Positions 1 to 64,000 of a stretch of 64,000 bases of DNA are shown piece after piece (within the stretch, counting starts at the first letter, position 1; each line of letters starts with the position of its first letter). The position numbers were made by a program, and so were the translations under genes. The notes below the pieces were generated by a model. It saw nothing but the letters and a program-made list of their open reading frames with translations, was not told where the DNA came from and did no database searches. Where the stretch lies: assembly GCA_963797625.1 (NCBI GenBank), contig CAWCQI010000038.1, positions 34,009 to 98,008 on the forward strand, written 5' to 3'. This DNA is from an uncultured Acidobacteriota bacterium (lineage in GTDB: Bacteria > Acidobacteriota > Vicinamibacteria > Vicinamibacterales > 2-12-FULL-66-21).

Positions 1-28
1 GACGCGTGCGACAGTTCAAACGATTGAA

Positions 29-1954
29 TCAGGAACCGGCGTGCAGGCGGCGCAGGACGTGCGGCTGAAGTTGGAATTTCCGGCCGGTCTTTCTCCAGAA
101 GCGCTTGAGCGGTCCGCGCATCGCCGCCAGCTGGCGAGCGTGCCGGTCCTCGCTGTCGAGCCGCTTGAAGATCGAATAGCGGACCATTCCCTCGGGATCG
201 ATGACCACGGTACATCCGCCGGCGACGTCGAAGAGCTCGCCCTTGCGCTCGACGGTGCACGACTGCGTGACTTCGCCGACGAGGTCGAAGAGCACCCGGC
301 CGTCCGGCGCGGCGCGGCGCGTGACGCGGATCGACTGAACCAGCGGCGGCGACGCCTGGACGATCCCCTTGGGCAAACGCTCGGCTGGGGACACCAGCTG
401 GAAGCAGGCCGCGTGTTTCGGGTTGGTCACGAAGCTGCCGAGCGCTCGCGCCTGCCGGACCAGTTCGCCGGCGCTCGCCGGCTGCCCCGGATCGCCTTCG
501 AACTTCAGGTCGCGAAACGCCAGTCCCTTGATCTTGAGCGAGTCGCCAGGCGGCTGCCAGCGCACCGCGTCTTCGGTCATGAAGAGCACGTGATCCGGAA
601 AGATCTTCCGGCGCCGGAAGGATCGCATCAACGCCTCGCGGAAACCCCACTTATCGGTGCGCTCGATATCGCCGTCGGCCGTGATGATCGCGCGGAGGTA
701 CTCGCCGAGCTCCATGTCCGCCGGCGGGCAATAGTCGATCGCGCGGATGCAGATGTTGAGGAACTGGCCGGCCACGTCGCACGCCTCCTGCGCGATCGCT
801 TTGACGAGCGCGTCGTTGAGGGGCACGTGCTCGAGGGCGTCCCGGTTGACGCCGGCAATCCGGTAGTAGCGTTCGGTTTTCCGTCGAACGATGGTCGTGA
901 ACGCCTCGAAGACTGCGGAGACGAGCACGGAACCGAGCGCGTGCGGCTCGAGCGTCGGATCGTAGACCTTCGGCCCGCCCTCCTTGCCAGGGAGCACATC
1001 CGAATCGAACGCCGCCAGGCCGGCCACGTCGACACCAGACCGGAGCGCATCGGCCTCTCCCGATCGCGAACGGGCGTAACCGAACTCGCGGGCGATGTCG
1101 GTTAAAAGCGATCCGTGACTGATCGAGCCGCCCGACTCGCGGATCGCCTGCTCGACGACATCGGAATACGTGAAGTGCAGGAAGAGCGCGACGAGATCGG
1201 AGAAGCCCTCGTGGAACGCGGGGACGTCGATGTTGGTCGGGTCGAGAAACGACGACCGCAGGCCATCGAGCAGGGCATGCGTCGTCTCGTGCGCGATGAT
1301 GTCGTGACTGAGCGCGGTGCTGATCAAGCCGCCCTTGAGCGTGAAGCCTGCCGCCTTGTCGCCGGCGCGGAAGTAACCAAACGAGAGATCGCCAGCCTCG
1401 CGGCTGTAGCCGGCGTTGCTGCCGGCAAAGCCGAACGGCCGGACAATCAATCGCAAGGGACCATCAGCGGGGGCGGTGGTCGCCCAGGCGATGTCCCGCC
1501 CGAGCGCGCGCCTGAATGCGGCGTAGGTCAGGCTGCAGACCGCGTAGACCATCTGCAGGTGGAAGCGACCGTTGGTCGGCGTCGGCGACAGACCGCTCGA
1601 GAGGAGGAGGTGCGGGTCGTCGAGGTCGAGCGCCTCGGCGCGCAGCTCGTCCGGAGCGCCGAGACTGTTCACCGCAAAGAGCGACCCGATCGGGCCAGGC
1701 TCCAGCTTCTCGTAGGGGACGGCCGCCGTCGCCACGCCGCCCATGCGGTCGGATACCGACGGATCGAGCGTGTAGATGCGCAGCGGACGAACGAGCGGCG
1801 CTCGCGGGTCGCGCTGGTAAGGGCGCACCGCCGCCTGAAAACGGACGCGGTCGCTGACGTCGAACAGCTGCACGGCCGGGGCAGCCGCCTTCGGCTTTCT
1901 CTGCGCCGTCTTGCCAGCCCGCTGCTTTCCACTCTTGCTGGCCCTCTTGGCCAT
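29..1954 (-). CDS. Gluzincin-type zinc metallopeptidase (M4/M36-like), no signal peptide
   Basis: 641-aa ORF with HETTH (HExxH) followed by FHEGFSD (third zinc ligand Glu); basic, non-hydrophobic N-terminus. Confidence 0.75.
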   Translation of the reverse strand: MAKRASKSGKQRAGKTAQRKPKAAAPAVQLFDVSDRVRFQAAVRPYQRDPRAPLVRPLRIYTLDPSVSDRMGGVATAAVPYEKLEPGPIGSLFAVNSLGAPDELRAEALDLDDPHLLLSSGLSPTPTNGRFHLQMVYAVCSLTYAAFRRALGRDIAWATTAPADGPLRLIVRPFGFAGSNAGYSREAGDLSFGYFRAGDKAAGFTLKGGLISTALSHDIIAHETTHALLDGLRSSFLDPTNIDVPAFHEGFSDLVALFLHFTYSDVVEQAIRESGGSISHGSLLTDIAREFGYARSRSGEADALRSGVDVAGLAAFDSDVLPGKEGGPKVYDPTLEPHALGSVLVSAVFEAFTTIVRRKTERYYRIAGVNRDALEHVPLNDALVKAIAQEACDVAGQFLNICIRAIDYCPPADMELGEYLRAIITADGDIERTDKWGFREALMRSFRRRKIFPDHVLFMTEDAVRWQPPGDSLKIKGLAFRDLKFEGDPGQPASAGELVRQARALGSFVTNPKHAACFQLVSPAERLPKGIVQASPPLVQSIRVTRRAAPDGRVLFDLVGEVTQSCTVERKGELFDVAGGCTVVIDPEGMVRYSIFKRLDSEDRHARQLAAMRGPLKRFWRKTGRKFQLQPHVLRRLHAGS

Positions 1955-1966
1955 TGTGCGATGCGC

Positions 1967-2281
1967 CTATCCCTTTCGCCGGACCCGAACGACCAACCGT
2001 TCGGGCGACCGATCGACAATGCGTAATTCAGTACTGCCCTCGCGGGCACCGATCACAATCTCGCCGTCTTCATCGTGCCAGCTCGCCGGCTGCTCGACGT
2101 AGCGGTCGTCAGGGCCCTGGACGAAGATGCGCGCCGTGCCGTCGGCCTCGAGCTCGATTCGTTCCCTCGGCCGTCGCGACAGCGGTAGCTTGCTGCCTCG
2201 TGGGCGATACACGGCACCTTCGGCCGTGTCCTCCTCGAAGGCGTGCACCCACGCCGTCGCGAACAGCCGATTATCGGTCAT
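1967..2281 (-). CDS. Small hypothetical protein (104 aa), predicted beta-rich
   Basis: C-terminal part of ORF 1967..3241; ATG at 2281 gives MTDNRLFATAWVHAFEEDT...YRP...LPLSRRPRERIEL; co-oriented between two proteases. Confidence 0.7.
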   Translation of the reverse strand: MTDNRLFATAWVHAFEEDTAEGAVYRPRGSKLPLSRRPRERIELEADGTARIFVQGPDDRYVEQPASWHDEDGEIVIGAREGSTELRIVDRSPERLVVRVRRKG

Positions 2282-2394
2282 CAGAGTATTACTGTCGGGG
2301 CTCGCGGCTCGGTTCGGCTCGGGAAATGCTTGATCTCCATAGCCGCAACGGCGCCCGCGTCGCGGATCCCGAACCCCGAGTCCCGAACCCGCCA

Positions 2395-3288
2395 TTACAC
2401 CAGCCCGCTGCGTTCCGTGTCGAGCGTGGTGCGCATTCGCAGCACCTGCTGCGTCGTGAACATGAACATACCGGCGTCGTCGGTGTAGTCCATATAGTTC
2501 ACGAACATGTCGCCGTTCGGTCCGTTGTTGCACGTGATGGTCGGAAACGCCGGCATGCCCGTGTTCGGGCCAGCGCAATTCGGCGTGTCCGGGACCATGT
2601 CGGATCCGCTGCAATCGGGAGTGTCTCCCCAGATGTGCCGCAGGTTCAAGTAGTGGCCGATCTCGTGCGTCGCGGTGCGGCCCTTGTGGAAGGGGGCCTG
2701 GGCCGTGCCGGACGTGCCGAAGGCAAGATAGTTGATGACGACGCCGTCGGTACTCTGCGGGCCGCCGGGGAACTGCGCATAGCCGAGCAGGCTGTCCCTG
2801 AGCGGGCAAACCCAGATGTTCAGATGGGTCTTGGGGTTGAAAGGCGCGATTCCGCCGGTCGCGGCGCTCTTCACGCCGTCGTCGTGCGTGAAGTCGGTCT
2901 CGGATGTCTTGGTGCGGGTCGTTTTCACGAGAGTGAACTTGATCCGCGCGTCGGTCACGAGGCCTTTCCAGGCTGCGGGCGTCTGGCTCTTGTCGGGGTT
3001 GGTCGCGCGAAAGTCCTTGTTGAGCGCCGCGATCTGACTCTTGATCTGTGCCGCCGACACGTTCTGCTGTGCGGTGTTGTAGACCACGTTGACGACCGTC
3101 TTGATGGTCACGATCTTTGCCTGCCGAAGATTCGTTGGCCGTTCGCGCCGACGGTTCGTCGCGTCTTCGAGGCGCATCTGATTGACGCGGTACGACGGAT
3201 AGCGCTCGAGCAGCATCATGTGAGCGGCCATCGCTCCACACGTGCGGTGGAGCTTCGAACGTCGAGACCTCTTACTCTTCTTCGCCAT
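2395..3288 (-). CDS. Zinc metalloprotease, M43 (pappalysin/ulilysin) family
   Basis: HEIGHYLNLRHIWGD (HExxHxxxxxH), Met-turn NYMDY, LLGYAQFP, putative cysteine switch RTCGAM; AGGAGG upstream of ATG 3288. Confidence 0.9.
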   Translation of the reverse strand: MAKKSKRSRRSKLHRTCGAMAAHMMLLERYPSYRVNQMRLEDATNRRRERPTNLRQAKIVTIKTVVNVVYNTAQQNVSAAQIKSQIAALNKDFRATNPDKSQTPAAWKGLVTDARIKFTLVKTTRTKTSETDFTHDDGVKSAATGGIAPFNPKTHLNIWVCPLRDSLLGYAQFPGGPQSTDGVVINYLAFGTSGTAQAPFHKGRTATHEIGHYLNLRHIWGDTPDCSGSDMVPDTPNCAGPNTGMPAFPTITCNNGPNGDMFVNYMDYTDDAGMFMFTTQQVLRMRTTLDTERSGLV

Positions 3289-3341
3289 GCGGTCCTCCTG
3301 TAGCTCGCGACTTCTACACTGCCTCACCGGGGTCGATGTCT

Positions 3342-3431
3342 GGCTCAAGGCTCAGGGCTCAAGGCTCAAGCAAGATCTTCGAGCGAATGGTCGAAGATCT
3401 TGCTTGAGCCTTGAGCCCTGAGCCCTGAGCC
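3342..3431. repeat. Heptamer-armed inverted repeat (GGCTCAR x4, core, loop, inverse)
   Basis: 41-bp arms 3342-3382 and 3391-3431 with one mismatch; 8-nt loop. Confidence 0.9.
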
Positions 3432-3487
3432 CCCGCGCGGAGGCACGGCGCAATAGGGGCGCCGATCAGATTAAACGAGTATGCGCG

Positions 3488-4429
3488 GTGAAACGAACAT
3501 TGCGCAGTTGGCGCAGTGCGATGCAGACTCAGCGTGTGATGAGCAAACTCATAGCCACTGCGATTGCGATCTCGGTCGTCCTGCCGGTCTGGGGAGCCTC
3601 TCGCTCACAGAAACCGACGGGAAGCGCCGACCCATCGCTTCAAATCTCGCATCGGGCGCGGGCGGTGGCGCCGGGGGAGGTGGTCGTCGTCGACGTCCGG
3701 GCGGCGGGGCCGCTAGACGACGTGCGGGCGCAATGGCTGAGTCAGAGCATTCGCTTCTATCAGGTAGAGCCCCGCTGGTGGCAGGGCCTCGCTCCTATCG
3801 ACGTCGGCGCTGCCCCTGGACCGAAGACGCTCAACGTCGTCGCCCGGCTTACCGCCGGCCGCACGCTCGAGCGGCCGTACGCGATCACCATTGCGGCGCG
3901 CACCTTTCCGGCGCGGCGGATCACGGTCGCCCCGAAGTTCGCCGACCCTCCCGCCGACGAGCTGCCGCGGATCGAAGCCGAACGGAAGGCCGTCGAGGCA
4001 ATCTTCGCGAGCCAGACGCCCGAGCGATTCTGGAGCCAGCCCTTCATCGTGCCGGTTCCAGGCGCGGCCACCAGCAGTTTCGGACGCCGCACCATCCTCA
4101 ATGGACAGACACGAGGCCAGCACACCGGAACCGACTTTCAGGCGGCAACGGGCACGCCGGTCGTGGCGCCAAACCGCGGCCGGGTCGCGCTCGCGGCCGA
4201 CCAGTACTTTCCTGGCCGGACGATCATCATCGACCACGGGCTCGGCGTGTATTCCTACCTCGCGCACCTTTCCGAGTTCAGCGTGGCGGAAGGAGCAGTC
4301 GTCGAGCGTGGCCAGCGCATCGCGTTGTCAGGCGCGACAGGGCGCGTCACCGGACCGCATCTCCATTGGACGATGAGGCTCGGAAGCGCCAGGGTCGATC
4401 CGTTGTCGCTAGTTGCGGTACTGGAGTGA
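3488..4429 (+). CDS. M23 family metallopeptidase, secreted
   Basis: HTGTD (HxxxD) and GPHLHW (HxH) motifs, YAHL-like YLAHL; signal-like segment; true start may be 3521 or 3539. Confidence 0.9.
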   Translation: MKRTLRSWRSAMQTQRVMSKLIATAIAISVVLPVWGASRSQKPTGSADPSLQISHRARAVAPGEVVVVDVRAAGPLDDVRAQWLSQSIRFYQVEPRWWQGLAPIDVGAAPGPKTLNVVARLTAGRTLERPYAITIAARTFPARRITVAPKFADPPADELPRIEAERKAVEAIFASQTPERFWSQPFIVPVPGAATSSFGRRTILNGQTRGQHTGTDFQAATGTPVVAPNRGRVALAADQYFPGRTIIIDHGLGVYSYLAHLSEFSVAEGAVVERGQRIALSGATGRVTGPHLHWTMRLGSARVDPLSLVAVLE

Positions 4430-4455
4430 AGAGGACGAGAAGACGTCAAGAGCTC

Positions 4456-4530
4456 TTCGCCGCGGAGAGCGCCGAGGACGCAGAGTCATACCCTTGGCTT
4501 CTCTGCGCTCTCGGCGTTCTCCGCGGTGAA
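4456..4530. repeat. REP-like palindrome with 9-bp periodic arms (copy 1)
   Basis: TTCGCCGCGGAGAGCGCCGAGGACGCAGAG ... CTCTGCGCTCTCGGCGTTCTCCGCGGTGAA between convergent genes. Confidence 0.75.
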
Positions 4531-4571
4531 ATGCTTTCCCAGTGAGAGCTGCCGGGGTAACCGCGTTAGCT

Positions 4572-5084
4572 CTACGGCAAGCTCGCCAGGCCCAGCGTAT
4601 CTGCTGGCGCTGGCGCCGGGCTGGTCTCGCACGCCGCTCCGGCCACGCCACCGGGGCAGCTGACCTGCATGTTGCGCGCGCAGCTGTAGGTCGCGAGCTT
4701 CAGGCCGCCCTTCTCGATGTGCCACGTGAACGATTCGAGGCACGCCGCCTTCGCGTACCGCGAGTTGTAGAACGCGAGCACGACTTCCGACCCGCCGGGC
4801 AGCGTCGTTCGATTGACGTGGGCACGCTCGGACTCTTGCAGCTGGCCGAGACTGGTCGCCTCGGACAGAGACTGCCGGAATTGCGCTTCGCTCAACTGCG
4901 CTCGCAGCGATTCGCTCGCGCTCGAGTAAATGAGATCGACGCGTCCCTGCGCGAGACGCTGATGGAACTCATTGACGGCCGTAGCTTCACGGTTTTGCTC
5001 GCTGCTGCAGCCGCCGATGGTGACGAGGACCGCGCCGATGGCGAGGCCAGAGACGAGACTTTTCTTCCAGAATTGCGCTTGCAT
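4572..5084 (-). CDS. Putative lipoprotein (DUF4019-like, NTF2-type fold)
   Basis: ATG 5084, hydrophobic stretch ending in IGGC lipobox-like motif; FHQRL..IYSSAS..F and ESFTW pattern. Confidence 0.6.
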   Translation of the reverse strand: MQAQFWKKSLVSGLAIGAVLVTIGGCSSEQNREATAVNEFHQRLAQGRVDLIYSSASESLRAQLSEAQFRQSLSEATSLGQLQESERAHVNRTTLPGGSEVVLAFYNSRYAKAACLESFTWHIEKGGLKLATYSCARNMQVSCPGGVAGAACETSPAPAPADTLGLASLP

Positions 5085-5243
5085 GCGAAGCCTGCCTATC
5101 AACGTCCGTACCGCCGCACATCGTGCGAAACGCTGAGGAATCTGTCGCGTGCGGTGTGCGCAGCACCCGCACACGGCTGAGGTGGCGATCAGAATCGTTT
5201 CGATCCGAACAGATTCGTCACCGGCTGGTTCTGATCTGCTTCT

Positions 5244-5249
5244 TATAAT
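5244..5249 (+). promoter_or_regulatory. Consensus -10 box upstream of glucan synthase, probably short-leader or leaderless
   Basis: TATAAT 9 nt before ATG 5259 in GC-rich DNA; no clear Shine-Dalgarno. Confidence 0.5.
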
Positions 5250-5258
5250 GATTGCGGA

Positions 5259-8200
5259 ATGCCATCGTCGCTGACTCACCCGCCCGATCCTCTCGTCCAC
5301 GAACCCCATCCGACATCGCCCGAGCTCTTCGGTCAGGACCAGCTGGAACGTCACGCGGTCATGCTCGCCGAGCTGTACAGGCTGGCGCCCGATCCGATGC
5401 GTGGCCGGCCGCTGCTGCCGCGGCTCGATGCGAGCGCAGAGGAGCTCGACAACGCCTACCGGTTCCTGTCGGTGGCCGTCACGAAGGACGCGCCGGCCGT
5501 CGGGTCTGAAGACTGGCTGCGCGACAACCACCATGTCGTGCAGGATCAGGTCCGCGAGATCCGGCAAGACCTGCCACGCCACTACTATCTGCAGCTACCC
5601 AAGCTCGCCGATGGCCCGTTTGCCGGCTATCCACGCGTCTACGCGTTTGCGAGCGAGCTCATCACGCACACGGCCGGCCGGCTCGACCTGCAAACGCTCG
5701 TCGATTTCGCGACCGCGTATCAGCGCGCCGCGCCGCTGACGATCGGCGAAATCTGGGCGATTCCGATCATGCTGCGGCTGGCGCTCGTCGAGGAGCTGCG
5801 CCGGCTCGCCGCCGATGTCGTCGCGGCGCGGCGCGCCCGCGATCGCGCGCGCGCCTGGGGCGTGCAACTGAGCACCGGCGCGCGAGAGCCGGAGCGCATC
5901 ATCGGCGAGATGCTGCGCGACGAAACCGAGAGCAGTGGCCGTCTCTCCGCAGCGTTCGTCGTCGAGCTCCTTCACTGGCTCCGCGATCAGCCCTCGTCTG
6001 CCGCGCCGGCATGGCTGGCGCTGCAGCGCGCGCTCGAAGCCCAGGGCGACTCGCCCGAAGAGATGCTCCGGGTGGAACACCAGCGCGAGGCGGCCGGACA
6101 ACTCGCCATCGGCAACATCATCACGACGATGCGGCTGCTGTCGTCGATCGACTGGCCGCTCTTCTTCGAGCGGGTCAGCCTGGTCGAACAGATCCTGCGC
6201 GAAGACCCGGCCGGAGCGTATGCGAGGATGGACTTCCCGACCCGCGACCGCTACCGGCACTCGGTCGAAGAGCTCGCGAAGGGAGCGAACTCGGACGAGC
6301 AGCGCGTCGCGCGGCGCGCCGTCGAACTGGCGGCCGAGGCGCAACGCTTAGCACCCGATCAGGACCGCTCGCATCACGTCGGCTACTACCTGATCTCGCG
6401 CGGCCGCTTCCGCCTCGAGCGTGACGTCGGTTGTCCACCCACGCTCAGGCAGCGATTTGCCCGTTTTTTCTACGGTCATCCGGTCCTCGGCTACCTGGGG
6501 ACGATCGCCACGGTCACGGCGCTCGCGGTCGCGAGTTTCGTCTCCTATACGCATCGGCACGGCGGCGACACGAGTCCACCTCTGGTTGACGGCGATCGTG
6601 GTCCTGCTGCCTCTCAGCGAGCTCGCCATCAGCCTGATCAACCTCGTCGTCACATCCCAGGTCACGCCGCGTCAGCTGCCGAAGCTCGACATGCGGACGG
6701 GCATCCCCGCGGCCGATCGCACGATGGTGGCGGTTCCGGCGATCATCGATTCGGAGGCGCGTCTGGTCTCGCTCCTCGACGACCTCGAGGTTCGGTTCTT
6801 TGCGAATCGCGACACGCATCTTCATTTCGCCCTGCTCTCGGACTTTGCTGACGCTGACGAGCGCACCCAGCCCAATGACGCGGTGCTCGTCGAGGCGGCG
6901 CGGCGGCGAATCGACGAGCTGAACGCCAGGCATGGCTCCGATCGTTTCTTTCTGTTTCATCGCGCGCGCCAGTGGAACGAGCGCGAGAACCGCTGGATGG
7001 GCGCCGAACGCAAGCGGGGCAAGCTGGCCGAGTTCAACCGGCTGCTGCGCGGCGCGACCGACACGAGCTACATCGTGCAGCACGGCGAGACATCGATCCT
7101 GCCGACGATCCGCTACGTCATCACGCTCGACTCCGACACGCAGCTGCCGATGGAGGCGGGACGCCGGCTGGTCGGCACGCTGTCACATCCGCTGAACCGG
7201 CCCCGATTCGATGCCCGGCTTCAGCGCGTGACCGAAGGCTACGGCGTGTTGCAACCGCGCATCAGCGTCAGCGTCGTGAGCGCCAACCGGACGATGTTCT
7301 CGAGGGTGTTCTCCGGGCACGTCGGTGTGGATCCATACACGACCGCCGTGTCTGACCTCTATCAGGACATGTTTCACGAGGGCAGCTACGTCGGCAAAGG
7401 CATCTATGACGTGGACGCGTTCGATGCCGCGCTCGCCGGGCGGGTGCCCGAGAACACGCTGCTCAGCCACGATCTCTTCGAGGGCTTTTACGCGCGCGCC
7501 GGGCTCGTGACCGATATCGATCTCGTCGACGACTATCCCGGAAGCTACCTCGCCTTTTCGGCGCGCCAGCACCGATGGGTGCGGGGCGACTGGCAGATCG
7601 CGCGTTGGCTGTGGAGGAAGGTTCCCGGTGCCAGCGGTGAGAAGGTCGTCAACACGCTGCCGGTGATCTCGCGCTGGAAGATCCTCGACAACCTGCGGCG
7701 AAGCCTCATTCCGCCCGCCCTGGTCCTGCTGTTTGCGGCCGGTTGGACCTTCCTGCCCGGATCGCCCGCCGTGTGGACTACGCTCGGGGTGCTGGTGCTC
7801 GCGTTCCCCGCCTACATTCAGCTGGCGCGGTCGATCGGCAGCCACATCCCGGGAGTCCCGCTGCGGGAGCACCTGCGCGCCGAACGGGACACGACCGTCA
7901 TGAGCCTGCGTCAGGCGGTGTTCTCGATCGTCATCCTCGCGCACCAAAGCGTCGTGATGCTCGACGCGATCGCGCGAGCGCTGGTTCGGCAAGTCGTGAC
8001 GCGGCGGCATTTGCTCGAATGGGTCACAGCGGATCGGGCCGACAACCGGCACGCGTCGGTGTGGCAGGTGGCGCGGCGGATGTGGACGGCGCCGGCCGTG
8101 GCGCTCGCGATCACGACGGTCGTGGCGGTTGTCGCCCCCGAGCGACTGCTGCTCGCCAGCCCCATCCTCGTCCTCTGGTTCATCTCGCCGGCGCTCGTCT

Positions 8201-11200
8201 ACGCTGCCGGACTGCCACTGCTGCACAGGGTCACGTCCGTCGGCAGAAGCGAACGCGCAATCCTGCGGAGAGTCGCCCGCCGCACGTGGCGATTCTTCGA
8301 AGAACTGGTCGGTCCCGCGGATCACTGGCTGATCCCTGACAACTACCAGCTGGATCGCCAGGACGTCATCGCTCACCGGACCTCGCCCACCAACATCGGG
8401 CTGCAGGTCCTGTCGACCCTCGCCGCGTTCGACTTCGGTTATCTCAGCTACGCCGGTGTGCTCGATCGCCTCGAGCCGACATTCGACACGCTGCTGCGAA
8501 TGCAGCGGTATCGTGGACACTTCTACAATTGGTACGACACTCGAACGCTCGCACCGCTCGTGCCGGCGTATATCTCGACGGTCGACAGCGGCAACCTCGC
8601 GGGCTATCTGCTGACGTTGCGCTCCGGGCTCGCGGCGCTTGCCGAGCATGCGCCGATCATCGACGGATGTGTCCTCGAGGGCGTGGAAGACGCCGTCAAC
8701 CTTTTCGAAGCTGAAGTCGATGCGCTCAACCGCGGCCGCGCCACGAGCGCGTTGAAGCGCGAGCTGGGAAGCCTGCGCACCCATCTCGCACGCCGCCCGG
8801 CGACGCTGCTCGAGTGGCGCCGGCTGCTCACGCAACTCGAAGAACGGCTCCAGGCGGTCAGCATCCTCTTCCACGATCTCGAGGAACCACTGCTCGTCCA
8901 CGAGCTCGATGCTCTGGGCGGCGTGCCCGGCACGGCAATTCCGGCTGCCCTCAGCGAGGCGTCCGGCTGGCTCGAGCGCGCCGCCGCCGTCGTCTCGACG
9001 CGTCAGCTCGAGCTCGAGCAGCTGACCGGCTGGATGACGCGGCTGCAAGCGGCCGGGATTCGCCATGCTCCCGCCGAGGTGCCCAGCCTGACCGCCCTCG
9101 TCACTCTCTGCGACCAGGCGGTCACCGAGCCCGTATCGAGCGACGCGCGACAGGCCATCGACCGTGCCCGCAGGCTCGCAGAGGAGCTCATCGAGCGCGG
9201 CGAACGACTCAGCGCGCTCGCCGACGATCTCGTCGAAGAGACCGAATTCGGCTTTCTTTTCAACGCCGAACGCCAGTTGTTCTCGATCGGCTTCAGCGTG
9301 ACCGATGGCCGTCTCGACAACTCCTACTACGACACGCTCGCCTCCGAGGCGCGGCTCGCCAGCTTCATGGCCATTGCCATGGGCACCGTGTCGCACGAGC
9401 ACTGGTTCAAGCTCGGACGGTCGCTGACGCCGGCCGGCAGCTCTCGCGCCCTGCTCTCGTGGAGCGGCTCGATGTTCGAATACCTGATGCCGCTGATCGT
9501 CATGCGCCCGTATCCCGGCACGCTCCTCGACGAGACCTACAACGCCGTCGTCCAGCGACAGATCGAGTACGGCACGCAACGCGGCGTTCCCTGGGGCATC
9601 TCCGAGTCGGCCTACTTCGCTCAGGACCTCGACAAGAACTACCAGTACCGTGCGTTCGGCGTTCCCGGACTGGGCCTCAAGCGCGGCCTCGCCGAGGATC
9701 TCGTGGTTGCGCCGTACGCGTCGATTCTCGCTGCACCGCTCGCCCCCCATGAAGTGCTGGCCAACCTGACGCGCCTGCAGCACGAGGGCATGAACGGGCG
9801 GTTCGGCTACTGCGAAGCGATCGATTACACGCCAGAGCGCGTACCGCCCGATTACAAGGGTGGCGTCGTGCTCCCGACCTGGATGGCACACCACCAGGGC
9901 ATGAGCCTGCTGGCGCTCGACAACCTGCTCAACGGATCGCCGATGCAGCAGCGGTTTCACGCCGACCCGCGGATTCAGGCCGCCGATCTCCTCCTGCAGG
10001 AGCGAGTGCCGCAGCTCGTCCCGCTGAAGAACGCGCCGAGCGAAAGCGCCGCCCATGTGCCATTCGTCCGCCGCGCGATCGCTCCGCCCGTGCGTCGCTA
10101 TACGACACCTCACACGCTCAGCCCTCGCGCGCACCTTCTCTCAAATGGTTCTTACACGGTCATGGTGACCAACGCCGGCGGCGGATACAGCCGTCGTCAG
10201 CAACTGGCGATGACTCGCTGGCGCGAAGACATCACGAGCGACGCCTGGGGCAGCTTCGTGTTCGTGCGCGATCTCGACAGCGGCGAGGCGTGGTCGACGA
10301 CGCACCAGCCAACCGGGCGTGACGCCGAAGAGTACGAGGCGACGTTTTCGCTCGACCGCGCCGTCTGGCGACGCGTCGACGCGGGCCTCGAGACCCGCAC
10401 CGAGATTGTCGTGTCGCCCGAAGATGATGCCGAACTGCGACGCGTCTCGATCACCAACAACAGTCACCGCGTCCGCAGCCTCGATCTCACCAGCTACGCC
10501 GAGGTCGTCCTGGCCCCGCAGGGAGCCGACCTTGCCCATCCGGCCTTCAGCAATCTCTTCATCGAGACGACGGCGGTGCCCGAGTGGGATGCCCTGCTCT
10601 GCACTCGCCGGCCGCGATCGGGCACCGACCGCGCCTACCTCGTCCACGTGCTCAGCGGCCGCGGCCGCATCGGCGCTGCCACCGAGTACGAGACCGACCG
10701 CGCTCGATTCATCGGACGCGGGCGCACGCTCGCCAACCCGGTCGCGTTGAGCGCCGCCGGGCCGCTGTCGAAGACGACTGGCGCCGTGCTCGATCCGATC
10801 GTCAGCCTCCGCCAGGCAATCCGCCTTCCGCCGGGAGGAACGGCGCGCCTGTCGTTCACCACGGGGTTCGCCGACAGCGAATCCGCCGCGAGGCGCCTCA
10901 TCGAGAAGTACTACGACCGCCGCGCGGTCGCCCGGGCGATCGCGTTGGCCAGCACACACGCGCAGATCGAGTTGCGGCACCTCGGGCTGACCGTCGAAGA
11001 TACGATGCGCTTCCAGCGCCTCGCCGGCCGCCTGCTGTACGGTGACCCGCGCCTGCGATCGATCGACTCGGTCGCCAGAAACCGACGTGGTCAGCCGGAG
11101 CTCTGGAAATACGGCATCTCGGGCGATCTCCCGATCGTGCTGGCGACCATCTCGGACAGCAGCCACCTCGATCTCCTCAGCGACCTGCTCAAGGCGCACG

Positions 11201-13961
11201 AGTACCTGCGGGGCAAGGGCATGCTGTTCGATCTGGTCGTGCTGAACGCGCACGGCACGACCTACCGGATGGATCTCCAGGACTCGGCGCAGCAGATGGT
11301 CGAAAGCGGTCCGGAACAGGCGTGGATCGATCGCCCCGGCGGCGTGTTCCTGCGCCGCGCCGACCTGATGCCGGCCGAGGATCAACTGCTGCTTCTCGCG
11401 GCGGCGCGCGCGGTGATGGACGGCGCTGAGGGCGATCTCAATCAGCAGCTCGTCCGTCCGGTTGCCAGCTACGCCGCGACTGCCCGAACCGAGCCGGGCG
11501 CGGACTCAGAAGTCCGAACCTCCGGCCGTAAGGCTGCCCACGCCCGTGCCCGAGCTCGAGTCGTTCAATGGCCTTGGCGGCTTCGCCGACGCCGGCCGCG
11601 AGTATGTCATCCGACTCCACCCGGGCGCGGGCCAGATTCCGCCCTCCCCATGGGTGAACGTTGTCGCGCACCCGACGTTCGGGTTTGCCGGATCAGACCT
11701 CGGCACCGGCTTCACCTGGTCGGAGAACAGCCACGACAACCGGCTCACGCCCTGGCGCAACGATCCCGTGATCGATCCTCAGGGCGAGGCGATCTATTTT
11801 CGCGACGACGAGAGCGGCCGCGTGTGGTCGGCGACGCCTCTGCCAGCCGGAGGCGGACAGCCGTACACCGTCCGCCATGGGCAGGGCTACAGCGTCTACG
11901 AACACGCGCGCGATGGGATCGAGTCTCGACTCCGCGTCTACGTCGCCGCCGCCGAGCCGGTCAAGGTATTCCAGATCGCGCTGCGCAATGCGTCGAGCCG
12001 CCGTCGGCAGCTGACGGTGACGATCTACGCGGAATGGGTCCTCGGCGAGAACCGCGACCGCACCGCCCTCCACATCGTCACGCGCCGCGAACCGACAACT
12101 GGCGCGTTGATCGCGTGCAACGCGTTTCGCGATGCGTTTGCTGATCGCGTGGCGTTCCTGGACCTGTTCGGCGGCGACCGCCGCACGGTGACCGGCGACC
12201 GGACCGAATTCATCGGCCGCAATGGTTCACTCAGCGCTCCTGCGGCGCTCGATCGCGACGCGTTGTCGGACCGAACCGGGGCGGGAATGGACCCGTGCGG
12301 CGCGGTGCAGGTTCGTCTGACCCTCGAACCGTCCCAGGAACTGACCGTCATCGGACTCCTCGGCGAGGCGGCCGACGACGCGAGCGTGTCCTCCCTGGTG
12401 CGCCGCTGCCGCGCGCCTCAGGGGATTACCGCTGCCTTCGACGATGTGCAGACCTTCTGGCGCTCGCTGCTCGGCTCGGTCCAGGTCAGCACGCCTGACC
12501 GCTCGATGGACCTGATCCTCAACCACTGGCTCCTCTACCAGACGCTGGCGTGCCGCATCTGGGGGCGCTCCGCCTTCTACCAGTCGAGCGGCGCGTTCGG
12601 CTTTCGCGATCAGCTGCAGGACGTGCTCGCCTTTCTTCTCGCCGCGCCACACCTTGCGCGCAATCACATCCTCCATGCCGCGTCGCGCCAGTTCGTCGAA
12701 GGCGACGTCCAGCACTGGTGGCACGAACCGGGCGGCCAGGGCGTACGAACGAAGTTCTCCGACGACCGGCTGTGGCTGGCCTACGCGACGCTGCAATACG
12801 TCACGGCAACGGCGGATACAGGCGTCCTCGACGAGAGCGTGCCGTTCCTCGAGGGCCGCGTGCTCGGCCCCGACGAGCACGAGGCCTATGAACGGCCGAC
12901 GACGTCGAGCCGAGCGGGCGACACTCTACGAACACTGCGTCCGCGCGATTGCCCTCAATCTCTCAACCGGGGCGCATGGACTGCCGTTCATGGGAACCGG
13001 TGACTGGAACGATGGCATGAACCTCGTCGGCGCCGACGGCAAGGGCGAGAGTGTCTGGCTCGGCTGGTTCCTCATCTCGATCCTGCGACCGTTCGCGGAC
13101 CTGGCCGCAGCTCGCGGCGAGAGCGATCGCGCCGATACCTACCGCCGCCATGCGACGTCGCTCGAAGCCGCGCTCGAGCACGCCTGGGACGGCGACTGGT
13201 ACCGTCGCGCCTACTTCGATGACGGCACGCCGCTCGGCTCGAAGGAGAACACCGAGTGCCGCATCGACGCGATCGCGCAGTCATGGTCTGTCCTTGCCGG
13301 CGGCGCCGACCGCGCGCGCGCGCGGCAGGCGATGGAGGCCGTCGAGCAGCAGTTGGTTCGAACCGCCGATCGAATGATCCTGCTGCTGACGCCGCCATTC
13401 GACAAGATGACCCCCAGCCCCGGATACATCCAGGGCTATGTGCCGGGCGTCCGCGAGAACGGCGGGCAATATACGCACGCCGCCCTCTGGACGGTCCTGG
13501 CATTCGCGCAGCTGGGCGACGGCGATCGGGCGACCGAGCTCTTCTCGATGCTGAACCCGCTGACGCACACCCGTGACGCCGCCGAGATTCAGAAATATCG
13601 CGCAGAGCCGTACGTCGTCGCCGCAGACCTCTACTCGCAGCCGCCTCATACCGGGCGCGGTGGATGGACCTGGTATACAGGGTCGGCCGGTTGGATGTAT
13701 CGCGTCGGGATCGAGGCGATCCTGGGATTGACTCGCCGTGGCGGCGCGCTGCACATCGACCCCTGCATCCCGAAAACGTGGCCGCGCTACGAGATGGTCT
13801 TCAAGGCCGGGCGAACGGAATACCGGATCGTCGTCGAGAACCCGAGCGGTGTGAATCGCGGCGTCGCGCGGCTTGAAATCGATGGCGTCGACGCGACCGG
13901 TCGCGACGTGCCGATTGTCGACGATGGCGCGGTGCACCAGGTGAGAGTGGTGATGGGGTAG
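5259..13961 (+). CDS. ndvB: Cyclic beta-1,2-glucan synthase (Cgs/NdvB/ChvB type: GT84, cyclisation/glycoamylase-like domain, GH94 phosphorylase); about 3 frameshifts
   Basis: ORFs 5259..6851, 6421..12144, 11462..13003 and 12654..13961 join into one protein with ERKRGKL, TLDSDT, LLSHDLFEG, RQHRWVRGDWQ, TSPTNIG, SWSGSMFEYLMP, YQSSGAFGFRDQLQD, GDWNDGMN, RENGGQYTH, WTWYTGSAGW. Confidence 0.9.
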
Positions 13962-14094
13962 CTGTCAGCTTCCAGCTATCAGCTCCAGCTTCCAGCTCTC
14001 AGCTTCAGCCAACCATCTGCTCGCCAGTCGATCGACGGATAACTAGCTCTAGCTGATTTCGAAAGCTGAAGCTGAGAGCTGGAAGCTGACAGCT
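13960..14094. repeat. Heptamer-armed inverted repeat (CAGCTNN units)
   Basis: AGCTGTCAGCTTCCAGCT...CTCAGCTTCAGC on the left, complementary AGCTGAAGCTGAGAGCTGGAAGCTGACAGCT on the right; between convergent genes. Confidence 0.85.
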
Positions 14095-14470
14095 ATCTTA
14101 TTGGCGCCCGCTTCGTCCGTCCCCACGCCACGAACGCCGCCAGCCCACCCAGCACGATGTTGACGGGCGTCGCCTGCACTTCGCCACGCGAGACATGGAA
14201 CGCCATCGCGAGGATCATGATCGTCAGCAGTCCAAGTGCCGCGAGCGGGGTCAGCGAAGGCTTGATCTTGGTTGCAGCGGGGAGAATCAGGCCGACCGCC
14301 CCGAGGAACTCGGAAATGCCGATAAAGCGGACCATCGCAAGCGGCACCTGCGACGCCCACTGAACGCCACTCTGCACGAGCACGTCGACCGGCTGCGTCG
14401 ATTTCATGAAGCCGGCCATGCCGAACGCGCAGGCGAGAAGGACCTGAACGACCCAGAGAAGGGCATGCAT
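14093..14470 (-). CDS. DoxX family membrane protein
   Basis: 125 aa, 4 hydrophobic helices, AGFMK, FIGISEFLGAVGLILP, LTPLAALGL...FH pattern. Confidence 0.85.
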   Translation of the reverse strand: MHALLWVVQVLLACAFGMAGFMKSTQPVDVLVQSGVQWASQVPLAMVRFIGISEFLGAVGLILPAATKIKPSLTPLAALGLLTIMILAMAFHVSRGEVQATPVNIVLGGLAAFVAWGRTKRAPIR

Positions 14471-14479
14471 GGCAAGACC

Positions 14480-15034
14480 TCAGGATGCGGCCGCGGCGCG
14501 TCCGCCACTGGGTTTGGCCAGCTTCTGAGCGATCGCGCGCTTGCGTTTCGCCCAGAACGGCACCCAGAACATCCAGACGCCCGCCGCACCACAACAGCAG
14601 CAGCGTGACGCCGGTCGGCAGGAACAAGCCGAGCTTGGTCCAATCGCCTGCGAAAAACGAACCGTCGTGAATCGACTCGATCAGATCCGACCGCCGATAC
14701 GCGACCTGCAGAATCTGTCCGTCCCCAGATCGACCTGAACCTCGTAGCCGTTGTGCAGCCAGACCTTCACCATGCCGCGCCCGGGCCGCACGTCCATCCG
14801 ATTGACGTCGTCCCAACTCCGCACGTGCATCTCGGGCACTGCTTGACGCGCTCGAGCACTTCGTCGAACGACAACTCAGGTGCCTTCCCCGTCCCGCGTC
14901 GCTCAGGCGGCTGCACCCACGCTGACTGTTTCTTGGCCTGCAGCAGCAAGCCGCTGCAGATCATCACGAGAGCGGGATCGCAACAATTGCGCTCGCCCAA
15001 TAGTGAATTTGCGGTTCAGGACGTTGAATTTCAA
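14480..15034 (-). CDS. PepSY-associated TM-helix protein, frameshifted
   Basis: Stitched: MKFNVLNRKF(H)YW..., SGLLLQAKKQSAWVQPP, YRRSDLIESIHDGSFF, GVWMFWVPF; stop TGA at 14480. Confidence 0.65.
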
Positions 15035-15050
15035 GGTTCAGGGTTCAAGT

Positions 15051-18000
15051 TCAGTCTAGCGTCAGTGCGGCAATCCCGGCACGCTTGAGTTGCGTGTTCA
15101 GTGCGGGCAGGTCTACCGTTCGGAGTGCGGTCCAGCGCGCCATCACGCGTGCCGCATTCTGCTGCGCGGCTGTGACCGCAGCGAGCGTATTCGCCGTCGG
15201 GGCCACGTCGGCAGCTTGCATGGAGTTCATCAGCGCGCCGAGCGACGTGCTCAACGCCCACAATGTGTCGGCTGGCGCCACAGGCTGAGGTCCGCCACGG
15301 CCGCCGCCCGGGCCTCCCCGCCCACCACCTCCGGCGGGAGGTGTGCCTTCGAGCGCCGCGGCCTTCTGTGCAAACGTGGCGAGCGAATCGGCAACGGGGC
15401 CCTGCGCCTGCAGCCTGGCGATCTGCTGTCGCATGAGACCGAGCTTCGCTGCCGCGATCCGCGCATCGGCAGCGCCGTAGTACATCGCCCTGGTCAGCGT
15501 ATAGACCTGCTGCATCGCAAGTGGCGGTGTCTTCACGCGCGGGTCCTGCTTCACGACGATCGGCTGGGTGTAGCTCTTGCCATCGACCGTCAACTTGACG
15601 GTGTAGGTTCCAGGGTTGACCCATGGGGTCGTCGGCGCCGGAACGGTGTTGTATGGAATCGCCTGAATCGGGAGTTGGGTCGGCACGGCGCCAAGCGCGC
15701 CTTCACCGGGAACCAACCCCGCGAGCGGCTGGTAGCGCACGTCCCACACGAACCGGTGCATCCCCGACGCCGTTGCGAGCCTCTGCGGCGGGCGATACCA
15801 GTAGACCGGCGCCGGCGCCGCTGGCGGTTCGGGAATCGGCGCGATCTGATCGGCACTCGAGTAGCGCCGGATCAGACGGCCGTCCTCCTGCAGGATCTCC
15901 AGGGTGACCGGTCCGGCCGAGGCCGACTTCAGGTAGTAATTGACGATGGCGCCCTCAGGGGGATTCGGGCCCGTCGGCTCTTCCTTGGGCCAAGGCATAT
16001 CGACGCTCGTATTCCAGCGCACGCGCCACGCGGTCGTCGGCTTGAAAAGGATCACGTCCTGACTCGCGGACGCGGCGTCGATCTGGCGCAACGGCGTGAT
16101 GTCGTCGAGAATCCAGAATCCCCGCCCGTGCGTGGCCGCAACCAGATCGTCGTCTTTGACAATCAGGTCGCGCACCGACGACACGGCCATGTTCAGCCTC
16201 AGTGATTGCCAGTTGGCGCCATCGTCGAACGACACGTAGACCGCGCGCTCGGTGCCAGCGAAGAGCAATCCCTTTCGCCTGGGATCCTCGCGAACCGCGT
16301 TGACGGTCTCGCCATTCGGGATGCCGTTGACGATCTCGGTCCACGTCTTGCCGCCGTCGTGGGTGCGGAAGATGTGCGGACGGAGATCATCGAGGCGAAG
16401 CGTGTTGACCGCGGCGTACGCCGTCAGCGGAGCGAAGCGGCCGGCATCCATGACCGACACTTTGGCCCACGGACCGACGCCCGGCGGGGTCACGTCCTTC
16501 CAGGTGGCGCCACTGTCGGCCGTCACGTGAATCAATCCGTCGTCAGTTCCGACCCAGATGCGGTTGATGTCCTGATAGGACGGGGCGACGGTGTAGATGA
16601 CGCCGCGTTCGGCAGGCTGCGCCGAAGGGTCGCCGGAGTACTTGCCGACGCTCTCCGGGACGGTCCACGTTTTTCGCGTCAGGTCCGGGCTGATCTGCTT
16701 CCAATGCGTCCCGCCATCGACCGTCTTCCAAAGATGGTTGTTGGCGAAGAACAGGGCGCGTTTGTCGACTTCAGAGAAGATCACCGGCATCGTGCGAACC
16801 TGACGGAAGTTGCCCGGCACGCCGCCGATGCCGCCCCGGCCGCCGAGCGGACCGACAACCGACACCTGTCCGGTTCTTCGATCGAAGCGGGTCACCGTCC
16901 GGCCACCGTAGACGATGTCTGGATCGAGCGGATCGGGCGCAACGAAGCCGTACTCGTCGACGTTGACCGGAAGCCAATCGCGGTCGGAAATCGCGCCGTA
17001 GTTGCCGCGACTCGACACGCAGACCGAGCCGCTCTCCTGCTGCCCGCTGCAAATTCGATACGGAAACGCGTTGTCCGCCGAGACGTGGTAGAACTGCCCG
17101 GTCGGCTGGTTATACCAGGAACTCCAGGTCTCTCCGCCGTTGAGCGTCACGACCGCGCCCTGGTCGGCGGCGAGCAGGATGATGTCGGGGTTGTCCGGGT
17201 TGATCCAGCCGTTCTGATAGTCCTCCCCGCCTGGAGCGCCCTTGAACGACGTCCAGGTCTTCCCGCCGTCGGTCGACTTCCACGACACGGTGCTCGCCAT
17301 GATCACGATGTCGGGATCCTTCGGATGCGCGATCGGCATCGGCAGGTCGCCGCCACCGATCCGGCCAGCCGGCCGCGGATCGGTCGTGATACGCGCCCAC
17401 GTTTCGCCGGCATCATCGCTGCGATACAGGCCGACCGCGCCGCGATCGCTCGACGCGCCGGGCTTGTCGTAGCCGGCCACGGCTGCGTACAACCGTTTGG
17501 GATTTGCCGGCGAAATCGCGAGATTCGCCTGGACGACGACGGGCAGTCCAGTCGTGAGCGGCTTCCAGGTCGTGCCACCATCTACCGATTTGAACACGCC
17601 GCCGTTGGTGCCGGCCCACACCGAGTTCTCCCACGGGCCCTGACGTTCCTCCCACATCGTGGCGTACACGGTCTCGGGGTTCGACGGATCGATGTCGACG
17701 TCGTTGCCGCCAGTGTTCTCATCCTTCGAGAGCACCTTTTCGAAGGTCTTGCCGCCATCGGTCGAGCGATAAATGCCGCGTTCTTCGTTGGGACCGTAGG
17801 GATGGCCGAGCGCGGCCACAAAGAGCCGGTTGGGGTTCTTCGGATCGACCGCGATGGCGGGAATCTGCTGCGCGTCGCGCAGTCCGAGGTGCGTCCACGT
17901 CCTGCCGGCGTCGGTCGACTTGTAGACGCCGTCGCCCGTCGAGAGATCCGGACGGTGAAGGCCTTCGCCGCTGCCGACGTAAATCGTGCTGGCGTCGGAG

Positions 18001-18314
18001 GGAGCGATGGCGATCGTACCGATGGAACCTGTCGGCTGGTCGTCGAAGATCGGCTTCCAGACGCGGCCGGCGTCAGTCGTCTTCCAGACGCCGCCGTTGA
18101 CCGCCGCCATATAGAAGGTGTACGGATGGCTCGCGTGGCCGGCCGCCGCGCGGGTCCGGCTCGCGCGGTGGGGGCCGACGTTCCGCCAGCGCAGCTCGCT
18201 AAAAAGCTGAGGACTGACCTCGCTGGCCTGTTCGGCTGGAAGCGACGCCGTCAACGCGAGGAGTGGGGCGGCCAGGATTGCCAGGCGGCACATCCCGGCG
18301 CGCCAACCGATCAT
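15051..18314 (-). CDS. Secreted VPS10/BNR-repeat beta-propeller protein (glycosyl hydrolase-like)
   Basis: Signal peptide, LRWRNVGP, many S/TxDGGxTW Asp-box repeats; start uncertain (18314 or 18293). Confidence 0.85.
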   Translation of the reverse strand: MIGWRAGMCRLAILAAPLLALTASLPAEQASEVSPQLFSELRWRNVGPHRASRTRAAAGHASHPYTFYMAAVNGGVWKTTDAGRVWKPIFDDQPTGSIGTIAIAPSDASTIYVGSGEGLHRPDLSTGDGVYKSTDAGRTWTHLGLRDAQQIPAIAVDPKNPNRLFVAALGHPYGPNEERGIYRSTDGGKTFEKVLSKDENTGGNDVDIDPSNPETVYATMWEERQGPWENSVWAGTNGGVFKSVDGGTTWKPLTTGLPVVVQANLAISPANPKRLYAAVAGYDKPGASSDRGAVGLYRSDDAGETWARITTDPRPAGRIGGGDLPMPIAHPKDPDIVIMASTVSWKSTDGGKTWTSFKGAPGGEDYQNGWINPDNPDIILLAADQGAVVTLNGGETWSSWYNQPTGQFYHVSADNAFPYRICSGQQESGSVCVSSRGNYGAISDRDWLPVNVDEYGFVAPDPLDPDIVYGGRTVTRFDRRTGQVSVVGPLGGRGGIGGVPGNFRQVRTMPVIFSEVDKRALFFANNHLWKTVDGGTHWKQISPDLTRKTWTVPESVGKYSGDPSAQPAERGVIYTVAPSYQDINRIWVGTDDGLIHVTADSGATWKDVTPPGVGPWAKVSVMDAGRFAPLTAYAAVNTLRLDDLRPHIFRTHDGGKTWTEIVNGIPNGETVNAVREDPRRKGLLFAGTERAVYVSFDDGANWQSLRLNMAVSSVRDLIVKDDDLVAATHGRGFWILDDITPLRQIDAASASQDVILFKPTTAWRVRWNTSVDMPWPKEEPTGPNPPEGAIVNYYLKSASAGPVTLEILQEDGRLIRRYSSADQIAPIPEPPAAPAPVYWYRPPQRLATASGMHRFVWDVRYQPLAGLVPGEGALGAVPTQLPIQAIPYNTVPAPTTPWVNPGTYTVKLTVDGKSYTQPIVVKQDPRVKTPPLAMQQVYTLTRAMYYGAADARIAAAKLGLMRQQIARLQAQGPVADSLATFAQKAAALEGTPPAGGGGRGGPGGGRGGPQPVAPADTLWALSTSLGALMNSMQAADVAPTANTLAAVTAAQQNAARVMARWTALRTVDLPALNTQLKRAGIAALTLD

Positions 18315-18324
18315 CGCTTGCTCC

Positions 18325-19700
18325 TCATCGTTTACTCCATGGGGCGACTTGTTCCTGCACCGTCTTCGTATCCCCAACGATCACGAGCGTCATCTTGTCC
18401 GGCGTCAGGTATTGATTCGCAATCCGTCGCACCTCGTCGGGCGTGACTGCCATCACGCGTTTCACGTAGGTCGCCAGATACTGGTCGCCGAGTCCGTGCC
18501 GGTCCACAAAGGCAATCTGGCTGAGGACACCGCCGCGCGAGGCATTCTGCACGACGAAGATGCCGGCCAGATTGTTTTTGATGCCCTGCAGTTCGGCGGC
18601 GGTCGGGGCCTCCTTCCGCAACCGATCGATCTCGAAAAAGATCTCCTTGAGCGACGGACCGGTCACGTTGGTCGTGACGTCGGCGGTTTCGACCCACTGC
18701 GCATCGCCCGGATGCGAGGTGATCGTGCTATTTGGCGAATACGTGTAGCCCTTCTGCTCGCGGATGTTCGCCGTGATCCGTGACGCAAACGATCCGCCGA
18801 GGAGCGAATCCGTCACTTCGAGTGCGACCCAGTCGGCATGCGACGGATCGGCGACCTTGAGCCCGACCATGACTGTCGATTGCGGCGCGCCCGCGCGATC
18901 CAGCAGCGCGAAGCCGCCGGATCGCGCGGCTGGTTTCGCCGGCGGCGCGATCGTCTCGCCGCGTGGCCAGGCGTCGAATGCCTTCCGGACGCTCGCCTCC
19001 ATTGCCGCCGCGTCAAACACGCCGGCGATGTAGATCCGGGCGCGGCCGGCGGTGAAATGACTCTTGTGGAAGGCGCGGACCTGCTCCAGCGTGTAGCCCG
19101 AGAGCATCGCCTCGGTCGGGAACAACCGGCCGTACGAGATGGTCGCCGTAGATCAACTCGGCAAACTTCTCGGACAGCAACCGATTGAGGCGTGCTCTTC
19201 TGAATGGCCAGGTCCCGCGCCATGTTCGCCTTGACTCGCGCGAGCTCCGACTCCGGCAGCCGAGGACGCTCGGCGACGTCGGCAATGAGCTCGACCGCCT
19301 TGGCGCCGTTTTCCGACAGCACGTCGGTCGAGATCGTCGCCATGTCCGGCCCGACACCGACGCCGAGTTGCCCGCCCATCGCGGCAAACTCGCGCGCCAG
19401 CGCCTCGCCGGTCAGCGCCGTCGTGCCCTCGCGCAGCATGTTGCCGGTGAGGTCGGCCAACCACACTTGATCCTTGGCTTCGTAGACGTTGCCGGCTTCG
19501 ACGACGAGACGGATCGTGACCTTGGGCACGAGGCCGAAGGGCACCATGGTGACTGGAAGGCCGTTTGACAGCGTGAATCGCTTCGGGCTGGGAATGACGA
19601 AGTCCTTGGCCGGGCCAGGCGCCGGCGGCGCCTGTTTCTGCTCGGCGCCGGCCGCGACGGTTGCCGCGAGGATCAGCGCCACGAGCACGGAGCGCCTCAT
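18325..19700 (-). CDS. M16 (pitrilysin) family peptidase, non-catalytic subunit; frameshifted
   Basis: ORFs 18813..19700 and 18325..19125; TLSNGL, LGGSFASRITANIREQKGYTY; no HxxEH. Confidence 0.85.
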
Positions 19701-21155
19701 CGCACCCCCCCTTTCCCCGCGTCCTTTTGGGATCGGCTCTCCGGCTCCGCGCCGGTCTTCCCCGGCGTGATCACATAGACGGTGCGATTGCCGGGCCGGA
19801 GATACTCACTTGCCGTTTTCTGGATGAGCGCCGGCGTGACTTTGGCGAACCCCTCCTCGAGCCGGTTGATTCGAGACGGGTCGTCGTCGAAGAGCGCGAA
19901 CGATGCCAGCAGGTTGGCGCGGCCGAAACCAACGAACTGCTCGGTCTCGGCATAGAGTCCCGACCGCATCTTGACGCGAGCGCGCTCGAGCGTCGCCGGA
20001 TCGAGCCCGTCTTTTCTGACCCGTTCGATGACGGTATCAATTGCCGCCAGCAACTTGTCCGTCGGCGTCGTCGTGTCGTGAAAGAACTGCGCGATCCACA
20101 GCATCGGGCCGCTGTAGTCGAACATGCTGCCGAGCCCCCAGTTGATCCCCGCGTCGACGCCGCCGGTCAGGCCGGCCTTGCGCACGACCTCGTCGAAGAG
20201 CAGCGAGTCGCTGCCCTGCGCGAGCGCGCGGTCGATCAGCCCGAACGCAAACCATTCGGGCGTAAACCGGTCCGGCAGGTGATACGCGATGCCAAGCGCC
20301 GGGCGGTTGGCAAGCGGATCGGTTCGACCGGTGCGCTTTTCTTTTTCCTGTCGCGGTTCGCGAAGATCGACCGGCGGCGGCAGCTTGCCCGCCGGGATGT
20401 CGGCGAAGTACTTCTCGATCCATGCCTTGGCTGAATCCGCGGCAAAGTCGCCGGTCACGACCAGGACGGCGTTGTTCGGCGCGTAGAACGTCCGGAAAAA
20501 CGATCGCACGTCATCGAGAGTCGCGGCATCGAGGTGCGCGAGGTCGCCGTAGAAGTTGTGGGCGTTGTACCAGTTCTGGTTCGCCGCCATCGGCAGGTCG
20601 ATCCACGGGAAACCGCCATAGGGCTGATTGAGGACGTTGACCTTGACCTCGTTCTTGACCACTTCCTGCTGGTTCTTGAGGTTGTCGGCGTCGATATTGA
20701 GGCCCCGCATCCGATCGGCTTCGGCCCAGAGAATCGTCTCCAGCACGTGCGACGGAACGACCTGGAAGTAGTTCGTGAAGTCGAATCGCGTGGAGCCGTT
20801 CAGCAGGCCGCCGTTTGATTCCACCAGCCGGATGAACTCCATCTTCCCGAGGTTCTGCGAGCCCTGGAACATCATGTGCTCGAAGAGATGCGAGAAGCCG
20901 GTCCTGTCCTTCGGCTCGTTGCGGAAGCCGATGTTGTAGTACACCGGCCACGACCACCGTCGGCGTCGTCGTGTCGCGCGACAGGACGACCTTGAGCCCG
21001 TTTTTCAGCTTGAAGTACTCGATCGGGACCTGGAGCCCCTGCTTCGGCGCCGCCGCCTGGCGGGCCGCACCAGGGATCACGGAAGCCGACGCAGCCATGA
21101 CGACCGCGAGCGGGACCACCATCAAGCACTTCGAGAAGTTTCCTCGTACCAGCAT
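19697..21155 (-). CDS. M16 family peptidase, catalytic subunit; frameshift near 20945
   Basis: KLKNGLKVV, TGFSHLFEHMMFQGS (HxxEH), NGST, YAPNNAVLVVTGD; ATGA overlap with the downstream gene. Confidence 0.9.
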
Positions 21156-21204
21156 CGTTGCACTCCTTCAACCGCTGCTCACATTCGCCACAAGTATAGC
21201 CACG

Positions 21205-21690
21205 GACGCCGGAACGCGGATCGTGCGCTCACGGGAACGCGGATCCTTCGTCTGACGGGACGCGGATCGCGGATCTTGTCTGACGGGACGCGGATCACGC
21301 GGATCTCCCACGGATAACACAGAACACACTGATCCTGCCCGAGATGCGAATGATGGCTCTCACGCTGCACTGCTTGCACGCCGGCCGCTTGGCCGGCGTA
21401 GGGGTGATGCGAGGGACGGGAATCACAAGTGCCGCTGGAATGTCGGGCGCTTGTGATTCCCGTCCCTCGCATCACCCCAACCGCGCTACGCGCGGTGCAA
21501 GCAGTTTCGTGCGCTGCGAACCAGCTGGTTCTCTCCGTGCGTCTCCCACTGGACTCGGCTCCGTTCCTCCGCGTTGAAACCGTTATCTCCGTGACCTCCG
21601 TCGGTAACTCGAAATCCGCGTCATCCGCGTGATCCGCGTCCCGTAAAAAATAGATCCGTGATCCGCGTCCCGTCTCCCAGAGATCCGCGT
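21205..21690. repeat. Composite structured intergenic element: inverted CGCGGATC arrays around a four-way-junction core
   Basis: 22-bp perfect inverted repeat 21283-21304/21623-21644; 29-bp perfect stem 21401-21429/21450-21478; further nested stems. Confidence 0.85.
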
Positions 21691-23209
21691 TCACCAGCGG
21701 AACGCCGTGCGTGCCGCTTCGCCAGAGAGCTGGTGATAGAGCTCGTCGGCGGTGCGCCGAGCCAGGTACGGAATGTTCACGCGGTGGGATGTGTTCCCCG
21801 CGCCAGCCGTGTCCACACGGATGCTTGCCATCCGCGCTCTTCGATCGAAGGGGGATTCGCCGAGCGACACGGCCTGCATCTTGTTGAAGCGGGCGACGGT
21901 CAGCTCGCGCCACAGCCAGCCGCTGCGGAAGAACACCGCCCCCTCGCCAGCGGCCCATCCGAGGTGCCGGACGTACAGCCGCGCGTGGCTCCATGCCCAC
22001 ACGAACAGCAGAGCCATCCAGGCGACGGTCCACCACTTCAGCATCGCGATGAATGGAGCGGTGAGAAAAGCGGCGAACACGAGCGACGATTTCAGCGCGC
22101 GCCGGAAGCCGCGGGGGTCGACCGGGGACCACGCGACGCCCTCGATGTCCACGCCGGGCAACACCTCGGCGAGCAGATTCGTCAGATCGGCACGCTTGAC
22201 GATCGGCGCGAGCGACTCGCGTGTCGCGCCAGCCGCTCCCCCATCGCTGCCTGCCGACTCCACGCGAACCGACGCCGTCTTGAACAGCCGATGGAGCGGG
22301 CTCTCGCGGATCGTGACCGTTTGAACGCGGCGGATGGGAATCGTCGCCATCACTCGCGTGAAGAACCCGAACTCGGCGCGCAGATCGTCACCGGCACGGT
22401 CCAGGCGAAACCCCCACAACCGGATGACCGACCAGCACATCGACAGGACGCGGATCGCGAAGACGAAGGCGGCAAACGCGAGCGCGAGGATGGCGAGCCA
22501 GCCGAACGATGGACGCGCCGCGGCCGCCGAGCGCGCGGAGCACATGCCGGATGACACCGCGGCCCGACACGTTCTCGCCAAACACGAAGTCGATCGTCGG
22601 GTCGAACAACCCGACTTCCCACAGGAGCCCGAAGGCCGCGCCAACGATGATGAGCCCGCGGCTGTCGACCAACCCGGCGAGCAGCAGCTCGCGCGGACCG
22701 AGCGTCAGCAGCGACCGGCGAGCCGGCGGCGCGAACGGCGCAGCCGCCGCGGTCGCCGACGAGCCCTCCGCCGGTGCGATCCGCCCGACAAAGACGCGCT
22801 CTCGCATCTCCTCGAGCGCCGCGAGCGGCAGGACGCGCATCCTCGCTTCTGGTTCATCACCGGCGCCGGTCTCGACCCGCACCTCGACGACTCGCAGCAG
22901 GCGGTGCAGGAGGTTCTGGACGGCATCGATGTTCTGGATCCGTCCGTACGGAACGTGACGCTCGTTGCGAAAAATCAACCCGGTCGTGATCACGAGCTCG
23001 CCAGGATCGAATCGATAGCGGAACGTGAACGACCGGACAATCGCGATGATCGTGTAGGGAATGATGAGCAGCACCAGCCAGACTTGCCAATCGAGCCCGG
23101 CCGATCCTGCGCCGACGAGAACCACGAGACCAGGGACGACGAGCTGCCGGACGTGGCCGGCGATGTCGAAGAGAAACGAGAGCGGATGGAGCCGGCGTTC
23201 AGACGGCAT
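21691..23209 (-). CDS. Bacterial PH-domain (bPH_2) membrane protein, YdbT-like; frameshifted
   Basis: ORFs 22388..23209 and 21691..22644; RLHPLS start, three repeats of the RIQNID..Q/E.P.HRL....V.VETAG pattern. Confidence 0.85.
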
Positions 23210-23781
23210 CGTCGCTATTTCGGGGGAGCAGGCGGAGCCTGAGCGAGAACGCGACGTCGTAGTTCAGCCCTGGCAGCTCGACGCGCGAGTAGTCGGTCCC
23301 GGCGGTATAAAGCACGAGGCGACCGAGCCCGTACCGATCGCTCCATCGGCCCCTGCGACACATCGATGTGCTGCACGCGGGAGCGCGGGACACTCACAAT
23401 CTCGCGCCACCAGACGCCACTCCGAATTTCAATGCCTTCGTCGTCGAGCCTGTAGGAGGTGTGCCGGTAGTGAATGGGCGGCCAGGCGTAGGACAGCCAG
23501 CCGGTGCCAACTGTGAACATGACCCATCCGAGAAGGAGCAGCGCCCCAGCCCACGCTGACAGATCAGCGGCCAGCCAGTAGACGGCGACAACCGCGAGCG
23601 TGCACGCGGCCGTCGACGCGGTCACGATCCAGCCAACCACGCGCTGAAAGGGAATGTACTGAGGGTCGAGTTGACGATCGCCAAGCTCCGCCGTGGACGT
23701 TGGCAGCTCGGCAACGGGCGGAGCCGCGTCGGTATCCGCCGTCGCAGCCAATTCGGTCACCCCTGGCGCGGTTTCGTCCAT
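23199..23781 (-). CDS. Bacterial PH-domain membrane protein, YdbS-like; frameshift near 23340
   Basis: Two TM helices, then VPRSRVQHIDVSQGP, continuing in another frame as YGLGRLVLYTAGT..VELPGL. Confidence 0.8.
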
Positions 23782-23867
23782 TGGTCTGGCTCTATCGTAG
23801 CCCCAGCTCCGCCGCCGGCCCGATCCACCGACCGCCGTAAAGTCCGGCTTCCGTCTGACTTTCAGCC

Positions 23868-23891
23868 GTAGTGTCTGGCTTTTAGCCGGAC
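23868..23891 (+). repeat. GTAG-type REP-like palindrome
   Basis: GTAG-T-GTCTGGCT-TTT-AGCCGGAC: GTAG tetranucleotide followed by an imperfect hairpin; single copy in window. Confidence 0.45.
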
Positions 23892-23965
23892 CCTCAGACT
23901 CCGCCGGGCCACCGACCCCGACTGGTGCTATGCTCAAAGGTACGAGATGCCAGCAAGGAACGATC

Positions 23966-24736
23966 ATGGACATCGGCACAGAACTTCGAGCCGCTCGCGA
24001 AGCCAAGGGACTCTCTGTCGGCGCGTTGGCCGAGCGCACGCGTGTGCCCGCACGAACGCTGTCTGCCATTGAACGCAACGATCGATCGGCTCTCCCGCCT
24101 CAACCTTTTGCCCGGGGGTTCGTCAGAACTTACGCAGACGAGCTCGATCTGGATCACGAGCGGGTGGTTCGCGAGTTTTTTGCGCAGTTCCCGGCTGAAG
24201 CCCCGACCGGTCCGCTCCTCGTCACACGGGAAATACCAGACACGTCATGGCAGCCGCCCTCTCGCTGGCTGGGCATGGCGACTTCCGTAGCGATACTGCT
24301 GGTCGTTGTCACAGCCGCGGTGGTGCTCGGACGGCGCGGCGAAAGCCACGTCGAGCCCGGCACCGTCGGCACAACCGGCAACGCGCCGGCCTCGCCGGCA
24401 CCAGCCCGCGCGCCTGACGTCACGCCTCAGCCGACAGCGCAGCCAACAGACGCGGTCCCAGCTCCAGCGGCGACGTCTGCCGCGATATCGATCGTTCTGT
24501 CGATGAACCGTCCGTGCTGGGTCTCGGCGACAGTGGACGGGCGACGCGCGATCTACCGCATCCTCCAGCCCGGCGAGCGCGAAACCCTCGCCGCCGAGCG
24601 CGCCATCGCCCTTCGCTTTGGCGACGCCGGCGCAGTGACATGGACCATCAATGGCCGCGACCCCGGTTCCCCCGGCGCCGCCGGCGCGGTCCGCGATGTC
24701 AGGATCACCGTCGAGAACGCCGGGACAGTGAAATAG
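23966..24736 (+). CDS. RodZ-like protein (HTH, TM, DUF4115)
   Basis: IGTELRAAREAKGLS...LSAIE...FARGFVRTYA, single TM, C-terminal CWVSATVDG...FGDAGAV..TING. Confidence 0.85.
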   Translation: MDIGTELRAAREAKGLSVGALAERTRVPARTLSAIERNDRSALPPQPFARGFVRTYADELDLDHERVVREFFAQFPAEAPTGPLLVTREIPDTSWQPPSRWLGMATSVAILLVVVTAAVVLGRRGESHVEPGTVGTTGNAPASPAPARAPDVTPQPTAQPTDAVPAPAATSAAISIVLSMNRPCWVSATVDGRRAIYRILQPGERETLAAERAIALRFGDAGAVTWTINGRDPGSPGAAGAVRDVRITVENAGTVK

Positions 24737-24742
24737 ATGAAG

Positions 24743-24763
24743 GTGTGAAGTCTGACTTCACAC
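24743..24763. terminator. Palindrome between convergent genes, possible bidirectional terminator
   Basis: GTGTGAAGTC-T-GACTTCACAC. Confidence 0.45.
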
Positions 24764-25948
24764 TTTCCCCTGCTCCTCTATCGCAATCAGCAACAGCGTC
24801 TGGTCGTCGTCGGGCTCGCGCTCGGCGGCAAACGTGTCGAGATCTTCGACGAGGGCGAGCACCTGATCGGCCGGCGCGCGTTCGGCCGTGCGCTCGAACG
24901 CGGCGACGAGGCGTGGGAGATCGTACATGTCGTCGCCGGGATTCGACCGCTCGGTCACGCCATCGGTGTAGAACAAGAGCCGGTCGCCGCCCTGCAGCGC
25001 GTGCCTCACATCGGGCACCTTCGGCAAATCCATCATCAGCACCGGCATCGTCGCATCGACAGGCAGGACGGTCACCTGCCGGCCACGCAGGAGCAGCGGC
25101 GGCGGGTGACCGGCGCACGCGATCGTCACGCTGCGATCCCGCGGATCGATCAGCGCCGACAGCGCGGTCGCAAACATCGGCGATTCCCACAGGAACTCGA
25201 AATGCCGGTTGAGATAGCGCAGCATCTCGGCCGGATCGCAGGCGAACCCGGGAAACGCGTGGACCGCGGCGCGAATCATCGCCATCACGATGGCCGAGGG
25301 GGCGCCGTGGCCGGACACGTCGGCGACGATGACGCCAAACTGGCCGTCGGGGAGCGGGAACACGTCGTAATAGTCGCCGCCGGCATACAAGCTGGTCCGG
25401 TAGTAGGCGGCAAACGTCGCGCCCATCCCGGACGGCAGGGCGGCGGGAAGGATGCGGCGCTGCATCGCGCCGGCGCTCGCGAGTTCCCGTTCCAGGCGAT
25501 CGCGGCTGCGACGGACCTCGCGCTCCAGTTGCTGGCGCGCGACGTGGTTGGCGACGCGCGCGATGACTTCCTCGGGTTGAATCGGCTTGGTGATGTAGTC
25601 CGACGCCCCGAGCTCGAGGCCGGTGACCTTGTCGGTGACTTCTCCCAGCGCCGACAGGAACACGACGATCGCGTCACGCGTGGAGGGATCGCTTTTGAGC
25701 GCGCGACACACCTCGAAGCCGTCGAGTTCGGGCATCATCACGTCGAGCAGGATCAGATCGGGGTGCACGCGGCGGGCGATGTCGAGCGCGGCCCGGCCAT
25801 TCTTCGCGGCGAGCAGACGGTAGCCCCGACCTTCGAGGGTGCGGACGACGAGCCGGAGGTTCACCGGGCTGTCGTCGACCACCAGAATGGTCGCGCCAAC
25901 TGCGGCGTCTGCCGGACCTGCGGGCGGAACTGGCGTCACGCTGGACAT
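24758..25948 (-). CDS. Response regulator receiver fused to PP2C/SpoIIE phosphatase (RsbU/RsbP-like)
   Basis: ILVVDD, LLDVMMP, YITKP; GGDYYD, ADVSGHG, CAGHPPP, YTDGVTE, DDQT. Confidence 0.92.
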   Translation of the reverse strand: MSSVTPVPPAGPADAAVGATILVVDDSPVNLRLVVRTLEGRGYRLLAAKNGRAALDIARRVHPDLILLDVMMPELDGFEVCRALKSDPSTRDAIVVFLSALGEVTDKVTGLELGASDYITKPIQPEEVIARVANHVARQQLEREVRRSRDRLERELASAGAMQRRILPAALPSGMGATFAAYYRTSLYAGGDYYDVFPLPDGQFGVIVADVSGHGAPSAIVMAMIRAAVHAFPGFACDPAEMLRYLNRHFEFLWESPMFATALSALIDPRDRSVTIACAGHPPPLLLRGRQVTVLPVDATMPVLMMDLPKVPDVRHALQGGDRLLFYTDGVTERSNPGDDMYDLPRLVAAFERTAERAPADQVLALVEDLDTFAAEREPDDDQTLLLIAIEEQGKV

Positions 25949-25958
25949 CCCGGCTGGC

Positions 25959-28644
25959 TCATGGCTGCTGCTCGAGCGACGCGGCGAGCTGGAGCAGCGC
26001 ATCATAGTCGAACGCGGCGGTCAACGCCGCGATGCGACGACCCAGGGTGCCGGGCGACTCCCCTTCCGACGACAGTTGCTCGGCAATCGCATCGAGGTCG
26101 GCCACGCTGCCGATGGCGGCCGCCTCGCGAATCCTCGCGGCGAGTCCGCGAACGCTGACATCGTCTCCGAGCGGCGGAATCGCCGCGTCCTTCTCTCCCG
26201 ACGGGCTCACGAACCTGGCACCGGTGTAGCGCTGCAGCTTGGCGAAGAGCACGTCGGCCCTGACCGGCTTTGGAAGAAAATCGACGCAGCCAGCTTCGCG
26301 CGCGGCCTCCCGGACTTCGTCCCACGCGCTGGCTGACACGGCAATGACTGGAATTGCCGCGGTCGCCTCGTCGGCGCCGAGCTGTCGGGTCGCCTCGAAT
26401 CCGCTCAGGTCGCCCATGCGGAGATCCATGAGGACGACATCAGGCCGATGGGTGCGGCCGAGCTCGACGGCCTCGAGCCCGCCAGCCGCGGTGATCACGC
26501 GCACCCCGGCGCTCTCGAGCAGGCTGGCGAGGATCCGCCGGTTCACCGAACTGTCGTCGGCGACGAGCGCGGTCAGCAGTTCGCCCGGCGCGAGGCGCGC
26601 GTCCGAAGAGAGCGCCTCGCCATCGCCGTCCACGGGTACCGCAGTCACCACCTCCTCGGATTCGACGAGCGGCAGCTCGAAATAGAAACGGCTGCCTTTC
26701 CCCGGCGTGCTCTCCACCTTCAGCTCGCCACCCATGCCCCGCACCAAACGGTGGCTAATGGTCAGGCCAAGGCCAGTGCCGCCAAGCTCGGCGCCCGAAC
26801 GCGTCTGCCGAAACGCCTGAAAGACCGCGCTCAGATTTTCGGCTTCAATCCCGATGCCGGTATCGACGACGTCGAACCGGAGACGGCCGGCTGTACCTGG
26901 GCCGATGACCAGCTGCACCTGGCCCTGCGAAGTGAATTTGACGGCGTTCCCGAGCAGGTTGAGCAGGACCTGCCGCAGGTGGCGGCCGTCGAGCGTGACG
27001 CGGGCGGGCAGACCGGGGTCGACCTCGGTCACAAACTGCAGACCCTTGCGCTGCGCCCGCTCCTCGATGACGTAGCGGAGATCGACGGCGACCTGGCGAA
27101 CATCGCACGGCGCCGCCTCGATGTCCATGCGGCCGGCCTCGATCTTCGAGAGGTCGAGCACGTCGTTGATGAGATCGAGGAGATGAGAACCGCAGGCGCT
27201 GATCGCATCGAGCGCGTCGCGCTGGTTCGGGCCGAGCGTCCGGTCGCGCTGCAGGAGTTGGGCGTAACCAATGACCCCGTTGAGCGGCGTCCTGAGCTCA
27301 TGGCTCATGTTCGCGAGGAATTCGCTCTTGGCGCGGGTCGCGGCTTCCGCGGACTCCTTGGCCTTGCGCAGCTCGTCTTCGTGCTGCAGTCGTTCGGAGA
27401 TGTCGCGCACGAACGCGCCGAAGAAGTAGCCGCGGCCGGCGCGGACCGGCGTGGTCACGGTAATCTCGACCGGAAACTCGTGGCCGTCGCGGTGCAAGCC
27501 GCGCAATTCGAGTCGCCGGTTGACGATCGGCGCTTCGCCGGTGTGGTGAAACCGGCGCAGGCCTTCGATGTGCGCCGGGCGGAATCCGACCGGGATGATC
27601 GTATCGGACAGCTGCCGCCCGATGACCTCGTCCCGCGACCATCCGAAGGTTGTGCCCGCCTGCGCGTTCCACGACACGATCCGGCCGTCGGAATCCATCC
27701 CGATGAAGCAGTCGTGCGCCGAATCGAGCATCAGGCGCGCGCGCGCTTCGCTTTCCGCGAGATTCTGCACGGCCTGGCGCCGATCGGCATCGGCCAGCGC
27801 CACCACCACGAGATTGGCCAGCGACAGGGCAAAGTTCTGCTCGTCGACCTTCCACGTTCGTGGCCCGCCGACGTGCTCGATGCACATCACGCCGAGGCCG
27901 CGGTCTTCCTGCCGCAGCGGCACGTCGAGCATCGCCCCGATACCGTTCGGCGTCAGGTACGACGTGCTGAACTCGCAGGTTCGAGGATCGGCGTGCGCAT
28001 CGCCGGCGGCGACGACCCGGTCGTGGCCGATGGCACTGAAATAGGCCGGCACGTCGCGCGCGTACAACCGCTCGCCGGAGGTGTGCTGACCGGTGTGGCT
28101 CTGAAAGAGATCGTCACACCGCAGCGTCGAGCCGTTATCCTCGAATCGCCATGTGCTCACGCGAGCCGCCTCGAGCGTGCGCGAGCACGTCTCGAGGATG
28201 GTCCGCAGCCGATCGCTGACCGTCACGCGTCACGCCCGTCTGCCGCGACGTCAGCTCGGTCAGCGCCTGGCTTTGAGCGGCCAGCCGCCGCTCGCTGTTG
28301 CGAAGTTCCTGCTGAGACGCGTCAGCGGCGTCGAGCAGCCGGTTCACGGCGCCGCTGAGCTCAGCCAGATCGGTGCCGGCGCTGCCCTCTTCGAGCCTGG
28401 CCGTCCGGTTGTCGGCGTGCAGGATTTCGAGCGCGCGCGAACTCACCTGGTTGACCCGCTGGATCAACCGAAGCCGGAACACACCCGCGACGAGCAGCGA
28501 GACCCCGAACACCAGCCCGCCGATGAAGAGAAGCTCTTCGAGGAACGACGGAACTTCCCCGCCGTGCCAGGACCGCTCGACCAGGTGGAAACCCACGAAG
28601 CCGATCACGAGCAGAATGATGACGACGATGCGCGTCTTCAGCAT
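25959..28644 (-). CDS. Membrane hybrid sensor histidine kinase (TM/HAMP-like, GAF, PAS, HisKA, HATPase, REC); frameshift near 28225
   Basis: [43 protein letters not shown]; N-terminal two-TM part in ORF 28135..28644. Confidence 0.9.
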
Positions 28645-28680
28645 GCGGGAACTGAGAATTCTCTCACGACTGCCAGGTCA

Positions 28681-28742
28681 AGAGCTCTTCACCGCTGAGG
28701 GCGCCGAGCATCGTCCTCGGCGCTCTCAGCGGTGCAAGCTCT
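28681..28742. repeat. REP-like palindrome with 9-bp periodic arms (copy 2)
   Basis: AGAGCTCTTCACCGCTGAGGGCGCCGAG...CTCGGCGCTCTCAGCGGTGCAAGCTCT, similar to 4456 and 53322. Confidence 0.75.
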
Positions 28743-28752
28743 CGCGCTGCAG

Positions 28753-30979
28753 CTACTGCGACGGGGTCGTCTGGGACGTCGGCTTGATGATCAGGTTCTC
28801 GATGAAGAACTCCATCATCCGATCGTTGTTGATGCCGCTGTGGCCGCGGTCCGGGCCAACCTGCACCTCGAAGCTCTTCCCCGACTGCTGCAGCGCCGCG
28901 ATGAGCTGCATCATATTCGAGGGGTGCACGTTGTTGTCGGCGGTCCCGTAGTAAAGCATCAGGCGGCCCTTCAGCTGGTTCGCATACGTCATCGCGCTTC
29001 CCGCTTCATAGCCGGCCTTGTTCTCCTGCGGTATCCACATGTAGCGCTCGGTGTAAATCGAGTCGTAGTGGTTCCAGGCCGTGACCGGCGACGAGGCCGA
29101 CGCCGCCGCATACACGTCGGGGTAACGCAGGATCGACAGGACTGAGGAGTAGCCGCCATAGGACGTGCCGTAGATGCCGATGCGCGCCCGGTCGACGTAC
29201 GGGCGGTTCCCGAGCGCCTTCACCCCTTCGGCCATGTCGTCGATCTCGACCTGCCCGAGCTTGAGGTAAATCGAATCGAGCGTCCGTTTGCCCATCCCCG
29301 GCGCCGCGCGCGAATCGAGGTTGACGATCAGAAAGCCGTACTCGGCCACAGCGCTCGGGGTGACGAACGTCTCGCGGGCCGTGTTACTGGCCGACGCGGG
29401 ACCGCCGTAGACGGGCACGAGCACCGGATACTTCCTGGCCGGATCGAAGTTCGACGGAAACTGAATCAGCCCTCGCAGCACCGTTTTGCCATCGGCAGCC
29501 TTGTAGGTGAACATCTCGGCTTTCTTCAGGCCGAGTTCGTTGAACTTCGTCAAGTCGCTCTTGGCGATCTCGGCGACGACCTTCCCCGACCCGTCGACGA
29601 TCCGGGTCGCAGGCGGGACGTCGTGCGTCTGATAGGTGTCGAGGAAGTACTTGTTGTCAGGCGAAATGCCGCAGCTCGCGGCCCCGCCAAAGGCCCCACG
29701 CCCTCCGCCTCCCGCCGGCGCGGCGGCCACGCAGGAGCCCACGGTGTGATGGAACGCGGGATCCGTCAGGCGGACATCGCCCTTCCCATCGAGACCGACC
29801 CGGTGGAGCTGCAGCTTCAGATGGTTGTCGCCATCGCGTGCGGTGTAGAACACGACCCCTGCGGACTCGTCGACCTTGACGAGGCCGGTGACCTCGAACG
29901 ACGTGTGGTTCGTCAGCGGCGTGATGAGCGATCCGTTGAGGTCATAGAGGTAGAGATTGGCAAAGCCGTTACGCTCCGACTCCCAGATGAATCGCCGGCC
30001 GTCGCCCGGTTGCTTGAGAAACTGCATCAGCGGCCGGTTGTCGATCCAGCCCGTCGGCCACTCTTCGTGGATGATGACGCGGGCGGCGCCCGAGTCGGGG
30101 TTGGCCGCAATCAGCTCGAGCACGTTCTGGCGGCGGTTCGTGCGATTGAAGAGCAGCTCACGCCCGTCAGGCGACCACGAGACGCGATAGACGTAGTGCC
30201 CGACGACGTCGTTGTCGAAGGGCTTGCCGCTGCGAACGTCGACCCTCGTGCTCTTCTTCGTGGCGACGTCGTAGACGAAGAGATCGACGATTGGGTTGGC
30301 CGCACCGGCCTTGGGGTAGGCTTCGACGTCGTTGGTGCTCTGAATCTTGGTTTGATCGAGCTGAAGGTTGTAGTCGACGACCTGTTTTTCGTCGAAGCGG
30401 TAGTACGCGACCTTGCGGCTGTCGGGCGACCACCAGATGGCGCTCGTCTGGCTGAGCTCTTCGCCGTAGACCCAGCTCGCCGTACCGTATTTGATGCGAT
30501 CCTTGTCGTTGCCGTCAGTCGTGATCGCCGACTCGTTCGCCCCGTCGACGTCGCTCACCCACAAATTGCGATCGCGGTAGAACGCTTTCAGCTTGCCGTC
30601 GGGGGCGTCGGCCGTGGCGGCCTGCCGGCCGCGTTCGATGCCCGTGCCTCCGCGTCCACCACCGCGTCCGCCGCGGCCGCCAGCGTCCGGTCGCCGCACC
30701 AAGCTCGGTTGCGCTGCGAGTGGCAACGTCGAAGCGATACCGCTTGCCATCGAGCACGTACTCGACACTGGCGCTGTCGGCACTCCAGGTTCCGCTGACG
30801 GCGCCCGAACGCACGGCGCCGTTCAGCTGCGCGCTGACCTTCTGATACTGCGCGTACCCCGGCATCGTCTTCAGGCGATCCTGGGCGCTCGTCGCGACAT
30901 GGAACAGGGCGACGCCGACGAGACCGAACGACAGCGCGGTTCCTGCGCGGGCAACCGCTCCAGGCTGATAGCGACTCAC
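28753..30979 (-). CDS. S9B dipeptidyl peptidase IV family protein, secreted; frameshifted near 30690
   Basis: WVYGEE, WWSPDS, YPKAG, nucleophile GTSYGG, DNNVH, terminal GH; GTG start 30979 with AGGAG. Confidence 0.9.
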
Positions 30980-31118
30980 GTAGTGCTCCTTAGAATGAAT
31001 TCGGAAGAGAGCGCGCGCAGGCATGACGCGGCGCGTCGATCAGTAACGATACCAGATATTCGCGAGGGGCTTCCCGCGGCGCGCGGTTGCGAACCGCGGG
31101 CCGCCTGTCCGACACCGT

Positions 31119-31544
31119 CTACGCCAGATATTTCTTGAAATATTCAGCTCTGGAAGCGTAGCCCAGGCGCTCGTAGAAGGGTCCTGCGCTCCTCGTTGCG
31201 AGCGCGACGTGGGTGCACTGCTGGCGCGCCGCCCACGCCTCGAACTCGTTCATCAGTCTGGCACCAAGGCCTGCGCCGCGCGCGTCCGGGACCACGAGGA
31301 TTTCATCCACCCAGGCGGTCGCCCCAGCGGCATAGAACGCATCGCGGGTGGATCCTGATACGTACCCCACCAACCGGGTGCCCAGCACAGCGACGAATAT
31401 GGCCGAGCGGGAATCGGCCAGCTTCGATTGCAGGATCGCGCGAAACACGTCCAGCGCGCACGGTGTCGGGGTCGGGAACAGGCTCGTGAGCTCAAACAGC
31501 GCGAGTTCGTCGGCGGACGTCACGGCTCTGACGGTCACATCCAT
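31119..31544 (-). CDS. GNAT family N-acetyltransferase
   Basis: VDEILVVPDARGAGLGARLM (motif A), FYERLGY; ATG 31544 lies 7 nt after TAGAAT. Confidence 0.85.
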   Translation of the reverse strand: MDVTVRAVTSADELALFELTSLFPTPTPCALDVFRAILQSKLADSRSAIFVAVLGTRLVGYVSGSTRDAFYAAGATAWVDEILVVPDARGAGLGARLMNEFEAWAARQQCTHVALATRSAGPFYERLGYASRAEYFKKYLA

Positions 31545-31551
31545 CGCCGCT

Positions 31552-31557
31552 ATTCTA
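31552..31557 (-). promoter_or_regulatory. -10 box of a probable leaderless GNAT transcript
   Basis: TAGAAT on the minus strand 7 nt before ATG, no Shine-Dalgarno. Confidence 0.5.
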
Positions 31558-31588
31558 CGGTCCATGTATCCGATCGACTTTCCTGACG

Positions 31589-31778
31589 TCACGACCCCCG
31601 CCCCGATCGTTTCGTGAGCTCGTCCCACCGCGGGTGCCGGTGCCGCCTGCCGATCACCGGCACAAAGCGCACCAGGAGCAGCACCGTCCAGCAAAACGCG
31701 TACCATCACCGCCGCCACCGCCGCCAACAGGCCGACGATGATGCCCAGGGCAGAGACGATCTGAAGAAACGTCCTCAC
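31589..31778 (-). CDS. Small membrane protein (about 62 aa) after correcting one extra base
   Basis: Stitched: MRTFLQIVSALGIIVGLLAAVAAVMYAFCWTVLLLVRFVPVIGRRHRHPRWDELTKRSGRGS*. Confidence 0.45.
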
Positions 31779-31800
31779 GATAGCCGACCCGTTGACGCGC

Positions 31801-34268
31801 TCATTGGCTGCGCAGCGCGACGGCTGGATCGACACGCGCGGCGCGCACGGCGGGAATCAGCGCCGCGAGCACGGCCGTGCCGAGCATCGTCACCGCAACC
31901 ACGGCCAGCGTGACCGGATCTCTGGCGGTCACACCGACGAGGACCCCTTCGAGGAGGCGACCCGCGATAAACGGCCAGCGCAATCCCCAGCGCAAGTCCT
32001 GGCGCCGCATTCCTGAGGCTTTCGCGGACGATTCGGCCGGCGATGAGGGCTGGTGATGCGCCCAGCGCGAGCCGTATGCCAATCTCCCGGGTCCGGCTGG
32101 CGACGAGCAGCGAGAGCACGCCGTATACCCCGAGTGCCGCGAGCGCCAGCGCCGCACCAGAGAAACCGCTGATCACGTTGGCCGTGACGCTGCGCGCGAC
32201 GAGCTGATCGTCGAGGATGTCAGTCAAGCGTCCGCGCCGTGCTGACGGTTGCGGCTGGTTCGACGGCCCGGACGCCTGCGCGCAGGTCCCGCGCGACGGC
32301 GCGAATCTCACGCGCCGCGTTTGGTGTCTGGTTCATGCGGAGCAGCAGCGTGAAGCCGGTCTGGGGGAATTGTCGCGTGCTGAGATAGACAGCGGCCTCG
32401 CTGGGCGACTCGAGGCCTCGGAACCGCTCGTTCTCGACCACGCCGACGATCTCGAACTCTCCAGGGGCGGCTGACGCCCCAGGTCCCCTGCGGGGCCGCG
32501 CTCCGCAGGCGACGTCCCACGAGCGGTCGCGCCGTGCTCGCGCACGAAGGCCTCGTTGACCACTGCGACGCCTGGCCGGCCGAGACCATCCTCATCGCTG
32601 AAGGTCCGACCGGACAGGATGTCGACGTCGAGCGCGTCGAAGTAGCTGGCGCTCACGATGCGCAGCTGCGCCTGGCCGCGAATTTCGCTGTCGGCGCCGG
32701 CGTCGGCGCCATCGAGCCGCACGGCGTCCATCCAGTTCGCCTCGAGCGGATGGTCGTACGCGAGTGCCGCGGCGCGAACCTCCGCTCGATTCTCGAACGA
32801 TTGTCGAACTGCGGTCTCGAACGCGGCGATCTTCGCCGGCGTATCGCGAGCGGCCGGCAGGCCGATTTCGGCAGTCACGACGCCGTCGAGAACGAAGCCG
32901 GGATCGGTGGATCGGTACAGGACCAGAGAGATTGCATCAAGAGCGCGGCTGACACGACCAGGGTGATCGAAACCGCCACCTGGCCGGCGACGAGCACGCG
33001 AAACACCGAGCCTCGGGCGCCTGGCGCGACTCCGCGTGGAGTTGGGCCCGATCGGAGCAAGTGCCCCACAGGCCACGCCGCAATCAGCACACCCGAACCG
33101 ATCGCGGTCAGCGTGGCGACGATCGCGACGCGGAAATCGAGGACGGCTGAGGTGAGAAACGGCAGGTTCGGTGGAAGCCGTTCGGGAAGTGCCGCAAGGA
33201 CGTAATCCGCGACGAGCATTCCAGTCGCGCCGGCGACGAGCGCCAGGATCATGGCCTCGACGGCCAGCTGGCCGGCAAGCCGTCCTGCCGTGGCGCCGAG
33301 CGCCGCCCGGACGGCTATTTCGGCACGGCGACTTTCAAACGCCGAAATCTGCAGCGCGGCGAGATTGGCGCAGGCGACCAGCAGGAAGGCGACCGCGGCG
33401 CCGGTCAGCGCCAGCAACGGCAGTCGCGCGTCGCGAACGAACTGCTCCCTGATCGGGCGTCACGGCGCCGCCGTGCGGATCGGCAGCGGCCGGAGCGGCA
33501 ATCCTCATCAGCTCGTCGGTCGCGTGCTGCATTGAGATGCCGGGAGCCAGCCGGGCCACGACGCCGAACACGTGACTCCTCGTGTTCGTATCGAGCGCCG
33601 GAGTGCGGGCGATCGGAACCCAGCATTCTCGCAGCGACGCGTCGATCGACACCGAGGCGGGGTTGGACGGCCAGCCCGGGAACACAACTGGCGGCATGAC
33701 GCCAATAACGGTGTACACCAGGCCGTTCAGTCGAACCGACTGGCCGAGCACGTCGGCGCGGCCGCCGAGGCGTTGCTGCCAGAACGCATGCGACAGCACC
33801 AGCACCTGATGCTGTCCAGGGATCTCATCAGCGGTTGTGAACGCGCGCCCAAGAACCGGCGCCACGCCGAGCGTCTCGAAGAACGCCGCCGAGACTCGGC
33901 CGCCGCGCACTGATGTCACGCCATCGGCGCCTTCCAGAGAGAATCCGGCAGCGCCGAAGAGGGCCATCGACGCGAAGGCGCGCGATTGCTGGCGCCACTC
34001 AGCAAAGCGTCCGCTCGTGACGCGAAAGACCTCGCGACGACCGTCGCGCTCCGAGGCCTCCCAGACAAAGACGAGCCGATCGGCGTCGCGAAACGGGAGG
34101 GGCCTCCAGAGGACGGCGGTGGCGAGCCCGTAGGCGACCGTCGTCGCGGCAATCCCGAGGGTCAACGTGCCGACGACCGCGGCCGTGTAGAGGGGCCGTC
34201 GCGTCGCGTGACCGAAGAGCGCCACGGACATCTCGGGCGATCGTCGTAAACGTCGTGAACGTCAACAT
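31801..34268 (-). CDS. ADOP-type duplicated ABC permease (MacB/FtsX domains); several frameshifts
   Basis: Fragments: LWRPLPFRDADRLV, LLVACANLAAL, RRAEIAVRAALGA, GVYGV..RTREIGIRLALGA, IPAVRAARVDP. Confidence 0.85.
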
Positions 34269-34377
34269 GCGCCTCCCGTTGGTGACCGTGACCGCGGACA
34301 GCCTTAATCAGGATCCGCGACATTATGCGCCAGGCGACACGCCACCGACACTGGCTGGCCCGGATTCGACATTGACA

Positions 34378-34406
34378 TTGATCGGTGTTATATCGATCGA
34401 TACAAT
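34378..34406 (+). promoter_or_regulatory. Sigma70-type promoter of padR with an overlapping palindromic operator candidate
   Basis: TTGATC-17 bp-TACAAT, ATG 34414 7 nt downstream; perfect palindrome TATCGATCGATA at 34391-34402. Confidence 0.6.
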
Positions 34407-34413
34407 GCCGCCC

Positions 34414-34761
34414 ATGGCCGGCACGTCGCTCAAGCTCTCCTGGTACTACATCCTGCTGTCGCTCGCCTCGGCCGACCGCCACGGCCTGGCGATCGCCCGC
34501 GAGGTGCTCTCGCTGAGCGAGGGGCAACTCCGGCTGTGGCCGGCCATGCTTTACGGCGCGCTCGAAGATCTCAGCGATCGGGGCTGGATCGAAGAGCTGA
34601 CCGACTCGCGGCGGCGGCCGCCGGACGAGAGCGAACGCAAGCGCTACTACCGGATCACGCGCGCCGGGCGCGCGGCGGCCGCTGTCGAAACCGACCGGCT
34701 CGCCGGTCTGGTCCGCGTTGCGCGCGCCCGGGTGAAAACACGGGCTGGAGAGACGTTTTGA
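34414..34761 (+). CDS. PadR family transcriptional regulator
   Basis: YILLSL..RHGLAIAREV..LWPAMLYGALEDL..GWI..RKRYYRITRAGR; start 34414 or 34405. Confidence 0.9.
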   Translation: MAGTSLKLSWYYILLSLASADRHGLAIAREVLSLSEGQLRLWPAMLYGALEDLSDRGWIEELTDSRRRPPDESERKRYYRITRAGRAAAAVETDRLAGLVRVARARVKTRAGETF

Positions 34762-37457
34762 GTGCCGGCGACGTGGCGAACAACGACATGCCCCCGGCCC
34801 GGCGCTGGTACCGACGGCTCCTGCGCCTCGGGCCCCGCGCACTACGCGCGGCGCACGGCACCGAAATGGAAGATCTGTTCCTCGACGCGCTTCACGACGC
34901 GAGCGCGCGGGGCCGCGCGGCCACGGCGCGCGTCTGGTGTGCCGCCATGTGGGATCTGTTGCGCGCCTCAGTTGCGCGACCCTTCAGACGCCGGCCAGTC
35001 AATCGGCAGGCAATCCGAGAAAGGCGTGAGCTCATGCTGGGAACCGATTTGAAGTACACGGTTCGGTCGCTCGCGCGACAGAAGCTGTCGACCGGCCTCG
35101 TCGTGTCGATGCTGACGCTGGCAATTGCCGCCAACGTCGTCGTCTTCGGCCTGGTCAACGGCCTCTTCCTCCGGCCCTTCCCGTTCCCGGAACCTGATCG
35201 CCTCGTCTACATCAACGAGACGGCGCCCCGATGGAACCTCGAGGTCGTCGGCGTGAACTTCCCGGACTTCGTGCAGTGGCGGCAGGCGGCGAAGCTCTTC
35301 GAGCACATCGCGCTCTACGACGAGGAGAGCTTCAATCTGTCCGACGGCGCCGGCGCCGAACGGATCGAGGGCGCCCGGGTCACCTACGACTTTGCCGCCG
35401 TTCTCGGTGTCCAGCCGGTCCTGGGACGCACGTTCACGCCGGAAGAAGATCGCCCCAAGGCCGAACGGGTCGTCGTCATCAACGAGGGCGTGTGGCGCGA
35501 ACGGTTTCATGCGGCCCCCGATGTACTCGGCCGCACCCTCAAGCTGAACGGCGTGGCTCACACGATCGTGGGAGTGATGCCCGCGGCCATCCGGTTTCCC
35601 GGCAACGTCCGGTTGTGGGTGCCCATGGCCGGGGATCCGGCCCAGCAGTATCAGAGCTACTTCGCAAGCGCGATCGGTCGGTTGAAGGCGGGCGTCCAGG
35701 TGGAGGACGGCGAGAAGGACCTCCTGCGCGCGCACCAACCCATTTGGGATGCGCGCGACAAGGATCACACGGTGTCGCCATACGCCCGCCCGCTGCGCGA
35801 GGATCTCGCCCGCGACTTTCGCACCCAGGCGAGAACGCTCCTCGGCGCCGTCGCGCATCCTCCTCGTCGTGGCCTGCGCCAACGTCGCGAGCGTCATGCT
35901 CGCGCGGGCGCTTGCCCGGCGGCGGGAGATGGGCATCCGGCTCGCGGTCGGCGCCAGCCGAACGCGCCTGGCCCGCCAACTGTTCGTCGAGAACGTCGCC
36001 CTCGCCGCGCTCGGTGGCGCGGCCGGCCTGGCGCTCGGCCACTGGGCACTCCGCGTCCTGATTACGACAGCCGGCGATCAGATCCCGTCCGTGGGCAAAC
36101 TTCGATTTCGACCTGCGCGTCGGCGCCTTCGCCCTCGTCGTGACCGCCGCGACGACCGTCCTCTTCGGCTGGGCGCCGGCGCTGCACGCGATCCGCGGCA
36201 ACCTCAAGGGCGCGATGCACGAGGCCGGCACCGGCACAACCGCCGGACCGGGCGGACGCCGCACGCTGTCGTGGCTTGTGGCCGCCGAGTTTGCGATGGC
36301 TGCCTTGCTGCTCGTCGCGAGCGGCCTCCTCTTCCGCGCCTACGAGCGTGTGAAGCACGTGGATGCCGGCTTCCGACCGGATCACGTCCTCACGTTCATG
36401 GTCGCGTTGCCGGAGGCCAGCTACGGGGGCAACGACGACAAGGTTGGCGGCAAGAAGGTCAATGCGTTCTGGGATCGGTTGACGGCGCGCTTCGCGACGC
36501 TTCCCGGCGTCGACGCCGTCGGCCTCGTGAGTTGTCCGCCACTCGGCTGCCACTGGGGAAACTTTTTTGCCCCCGAAGGTCGCGCTCCGCTCAAAGCCGG
36601 GCGAAAACAATCCCGTGGTCCTGCAGCGTCCCGCATCGCCGGGCTACTTCAAGGCGATGGGACTCCGCCTGCTGAAAGGCCGGTTCCTGGAGGATCAGGA
36701 TGCCGTCGGCGACGGCCATGTCGCCGTCGTCAACGAAACGTTCGCGAAGACGTTCTGGCCGGGCGTGGACGACCCGGTCGGCAAGCGTTTCAAGAATGCC
36801 GGCAACGCGAAGGCGCCGTGGATTACGGTCGTGGGCGTTGCCGGCGACGTCAAGCACTACGGGCTCGAACGGCCGATGCGGCCTGGAATCTACTTCCCGT
36901 TGACCGTCGGCAGGTTCAACACGATGACCGTTGCGATCCGGACCGCGGCCGACCCGGGCGCGTTTGCCGCCACGGCGCGGGCCTCGCTGCGGGAGCTCGA
37001 CCCGGAGCTCCCGATGTACCGCGTGCGAACGATGGAGGAAGCGCTGCGGCGTTCGATGGCGCAGCGGGCGACCTACTCGTGGCTGCTCGGCATCTTTGCG
37101 GCCATGGCGCTCGTCCTCGCGCTCGGCGGCTCCTACGGGGTGACCTCGTATCTGGTCTCGCAGCGCACGCGCGAGATCGGCATTCGTGTCGCCCTCGGCG
37201 CGCGCACCGCCGACATTGTCCGTGCGGTAATGCGGAAGGGCCTCGTCACCGTTGCGGCCGGCGTTGCGATTGGTCTTGCGGCATCGTTCGCAGTCGTCCG
37301 GTTGCTCGCCGATCTGCTCTTCGGCGTATCGCCAAACGATCCGGCGATTCTGGCCGGCGCGACGTTAGTGCTGTTCGTCCTCGCCGTCGCCGCCAATTGG
37401 CTTCCCGCGCGCCGCGCCGCGCGCGTCGATCCGATGCGGTCCCTGCGGACCAACTAA
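34758..37457 (+). CDS. ADOP-type duplicated ABC permease; about 3 frameshifts
   Basis: ORFs 34536..36143, 35749..36675, 36140..37534 and 36567..37457; DLKYTVRSL, LLVVACANVAS, QRTREIGIRVALGA, WLPARRAARVDP; overlaps the padR stop. Confidence 0.88.
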
Positions 37458-37477
37458 GCCGACGAACTGAGCCGGTC

Positions 37478-38032
37478 TCAGGGTGCCTGTCCGGAGCATT
37501 TCACTCGTGGATTCCAGTCCGCGAAGATGCCTGAAGGGCTGGGCTCCCAGGTCCAGACGTGGAGATACCAGATCCCCAGTTTCTCCGCGCGCTTCAGTTT
37601 CTGTCCCATGATCGTCGGCGGCTCGTCGCGCGTCCATGCGGAAATCGGAACGAGGTACTCGACACCGTTCAGTTTGAACGTGCCGTCCGGCATTCGCTCG
37701 TATACCAGCACCTCGGGCTGCTCGACGTCGAGTGTCGTATCGAGGAGGGCGTTGTTCTGGAAATGGAAGCCCATCGCTCCGTGCGGTGGGTTCTGCACGC
37801 AGTCGGTGGTTCGAGGGTAGCCCGCGGCAATCGCGACATCCACCACCTTGAATTTCGCAGTCGCGGCACGGACGCGCGCGACATCGCGATCCACCGATTC
37901 ACCGAATCCTGTCGGAATGATCCCCGGGACGGCCGTGGAATCGGCTGGTGGCATCTGCGCGCCAGCGGAATACGCGAGACCGGCGAGGAGTAGCAGGGAG
38001 CATCCGCCAACTCTTTGCATCAAACGATTCAT
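37478..38032 (-). CDS. Secreted hypothetical protein with His/Cys/Glu motifs
   Basis: Signal peptide; C....HGAMGFHF, PEVLVYE, GVEY, LHVW, WNPRVKC; GGAGG upstream. Confidence 0.75.
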   Translation of the reverse strand: MNRLMQRVGGCSLLLLAGLAYSAGAQMPPADSTAVPGIIPTGFGESVDRDVARVRAATAKFKVVDVAIAAGYPRTTDCVQNPPHGAMGFHFQNNALLDTTLDVEQPEVLVYERMPDGTFKLNGVEYLVPISAWTRDEPPTIMGQKLKRAEKLGIWYLHVWTWEPSPSGIFADWNPRVKCSGQAP

Positions 38033-38094
38033 CGAGTCGCCTCCTGGATGTGATCTGGCTTGAGTCTATGAGTCGAGTCTGACGCCGCATAGGT

Positions 38095-38124
38095 CCACTT
38101 CTTTGCCAGCGACTGATGCCACTT
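38095..38124 (-). promoter_or_regulatory. Candidate MocR-type operator (AAGTGG direct repeat)
   Basis: CCACTT at 38095-38100 and 38119-38124 in the divergent intergenic region next to a MocR gene. Confidence 0.5.
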
Positions 38125-38263
38125 GTTCCGGTGGGCGCCACGCGAGTCGCGGCGGACAGTCGCCACGTCAGAGCGGACGACCACGACGTTGGCGGCGCTC
38201 GCGCTCGAGTCGTGTGGTATGGTGGCGGGCGGGAGCGGGAGCGCACGACCGGCCCACCTATCC

Positions 38264-39895
38264 ATGAACGAGTCAATCGCCGGGCAGCTGTTCGTACGGA
38301 TCGATCCTCGGGCTCGCGAGCCACTGCAAGCTCAGGTCTGCGACAGTATCCGGCGAGCGATCCTCGACGGCGTCCTCCATCCCGGCACTCGGCTGCCATC
38401 GTCTCGCGCGTTGGCCGCCGATCTCGGGATCTCCCGCACTACGACCGTGCTCGCCTTCGACCAGTTGGCGGCCGAAGGCTATCTCACGGCGAAGTCGGGT
38501 TCGGGCACGTTCGTAACCCGTCGAGCTGCCCGACGATCGCCCGCGGCCGCGGGTCGCCCCGCTGGGCTTGGCCCGGCGACACCCGCCGATCTCGCGTCGG
38601 GGCGCTAGCGCTGGCCGCGACGCCGCGCTCGGCGCTGAAGATTGGCGGTCCTCCGCGCCCCTTCCGCATCGGGACGCCCGCGCTCGATCGCTTCCCGATC
38701 CAGTTGTGGACGCGGCTCGTGAGCCGCCGACTGAAATCCGTCACCCTTGCTCAGCTCGACTACGGCGACGCGGCCGGTCTGCTTCCCTTGCGCGAGGCGA
38801 TTGCCGACCACGTGTGCCGCGCGCGCGGCACATCGTGTGTCGCCGATCAAGTCGTCATCGTCAGCGGCGCGCAGCACGGGTTGGAGCTCATCTGTCGACT
38901 GCTGCTCGATCCGGGCGACGTGGCCTGGATGGAGGAGCCCGGATATCCCGGGCGCGCGCGGCGCGTTGGTGGCTGCCGGAGCCCGTATCCGGCCGATCCC
39001 GGTGGACGGGCAGGGGATCAACGTCGAGATCGGTGCACGACGGGCCGGTGACGCGCGTCTCGTCTACGTGACGCCGTCCCATCAGTTTCCGCTCGGCGTA
39101 CCCATGAGCCTGCCGCGCCGTCTTGCGCTGCTGGCCTGGGCGCGAGACGCGCGGGCGTGGGTTATCGAGGACGACTATGACAGCGAGTTCCGCTACGGCA
39201 CGCGGCCCATTCCATGCCTGCATGGCCTCGACGTCGACGGCCGTGTGATCTACGTCGGCAGCTTCAGCAAGACAATGTTTCCGGCGCTGCGCCTCGGCTT
39301 CTTGATCGTGCCGACGGACCTTCGCGACGTGGTGCTCGCGTCGCGACGCGCCGCAGACATCCACCCAGCGACGATGGATCAGGCAGTCCTGGCAGATTTC
39401 ATGACCGGCGGACACTTCGAGCGGCACCTGCGTCGCATGCGGACCGAGTATGCCGCGCGGCTGGAGGCCCTCGCGCATGGCGTCGCACGGCACTGCCAGG
39501 GCGCGTTACGACTCCGTGCGGTCACCACCGGACTGCACGCCGTTGCCGATCTGGAGGACGTCGACGATGGGCTCGTGTTCCGCGAAGCGATGGCGCGCGG
39601 AGTCGAGCTGATGCCGCTCTCCGCCTATTGCTCCGGCGCGCGTGCGCCAGCCGCCAACGGCCTGGTACTCGGATTCGCGGCCGTTCGTCCGGATACGTTC
39701 GACGCGGCCTTCGAGCGACTCGCGGCGGCGATTGAGGCTGCCCGCCGCGCCGGCCGCGCGCGCGCGATCGGACGTCGGCCGTTCAGCGTCTTAGGCGTCG
39801 AGGCCCAAAACATCGACTACGGCCTGAACGGCTGCGCGACATCCACCATCAGCCACCACCGCCCGGCGGCATCGCGGCTCCAGAGTCGGACGTAG
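38264..39895 (+). CDS. MocR/GabR family regulator (GntR HTH plus PLP aminotransferase domain); frameshifted
   Basis: GTRLPSSRALAADLGISRTT, EEPGY, YVTPSHQFPLG, IEDDYDSEFRY, GSFSKTMFPALRLG; true stop may lie earlier because it overlaps the convergent gene. Confidence 0.9.
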
Positions 39896-40696
39896 GCGCC
39901 AGCCGACGCCGCGGGGGCTTTGATTTCGAACGTGCCGTAGGTGTAGCCAAAGTCCCCCGCGAGCGAGGCTTCAGCGGCGCCCTCCTTGGCCGTGGCTGCC
40001 GCAGCGTGCTCGGCGAGCCACGGCCGCGATCGCGTCGGCGCCAACGATCGGAATGAATCCGGGCCTGTGCAACCGTGAGGACGTCGTCACGCGGTTGCCG
40101 AACGCTCGCGCAGGTCCTTCAGCGGCGATTCGTGCATTGAACTCGCGATCCGCTTCGGCGAGGCCCTTGCCCGCAGCCTCCTTACCGTCCTTGCCCGCGT
40201 ATCGCGCGCCAAACGCGATCTGTGTAAAGCCGGGCGCGAACGGAACGGGCGTTGGAGCGCTCGCACCGACGTCGATGAAGACTCGCCACCGGCCATCCGG
40301 CTGTTTCCGCCAGATCGACAAGTAGCAGCCGTAGCCGGGCTTCTTGCCCTGCGCATGATTGATGGATGTGCTGGGGCCGGTGAGCCAGCCGAGCTCTCCA
40401 CTGGCAGCGACATCGCCGGTCCGCGGCTCCCAGTCGAGCTCGAATTCCGAGAACGGCACCGACGGCTGCTTTCGAAGCCCGTCTTTGGCCTTCGTCACTT
40501 CCCTGCCTAGCGCAATCGCATCGTCGGCAAAGAATTCGAGGAACGCGTCACGCCATCCCTTGAACGTGGCGGTCTTCGCAAACTCCCGCTCCGTATCAGC
40601 CATCGCGTCCAGATCGCGCCGAATCCCGTCCTGAGCCCCGCCGAGCGCCGTGATAAGCGCCGTTGCCGTCAAAATCCAACCGGTCACCCGAAGCAT
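39817..40696 (-). CDS. Secreted tandem DUF4440/NTF2-like protein; frameshift near 40020
   Basis: Signal peptide; two repeats ASGELGWLTG..YLSIWRKQPDGRWRVFIDVG and LAGDFGYTYG..YVRLWSRDAAGRW..MVDV. Confidence 0.8.
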
Positions 40697-40732
40697 AGAA
40701 GTGCCCCTCCGCCCCGAAGTATCCCCCGCAAC

Positions 40733-40821
40733 GAACCTTGAACCAAGAACCCTGAACCTTGAACCATGAACCTTGAACCCTGAACCTTGAACCTCCTGAA
40801 CCTCTTGAACCTCTTGAACCT
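40733..40821. repeat. Tandem array of GAACCNN heptamers switching to GAACCTCYT nonamers
   Basis: About 8 heptamers then 3 nonamers in the divergent intergenic region upstream of padR. Confidence 0.85.
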
Positions 40822-40853
40822 GTTATACGTATTTGGCCTACAATGCAGGCCAG

Positions 40854-41171
40854 ATGAACCTGGGCGAGTTCGAACACATCGTGCTACTGGCAATCCTGCG
40901 GGTTGGCGAGGATGCCTACGCCATCCCGATCCGCGAGGAGATCGAGGAACGGACGGGGCGTGCCGTCGCGCGCGGCGCTCTCTACACCGCCCTCGAGCGG
41001 TTGGAAACCAAGCGATGCCTTCGATCGCGAATGAGTGATCCTCTGCCCGAGCGCGGCGGCCGGTCGCGGCGCTACTTCACAGTAACGCCGGCGGGTCTGG
41101 CCGCCATCCGGTCCTCCCGCCGCAACCTGTTGCGGCTCTGGCAGGGGCTCGAAGGCAGGCTCGAATCATGA
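40854..41171 (+). CDS. PadR family transcriptional regulator
   Basis: LGEFEHIVLLAIL..AYAIPIREEIE..GALYTALERLE..RGGRSRRYFTVT; TACAAT 9 nt upstream. Confidence 0.9.
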   Translation: MNLGEFEHIVLLAILRVGEDAYAIPIREEIEERTGRAVARGALYTALERLETKRCLRSRMSDPLPERGGRSRRYFTVTPAGLAAIRSSRRNLLRLWQGLEGRLES

Positions 41172-43870
41172 CCTCGTTCCAGCCGCCCCCGCCCAGATTT
41201 GCCGAACGACTGTTGGGAAAGGCGCTCGGCGACGGCGCGTGGAGCGAGATGATTCTCGGCGATCTGCACGAGGAACATGCCGCACGTGCTGGTTCTTCGA
41301 AGCCTCGCGCCGCTTTCTGGTACTGGCGGCAGGTCTGGCGCCTCGGAACCATGGGCATAGCGGCCCGTGTCCGTCGCAACTGGCCGTCGCGCGTCAGACG
41401 CGATCTTCCTTCACTACCATCTCGGCCGGCTGGAGACTCTCTTATGCGAACGCTCGGACTCGAAGTGCGGCATGCCTGCCGCAGCATCCTGAAGCGCCCG
41501 GCGATGAGCGCCATCGTGGTCGTCACGCTCGCTCTGGGGCTCGGCGCGAACGCCGCCGTGTTCGAGATGATCGACGCGCTCGTGCTGCGCCCGTTCACGA
41601 TGCCCGACGCCGATCGCATCACGCTGCTCGCGTACAGCCGCGCGGAGGACATCTATCCTCAGGAGTCGGTGTCGCCCGCCGACTTCCTCGACATGAAGCG
41701 GCAGCAGCCCGACGCCTTCGAGCGGCTCGCGGCGTGGCAGTTCTGGAACGCCAACCTGGTCGGCCAGGACGAACCCGAGAACGTGCAGGGCTTTTTCGTG
41801 TCGGCAGATTTCTTCCCCGTGCTCGGCGTCCAGCCGATCGCAGGGCGCAACTTCCTCCCCGAGGAGGAAACGCGCGGACAACATCGCCGCGTCGTGCTCG
41901 GACACGGCTTGTGGCAGCGCCGCTTCGCGTCCGACGCGTCGATCGTCGGCCGCTCGATCGAGGTCGACGGCACACCGCACGAAGTCGTCGGCATCGCGCC
42001 GCCGGGCTTCGATTTCCCGATGGGGACGCAGCTCTGGGCGCCGCTGTCGTTCACGGCCGAGACCGCGGCGAACCGCCGGTCCCAGTACCTGACCCTCATC
42101 GGCCGGCTCGCACCGGGACGGACGCTCGAGGAGGCGCAGGCGCAGATGGCGACCGTGGGGGAACGGCTGTCGCGCGAATACCAGGAGACGAACAAGGGCC
42201 GGGAGGTGCGCGTGTACACCATCGCGGACGGCATGATGGACGCCGGCCTGGGCCCGATCCTCTCGATGTGGCAGGCCTCGGCCAGCTTCGTGCTGCTCAT
42301 CGCGTGCGCGAACGTCGCGAGCCTGCTCCTGGCGCGCGGCGCGGAGCGGCAGCGCGAGATGGCGGTGCGTCTCGCCATCGGCGCAAGCCGCGCGCGCGTC
42401 GTGCGCGAGCTCCTGATCGAGAGCGGGCTGCTGGCGCTCGCCGCCGTCCCCGGAGCGCTGGCGGCCGCCTGGCTGGGATTGAAGTTGATCGTCGGATACA
42501 TGCCGGCCAAGATCGCGCGGTTCGTCAACGGCTGGCACAACATGGACGTCGATCTGCGGTTGATCGCATTCACGTCGGCGCTGGCGGTGATTGCGGCGCT
42601 CGTCTTCGGCCTCATCCCGGCTCTCCAGGCGTCTCGGGCGCGACTGTCGGAAACGCTCAAGGAGGGTGGACGCAGCGCCACGGCCGGCGGCGCGCGCCTG
42701 CGCCTGCGGCGCGTGCTGGTCATCGGCGAGATCGCCCTGGTGCTGCCGCTCCTCGTGGCCGCATCGTTGAGCGTCGTGACCGTCGATCGCTTCCTGAACG
42801 GGCCGCAAGGGTTCAACCCGGAGGGCTTGCTCACGATGAGGCTGCTGCTGCCCGAGGCGCGCTACGAGAACGATGCCGCGCGGCGTACGTTCGCCGAGGC
42901 TGCTGTCGAGCGGCTTCGTAATATTCCCGGGGTCGACAGCGCCGCCGCCATCAACATCATGCCCGCCTCGAACAACAACTCCGGCCGGTCGATCGAGATC
43001 GAGGGCGTCCCCAACCCCGATCCGTCAAACCCGCCGTCCGCCGACTACCGCACGGCGACTCCCGCGATCTTCGAAGCCCTGCAGACTCCGATTCGCGCCG
43101 GGCGCGCCTTCACAGACGCCGATCGCGAGGACACCCAGCCAGTCGTCATCGTCAGCGAATCGCTGGCCCGCCGCCACTGGCCGAACGGCGATCCGCTCGG
43201 CAAGCGGATGCGCACCGGCACGGACCAGCCGTGGCTGACCGTCGTCGGCGTCGCCGGCGATCACATCCACGGCTGGTTCGATAAGCGCAACGCGCCGACG
43301 CTGTATCGGCCGTTCCGTCAGGCGCCGACGGGCGGCATGGCGCTCGTCGTGCGCACCTCGCGCGAACCGTCGAGCGTCGCCGCCGAGGCGCGCGCTGCCG
43401 TGCGCGCCGTCGATCCCGCGCAGCCCGTCTTCGAGCTGCAGTCGATGCGCAAGACGCTGCTCGAGCGGACGATCGGACTGCAGTATGTGGGCGCGATCAT
43501 GTTGGTTTTCGGCGGCCTGGCGCTGCTGCTCGCGGTCGTTGGCGTCTACGGCGTGATGGCGTACATGGTTACGCAGCGCACGCACGAGATCGGCGTCCGC
43601 ATGGCGCTTGGCGCCTCTCGCCGCGACGTCCTCCTGCTCACAGTCGGCCAGACGGGGCGCCTGACGGTAGTCGGGGTCGGTCTTGGCATCGTCGGCTCGC
43701 TCCTGCTGAGCCGACTGATCGAGGCGGCGCTCTTCGGCCTCGCGTCGAACGACGCGCGCATCACCGGCGGTCTCGCCGTCATCCTGATCGCGTCGTCGCT
43801 CCTCGCCGGCTACCTCCCTGCACGACGCGCCGCGTCGATCGATCCGACCGCCGCGCTCAGAGGCGAGTGA
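41168..43870 (+). CDS. ADOP-type duplicated ABC permease (intact, 900 aa)
   Basis: ILGDLHEE N-terminal extension, LALGLGANAAVF, LLIACANVASLLL, QRTHEIGVRMALGA, YLPARRAASIDP; ATGA overlap with padR. Confidence 0.93.
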   Translation: MTSFQPPPPRFAERLLGKALGDGAWSEMILGDLHEEHAARAGSSKPRAAFWYWRQVWRLGTMGIAARVRRNWPSRVRRDLPSLPSRPAGDSLMRTLGLEVRHACRSILKRPAMSAIVVVTLALGLGANAAVFEMIDALVLRPFTMPDADRITLLAYSRAEDIYPQESVSPADFLDMKRQQPDAFERLAAWQFWNANLVGQDEPENVQGFFVSADFFPVLGVQPIAGRNFLPEEETRGQHRRVVLGHGLWQRRFASDASIVGRSIEVDGTPHEVVGIAPPGFDFPMGTQLWAPLSFTAETAANRRSQYLTLIGRLAPGRTLEEAQAQMATVGERLSREYQETNKGREVRVYTIADGMMDAGLGPILSMWQASASFVLLIACANVASLLLARGAERQREMAVRLAIGASRARVVRELLIESGLLALAAVPGALAAAWLGLKLIVGYMPAKIARFVNGWHNMDVDLRLIAFTSALAVIAALVFGLIPALQASRARLSETLKEGGRSATAGGARLRLRRVLVIGEIALVLPLLVAASLSVVTVDRFLNGPQGFNPEGLLTMRLLLPEARYENDAARRTFAEAAVERLRNIPGVDSAAAINIMPASNNNSGRSIEIEGVPNPDPSNPPSADYRTATPAIFEALQTPIRAGRAFTDADREDTQPVVIVSESLARRHWPNGDPLGKRMRTGTDQPWLTVVGVAGDHIHGWFDKRNAPTLYRPFRQAPTGGMALVVRTSREPSSVAAEARAAVRAVDPAQPVFELQSMRKTLLERTIGLQYVGAIMLVFGGLALLLAVVGVYGVMAYMVTQRTHEIGVRMALGASRRDVLLLTVGQTGRLTVVGVGLGIVGSLLLSRLIEAALFGLASNDARITGGLAVILIASSLLAGYLPARRAASIDPTAALRGE

Positions 43871-43872
43871 GC

Positions 43873-43948
43873 CGGGGTCAGATCTCGATTTTCTCCTTCG
43901 GAGCTGTGCGCGGTCTCTCGGCAGGGAGAAAATCGAGATCTGACCCCG
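43873..43948. repeat. Perfect 24-bp inverted repeat (REPIN/MITE-like)
   Basis: CGGGGTCAGATCTCGATTTTCTCC ... GGAGAAAATCGAGATCTGACCCCG with 28-nt spacer, right after a stop codon. Confidence 0.85.
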
Positions 43949-43979
43949 CCCACGCTATGATCCTCGGCGGAGGATCTGG

Positions 43980-45356
43980 ATGACACGCCCCTACGTTTCG
44001 GGCGGCGCGGCGGCGCTCGCCTTCGCCGCGGCGCTGGCCGCCCCAACTGCACAAACCTCGACGCCCCCTGACGATGCGCTCGTCAAGAAGGCGCGCGCGA
44101 TTCACGAACGGGTCATCGCGCTCGACACGCACGACGACATCAACGTCGCCGACTTCACGCCGGAGCGCAACTACACGCAGGATCTCGGCAATCAGGTCAA
44201 CCTGCCGAAGATGACTGCCGGCGGCCTCGACGCGTCGTTCTTCATCGTCTACGTCGGGCAGGGTCCGCTCACCGCCGAGGGCTACGACAGCGCTTACCAG
44301 CAGGCAATCGCGAAATTCGACGCGATCCATCGTCTCACCGAGAAGATCGCGCCCGACAAGATCGAGCTGGCGCTCACCGCCGCCGACGTCCGGCGGATCA
44401 GCAAGGCCGGCAAGAAGGTCGCGCTCATCGGCGTGGAGAACGGCTACCCCCTCGGGGACGCCTCCACCGCCATCAAGCGCGTCCAGGAGTTCCATGCGCG
44501 CGGCGCGCGGTATCTCTCGCTCGCGCATAACGGTCACAGCCAGCTCGCCGACTCGAATACCGGCGAGGCGACCGGCGAGTGGCTGCACAACGGCCTGAGC
44601 GATCTCGGCAAGCAGGTCATCGCCGAACTGAACCGTGTCGGCATCATGGTCGACCTCTCGCATCCCTCCAAGCAGGCCAACCTGCAGGCGATCGCGCTCT
44701 CGAAGGCGCCGGTGATCGCGTCGCACTCGGCCGCCCGCGCGCTCTGCGACCACAGCCGCGATCTCGACGATGAGCAGCTGCTCGCGATCAAGAAAAACGG
44801 CGGGGTCGTCCAGACAGTGGCGTTCGCGAGCTACGTCAAGACGCCGCTGCCGCCGACCGCCGAGCGTCAGGCCGCCCTGTCAAAGCTCGAAACCGACTTC
44901 GGCCTGCCGGCCGGGAGCCTCGGACGCGGCGGACGTGGGGGCCGTGGGCGCGGCGCGACGGCCGGCGCCGGCGCCGCTGGTGGAGGCGCGGGCCGAGGTC
45001 GAGGACGCGGCGGCGCGCTCGCGCAGCTTCCCGACGACAAGCGGGTCGAAGCCGAACAGCGGCTGGCCGAGATCGACAAGCAGTTCCCGCCGCCGCCGCG
45101 CGCGAACGTCAAGGACTTCGTCGATCACATCGACTACATCACCAAGAAGATTGGCATCGATCACGTCGGCATCTCGTCGGACTTCGACGGCGGTGGCGGG
45201 ATCGACGGCTGGAACGACGCGAGCGAAACGTTCAACGTCACGCTCGAGCTCGTCCGTCGCGGTTACACCGAAGATCAGATCGCCAAGATCTGGAGCGGCA
45301 ATCTGCTGCGAGTCATGGAGCAGGTCCGTCAGGTGGCGATGAAGCTGCAGAAGTAG
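43980..45356 (+). CDS. Membrane dipeptidase (M19 family), secreted
   Basis: DTHDD, GVENG, SLAHNG, MVDLSH, ASHS, HVGISSDFDGG, KIWSGNLLRV. Confidence 0.92.
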   Translation: MTRPYVSGGAAALAFAAALAAPTAQTSTPPDDALVKKARAIHERVIALDTHDDINVADFTPERNYTQDLGNQVNLPKMTAGGLDASFFIVYVGQGPLTAEGYDSAYQQAIAKFDAIHRLTEKIAPDKIELALTAADVRRISKAGKKVALIGVENGYPLGDASTAIKRVQEFHARGARYLSLAHNGHSQLADSNTGEATGEWLHNGLSDLGKQVIAELNRVGIMVDLSHPSKQANLQAIALSKAPVIASHSAARALCDHSRDLDDEQLLAIKKNGGVVQTVAFASYVKTPLPPTAERQAALSKLETDFGLPAGSLGRGGRGGRGRGATAGAGAAGGGAGRGRGRGGALAQLPDDKRVEAEQRLAEIDKQFPPPPRANVKDFVDHIDYITKKIGIDHVGISSDFDGGGGIDGWNDASETFNVTLELVRRGYTEDQIAKIWSGNLLRVMEQVRQVAMKLQK

Positions 45357-45361
45357 CGATC

Positions 45362-45504
45362 AGGTTCAGGGTTCAGGGTTCAGGGTTCAGGGCTCGGAAG
45401 AGCTTTCAGATCTCAGTCAGCTCGATTGAGATCTGAAGGCTCTTCCGATCCCTGAGTCCTGCTGAACCCTGAACCCTGAACCCTGAACCTTGAACCTTGA
45501 ACCT
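45362..45504. repeat. Heptamer-armed inverted repeat (GGTTCAG / CTGAACC)
   Basis: GTTCAGG x4, core CGGAAGAGCTTTCAGATCTCA, near-complementary core TGAGATCTGAAGGCTCTTCCG, then TGAACCY x5-6; between convergent genes. Confidence 0.9.
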
Positions 45505-47607
45505 CAGCTCCCCGCCTGATCCCCCTGCCCCCGAATCAACCTCACGATGAGCGCCAGGAGGACGAGCACGGCTCCGGTCAGCACGACCCAGAATGTCCTC
45601 GGGGACGCGAAAGACTCGGCTGACGATGGTGTGGCAGTCGCTGCCGGTGCCGCACTGATCTCCGTCGCCATGGCGCCCATGACGCGCGGCGCGAGCAGCG
45701 CGAGATGGTACTGCGGTGGCTGAAGGTCGTCTCGACCGTACGCCAGCCGCGGCAACGACTGACCGGCGTGAAAGAACCTCAGCCGGTACGACGGCAGGAG
45801 CAGGCGCGCCTTCGTCAGCGGCAACGGCGCGTTGTCCCCTTCGTCGACTACGACGAGAATCTCGGTCTCTCGGCATCGTCTCCACGCGCAGCGGCAGCGG
45901 CCGGGCCGGCGTGTGCTCGTCGGCGTGGCGCCAGGTCTCGCCCGCTCTCACGTCGAAGTACGGCTCGCGACGGTTCCGATCCGGTGGCCGATCGATGCCG
46001 ATCCGGACGGTGCGCTGAAACACGCGCGCCGAGGTTTCGACGACGAGCGTCGAGGTCGGCAGGTTCGAATATGGAAGGGTGACGACGTAGACCGAACGCT
46101 GCCGGCTGCCTGGCTGCGACATCAGTTCCTGAGACTGCACAGTTCGACGCAGGCCGGACGGCAAGATCGATGGACAGCGGCTCGTTTCGACGCTCGAGCA
46201 CGTAGGGAATCTGCTGATTGGAGCCGTTCAGCAATCTCACGTCGGCGAACCGCGCGGCCCGGCCCACGAGCTGTGCGCGAGCGCGTGCGCGTCGAGAGGG
46301 AGCGCGAAGAGACCAATAGCGTTGTCCCCGGCTTCGGGAGAGGACTGGAGGGCCCGGCTGTACCGGAACGCGTCCGGATCGAGCACGGCTCCCGCGCTTG
46401 GCGCGAGCCCAGACGGGGAGTTGGCCACTCGGCTGATGCGCGTCGTTCCACCGTCACCCCACTTCGCCTCCGCCACCTTCGTAGAGATCGACCGAGCTGC
46501 GAACGGCTTCGAGATCGTACTGAGGCTTCGGCAGCGTCAGGTCGCCAGCGAGAGCTTTCAGCGCACCCAGCCGGCGCTTCGAAATAGATCCACGGCAGCT
46601 CGGCGAGCACAACGGAGACGGCGCGCAAATCCAGCGGCTCGTTCGCGCCATCGTCGATGGTCAACTCGAGCTCGGTCTCCGTCGGCACGGCAATCGGCAC
46701 GCGGAGCGCCGAGGCGGTAAGCCCATCCCGGACAACCCGCGACAGCATCGCCCGTCCGAGCTCGACGGGCGCGGCTTCGAACCCCGCGAAGCGGGACTCG
46801 CTCACGACCGCCCGGCGATACACGTGCCCGCCGGCGACGCCGAGCCCGACGTCGAGATCAACCGCCACGATTGGGAGCCTGGCGCCGGGCAGCCTGACGC
46901 GATATCGGCTGATTCCCGGTTCGCTCGGACGCCGTTCGATCGACGCGGTCAGCGTGGCCGCAATCGGCGGCGGCGCAATCGAGACGCGCCGCGCGGCGAC
47001 CGCACTGGGATTCGGCACGCGGCCGCTGTTGGCATCGTTCCACGTGACGCGAAGGTATCGATACGGTCCCGGCGTAAAGCCGAGCGCATTCTGCCGAAGC
47101 TGCTCGTCCGGCAAATCGAACAGCGTCCCTTCGGCCACGAGCATCGTCCAGCGCTCGCGATCCCCGCTGCCCTCGAGCGTCAGCCGCTTCAAGTGCGGCG
47201 CTGGCAACCCTTGGACTCGAATCATGTCGACTGGGTTCGCGGCTCCAAGATCGACCTCGAAGCCGCTGCTCTTCTTCGTGGGGGCGACGCTCAGGACGTT
47301 GCCGCCGATCCACTCGCGCTCCGGCGACGGCGCGTGGATCAGCAGGTACGGAACCGGACGTCCGCCCTCGCTGACGAGCCGGAGGTCGGTCAAGCCGTCT
47401 TCCGCAAAGTACCTCTCGCCCCGCTGGAGCACGCGAAACGGCGCGCCGGCCGTTAGGAGTCCGGCGTCGATGGCCAACCGGTAAGGGCCAGGCGCCGGCC
47501 GTCACGACGGGGCGCTCGTAGGTCGACTCTGGCGCCTTTTGCGCGAGGGCGACCAGCGGAAGGATCGACAGCGCGATCGCGGCAACCAGCAGCGGCGCGC
47601 GCTTCAC
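45504..47607 (-). CDS. DUF3999-like secreted protein with C-terminal TM anchor; several frameshifts
   Basis: Signal peptide from GTG 47607 (GTGA overlap with the DUF2339 stop); duplicated DLRL..VPY / DVRL..IPY and IDDGANEPL / DEGDNAPL motifs; PQY.L motif before the TM. Confidence 0.7.
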
Positions 47608-50600
47608 GTCGCGGTCCTCGTCTTGAGGACGAACTTCTGCAGCGCGACTGACACCAGCGCAAGCGAGATGGCGAGGCCGACAAACGACCCCACACGCGCC
47701 AGCCCTTCGAGCGAGCTCAGATCGTAGAGGAAACATTTGAAGGTCGTCACCGCGATGAGCGTCACGGCCGCTACGCGAGCCGATCGATTGCCGAGTGTGA
47801 TCCCGGCAGCCAGTAGTCCCATGCCGAATACCAGCCAGCCGATCGTATATGTCAGATCCTGCGCGACGGTGGCGCCGAACCTGAACATGATCGTCGGTCC
47901 AGTGGCGTAGAAGTCTGCGATTTCGATATTGAGCAGCAGGAACAACAGGACGACGCCGGCGCCCGGGAGGAGCGACGAGACGCGCAGGCTTCCGGCAAGC
48001 CGATCGTTCGTCTTCGACAGGAACCAGCCGGCGACGAACATGGCTGCCGCGCAGAGGACGTAGGCGTAGAGATACCAGTTGAAAATCCGCAGCGAGCCGC
48101 GTGGCTCGTACACCAGCACCTCAGGGTTGAGCGCCAGCCGGACGAACACCGCGCCAAGGAGCGCGACGCCCGAGTAGAAGAGCCCGCGATGGGGAATGCG
48201 CTTGTAGACCCACGCCAGCGCCGCTCCCTCGAGCGCCCAGCCGATCGTGATCCACTGCTGTTTCAGCTGGAGCGGAATCGCGACGGTGACAAACGCGAGC
48301 GCGGCACCGGCCACAAGCGCCAGACGGCCCAAATCGCGCTGCCCTCGAGACTCGAGGCTCAGCAGCGAGCGCAGCATGAGCGCGAGCACCGCTCCCTCGA
48401 TCACCGGGATGGCGCCGATCATCCAGTCGAGCTCGCCCGCCACGAATGCCGCGCGGGCGCCGAAGAACGCCATGGCGCTCGCGAGGACCGCCGCGAGGTA
48501 CGGATCGCGGCTGTCGCGCACGCGGCGGCCAACGACGAACGGATACGCGGCAAACACCGCGTAGAGTGCGGCGGACATCGCCAGAAGCCTCGGCCAGGCG
48601 ATCGTCAGGTCGCCCCTCGCCTGCCATTGGAGAACCGCAACCCACGCGGGCACCACGGCGCCAACCGCGACAAACGGCCACCGGTGTCCCGCGGTGAGCG
48701 CGAGCAGCACGCAGAGATTGACGACGTGCGCCGCCAGCAGAACCGGGAAGGCAGGCATCGTCCCAGCGTCGACAGCAGCGATGAGCGAGAGCTCTCCGAC
48801 AAAGATCGCGGCGCCGGCCGCCCACGCGACTTGCTGGCTGCCGCGGAAACGGCTGGCCAGCGGCTGCCACAGGAGCGCATACCCGCTGACGGCGGCTGCC
48901 GTCAGCACCGCCGTCAGCCCCCACTCAGGCGATCCCGCGCCAGCGCTCCATGCCGTCACGACGGCCGCGGCCGCGATCGTACCGGCCGTGTGCATGGTCG
49001 CGACGCGGCTCCAGAGCGCCGCGGCGCTCGTCGCGAGCGTCATCGCGGCGAGCGCCGCGAACACGGGCCATGGCGGCAGCGACCACGTGCGATCCGTCGC
49101 GAGCAGCAGCAGGAAGAGATGGCCGATGAGCCCGAGGTAGAGTCCGCGGGCGAACGGCGCCTGTGCCGCCGAGCCTTCGCCGCCCACGCTGCGCACCGAC
49201 CACGCGTGGCCGGCGAGCGTGACGAGCGTCAGCCCGACGACGACCATGAGCGATGGCAGGACGCCGACGCTTCCGGCGGCTTGCGACCACCAGGTCATCA
49301 TCAGGAGCCACGACAGGACACTGCCCACCTGGGACACGGTCGGCAGGCGTCCAGCGGCGCTCTCGATGAAGAGTGCGGCATTGGTGATGGCGAGGAGCAG
49401 CGCCAGCGCCCAGAGCGCGGCGGGCGCCACCGATCCGAGCGAGAGAAAGAACAGCAGGCTCAGCCCGAGGAGCAGCACCACGCCGCCACCCCACGCCGGC
49501 TGGAGCGGACGCGACATCCGGCGGGCGACGACCGGAACACCGAGCGACACGAGGCCGAACGCGACGTAGATGGCTACGGCCGTATCCAGGCGCTCGAGCG
49601 TCAGGTGCACGGCCGACCATACGGCCTGCGTGGCAATGGCGAAGAACGCCGCGATGTAGTACAGCGACCCGCTGCCACTCGCCACGGCTCGCCAGGCGAT
49701 CAACACGACGAGCGCCAGCAGCGCCCCCATGAGCGGCCACGGCGCCACAAACGAGGGCTCAATCGCCGCAAGCACCGGGAACGTGGCCAGGAGGAGCGGC
49801 CCGGCATAGTGCGCCCTGGCGGCCGCGCCCGTAAGGGGCCGCGCAAACCATCCCGCGACCAGCGGCGCGACGAGGTAGAAGACAGAGAAGAGCGCGGTGA
49901 AACCGACCGCGGCAAGACCCTGACTGGATGCCCCATGCGTGGCCACAATCCAGGTCCCGATCCACATCGACATCCACGTCGCCATGACGAGCATCGTGGC
50001 AAGGGCGCCGACCGCGTGGAGGAGACCCTGACGACGGGCGATTGCGATCGCCAGGAGCCCGACGTCGATGAGGATCAGGAATCCGAACAGGAGCGACGGA
50101 CGCGCACCGTACGCGGGGACGGCGGCGAGGTAGAGGGCAAACAGCAGCGGCATCGCTGCTGAGACCAACGCCGTTTTCTCGAAGCTCTGACCGTTCGTGT
50201 CGGCGGCGGCGCCGCGCGCACCGCCCGCAAACATGAGCCCCGCAATCGCCGCCAGCGGGAACAGGAGGAAGACGCCCATCGCGAGCGGCACGCTGCTGTG
50301 GTCCAGGAACTTGAGGACCCATCCCCACTGATAGATCGTCGTCAGGATGAGCGTCAGGGCCGTCAGCACCGGCCAGCGCTTCACGCGGGCCACCTGCGCG
50401 AGCCCGACGTTCAGCAGCAGCAGGTACGCGAAGAGCGGGATCGGGCGGTTCTCGCCGGTCGAGAGGAGTGCGGGCGTCGCAAAGCCGCCGAGCAGGCCCA
50501 GCACCGCGATGAAGAGCGATTCGCGCCTGATCGACAGCAGCACCGCGATCAGCGTGACCATCGCGAGCAGGCCAAATGCGACGAGCGACGGAATCAGGTT

Positions 50601-51416
50601 CCAGAGCGCGTGCGCAGCGAAGAAGGTCGCGAAGAGGATCGCGATAGCCGCCGCGTCCATCGCGTTGGCGGTCGCGGGATAGCGGCGCGCCGCCTTCATC
50701 TCGCAGACGACGAGCAGCGCGACTGCGACCAGAATGCCGATCGCGACCCGGACCGGCGGCTGCAGCCACCCGGCCTCGATCGAGTACTTCAGGAAGAACA
50801 CGGCCGCCACGACCAGCGCGATGCCCGCGATCGCCGCGAACAACTTCACGCCGATGAGACTCTCCCAGTCGAACGCCGGCGCGGCCGGCCGGCTGGGCGG
50901 AGTTGGAGGAGGAGGCGGCGGAGCGGGAGGCCGAGGCACCAGTGGAGGCGACGGTGGCCGCGCCGGCGTCGCGGACGGCGCCGGACCGGCCGCCGGTGGA
51001 GCCTGGACGGGCCGTGGCGGCGTCGGCGACGCGGGCGGTGGCGCCGTGGGGAGCGGACGCTCCGCGACGCGCGGTTCTGGAACGGTCAGTGGCGCCGGCG
51101 GCGGGACCGGCCTGTCGGCCGCGGGCGGCACCGGCGCTGGCGGCACGACTCGTGGCGGCACGACTGGCGCTGCGGGCCGTGTTGGCTCAGGCCGCGCGGC
51201 CGCAGCAGGCGGCGAGGCGGGCGACGGAGATGGCGCCGCCTCGCGCGACAGTTGGGTCACGCGCGAGCGAAGCTCGTCGATCTCCTTCTCCTGCGACTCG
51301 ACCACGCGCAGGAGCGTTTCCAGCCGTCGCGCCGTCCTGCGCGCCGACACCCAGGCTGCAATCGGCAGAACGAAGGGGATGACGAGCAGGATCAGCGCGA
51401 AGAAAAGAATCTCCAC
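47604..51416 (-). CDS. DUF2339 family polytopic membrane protein (about 1270 aa)
   Basis: Pro-rich linker, then DWESLIGVKLF..FFLKYSIEAGWL.P.VRV, LGGFATPALLSTG, C-terminal KCFLYDLSSLEGLARVGSF; about 30 hydrophobic segments. Confidence 0.88.
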   Translation of the reverse strand: MEILFFALILLVIPFVLPIAAWVSARRTARRLETLLRVVESQEKEIDELRSRVTQLSREAAPSPSPASPPAAAARPEPTRPAAPVVPPRVVPPAPVPPAADRPVPPPAPLTVPEPRVAERPLPTAPPPASPTPPRPVQAPPAAGPAPSATPARPPSPPLVPRPPAPPPPPPTPPSRPAAPAFDWESLIGVKLFAAIAGIALVVAAVFFLKYSIEAGWLQPPVRVAIGILVAVALLVVCEMKAARRYPATANAMDAAAIAILFATFFAAHALWNLIPSLVAFGLLAMVTLIAVLLSIRRESLFIAVLGLLGGFATPALLSTGENRPIPLFAYLLLLNVGLAQVARVKRWPVLTALTLILTTIYQWGWVLKFLDHSSVPLAMGVFLLFPLAAIAGLMFAGGARGAAADTNGQSFEKTALVSAAMPLLFALYLAAVPAYGARPSLLFGFLILIDVGLLAIAIARRQGLLHAVGALATMLVMATWMSMWIGTWIVATHGASSQGLAAVGFTALFSVFYLVAPLVAGWFARPLTGAAARAHYAGPLLLATFPVLAAIEPSFVAPWPLMGALLALVVLIAWRAVASGSGSLYYIAAFFAIATQAVWSAVHLTLERLDTAVAIYVAFGLVSLGVPVVARRMSRPLQPAWGGGVVLLLGLSLLFFLSLGSVAPAALWALALLLAITNAALFIESAAGRLPTVSQVGSVLSWLLMMTWWSQAAGSVGVLPSLMVVVGLTLVTLAGHAWSVRSVGGEGSAAQAPFARGLYLGLIGHLFLLLLATDRTWSLPPWPVFAALAAMTLATSAAALWSRVATMHTAGTIAAAAVVTAWSAGAGSPEWGLTAVLTAAAVSGYALLWQPLASRFRGSQQVAWAAGAAIFVGELSLIAAVDAGTMPAFPVLLAAHVVNLCVLLALTAGHRWPFVAVGAVVPAWVAVLQWQARGDLTIAWPRLLAMSAALYAVFAAYPFVVGRRVRDSRDPYLAAVLASAMAFFGARAAFVAGELDWMIGAIPVIEGAVLALMLRSLLSLESRGQRDLGRLALVAGAALAFVTVAIPLQLKQQWITIGWALEGAALAWVYKRIPHRGLFYSGVALLGAVFVRLALNPEVLVYEPRGSLRIFNWYLYAYVLCAAAMFVAGWFLSKTNDRLAGSLRVSSLLPGAGVVLLFLLLNIEIADFYATGPTIMFRFGATVAQDLTYTIGWLVFGMGLLAAGITLGNRSARVAAVTLIAVTTFKCFLYDLSSLEGLARVGSFVGLAISLALVSVALQKFVLKTRTAT

Positions 51417-51587
51417 TGTTCCTCGTCCTCGTGCCGGCGGAGCTCCGCCGGGCACCGATTCACTTGTAGCTGGGGTTCACTCATCTTACACGGAGCCACC
51501 GTCGCTGGTAAGCTCTCACTCATCGGACGCCGCAGGCGGCTTGCCGGCCGTGTGAAAAACCGTGAAAAAGAGTGTCAGGTCGTGAGC

Positions 51588-52280
51588 ATGCCAGGCGCCG
51601 ATTGGACGGCCACACCGCCGGACAAGTCGGAACCGATCGTCATCGGCGTGGCGGGCGGATCCGGCTCTGGCAAGACGACCGTCGTCCGTCACATCGTCGA
51701 CAGCCTCGGTCCAGAGCAGGTCATCGTCCTCGAGCACGATCGGTACTACCGTGACCGCAACGATCTGCGGCTCGAGGAGCGTGCCGCGCTCAACTACGAT
51801 CATCCGGACTCGCTCGAGACGGACCTCCTCGTCCGCGACCTGCACGAGCTCCGGGCCAACCGGCCGGTCGAGCTCCCGGTCTACGACTTCGCGCGCTTTG
51901 CCCGTAAGTCGGTCCGCGAGAAAGCCGATCCGCGGCGCGCCATCATCGTCGAGGGCATCCTGATCTTCACCGACGCTGAACTGCGGCGGCTGATGGACGT
52001 CAAAGTATTCGTGGACACGGATGCCGACACGCGCTTCATCCGCCGGCTGCAGCGCGACATCGCCGAACGGGGTCGCACCGTCCAGTCCGTGATCGATCAG
52101 TACTTGAGTACCGTCAAACCGATGCACCTGGACTTCGTCGAGCCGAGCAAGCGATATGCGGACATCATCGTTCCGCAGGGCGGGCACAATGCCGTCGCCA
52201 TCGACATGCTGCTCACCCTCATCCGCGGCCTGGCGGCCCGCCTGCGTCCGAGCCCTCCGTTGGAGGCAGAGGGCTCGTGA
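51588..52280 (+). CDS. udk: Uridine kinase
   Basis: IGVAGGSGSGKTT, NYDHPDS, PVYDF, IVEGIL, RRLQRDIAERGR, FVEPSKRYADIIVP. Confidence 0.93.
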   Translation: MPGADWTATPPDKSEPIVIGVAGGSGSGKTTVVRHIVDSLGPEQVIVLEHDRYYRDRNDLRLEERAALNYDHPDSLETDLLVRDLHELRANRPVELPVYDFARFARKSVREKADPRRAIIVEGILIFTDAELRRLMDVKVFVDTDADTRFIRRLQRDIAERGRTVQSVIDQYLSTVKPMHLDFVEPSKRYADIIVPQGGHNAVAIDMLLTLIRGLAARLRPSPPLEAEGS

Positions 52281-52283
52281 CAA

Positions 52284-52388
52284 CGCGCGAGCGAGCGAAG
52301 CGAGTGAGCCACGCGAACGGAGCGAGCGTGGCGAAGCAGCGAGCGAGAGAGCGTGTAGGGGGGTTCCGCGGGGGCAAAGCCCCCCGGA
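52284..52388. repeat. Purine-biased GCGA-rich intergenic element ending in a GC hairpin (REP/terminator-like)
   Basis: Repeated GCGAGC/GCGAAG units, then GGGGGC-AAA-GCCCCC hairpin after the udk stop. Confidence 0.5.
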
Positions 52389-52418
52389 CAAAAAACGTAG
52401 CATAAAATACCGACATCG

Positions 52419-53283
52419 ATGGCCGCCAAGCCCGGCTTCTTCGACTACATCAAGGCGGCGTTCAACGCGCGGCCGCTCGGCATGTTCGTCGCGCCCAACT
52501 GGATAGGCCTCGGCGCGTTCGGACTCCTGGGCATGATGGAGCCCGGTTTCTGGGTGCTTGGCGCCGGGCTGGAGCTCGGATACCTGCTCGCGCTCGCGAC
52601 CAACGAGCGCTTCCAGCGGCTCGTCGCCGCCGTTCCCCTCGTCGAGGCCACCGCCGATTGGAACCAGCGCATCCAGGCTCTCGTCGGGCGACTCGATGCG
52701 GGCGATCGCCGCATCTACGATCTCTTGTCGCAGCGGTGCCGCTCGATCATCGATCTGCAGCTGCACGGCGCGAGCCCGGCCACCGTGCCCGGTGGTCTCG
52801 AATCTCAAGCCGACGGGCTTGGACGCTTGTCCTGGATGTTCCTGCGTCTGCTCGTGGCGCGGCGCACCATCCAGCAGGTCATTGGTGAATCGGGCGACGG
52901 CGCGGACCTGCGCAAGCGACGTCTCGGCGCTCGAGCGCCAGCAGTCGGACGCGTCGCTGACCGAGGAGCTGCGCCGGAGCCTCGGTGGGCAGCTCGACAT
53001 TCTCAAGCAGCGACTTCTCCAGCGCACCGACGCGGAACGAAAGCTCACCTACATCGACGCCGAGCTCGAACGAATCCAGCAGCAGGTCGAGTTGATCCGC
53101 GAGCAGGCCGCGCTTTCGACCGACCCGGAACTCCTCTCGCAGCGCATCGACGAGATCACGGCGACGCTCGGTACCACCGGCCAGTGGATACGCGATCAGC
53201 AGCAGGTCTACGGCGCGATGGAAGATCTGCTCACCGATCCACCGCCGCTCGCGCCAGACGCGCGCGCGAGGGAGAGTCAGTGA
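52419..53283 (+). CDS. Membrane-anchored coiled-coil protein (about 287 aa); one frameshift near 52920
   Basis: Two N-terminal hydrophobic segments, then heptad-rich helices; ORFs 52419..53438 and 52558..53283 join at LRKR/VSALERQ. Confidence 0.75.
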
Positions 53284-53321
53284 TCACGAGACGCGGATCA
53301 CACGGATCACAGCGACTGTCC

Positions 53322-53407
53322 GAGAGCTTCTCACCGCAGAGGACGCTGAGAACGCAGAGTCCTTATTGGTTTCTCTCTGCGCGCTCCGCGCGTCTCAGCG
53401 GTGAAGC
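53322..53407. repeat. REP-like palindrome with 9-bp periodic arms (copy 3)
   Basis: TCACCGCAGAGGACGCTGAGAACGCAGAG...CTCTGCGCGCTCCGCGCGTCTCAGCGGTGA, preceded by CGCGGATCACACGGATCAC. Confidence 0.75.
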
Positions 53408-53469
53408 GTGCTTTCGTCCAGTCGAATGGCGGTCGTGACGATGACAAGCGCTCGAATATCTGGAGACAA

Positions 53470-55198
53470 ATGACCGACACTAACAACCTCCCGGCCTGGG
53501 CCGCCGAGATGCGCGACCTGTTCAGGTCCGGTTCGGCCGCGCAGTTCCTGCTGCACGGCAGCGTCTTCGATGTCGTGCCACACGGCGGCAAGCTGCTCTC
53601 GGTCCCGGCCTTTCTCGAGCAGGTCATGTTCGCGAGCTACGACGTCGTGCTGCGCTACGACCGCAGCCGCGGCGTACGCGCTACGCGTGGTGGCGAGGAC
53701 TGGGGCGACTGGCTTCAGAACGCGCTCGGGCGCGAAGCCGCGACCCAGACGCTGATGCGCGAACCGGGTTCGGCGCTCGAGCTCATCGATCGGTATCTCC
53801 TGCGCACCCTCAACCTGCAGGCGCTTCCCGGCGGCGCTGGCGGCAAGCCGAAGCGAATCGCCGTGATCATCGAGTTCGCCGAGTTCGTGGTGCCCCGAGG
53901 CGACGCCTTGCAGCTCGGCGGGCCGTTCGCCGCCAATACGGTCAAGGTCCTCGGCTGGGCCAACGACCCCGCCGTCGTCCAATCCAACATCGTCACCGTG
54001 CTCCTCAGCGAGGGGCTGCACGATCTCAACGCGCTCGTCGTCGAGAATCCGCACGCGGCGGCCCTGCATCTCCCACTGCCCAACGAAACCGACATGCTGG
54101 CGTATCTGACCGCGCTTTCGACGACGCAGTTTCCTGATCTGATGGCAAAGTGCGACGTGCCAATCGAGACGCTGGCGGCGCGGTTGACCGGGCTCAGCCG
54201 CGTCGGCGCGCGGACGGCGATCGCGCTGGCGCTGGGGAACGACAAGCGGATTACCTCCGCCTGGCTCGGCCAGATCAAGAAGGAGCTCATCGAACGCGAA
54301 TGTCAGGGGCTGCTCGACTTCGTGGAATCCCCGTTCACGATGGATCACGTCGCCGGCATGGAACCCGTCAAGGCGTGGTTGCGCGAAGACACGGAGCTGC
54401 TGAAGAAGGGAGCGCTGCGGGCGCTGCCGATGGGGTACTTGATCTGCGGGCGGATCGGCACGGGCAAGACCTTTCTCGTCCAATGCTGGGCCGGCGAGCT
54501 CGGGATTCCCTGCGTCGTCTTCAAGAACTTCCGCGATCGCTGGGTCGGTGCGACCGAGTCGAATCTGGAGAAGATTTTCGCGATCCTGCGCGCGCTCGGA
54601 CAGGTCGTGGTGTTTGTCGACGAAGCTGACCAGGCCGCTGGCAAACGCGAAGGCGGGGACGGCGACAGCGGGCTGTCGGGCCGCGTCTACTCCATGCTCG
54701 CCAAGGAGATGTCAGACACCCGCAACCGCGGCCGGATCATCTGGGTCTTTGCGACGTCACGGCCGGACTTGCTCGAGGTCGACCTCAAACGGCAGGGGCG
54801 ACTGGACGTGCACATTCCCCTCTTTCCGCCGGAAACGCCCGCCGAACGCGAAGCGCTGCTCCTCGCGATTGCCAGAAAGCTGAAGTTTCCGCTGGCTGCC
54901 GGGGATCTACCACCGTTTGCCGATGACCTCCGCCTCGGGGGGAACGAGCTGGAGGGTGTCCTCGTCAGAGCATTACGAACCCATGAATTAAGTCCCGAGC
55001 CCAAGCGCCCCGTCAAGGACGTGCTGGCGGAGCTCCTGCGTGAGGTGCGGCCGAACCCGCATACGAGGAAACTGGAGTACATGGACCTCGTGGCGGTGAA
55101 GGAGTGTACAGGACGTGCGCTTTCTTCCGCAGCGGTTCCGTGACCTGACGCCAGAGGAGCTGGAAGAGCGAATCGATGAATTGAGGCGGTTCGTGTAG
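53470..55198 (+). CDS. Classical-clade AAA+ ATPase (about 575 aa) with a degenerate N-terminal domain; frameshift near 55111
   Basis: Walker A GRIGTGKT, pore loop RWVG, Walker B VVFVDEAD, SRH ATSRPDLLEVDLKRQGRLD; GGAG before ATG 53470. Confidence 0.9.
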
Positions 55199-55206
55199 GA
55201 GCGGAC

Positions 55207-55310
55207 GGCTCTAGGCTTCAGGGCTCTAGGCTTTAGCAAGTTCGTCGAAGACGTACTCGAAGGTTTTGCCAAAGCCTAGAGCCTAGAGCCAAGAGCCTGA
55301 GCCCTGAGCC
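55207..55310. repeat. Imperfect inverted repeat with 7-8 bp units (GGCTCTA / TAGAGCC)
   Basis: GGCTCTAGGCTTCAGGGCTCTAGGCTTT ... AAAGCCTAGAGCCTAGAGCCAAGAGCCTGAGCCCTGAGCC. Confidence 0.8.
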
Positions 55311-55318
55311 ATTCAGCC

Positions 55319-55324
55319 TACAAT
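55319..55324 (+). promoter_or_regulatory. Candidate internal -10 box upstream of pspA
   Basis: TACAAT followed by AAGGAG and ATG 55349. Confidence 0.45.
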
Positions 55325-55348
55325 GGCCCCCACAAGGAGACACACACG

Positions 55349-56080
55349 ATGTTTGCTCGCATCGGACGGCTGTTTCGCGGGTTCTTCGGACTGTTCATCA
55401 GCGGCATCGAAGAGGCCAACCCGGAAGCCCTGATGGAGGCGGCGCGGCAGGAGTTCCGGACCAAGATGACGCAGTACAACCTGGCACTCGCCAAGATGGC
55501 TGGCGTCGCCGAGCGACTCAAAGTCCAGGTGAACGGCAAGGCGGTCAAGGCGCAGGACCTCGAGCGCCGTATCCTGGCCAATCACCGCGCGGGCAACATG
55601 GAGCTGGCCGGCTCGCTCGCGCGCGAGCTGCAGGAGCTCAAGGCAGATCTCACCGTCGACTCCAGCGAGCTCAAGGAAACCGAGGAGGCCTATCAGGCCA
55701 ATCTTCGCCAGGCGAAGCTCGCGCAGCGAGAGTTCGAGGACAAGGTGCACCGCCTCGAAAAGCAGCTGTCGCAGGTCAAGATCAAGGAAGCGCAGGCCGA
55801 GGCCGCTTCGGCGCTCTCGAGCGTCGCGTTCAAGGTCGGCGACCTGGGCGATACGATGAAGACCGTCGAAGAGGTGCTGGCGAAGCGCTACGAAGTCTCG
55901 GCTGGCAAGGCGCGCCTCGCCAAGGACATGGTCGACATTGAGGCCGTGACCGAGAAGGAGAACGAGCGCAAGGCGCTCGAGCAGGTCGCCCTCGCGGAGT
56001 TCCTTGCCTCGCAGGGCATTCAAGCGACGCCGGCAACCGAACAGCCGGCGACAACGAAGGAGATCGGACCAGAGCGATGA
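55349..56080 (+). CDS. pspA: PspA/IM30 (Vipp1/ESCRT-III superfamily) protein
   Basis: 243 aa; N-terminal amphipathic helix MFARIGRLFRGFFGLFISGIE, EEANPEAL motif, long coiled-coil hairpin, C-terminal ALAEF helix. Confidence 0.85.
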   Translation: MFARIGRLFRGFFGLFISGIEEANPEALMEAARQEFRTKMTQYNLALAKMAGVAERLKVQVNGKAVKAQDLERRILANHRAGNMELAGSLARELQELKADLTVDSSELKETEEAYQANLRQAKLAQREFEDKVHRLEKQLSQVKIKEAQAEAASALSSVAFKVGDLGDTMKTVEEVLAKRYEVSAGKARLAKDMVDIEAVTEKENERKALEQVALAEFLASQGIQATPATEQPATTKEIGPER

Positions 56081-57732
56081 ACGGCCAGCCCCGCTTCACG
56101 ATCCTCGGCAAGTTGATCTCGATCGTGCTCGTCCTGGGCCTGATCGGCCTGGGGGTCTACATGATCCGGGGTCGATCGGGCAGCGCGCCCGGCGCCCCGG
56201 CCGGGACCGCCGAAGGCACGAGTTCGACTGAAGTGTCGGAGGTCAAAGTCGAAGTCCCCAAACTCTCGCCTCCGGGCGCTTTTCAGTTCAAGGACAACAT
56301 CGTCCCGATCGAGATCAGTGAATACGCCGGCTATGCCGGGCTGATCGCGGCCAACGGCGGGCTGGAACCGACCGAGAACTCGCTGTTCTTCAAGAACCAC
56401 GGGTTCAAGGTCCGATTGACGATCAGCGAGGACGAGTCGTGGTCGGAATTCAACGAAGGCAAGATGGCCGCCTCGGTAACGACGGTCGACGTGCTCGCTG
56501 CCTACGGCAAGCAGCTGCATGCCGTGGTGCCGGCGCAGATTGGGTTCTCGCGCGGCGCCGACGGGATCGTGGTCCGGAGCGACATCAAGCGGATCAACCA
56601 GCTGAAAGGCAAGACGATCGCGACGGCGCAGTTCACCGAGGTTGACTTCTTCATCCGCTACCTCGCGCAGGAAGCAGGTCTGCCCATCAACACGCTGGGG
56701 AGCCTCGACGCGACCCCGCATCCTGACCGGCTGAATATCGTCTACACAGAGGACGGGTTCGGCGCTGGCGATCTCTTTCTCAAGGAGATGAAGTCGGGGA
56801 AGAACCGGCTCGCCGGCTGCGTCACCTGGGAGCCGAAAGTCTCGGAGGTCGTCGACGGCAGCGGCGGCCAGGCGCACGTGCTCGTCACCAACCGCAACCT
56901 GCTCATCATCGCCGACGTGCTGATCGTGCACCGCGGCTTCGCGCAGGAGCAGCCGAAGATCGTCGAGGGGCTGGTGCAGGGCCTGCTCGAGGGTAACCGG
57001 ATGGTGCGCGATCGGCCCGACCAGTACCTCGACGTGATCGGCCGGTCGTTCAAGTGGAGCCGCGACGATACCAAGGGTGAGCTCGCGAACGTCCACCTGT
57101 CGAACCTGCCGGAGAACGTCGCGTTCTTCTCGGGCGCGATCGACGCAGCCGGCAGCTTCGAGAGCATCTACCAGTCGGCAGTGCTCGCCTACGGCAGCGA
57201 TCTCATCAAGGATCCGCCCGACGCGAGCCGGTTCGCCAGCCTGGCGGCGCTGCAAACGATCGAAAAGAGCGGCATCTTCAAGGATCAGAAAGTGGCGATC
57301 GCGCCAATCCGCTCCGGCGGCGGCGCCTCGCTCGAGTCCGATCCGCTCCTCAGCAAGGACATCCGGTTCCTGTTCGAAGCGAACTCAGCGACGCTCGACA
57401 TGTCGAACCAGGAGAACGTCAAGAACCTCGAGGCGATCAAAAAGCTGCTGCAGGTGAGCCCCGGCTCGACATTGCTGCTGCGCGGCCACGTCGACAACGC
57501 CATGGTCGACGAGTTCCGCAAAAAGGGCGGCGAGGCCTACGTCCGTTCGATGGCGCTGCGCGCGATGTCGCTCAGCAAGGACCGGGCCGGCGAGATTCGC
57601 AAACTGCTGGTCGAGAAGTACAGCATCGACGTCAAGCGGATCGAAACCGTCGGCCGCGGCTGGGAAGAGCCGGCCGGACCCAGCTCGGATCAGAATCGCC
57701 GCGTTGAGGTGCAGTGGTTCACGATTGAGTGA
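56077..57732 (+). CDS. Membrane-anchored solute-binding (SsuA/NMT1-like) plus OmpA-like domain fusion
   Basis: N-terminal TM; SRGADGIVV, QLKGKTIA, VTWEP; C-terminal FEANSATL, RGHVDN, LSKDRA, GRGWEEP, NRRVEV; ATGA overlap with pspA. Confidence 0.88.
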   Translation: MNGQPRFTILGKLISIVLVLGLIGLGVYMIRGRSGSAPGAPAGTAEGTSSTEVSEVKVEVPKLSPPGAFQFKDNIVPIEISEYAGYAGLIAANGGLEPTENSLFFKNHGFKVRLTISEDESWSEFNEGKMAASVTTVDVLAAYGKQLHAVVPAQIGFSRGADGIVVRSDIKRINQLKGKTIATAQFTEVDFFIRYLAQEAGLPINTLGSLDATPHPDRLNIVYTEDGFGAGDLFLKEMKSGKNRLAGCVTWEPKVSEVVDGSGGQAHVLVTNRNLLIIADVLIVHRGFAQEQPKIVEGLVQGLLEGNRMVRDRPDQYLDVIGRSFKWSRDDTKGELANVHLSNLPENVAFFSGAIDAAGSFESIYQSAVLAYGSDLIKDPPDASRFASLAALQTIEKSGIFKDQKVAIAPIRSGGGASLESDPLLSKDIRFLFEANSATLDMSNQENVKNLEAIKKLLQVSPGSTLLLRGHVDNAMVDEFRKKGGEAYVRSMALRAMSLSKDRAGEIRKLLVEKYSIDVKRIETVGRGWEEPAGPSSDQNRRVEVQWFTIE

Positions 57733-57739
57733 TGTGATT

Positions 57740-57854
57740 CGGGGCTCAGGGGTCAGGGCTCGGGGCTCAGAAGAGCATTCCGATCCTAGTCGAATGATTG
57801 GGATGAAGCCTGGTCTGATCCCCGATTCCTGGATCCCTGATCCCTGACCCCTGA
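57740..57854. repeat. Degenerate heptamer-armed inverted repeat (GGGCTCR/GGGGTCA versus GATCCCT/GACCCCT)
   Basis: CGGGGCTCAGGGGTCAGGGCTCGGGGCTCAG ... CTGATCCCCGATTCCTGGATCCCTGATCCCTGACCCCTGA. Confidence 0.7.
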
Positions 57855-57871
57855 CGACAACGAGACAATAC

Positions 57872-59344
57872 ATGCCCACTCTCTACACCCAGCTCTATCG
57901 ACGACACGGTAAGCCCGACGGCATCACGCGGCGCGAAATGCTCCAGCGGTCGCTCGGCGCTGCGGCGGCGTTGTTGATGAGCGACGGCCTCATGGCGCTG
58001 CCGCGCGCGGCGGCTGGCCGGGTCGTCGTCATTGGCGGCGGGTTCAGCGGTCTGGCCGCGGCCTACGAGTTGTCGAAGGCCGGGTATGACGTCACCGTCG
58101 CCGAAGCGCGCAACCGCGTCGGCGGGCGCGTCATCAGCTTCTCCGATCTCGTGGCGGGAAAGAACGTCGAGGGCGGCGGCGAGCTGATTGGCTCCAATCA
58201 TCCCGCGTGGGTCGGCTACGCCAAACAGTTCGGGCTCAAGTTCCTCGATGTCAGCGAAGAGGATCTGGAGGCGCCGATCGTGCTCGGCGGGAAGCGCCTG
58301 ACCTCGGACGAATCCGACGCGCTCTGGGAGGAGATGGAGAAGGCGTTCAATACGATCGTCACCGACGCCGCCAAGGTCGACGCCGACGAGCCATGGAAAG
58401 CGGCCAACGCCGAAGCGCTCGACAAGCGAACACTGGCGTCGTGGATCAACGACCTCGGCGCGTCGCCTCTCTGCAAGACCGGCCTGCACACGATGATGAT
58501 GGCCGACAACGGCATGGTCACCCAGTGGCAGAGCTATCTCGGCAACCTCGCGATGGTCAAGGGCGGCGGCCTCGACAAGTACTGGACCGAATCAGAGGTC
58601 TATCGCTGCCAGGGCGGCAACCAGCAACTCGCGCGCAAGTTCGTCGACGCGATCGGCCCCGCAAAGGTGCTGACGCGGACGATCGTTCGCTCCATCGCCG
58701 TCACCGATAGCGGCGTTCGAGTCACGCTCGCCAATGGGAAGGTGCTCGAAGGCGACCATGTCGTGCTGACGGCGCCGCCGCCGGTCTGGAATCGCATCGC
58801 CATCGATCCAGCGCTGCCGACTGGGCTGGTGCCGCAGATGGGCACCAACGTCAAATTCCTGATGGCGGTCAACGGACCTTTCTGGCGGCGCGCTGAGCTC
58901 GGCCCCGAGATGATGACCGACGGTCCGATCTCGGCAACCTGGCACGGCACCGACGGGCAGCGCGGCCCCGGCGAGGCGCTGGTCTGCTTCTCGGGCGGGA
59001 CCGCGGCCGACACCTGCCGCGAGTGGACGCCCACCGCGCGCACGGAGAACTATCTCGCTGAACTGCAGAAGGTCTACAAAGGCATTCGTCCGAGCTTCGT
59101 GCGCGCGCGCTTCATGGACTGGCCGTCCGATCCGTGGGTCAAAGCGTCGTACTCCTTCCCCGCTCCCGGCCAGGTCACGACACAGGGGCCGACGTTCAGG
59201 CAAGGGCTCGGCCGCCTGCACTTTGCCGGTGAGTACACGAGCTACGCCTTCATGGGCTACATGGAAGGCGCGCTCAACTCGGGCGCGGCCGTGGCGCGCC
59301 GGATCGCCGTCAAGGACGGCGTCGTGAAAGGCACCCCTGCGTGA
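57872..59344 (+). CDS. Flavin monoamine oxidase family protein with Tat signal
   Basis: TRREML twin-arginine motif plus hydrophobic stretch; GGGFSGLAAAYEL, EARNRVGGRV, LHFAGEYT..GYMEGALNSG. Confidence 0.9.
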   Translation: MPTLYTQLYRRHGKPDGITRREMLQRSLGAAAALLMSDGLMALPRAAAGRVVVIGGGFSGLAAAYELSKAGYDVTVAEARNRVGGRVISFSDLVAGKNVEGGGELIGSNHPAWVGYAKQFGLKFLDVSEEDLEAPIVLGGKRLTSDESDALWEEMEKAFNTIVTDAAKVDADEPWKAANAEALDKRTLASWINDLGASPLCKTGLHTMMMADNGMVTQWQSYLGNLAMVKGGGLDKYWTESEVYRCQGGNQQLARKFVDAIGPAKVLTRTIVRSIAVTDSGVRVTLANGKVLEGDHVVLTAPPPVWNRIAIDPALPTGLVPQMGTNVKFLMAVNGPFWRRAELGPEMMTDGPISATWHGTDGQRGPGEALVCFSGGTAADTCREWTPTARTENYLAELQKVYKGIRPSFVRARFMDWPSDPWVKASYSFPAPGQVTTQGPTFRQGLGRLHFAGEYTSYAFMGYMEGALNSGAAVARRIAVKDGVVKGTPA

Positions 59345-60114
59345 GCCGCGGCAACACCTGGCTCATCCTCGGCCTGATCGCGCTGATCGTCGTCTTCAAG
59401 GCGGCGCAGCGCGATCCCCAACAGCAGCCGCGATCGGACGAACGAGCGGCGCGGGCCGCGCTCGAGCTCGATGAGGAGCTCAGGCCGGGCAAGACCGTCG
59501 AGCCCAAAGACGGTCTCGCCGCGGCCATCGCCATCGACGTGTCGGGCAGCATGGATGAGAAGGTCGCGGGACGTGATGGACAGAAGGAGCCGAAGATAGA
59601 GATCGCGCGCCGCGCGGCGCTCGATCTCGTCGATCAATTCGTCAGCTACGCGCGCGGTCACCAGGACGAGCCTGTCCTCCTTGGCGTGTACGAGTTCAGC
59701 CGCCGCCGTGGCGAGCCCGACTGCCGGCCCGTCGTCGCGATGGGCCCACCGGATCGCGAACGCGCCGCCGCGGCCATCGCTCGACTCGATGCCGACGGCG
59801 GCACGCCGATCGGGCAGGCCATGATCACCGCCAAGCGCGCGCTCGACGAAACGGGCCTCACTCGCCGCCATCTCCTGGTCGTCACCGATGGTGAGAATAC
59901 TGATGGCGTAGCGCCCGATCGGGTCGCGCTCGCGATCGGCAAGCGGCCCGACGCCGAACGCCCATCGATCTACTTCGTGGCATTCGACATCGAGGCCAAT
60001 CGTTTCAGCCGCGTCCGAGACGCCGGCGGTCTGGTGCTGTCGGCGGCAAATGCCAGCGAGCTGAACACGACCCTCGATGCGCTCCTGAGCGACAAGATTC
60101 TCATCGAGAAGTGA
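59341..60114 (+). CDS. Membrane-anchored vWA domain protein
   Basis: N-terminal TM; MIDAS DVSGSM, GGTPIG, VVTDGEN; GTGA overlap with the oxidase. Confidence 0.9.
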   Translation: MSRGNTWLILGLIALIVVFKAAQRDPQQQPRSDERAARAALELDEELRPGKTVEPKDGLAAAIAIDVSGSMDEKVAGRDGQKEPKIEIARRAALDLVDQFVSYARGHQDEPVLLGVYEFSRRRGEPDCRPVVAMGPPDRERAAAAIARLDADGGTPIGQAMITAKRALDETGLTRRHLLVVTDGENTDGVAPDRVALAIGKRPDAERPSIYFVAFDIEANRFSRVRDAGGLVLSAANASELNTTLDALLSDKILIEK

Positions 60115-60376
60115 GCAAACGCTCCAGGCCTGTGGAGTGGACGGAGGCAACGGATTCACCGCGGAGATGAGATGAAGCTCTTCTCCGAACTGCTCTGAAC
60201 TTCTCCGTACTTTCCAAACTCACACTCCCCCGCACACGACCCGCACACACGCTGTTCGATTCTCGCGACCGATGCGTTGATCAGTCAGACGGCCGGTGCC
60301 CGGCGCGCTACGCGCTTTCTGCCTGCAAGCGCGGAAATTAATCCGGCTGACTCAGCCATATCTGATTTGTTGGGCG

Positions 60377-60385
60377 TGCTAAAAT
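60377..60385 (+). promoter_or_regulatory. Extended -10 promoter candidate for the EACC1-caspase pair
   Basis: TGCTAAAAT (TGnTAnnnT) in an AT-richer 336-bp intergenic region. Confidence 0.45.
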
Positions 60386-60450
60386 CGGCGAAAAATCGTT
60401 AGATTTCGCGCCCGTCGGCTGCGTCTAATCTGGAGCAAGGAGACCGATCG

Positions 60451-60873
60451 ATGCCCGGCGATCCACGCGCCACGAGCTTCACGATTGTCGTCGATGCTGG
60501 CAAGGATGCCCTCGCCGAAGACGTCGACGCGCTGACACGACAACTGCGCACCGAGATCCAGGACTTCGGCGTCGAGGCCGTCACACTCCAGACGGCCGGC
60601 AGCGCGCCTGCGGGCAGCAAGTCTATGGAAGCGATGACGATCGGCGCGCTCGCGGTCGCCGTCGTCCCGCAGCTGCTGCCAAAACTCATCGAATTTCTTC
60701 AGGCCTGGTCACTCCGCGGCAAGGACCGCACCGTGAAGATCAAAGCCAGCGTTGGCGATCGTTCGGTCGACATCGAATATCCGGAAGGCGCGTCTGAAGA
60801 GGCGGTGCAGGAGCTCATCCAGAAGATGACCGACACGCTCACACCACCGTCAGCCACGCCACGTCCGCAATAG
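60451..60873 (+). CDS. EACC1-like small protein (effector-associated constant component) with one hydrophobic segment
   Basis: LTRQLRTEI...APAGSKS...IGALAVAVVPQLLPKLIEFLQAW..R...VKIK pattern; AAGGAG; 13 nt upstream of a caspase. Confidence 0.75.
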   Translation: MPGDPRATSFTIVVDAGKDALAEDVDALTRQLRTEIQDFGVEAVTLQTAGSAPAGSKSMEAMTIGALAVAVVPQLLPKLIEFLQAWSLRGKDRTVKIKASVGDRSVDIEYPEGASEEAVQELIQKMTDTLTPPSATPRPQ

Positions 60874-60886
60874 ACCCTGGGTCGTC

Positions 60887-63800
60887 ATGGCGCGCAAGCT
60901 CGCGCTCATCATCGGGAACAGTCAGTACCGACGACGCGGGCCTCGCTCGGCTTGCCGCGCCGGACGTCGACGTCCGCGCGCTGGCGGAAGTCCTCAGCAC
61001 CCCCGGCATCGGCGCCTTCGACGAAGTCGTTCCCCTCCTGAACGAAGGCCTCGCGACCGTCCGCAGGGCGATCGCGCGATTCTTCGATGCCAAGCATCGC
61101 GACGATCTCCTGATGCTCTATTTCTCCGGCCACGGCGTACGAGACGAGCAGGGCCATCTCTATCTGGCAGTCCGGGACACGGAACGCGCGATCCTCGCCG
61201 GCACGGCCATCGAGGCCTCGTATGTGACGACGCGGATGGATCGCAGCGCATCGAAGCGCCTGGTGCTCGTCCTCGACTGCTGTCACAGTGGCGCGTTCGG
61301 CTATGGCGCCAAGGCGGCACAGGGCGCAACGGTCGGGACGGCCACGGCCTTCGAAGGCACGGGGCGCGGGCGCGTCGTCCTCACCGCGACCGATTCGACA
61401 CAGTACGCGTGGGAAGGCGATCAGGTTCTCGGCGAGGTCGAGAACTCACTGTTTACGCACTACATGATCGAAGGGCTGCGCACCGGGGCCGCCGATCGTG
61501 ACGAAGACGGGCTGATCACGATCGACGAGCTCTACGACTACGTCTACGAACACGTCCTCAACGACACGCCGAAACAGACACCTGGCAAGTGGGCGTTCGG
61601 ACAGCAGGGCGAGATCGTCATCGCGCACAACGCCGCCGCGAGCCGGACAAAGCTCCCGCCCGAAATCGAGGAGGCGGTGCGCAGCACGCTGCCAAGCGTC
61701 CGCCTGGAGGCGGTCCGAGAGCTCGACATTATCCTTCGCGGGCGACATGCGGGACGCTCGAACGCGGCCCGGGAGGTGCTGAAGCGGCTCGCGGAGGACG
61801 ACAGCCGCCGAGTGGCGGCGGCAGCGGTTGAGATGCTGAAGGCCTTCGAGCTCGGCGGAAGGCCGGTGCAGCCCGAGACGATCGCTCGCGAAATAGAAAT
61901 CGAGAAGAAGAAAGAGGTCGAACGCGGAGAAACGGCGCGTGTCGAGGCGGCGCAGGTCAAAGCGGCGCTCGAAGCGGCGCGCGTCGAGGCGGCGCGGATC
62001 GAGGCAGCGCGTGTCGAAGCGGAACGGGTCGAAGCGGCGCGGGTCGAAGCGGCGCGCGTCGAGGCAGCGCGGGTCGAAGCGGCGCGGGTCGAAGCGGCGC
62101 GGGTCGAGGCGGAGCGGATCGAAGCGGCGCGGGTCGAAGCGGCGCGAGTCGAGGCGGCGCGCGTCGAGGCGGCGCGTGTCGAGGCTGAGCGCGTACAGGC
62201 GGAGCGCGCCGCGCGAGCGGCGGCAGTCGCGGAGCAGCTGGTCGCGGCCGAGGCTGCGCTGACCCGCGGCGCGTTGGACGATGTAAGGGAACGACTCGAC
62301 AAGGCGCTCGAGATTGAACCGCAGCACGCGGGCGCGCTCAAACTTGTGGCGACGCTCCAGCAGCGGATTGAGGAACGAACTCGACTCGAAGAAGCCGAGC
62401 GCCGGATCCGCGAGCTTCGTCAGAAGATCGGAACGCTCATCGCGCGCGCCAACGCCACCGATTCGGACGCCGAGGCAATCGCGCTGCTTGATGAGGCGCT
62501 CGGGCTCGATCCGGAGCACGCCGAAGTCAAGGAACTACTCGAGGAACGGCACCGGCTGCGCGCCGAGGCCGAGGCCGCAGAGCGACGGGCACGCAGCATC
62601 GCCACGGTTCAAGAACGAATCGCCCGACACCTCGAACGTGGCGAGCTCGAGGACGCGGAACATGCGCTCGCCAGCGCAGACGCGCTGGGCGCGCCAGCCG
62701 AGGTCTTTGCGCCGCTCCGCGAGCGTCTCGCGCAACTCCACGACAAGCGCCGCCGCGACGCGGAGGAAGCGATCCGCCTCAAGGCCGAGGCCGAGAAGCG
62801 GGCGCGGGCCGACGAGATCGCGCAGCATCTCGAATCGGCGCGCAAGGCCATCGGCCAGCAGCGATTCGACGAGGCGCTCGAGACGCTTCGTCAGGCGTCC
62901 GCCCTCGACGCCAAGGCCCCTGGCATATCGGAGCTCGTTTCAAGCGCCGAAGCCGGCAAGGCGGCGCTCGAAGCCGAGGCCAAGAAGCGTCAGGAAATCG
63001 ACAACCATCTGAACGAGGCGTCTCGGCACCTGACGAAAGGTCACCTGACCAAGGCGATCGTCATCACCGACGTCCTTCTCGGGCTGGATCCCAATCACCC
63101 GGCTGCCAAGCTCCTGCATGAGCAGATCCAGAAGGCGATCGAGGGGCAGAAGGAGGCCGAGCGGAAGGCGGCCCAGGAACGGGAGCGGCAACGGCAGATC
63201 GAAGACATGATCGCCACGGCCGAGGCGGCTCCGACCCACGACACCGCGATTGAAATCCTCAACGACGTCCTCAGGCGGGATCCCGGCAACGCCAAAGCGG
63301 GGCGTTTGCTGGACAAGCGGCAGGCGGATCTCGACGCGCTCAAAGCCGAGCAGCGGCGCAGCGAGATCGCGGCGGCGCAGCAGACGATCGAAGAACACTT
63401 GACGCGCAACGAGCTCGACCTCGCGGGCACCGAGCTCGATGCGGCCGAAGGTCGCTTCCAGTCGACGGCAGAGTTCCGCGCGCTGCGCGAGCGGCTGCAA
63501 GGCGTGCGTCGGAAGGAAGAACTCGACCGACTGGCGCGCGCGGCCGTCGAGCAGGCTCAGGAAGATTTCGCGCGCGGCAACCATCAGCGCGCCATCGCGG
63601 ATCTGAGCAAGTTCAAGCCCGCTCACGACAGGGTATCGGCAGCCATTCGGGCGCTTGAAGGCACAGGCCGAGGAAATCCGGCGCGTCCGAGAGGAACAGG
63701 AAGCGCGAGCCAGGATCGAAGCCGAACGCGCTGCCCGCGAGGAGCGCGTGGCGCGCTTGATGGCCGCGGCGCAGGCGGCCGTCAATCAGCAGCGGTTCCA

Positions 63801-64000
63801 GGAGGCATTGGAAGCGGTCGAGCAACTGCGGGCGCTCGCGCCTGGCGTGGCGGGGTTGGAGCAACTCGCGACGGCCGCCGCGGACGGGCTCAAAGCGCAG
63901 CGCGCCGCGGAAGAGGCGCGTCGACAGGCAGAAATCGCGCGTCAGGAAATGGACAAGACGCTGGCTCGAGCCGCCAAGCGGCTACGCCGGCGCGACTACA
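60887..64000 (+). CDS. Caspase-family (C14) protease with EF-hand-like loop, helical repeat stalk and TPR-like repeats; over 1000 aa, runs off the window; frameshifts near 60929 and 63660
   Basis: Manual translation: KLALIIGNSQY, LYFSGHG (His codon 61131), LVLDCCHSGAF (Cys codons 61278-61283), SLFTHYMIEGLRTGAADRDEDGLITIDELYDYV, QTP; later ALEIEPQH, ALGLDPEH, LLGLDPNH, VLRRDPGN. Confidence 0.9.
61968..62207 (+). repeat. Coding 15-bp tandem repeat, 16 units encoding (V/I/L)EA(A/E)R
   Basis: 240 bp of GTCGARGCGGCGCGN variants in frame within the caspase gene. Confidence 0.92.

Follow-up and report, generated by a model that had tools for sequence, protein, structure and literature searches.

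Disassembly and recycling of the bacterial ESCRT-III proteins PspA and Vipp1 is an open question, and the available text of a 2025 review holds that a Vps4-like ATPase appears to be absent in bacteria (PMC7619361). The window, by which we mean the whole stretch of 64,000 nucleotides analysed here, carries at positions 52419-60114 six co-oriented genes on the + strand (g1-g6), amongst them one for a PspA-family protein and one for an AAA ATPase, and we asked if the two might form such a system. A class of gene sets of this kind was described in 2024 (Ravi, Anantharaman et al., mSystems 9:e00847-23, PMC11237479). As described there, the class comprises PspA, an ATPase whose two AAA domains include an inactive N-terminal copy, a TM protein, a PBPb-OmpA protein that binds solute and peptidoglycan, and an ABC transporter, with the ABC ATPase and permease being optional and found in longer operons, and ATP-dependent membrane remodelling like that of Snf7/Vps4 was proposed from comparative genomics. 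The locus in the window is a variant of this class. It has the PspA, the two-AAA ATPase with its inactive N-terminal copy and the PBPb-OmpA protein, and it has a protein with a hydrophobic hairpin (g1) where the 2024 class has a partner with a TM segment; it differs in having no ABC ATPase or permease and in adding a Tat-exported amine oxidase and a probably periplasmic vWA protein, the term 'vWA' being absent from the main text of that account. To call the set unrecognised is therefore overstated. The ESCRT-III/Vps4-like reading that the first-pass annotation gave of the locus is a sensible one, at which the 2024 account arrived independently. A literature search found no experiments on the PspA-AAA gene set.

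Layout of the locus and two single-base insertions

The six genes are listed in Table 1. Their common orientation, as claimed in the first-pass annotation, is borne out, with the ends of g1 and g2 corrected, and so are the two 4-nt overlaps, found as ATGA at 56077-56080 between pspA and the SBP-OmpA gene and as GTGA at 59341-59344 between the oxidase and vWA genes.

Table 1. Features of the locus, in positions of the window.
Feature	Position	Strand	Basis or remark
g1, hairpin/coiled-coil protein	52419..53283	+	reading frame broken in the window by an extra base at 52919/52920
g2, tandem AAA ATPase	53470..55198	+	ORF as read ends at 55143 owing to an extra A at 55110
Long REP-like palindrome, g2-g3 spacer	55207..55297	none	RNA fold z = -4.7
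g3, divergent PspA/Vipp1-family protein	55349..56080	+	Pfam and profile matches
g4, SBP-OmpA protein	56077..57732	+	Pfam domains; 4-nt overlap of its start with the end of pspA
Second palindromic repeat, g4-g5 spacer	57740..57860	none	sequence inspection alone, no fold computed
g5, flavin amine oxidase	57872..59344	+	Pfam; conserved twin-arginine signal
g6, vWA protein	59341..60114	+	Pfam VWA_2; 4-nt overlap of its start with the end of the oxidase gene

Both corrections concern single extra bases. The one in g1 is absent from 5/5 close relatives, whose product of 287 aa stops at window position 53283; as the extra base shifts the frame, the 339-aa ORF at 52419-53438 that had been read as gene 1 is a frameshift chimera. 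The extra A in g2 is absent from 3/3 relatives and puts an out-of-frame end in place of the 29 conserved C-terminal residues of the ATPase, the true stop being at 55196-55198. Two single-base insertions in two neighbouring genes could mean that the system is decaying in this genome, with both frameshifts real and g1 and the ATPase gene reduced to pseudogenes. We consider this quite improbable, as the extra bases are missing in all soil metagenome contigs that cover the two sites in four independent runs (X1, X4, X5 and the RNA run X15): one contig in X4 and two in X15 at 52919, and two in X1, one in X4 and two in X5 at 55110, one of the latter being otherwise identical to the window. Moreover, several related long-contig assemblies have broken matches in neighbouring genes, as is typical of indel-prone assemblies, and apart from the indels there are no signs of decay, the window retaining 97-99% protein identity to the relatives L002 and L003. 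Since every independent covering contig is free of the extra bases, both insertions are most likely assembly errors.

The palindrome type of the g2-g3 spacer recurs in the window at 3342-3417, so that it is not specific to the system, and we rejected this hairpin as a system-specific regulator. The g4-g5 spacer is 140 nt long and also contains a palindrome, and a promoter and terminator scan returned nothing exceeding shuffles. Contigs of X15 cover 29 of 30 bins, which is not proof of transcription; the remaining bin (55128-55251) carries no meaning.

The flanking ORFs encode a PRK-family kinase, DUF2339 and DUF3999 proteins and a caspase-TPR protein. The upstream kinase was considered as part of the system and set aside, its synteny being limited to 9 close relatives, as was a reading as a defence system, for which PADLOC gave merely generic similarity to an AAA protein (IetA) and to a flavoenzyme. 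The earlier remark that ABC permease/ATPase genes and pspC are missing nearby agrees with the flanking ORFs, among which we found neither an ABC transporter nor PspC. In the whole genome (6.74 Mb, 93.6% complete) there was no match to PspC or to Snf7.

The encoded proteins and their nearest relatives

The second gene encodes a tandem AAA protein. Its C-terminal domain matches the Pfam family AAA (PF00004, E 1e-22), with no other ATPase family at E 0.01, and is complete in its motifs: Walker A GRIGTGKT, Walker B VFVDEAD, and the RWVG pore loop and SRH arginines that had been called intact from a first reading. Its sensor-1 residue is a serine; in classical AAA proteins this residue is usually asparagine. 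The first 280 residues adopt an AAA+ fold (Z 10-12.5 against AAA+ folds) but have no Walker A motif, in other words a degenerate D1 precedes the motif-complete D2, and structural alignments to Pex1/6, p97 and Cdc48 span the whole protein. In the PDB, the sequence is matched best by D2 domains, those of VAT, Cdc48 and p97 (E 1e-37 to 1e-32), with no Vps4 among the best 60 matches, and the NCBIfam models score 66.7 bits for CDC48, 63.1 for FtsH and 31.9 for CdvC, whose cut-off is 650, which places the AAA domain closer by score to Cdc48/VAT D2 and FtsH than to CdvC/Vps4. An MIT domain was not found, Pfam finding AAA alone at E <= 0.01. Judged by these matches, the ATPase appears to stand outside the Vps4 family, with the Cdc48/VAT D2 domains as its closest solved relatives.

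With the type II AAA proteins Cdc48/p97/VAT, Pex1/Pex6 and NSF the ATPase shares the tandem AAA modules, the full-length structural alignments and one catalytically dead ring, which in Pex6 is D1 and in NSF is D2; it differs in having no N-terminal double-psi barrel, in being much shorter (575 aa), in its dedicated membrane partner g1 and in its link to PspA. As no DNA-binding domain was matched in it by Pfam, it is not a PspF-type activator, and as it matches PF00004 and classical AAA families only, it also falls outside MoxR by what we take to be the definition of that family. A search for literature mentioning Ycf46 and Vipp1 together found none.

For g1, of which 36 orthologues were aligned, an N-terminal amphipathic helix is followed by a hydrophobic helical hairpin rich in Gly (residues ~20-62) and then by a cytoplasmic domain of helical/coiled-coil type. 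The hairpin reaches a median Kyte-Doolittle maximum of 1.64 over 19 residues, which is borderline for a TM segment, and the AF2 model is all-helical (pLDDT 81). The family comprises 1498 representative clusters. Its profile matched only chance coiled coils in the PDB, hhalign against two PspA profiles gave 0.3-0.5%, Foldseek returned no match at E <= 0.001, and the best VIA-align match (Z 9.1) was to designed helical bundles, with generic helical bundles and no ESCRT-III protein among the matches. Homology of g1 to ESCRT-III proteins (PspA, Vipp1, Snf7) is hence not detectable by profile, hhalign or fold comparison. In the accessible part of the 2024 account (PMC11237479) the TM partner is called a Snf7 homologue, a label that may mean another protein. 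A feature search in the Atlas placed Rv2743c/PspM as the nearest cluster with a Pfam family (score 0.87), a lead only. A kinship to PspM was set aside: with HMMER, the Rv2743c family appeared neither for the first g1 member nor, for the 36 members, among the 25 Pfam families shown of 94.

The third gene encodes the sole PspA_IM30 match in the genome at its 93.6% completeness. The match is distant (E 6e-7, 29.7 bits, below the gathering cut-off of 33.9); by profile it is matched to Vipp1 (E 3.7e-6) and, with hhalign, to canonical PspA (89.6%), and kinship to Vipp1/PspA at sequence level spans alpha0 to about residue 173. PspAs of the system score 30-48 bits on PspA_IM30 as compared to 80-173 bits for canonical PspAs of the same phylum. 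At its N-terminus lies an amphipathic helix. The C-terminal helix is conserved and the protein ends in K[ED][IM]GP, this helix and end being kept in 17/18 system PspAs down to ~36% identity. A related KKMGI tail occurs in 12-13/30 canonical PspAs outside the system, so the tail is not unique to AAA-linked PspAs.

In g4, an N-terminal TM anchor precedes a periplasmic NMT1/SsuA-like solute-binding domain (SsuA/NMT1/phosphonate/OpuAC type) and a C-terminal OmpA-like peptidoglycan-binding domain. The g5 product is a flavin amine oxidase of the MAO/putrescine-oxidase type (Pfam Amino_oxidase, E 3e-66) with a Tat motif in 11/11 orthologues. The g6 product combines a VWA_2 domain bearing a DxSxS MIDAS motif with an N-terminal signal anchor, and several of its orthologues have lipobox-like signals; it is predicted to be periplasmic, which makes the role of AAA adaptor that the first-pass annotation gave it unlikely. 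In this predicted topology of the vWA N-termini, and in the classical AAA type of the ATPase, the locus also differs from MoxR-vWA pairs.

Four core genes are conserved together across three phyla

To place the locus amongst its relatives, we evaluated 80 loci around ATPase relatives (the best 80 of 138), which are the closest relatives and not independent samples, from Acidobacteriota, Gemmatimonadota and Planctomycetota. Within this set, g1 lies upstream of the ATPase gene on the same strand in 72/73 evaluable loci, PspA is found nearby in 64/64 and SBP-OmpA in 54/55. A phylum sample examined in the reverse direction, with g1 as the starting point, has the ATPase gene directly downstream in 21/27 evaluable loci at 30-73% identity. 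The genes run PspA, SBP-OmpA, ABC, g1, ATPase in 12 of 18 distant loci fetched; their linkage thus survives rearrangement, and in these 12 complete rearranged loci the pairs g1 + ATPase and PspA + SBP-OmpA stay adjacent. The pair of g1 and ATPase is the tightest, with the g1 stop abutting the ATPase start in many loci. The co-occurrence in other genomes, put up earlier as a check, holds for these four core genes; by the neighbourhood counts the arrangement is far from chance. The core is widespread in soil bacteria, and there is evidence for exchange between phyla.

Around this core, four architectural variants (A-D) were distinguished. Among the 51 fully evaluable loci (from the best 80 of 138 relatives), 34 have the vWA gene (variants A and B), which was detected in 0/14 Gemmatimonadota loci, and 23 have the oxidase gene, all of them labelled Acidobacteriota and of variant A. 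The oxidase is therefore not the general component it was first taken for; it is a lineage-specific accessory gene of one Acidobacteriota lineage. We also discarded amine/polyamine metabolism as a general link, since aminotransferase and DAO neighbours occur in 3 loci only. Variants B and D have a fused ABC permease-ATPase gene, which A and C lack, and a full-length orthologue of it was not found in the present genome (93.6% complete). Since most other variants have the fused gene, its absence is probably a derived trait of this lineage.

A candidate machinery for PspA turnover

We propose, at about an even chance (roughly 0.5), that a g1-tethered ATPase turns over a PspA polymer at a site tied to the cell wall, and that the ABC gene was lost and the oxidase gene inserted in the present lineage. 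By way of its amphipathic helix alpha0, PspA would polymerise on the inner side of the cytoplasmic membrane, where g1 would hold or regulate the ATPase hexamer. Driven by ATP, the ATPase would unfold and release subunits of PspA (or g1), resulting in polymer turnover, which is the job of Vps4 on ESCRT-III, here with an unrelated substrate-recognition domain. SBP-OmpA would connect this site with peptidoglycan and with a ligand in the periplasm, serving a fused ABC permease-ATPase in most relatives; the present lineage would have lost two genes, that for the ABC protein and a small additional one, and the gene for the Tat-exported oxidase would have been inserted ahead of that for the periplasmic vWA protein. 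The action of the ATPase on PspA and the recruitment of PspA by g1 are both inferred, and as the constant neighbour of the ATPase is g1, not PspA, its substrate or sole partner could instead be g1. In favour of the proposal stand the neighbourhood counts in both directions, the linkage that outlasts rearrangement, the sole PspA_IM30 match of the genome, the two AAA-fold domains of the ATPase, the C-terminal helix and end kept by the system PspAs, and the like functional proposal of the 2024 account. Against it stand the greater closeness of the AAA domain to Cdc48/VAT D2 and FtsH by score, the missing MIT domain, the serine at sensor-1, the related tail of canonical PspAs outside the system, the borderline hairpin of g1 and the non-independence of the 80 loci. 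A complex prediction for ATPase and PspA scored 0.25 (mark 0.32), which counts neither for nor against a contact.

The comparison with archaeal and eukaryotic ESCRT-III and Vps4/CdvC rests on the gene for a putative polymer protein of the ESCRT-III superfamily next to one for an AAA ATPase of the classical clade, whose pore loop is aromatic, and on the conserved C-terminal tail that follows a variable linker in the system PspA. MIM motifs have a like arrangement. In contrast to Vps4/CdvC, the ATPase has neither MIT nor Vps4_C, carries a degenerate AAA domain at its N-terminus and stays far below the CdvC cut-off, and the polymer protein belongs to the PspA branch, not to Snf7. Canonical Psp systems (E. 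coli PspFABC; M. tuberculosis ClgR-PspA-PspM-PspN; B. subtilis LiaIH) share the PspA effector and a small membrane partner, but PspC is unmatched in this genome, no regulator is visible in the cluster and the AAA partner is not of PspF type.

Three further readings have to be weighed against PspA turnover. The pair of g1 and ATPase might act as an extractor for quality control of membrane proteins, split and FtsH- or Msp1-like yet protease-free, which pulls damaged or mislocalised envelope proteins while PspA seals the lesions and is not a substrate. The abutting genes of this pair and the near-equal scores of the FtsH and CDC48 models would suit such a role, as would the fact that the link between ATPase and PspA is drawn from gene context; we nevertheless think it unlikely, because PspA accompanies the ATPase in all evaluable loci of the set and in the rearranged variant, more tightly than a general back-up role needs, and because none of the variants inspected has a protease domain or partner. 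Somewhat less credible again is a module that primarily serves uptake or sensing of solutes by the wall-tethered SBP with an ABC transporter, and here an amine oxidase, with PspA, g1 and the ATPase assembling, regulating or protecting the transporter. The type of the SBP domain, the fused permease-ATPase of variants B and D and the exported oxidase of the 23 loci point this way, and the available text of the 2024 account also indicates solute transport (PMC11237479), but variants A and C persist without an ABC gene, no full-length orthologue of it was found in this genome at 93.6% completeness, the oxidase is limited to one lineage and the aminotransferase and DAO neighbours are confined to 3 loci.

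That all six genes build one trans-envelope machine, with the vWA protein as adaptor of the ATPase and the oxidase as an integral part, was suggested by their co-orientation, the overlap of oxidase and vWA genes and the retention of vWA in two variants. This is highly improbable: the N-terminal signals of the vWA proteins put them in the periplasm, apart from a cytoplasmic ATPase, the Gemmatimonadota loci have no detected vWA gene, the oxidase is missing outside variant A, and the palindrome-bearing spacer parts g4 from g5.

PspA turnover by the g1-tethered ATPase is the reading we prefer, and the module may serve as a compact candidate for a PspA disassembly ATPase system. Compared to the computational account of 2024, the four variants, the two invariant gene pairs, the size of the g1 family, the likely periplasmic vWA protein and oxidase, the conserved C-terminal motif of PspA and the evidence for exchange between phyla are new. 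It is conceivable, though on balance doubtful, that some bacteria independently built a working counterpart of ESCRT-III/Vps4, in which the tandem AAA unfoldase, tethered by g1 as its own hairpin adaptor, recognises the conserved C-terminal helix and tail of a specialised PspA and drives nucleotide-dependent polymer turnover at a wall-anchored site of the envelope. If true, such a counterpart would overturn the statement of recent reviews that bacteria have no ATPase of this kind.

Gene layout and two single-base insertions

The locus comprises six co-oriented genes joined in two places by 4-nt overlaps, just as the first-pass annotation had described. Pfam and NCBIfam provide family names for five of the six, the exception being g1, the gene of a hydrophobic-hairpin/coiled-coil protein; g1 to g4 are referred to here as the core. 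The locus is flanked by a PRK-family kinase gene, by DUF2339 and DUF3999 genes on the opposite strand and by a caspase-TPR gene, and the ABC transporter that had been reported missing is indeed absent from these flanking genes. The DUF2339 and DUF3999 genes may form a two-gene membrane unit. Long palindromes built of heptad-like units appear to be a family of REP-like intergenic repeats placed on either side of the pspA-g4 pair; the one between g2 and g3 has a fold z of -4.7, and both arms of the palindromes change in step among relatives.

Features of the locus and its surroundings
Feature	Position	Strand	Description
Palindrome	3342-3417		GGCTCAG/GGCTCTA units, distant copy
DUF2339 and DUF3999 genes	46122-51455	-	1283-aa DUF2339 membrane protein gene, then DUF3999 gene with weak F5/8-type-C match
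PRK gene to g1 gap	52285-52350		GCGA-rich low-complexity tract and G-rich hairpin
Six-gene locus	52419-60114	+	g1 to g6
g1, as first called	52419-53438	+	339-aa ORF; no family name
g2		+	classical AAA ATPase, PF00004, E 1e-22
Palindrome, g2-g3 spacer	55207-55297		GGCTCAG/GGCTCTA units
g3		+	divergent PspA; PspA_IM30, E 6e-7, 29.7 bits, under the 33.9-bit cut-off
Overlap	56077-56080		ATGA
g4		+	SBP-OmpA protein: NMT1/SsuA-like solute-binding domain and C-terminal OmpA domain (Pfam/NCBIfam)
Palindrome, g4-g5 spacer	57740-57860		GGCTCAG/GGCTCTA units
g5		+	flavin amine oxidase, E 3e-66
Overlap	59341-59344		GTGA
g6		+	vWA protein (Pfam/NCBIfam)
ORF at caspase domain	60887-61501		overlaps the next ORF in a different frame
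Large ORF	61113-63998		caspase (Peptidase_C14) domain and TPR repeat; extends past the window end

The gene originally read as a 339-aa ORF is present, but its downstream part is out of frame: beyond about residue 166 the ORF is Arg-rich and featureless, and a well-formed C-terminal half lies in another frame that stops at 53283. An extra base at 52919/52920 is missing from five of five close relatives, which encode an uninterrupted g1 of 287 aa. Likewise, an extra A at 55110 is missing from all three relatives compared, whose ATPase is longer by 29 residues and ends in a conserved helix, with a stop corresponding to window 55196-55198. Contigs from four public soil and rhizosphere sequencing runs were aligned to 52400-56100. 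Every covering contig lacks the base at 52919 (one in X4, two in the RNA run X15), and the same holds for the A at 55110 (two in X1, one in X4, two in X5); one contig of 227 bases matches the window exactly save for a single gap at 55110. As every covering independent contig is without the extra base, both insertions are most likely assembly errors. A real pseudogenisation of g1 and the ATPase in this strain would account for the sequence as assembled, yet given these contigs we regard it as improbable and work on the basis that both genes are intact in nature. That neither the relatives nor the independent contigs have these two single-base insertions suggests that the window assembly is indel-prone and that other ORFs may be broken likewise. 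The two ORFs overlapping at the caspase domain are a candidate further break.

Conservation and rearrangement of the core genes

A scan with the ATPase across one genome per species returned 138 stretches with relatives, of which the best 80 (68-99% identity) were kept; these loci are nearest relatives and not independent samples, and only those with sufficient flank were counted. All of these best 80 are labelled Acidobacteriota, Gemmatimonadota or Planctomycetota save one labelled Burkholderiales. Among them a co-oriented g1 lies upstream of the ATPase in 72 of 73 evaluable loci (exception L063), PspA downstream in 64 of 64 and SBP-OmpA downstream in 54 of 55 (exception L038). In other words, the neighbourhood check proposed at the outset finds the core genes together with the ATPase.

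Fifty-one loci whose downstream flank reaches 7 kb or more were sorted into variants. Variant A, the arrangement of the window with amine oxidase and vWA, accounts for 23 loci, each carrying an Acidobacteriota label. Variant B (11 loci, plus two without a vWA match) carries an extra gene between ATPase and PspA, a diverged SBP-OmpA (~29% identity), a vWA gene and, upstream, a fused ABC permease-ATPase, and is without the oxidase. Variant C has nothing beyond the four core genes (14 Gemmatimonadota loci and L038). A machine of all six genes, as the first-pass annotation had envisaged, would fit variant A; with the oxidase missing from variant B and only the core retained in variant C, we give it very little credence. 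The extra gene of variant B occurs in 17 loci, including L064:11750-12412 and L079:11788-12531; its product, of about 220-247 aa, is soluble and matches no Pfam family; its N-terminal helix is amphipathic, and a coiled coil lies at the C-terminus.

In the reverse direction, a sample of 401 genomes from the same phylum was searched with a g1 profile, which matched 35 of them (30 of 228 genera); the ATPase follows g1 directly in 21 of the 27 evaluable loci returned, at 30-73% identity. Longer stretches were examined for 18 of the g1-profile loci. Twelve show a variant D with the order PspA, SBP-OmpA, ABC permease-ATPase, g1, ATPase, in which PspA shares only ~26-40% identity with its counterpart in the window, SBP-OmpA ~27% and the ATPase ~50%; in these 12 complete loci the pairs PspA plus SBP-OmpA and g1 plus ATPase remain adjacent. 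The other six comprise L119, without an ATPase match, L122, which stops at a contig end, and L124, L125, L127 and L128, which are partial or rearranged. Since the linkage withstands both rearrangement and large divergence, there is good evidence, drawn from gene order, that the core proteins function together. In L125 (G383:C39) a vWA gene occupies the usual PspA position upstream of SBP-OmpA, ABC, g1 and ATPase, and L127 (G040:C83) has a minimal set of PspA, g1 and ATPase, with neither SBP-OmpA nor ABC.

In a tree of 52 ATPase rows, for which the midpoint root serves for drawing only, variants A, B and C group together in a single clade (100/100). Planctomycetota variant B loci branch as a grade at the base, variant A is nested as one group (92/62) and Gemmatimonadota appear in two places. 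This branching suggests that the module moved between phyla by transfer and that the window architecture is derived, with loss of the ABC and extra genes and gain of the oxidase. When the ABC protein was sought in the genome of the window, no orthologue over its full length was found, the alignment covering the nucleotide-binding domain only.

Properties of the encoded proteins

The motor motifs previously claimed for the ATPase are borne out in its C-terminal domain: Walker A GRIGTGKT, Walker B VFVDEAD, the RWVG pore loop and the SRH arginines; sensor-1 is Ser. The N-terminal 280 residues are without Walker A and are modelled as an AAA+ fold with a Z of 12.5 to Vps4; Ycf2-FtsHi, RFC, Trip13, the i-AAA protease and others tie within 1-2 Z units. 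The model is mediocre (pLDDT 65), with the active domain badly modelled, and Foldseek matches the whole chain to the tandem AAA proteins Pex1/6, p97, Cdc48 and Rix7 (E ~1e-9). Among solved structures, sequence comparison places it nearest to the D2 (C-terminal AAA) domains of VAT, Cdc48 and p97, and of the four NCBIfam scores (CDC48 66.7, FtsH 63.1, PAN 46.8, CdvC 31.9 bits) that of CdvC is the lowest, which places the ATPase outside the Vps4 family; by analogy it could still do a Vps4-like job.

Three features recur across the 36 g1 orthologues: the N-terminal helix is amphipathic, the hydrophobic hairpin is rich in Gly and has invariant Pro, Asn, Trp and Glu, and the long helical domain has a highly conserved C-terminal third. 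The hydrophobicity of the hairpin (median 1.64) is borderline for true transmembrane helices, and the hairpin could equally well form a re-entrant wedge or span the membrane twice; basic residues flanking it on both sides point to a cytoplasmic helical domain. An AF2 model (pLDDT 81) matches generic helical bundles only, and neither sequence nor profile comparison links g1 to PspA. At E <= 0.001 the family numbers 1498 representative clusters out of 1.84 billion, its members being annotated as 'hypothetical protein'.

Orthologues of g3 are annotated 'phage shock protein A' or 'PspA/IM30 family protein'. A profile of 30 of them matches cyanobacterial Vipp1 over residues 1-173 (E 3.7e-6) and a profile of canonical Acidobacteriota PspAs with 89.6% probability. 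In the phylum sample the system PspAs score 30-48 bits versus 80-173 bits for canonical ones; judged by sequence they are a distinct subfamily. In the 6.74-Mb genome, 93.6% complete, g3 is the sole PspA_IM30 match and neither Snf7 nor PspC is matched, in line with the lack of pspC that had been claimed for the vicinity of the locus. The protein begins with a strongly amphipathic helix and ends with a helix ALxxQALxEFxAxxG, a variable linker and K[ED][IM]GP, a pattern seen in 17 of 18 system PspAs (the exception is frameshifted) and 28 of 30 alignment members. The exact pattern occurs in none of 30 canonical PspAs; however, 12-13 of these (loci L141-L154) finish in a related LKKKMGI or KKMGI tail, so this type of tail is not unique to the system, and LKKKMGI could be a C-terminal motif of PspAs in general, akin to K[ED][IM]GP.

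The remaining proteins, g4, g5 and g6, are predicted to be extracytoplasmic. A single strong TM segment stands at the N-terminus of g4. The amine oxidase has a twin-arginine motif, [ST]RR[ED]M, in 11 of 11 orthologues and is similar to monoamine, putrescine and cyclohexylamine oxidases of bacteria (E 1e-37 to 1e-34). The N-terminus of g6 is a signal anchor, and several orthologues carry lipobox-like signals; the suggestion that the vWA protein is an AAA adaptor is not supported, because it is predicted to be periplasmic while the ATPase is cytoplasmic.

Proposed mechanism and relation to known systems

We assign a probability of roughly 0.9 to the identity of the module. As to how it works, g1 would position the ATPase at the membrane, where the ATPase would unfold subunits of PspA (or g1) and thereby turn over the polymer, the PspA C-terminal helix and tail possibly serving as its handle; SBP-OmpA would link this site with the wall and with a periplasmic ligand, and would feed an ABC transporter in most of the relatives. 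This scheme, which we consider about evenly balanced, builds on the linkage of the genes, on one intact and one degenerate ATPase domain, on the membrane-binding helix of PspA and on the ligand- and wall-binding domains of SBP-OmpA. The same ATPase could instead extract membrane proteins, with PspA acting as a sealant, which we think unlikely. Somewhat less likely still is a system centred on the transporter, which the ABC genes of variants B and D would favour and their absence from the window and variant C speaks against.

The first-pass annotation had supposed that PspA-AAA neighbourhoods might have been noted computationally, and Ravi et al. 2024 (PMC11237479) describe them: bacterial PspA occasionally co-occurs with a protein of two AAA+ domains, the N-terminal one inactive, in operons containing an ABC ATPase, a permease and a PBPb-OmpA protein; a Snf7 homologue with a TM segment is named there too, and ATP-dependent remodelling comparable to Snf7/Vps4 is proposed. 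These operons are the same system as the module in the window. Compared with the operons as described there, the window variant, a derived one as the tree suggests, is without the ABC transporter and adds a Tat-exported amine oxidase and a predicted periplasmic vWA protein. The literature searched, including Popp et al. 2022, reviews and Makarova et al. 2024, yielded no experimental work on the module. A Vps4-like ATPase appears absent from bacteria according to the review PMC7619361, and Makarova et al. 2024 state such an ATPase to be absent from bacteria. The module is real, strongly conserved and uncharacterised, though recognised computationally before, and by analogy a Vps4-like mechanism is plausible for it.
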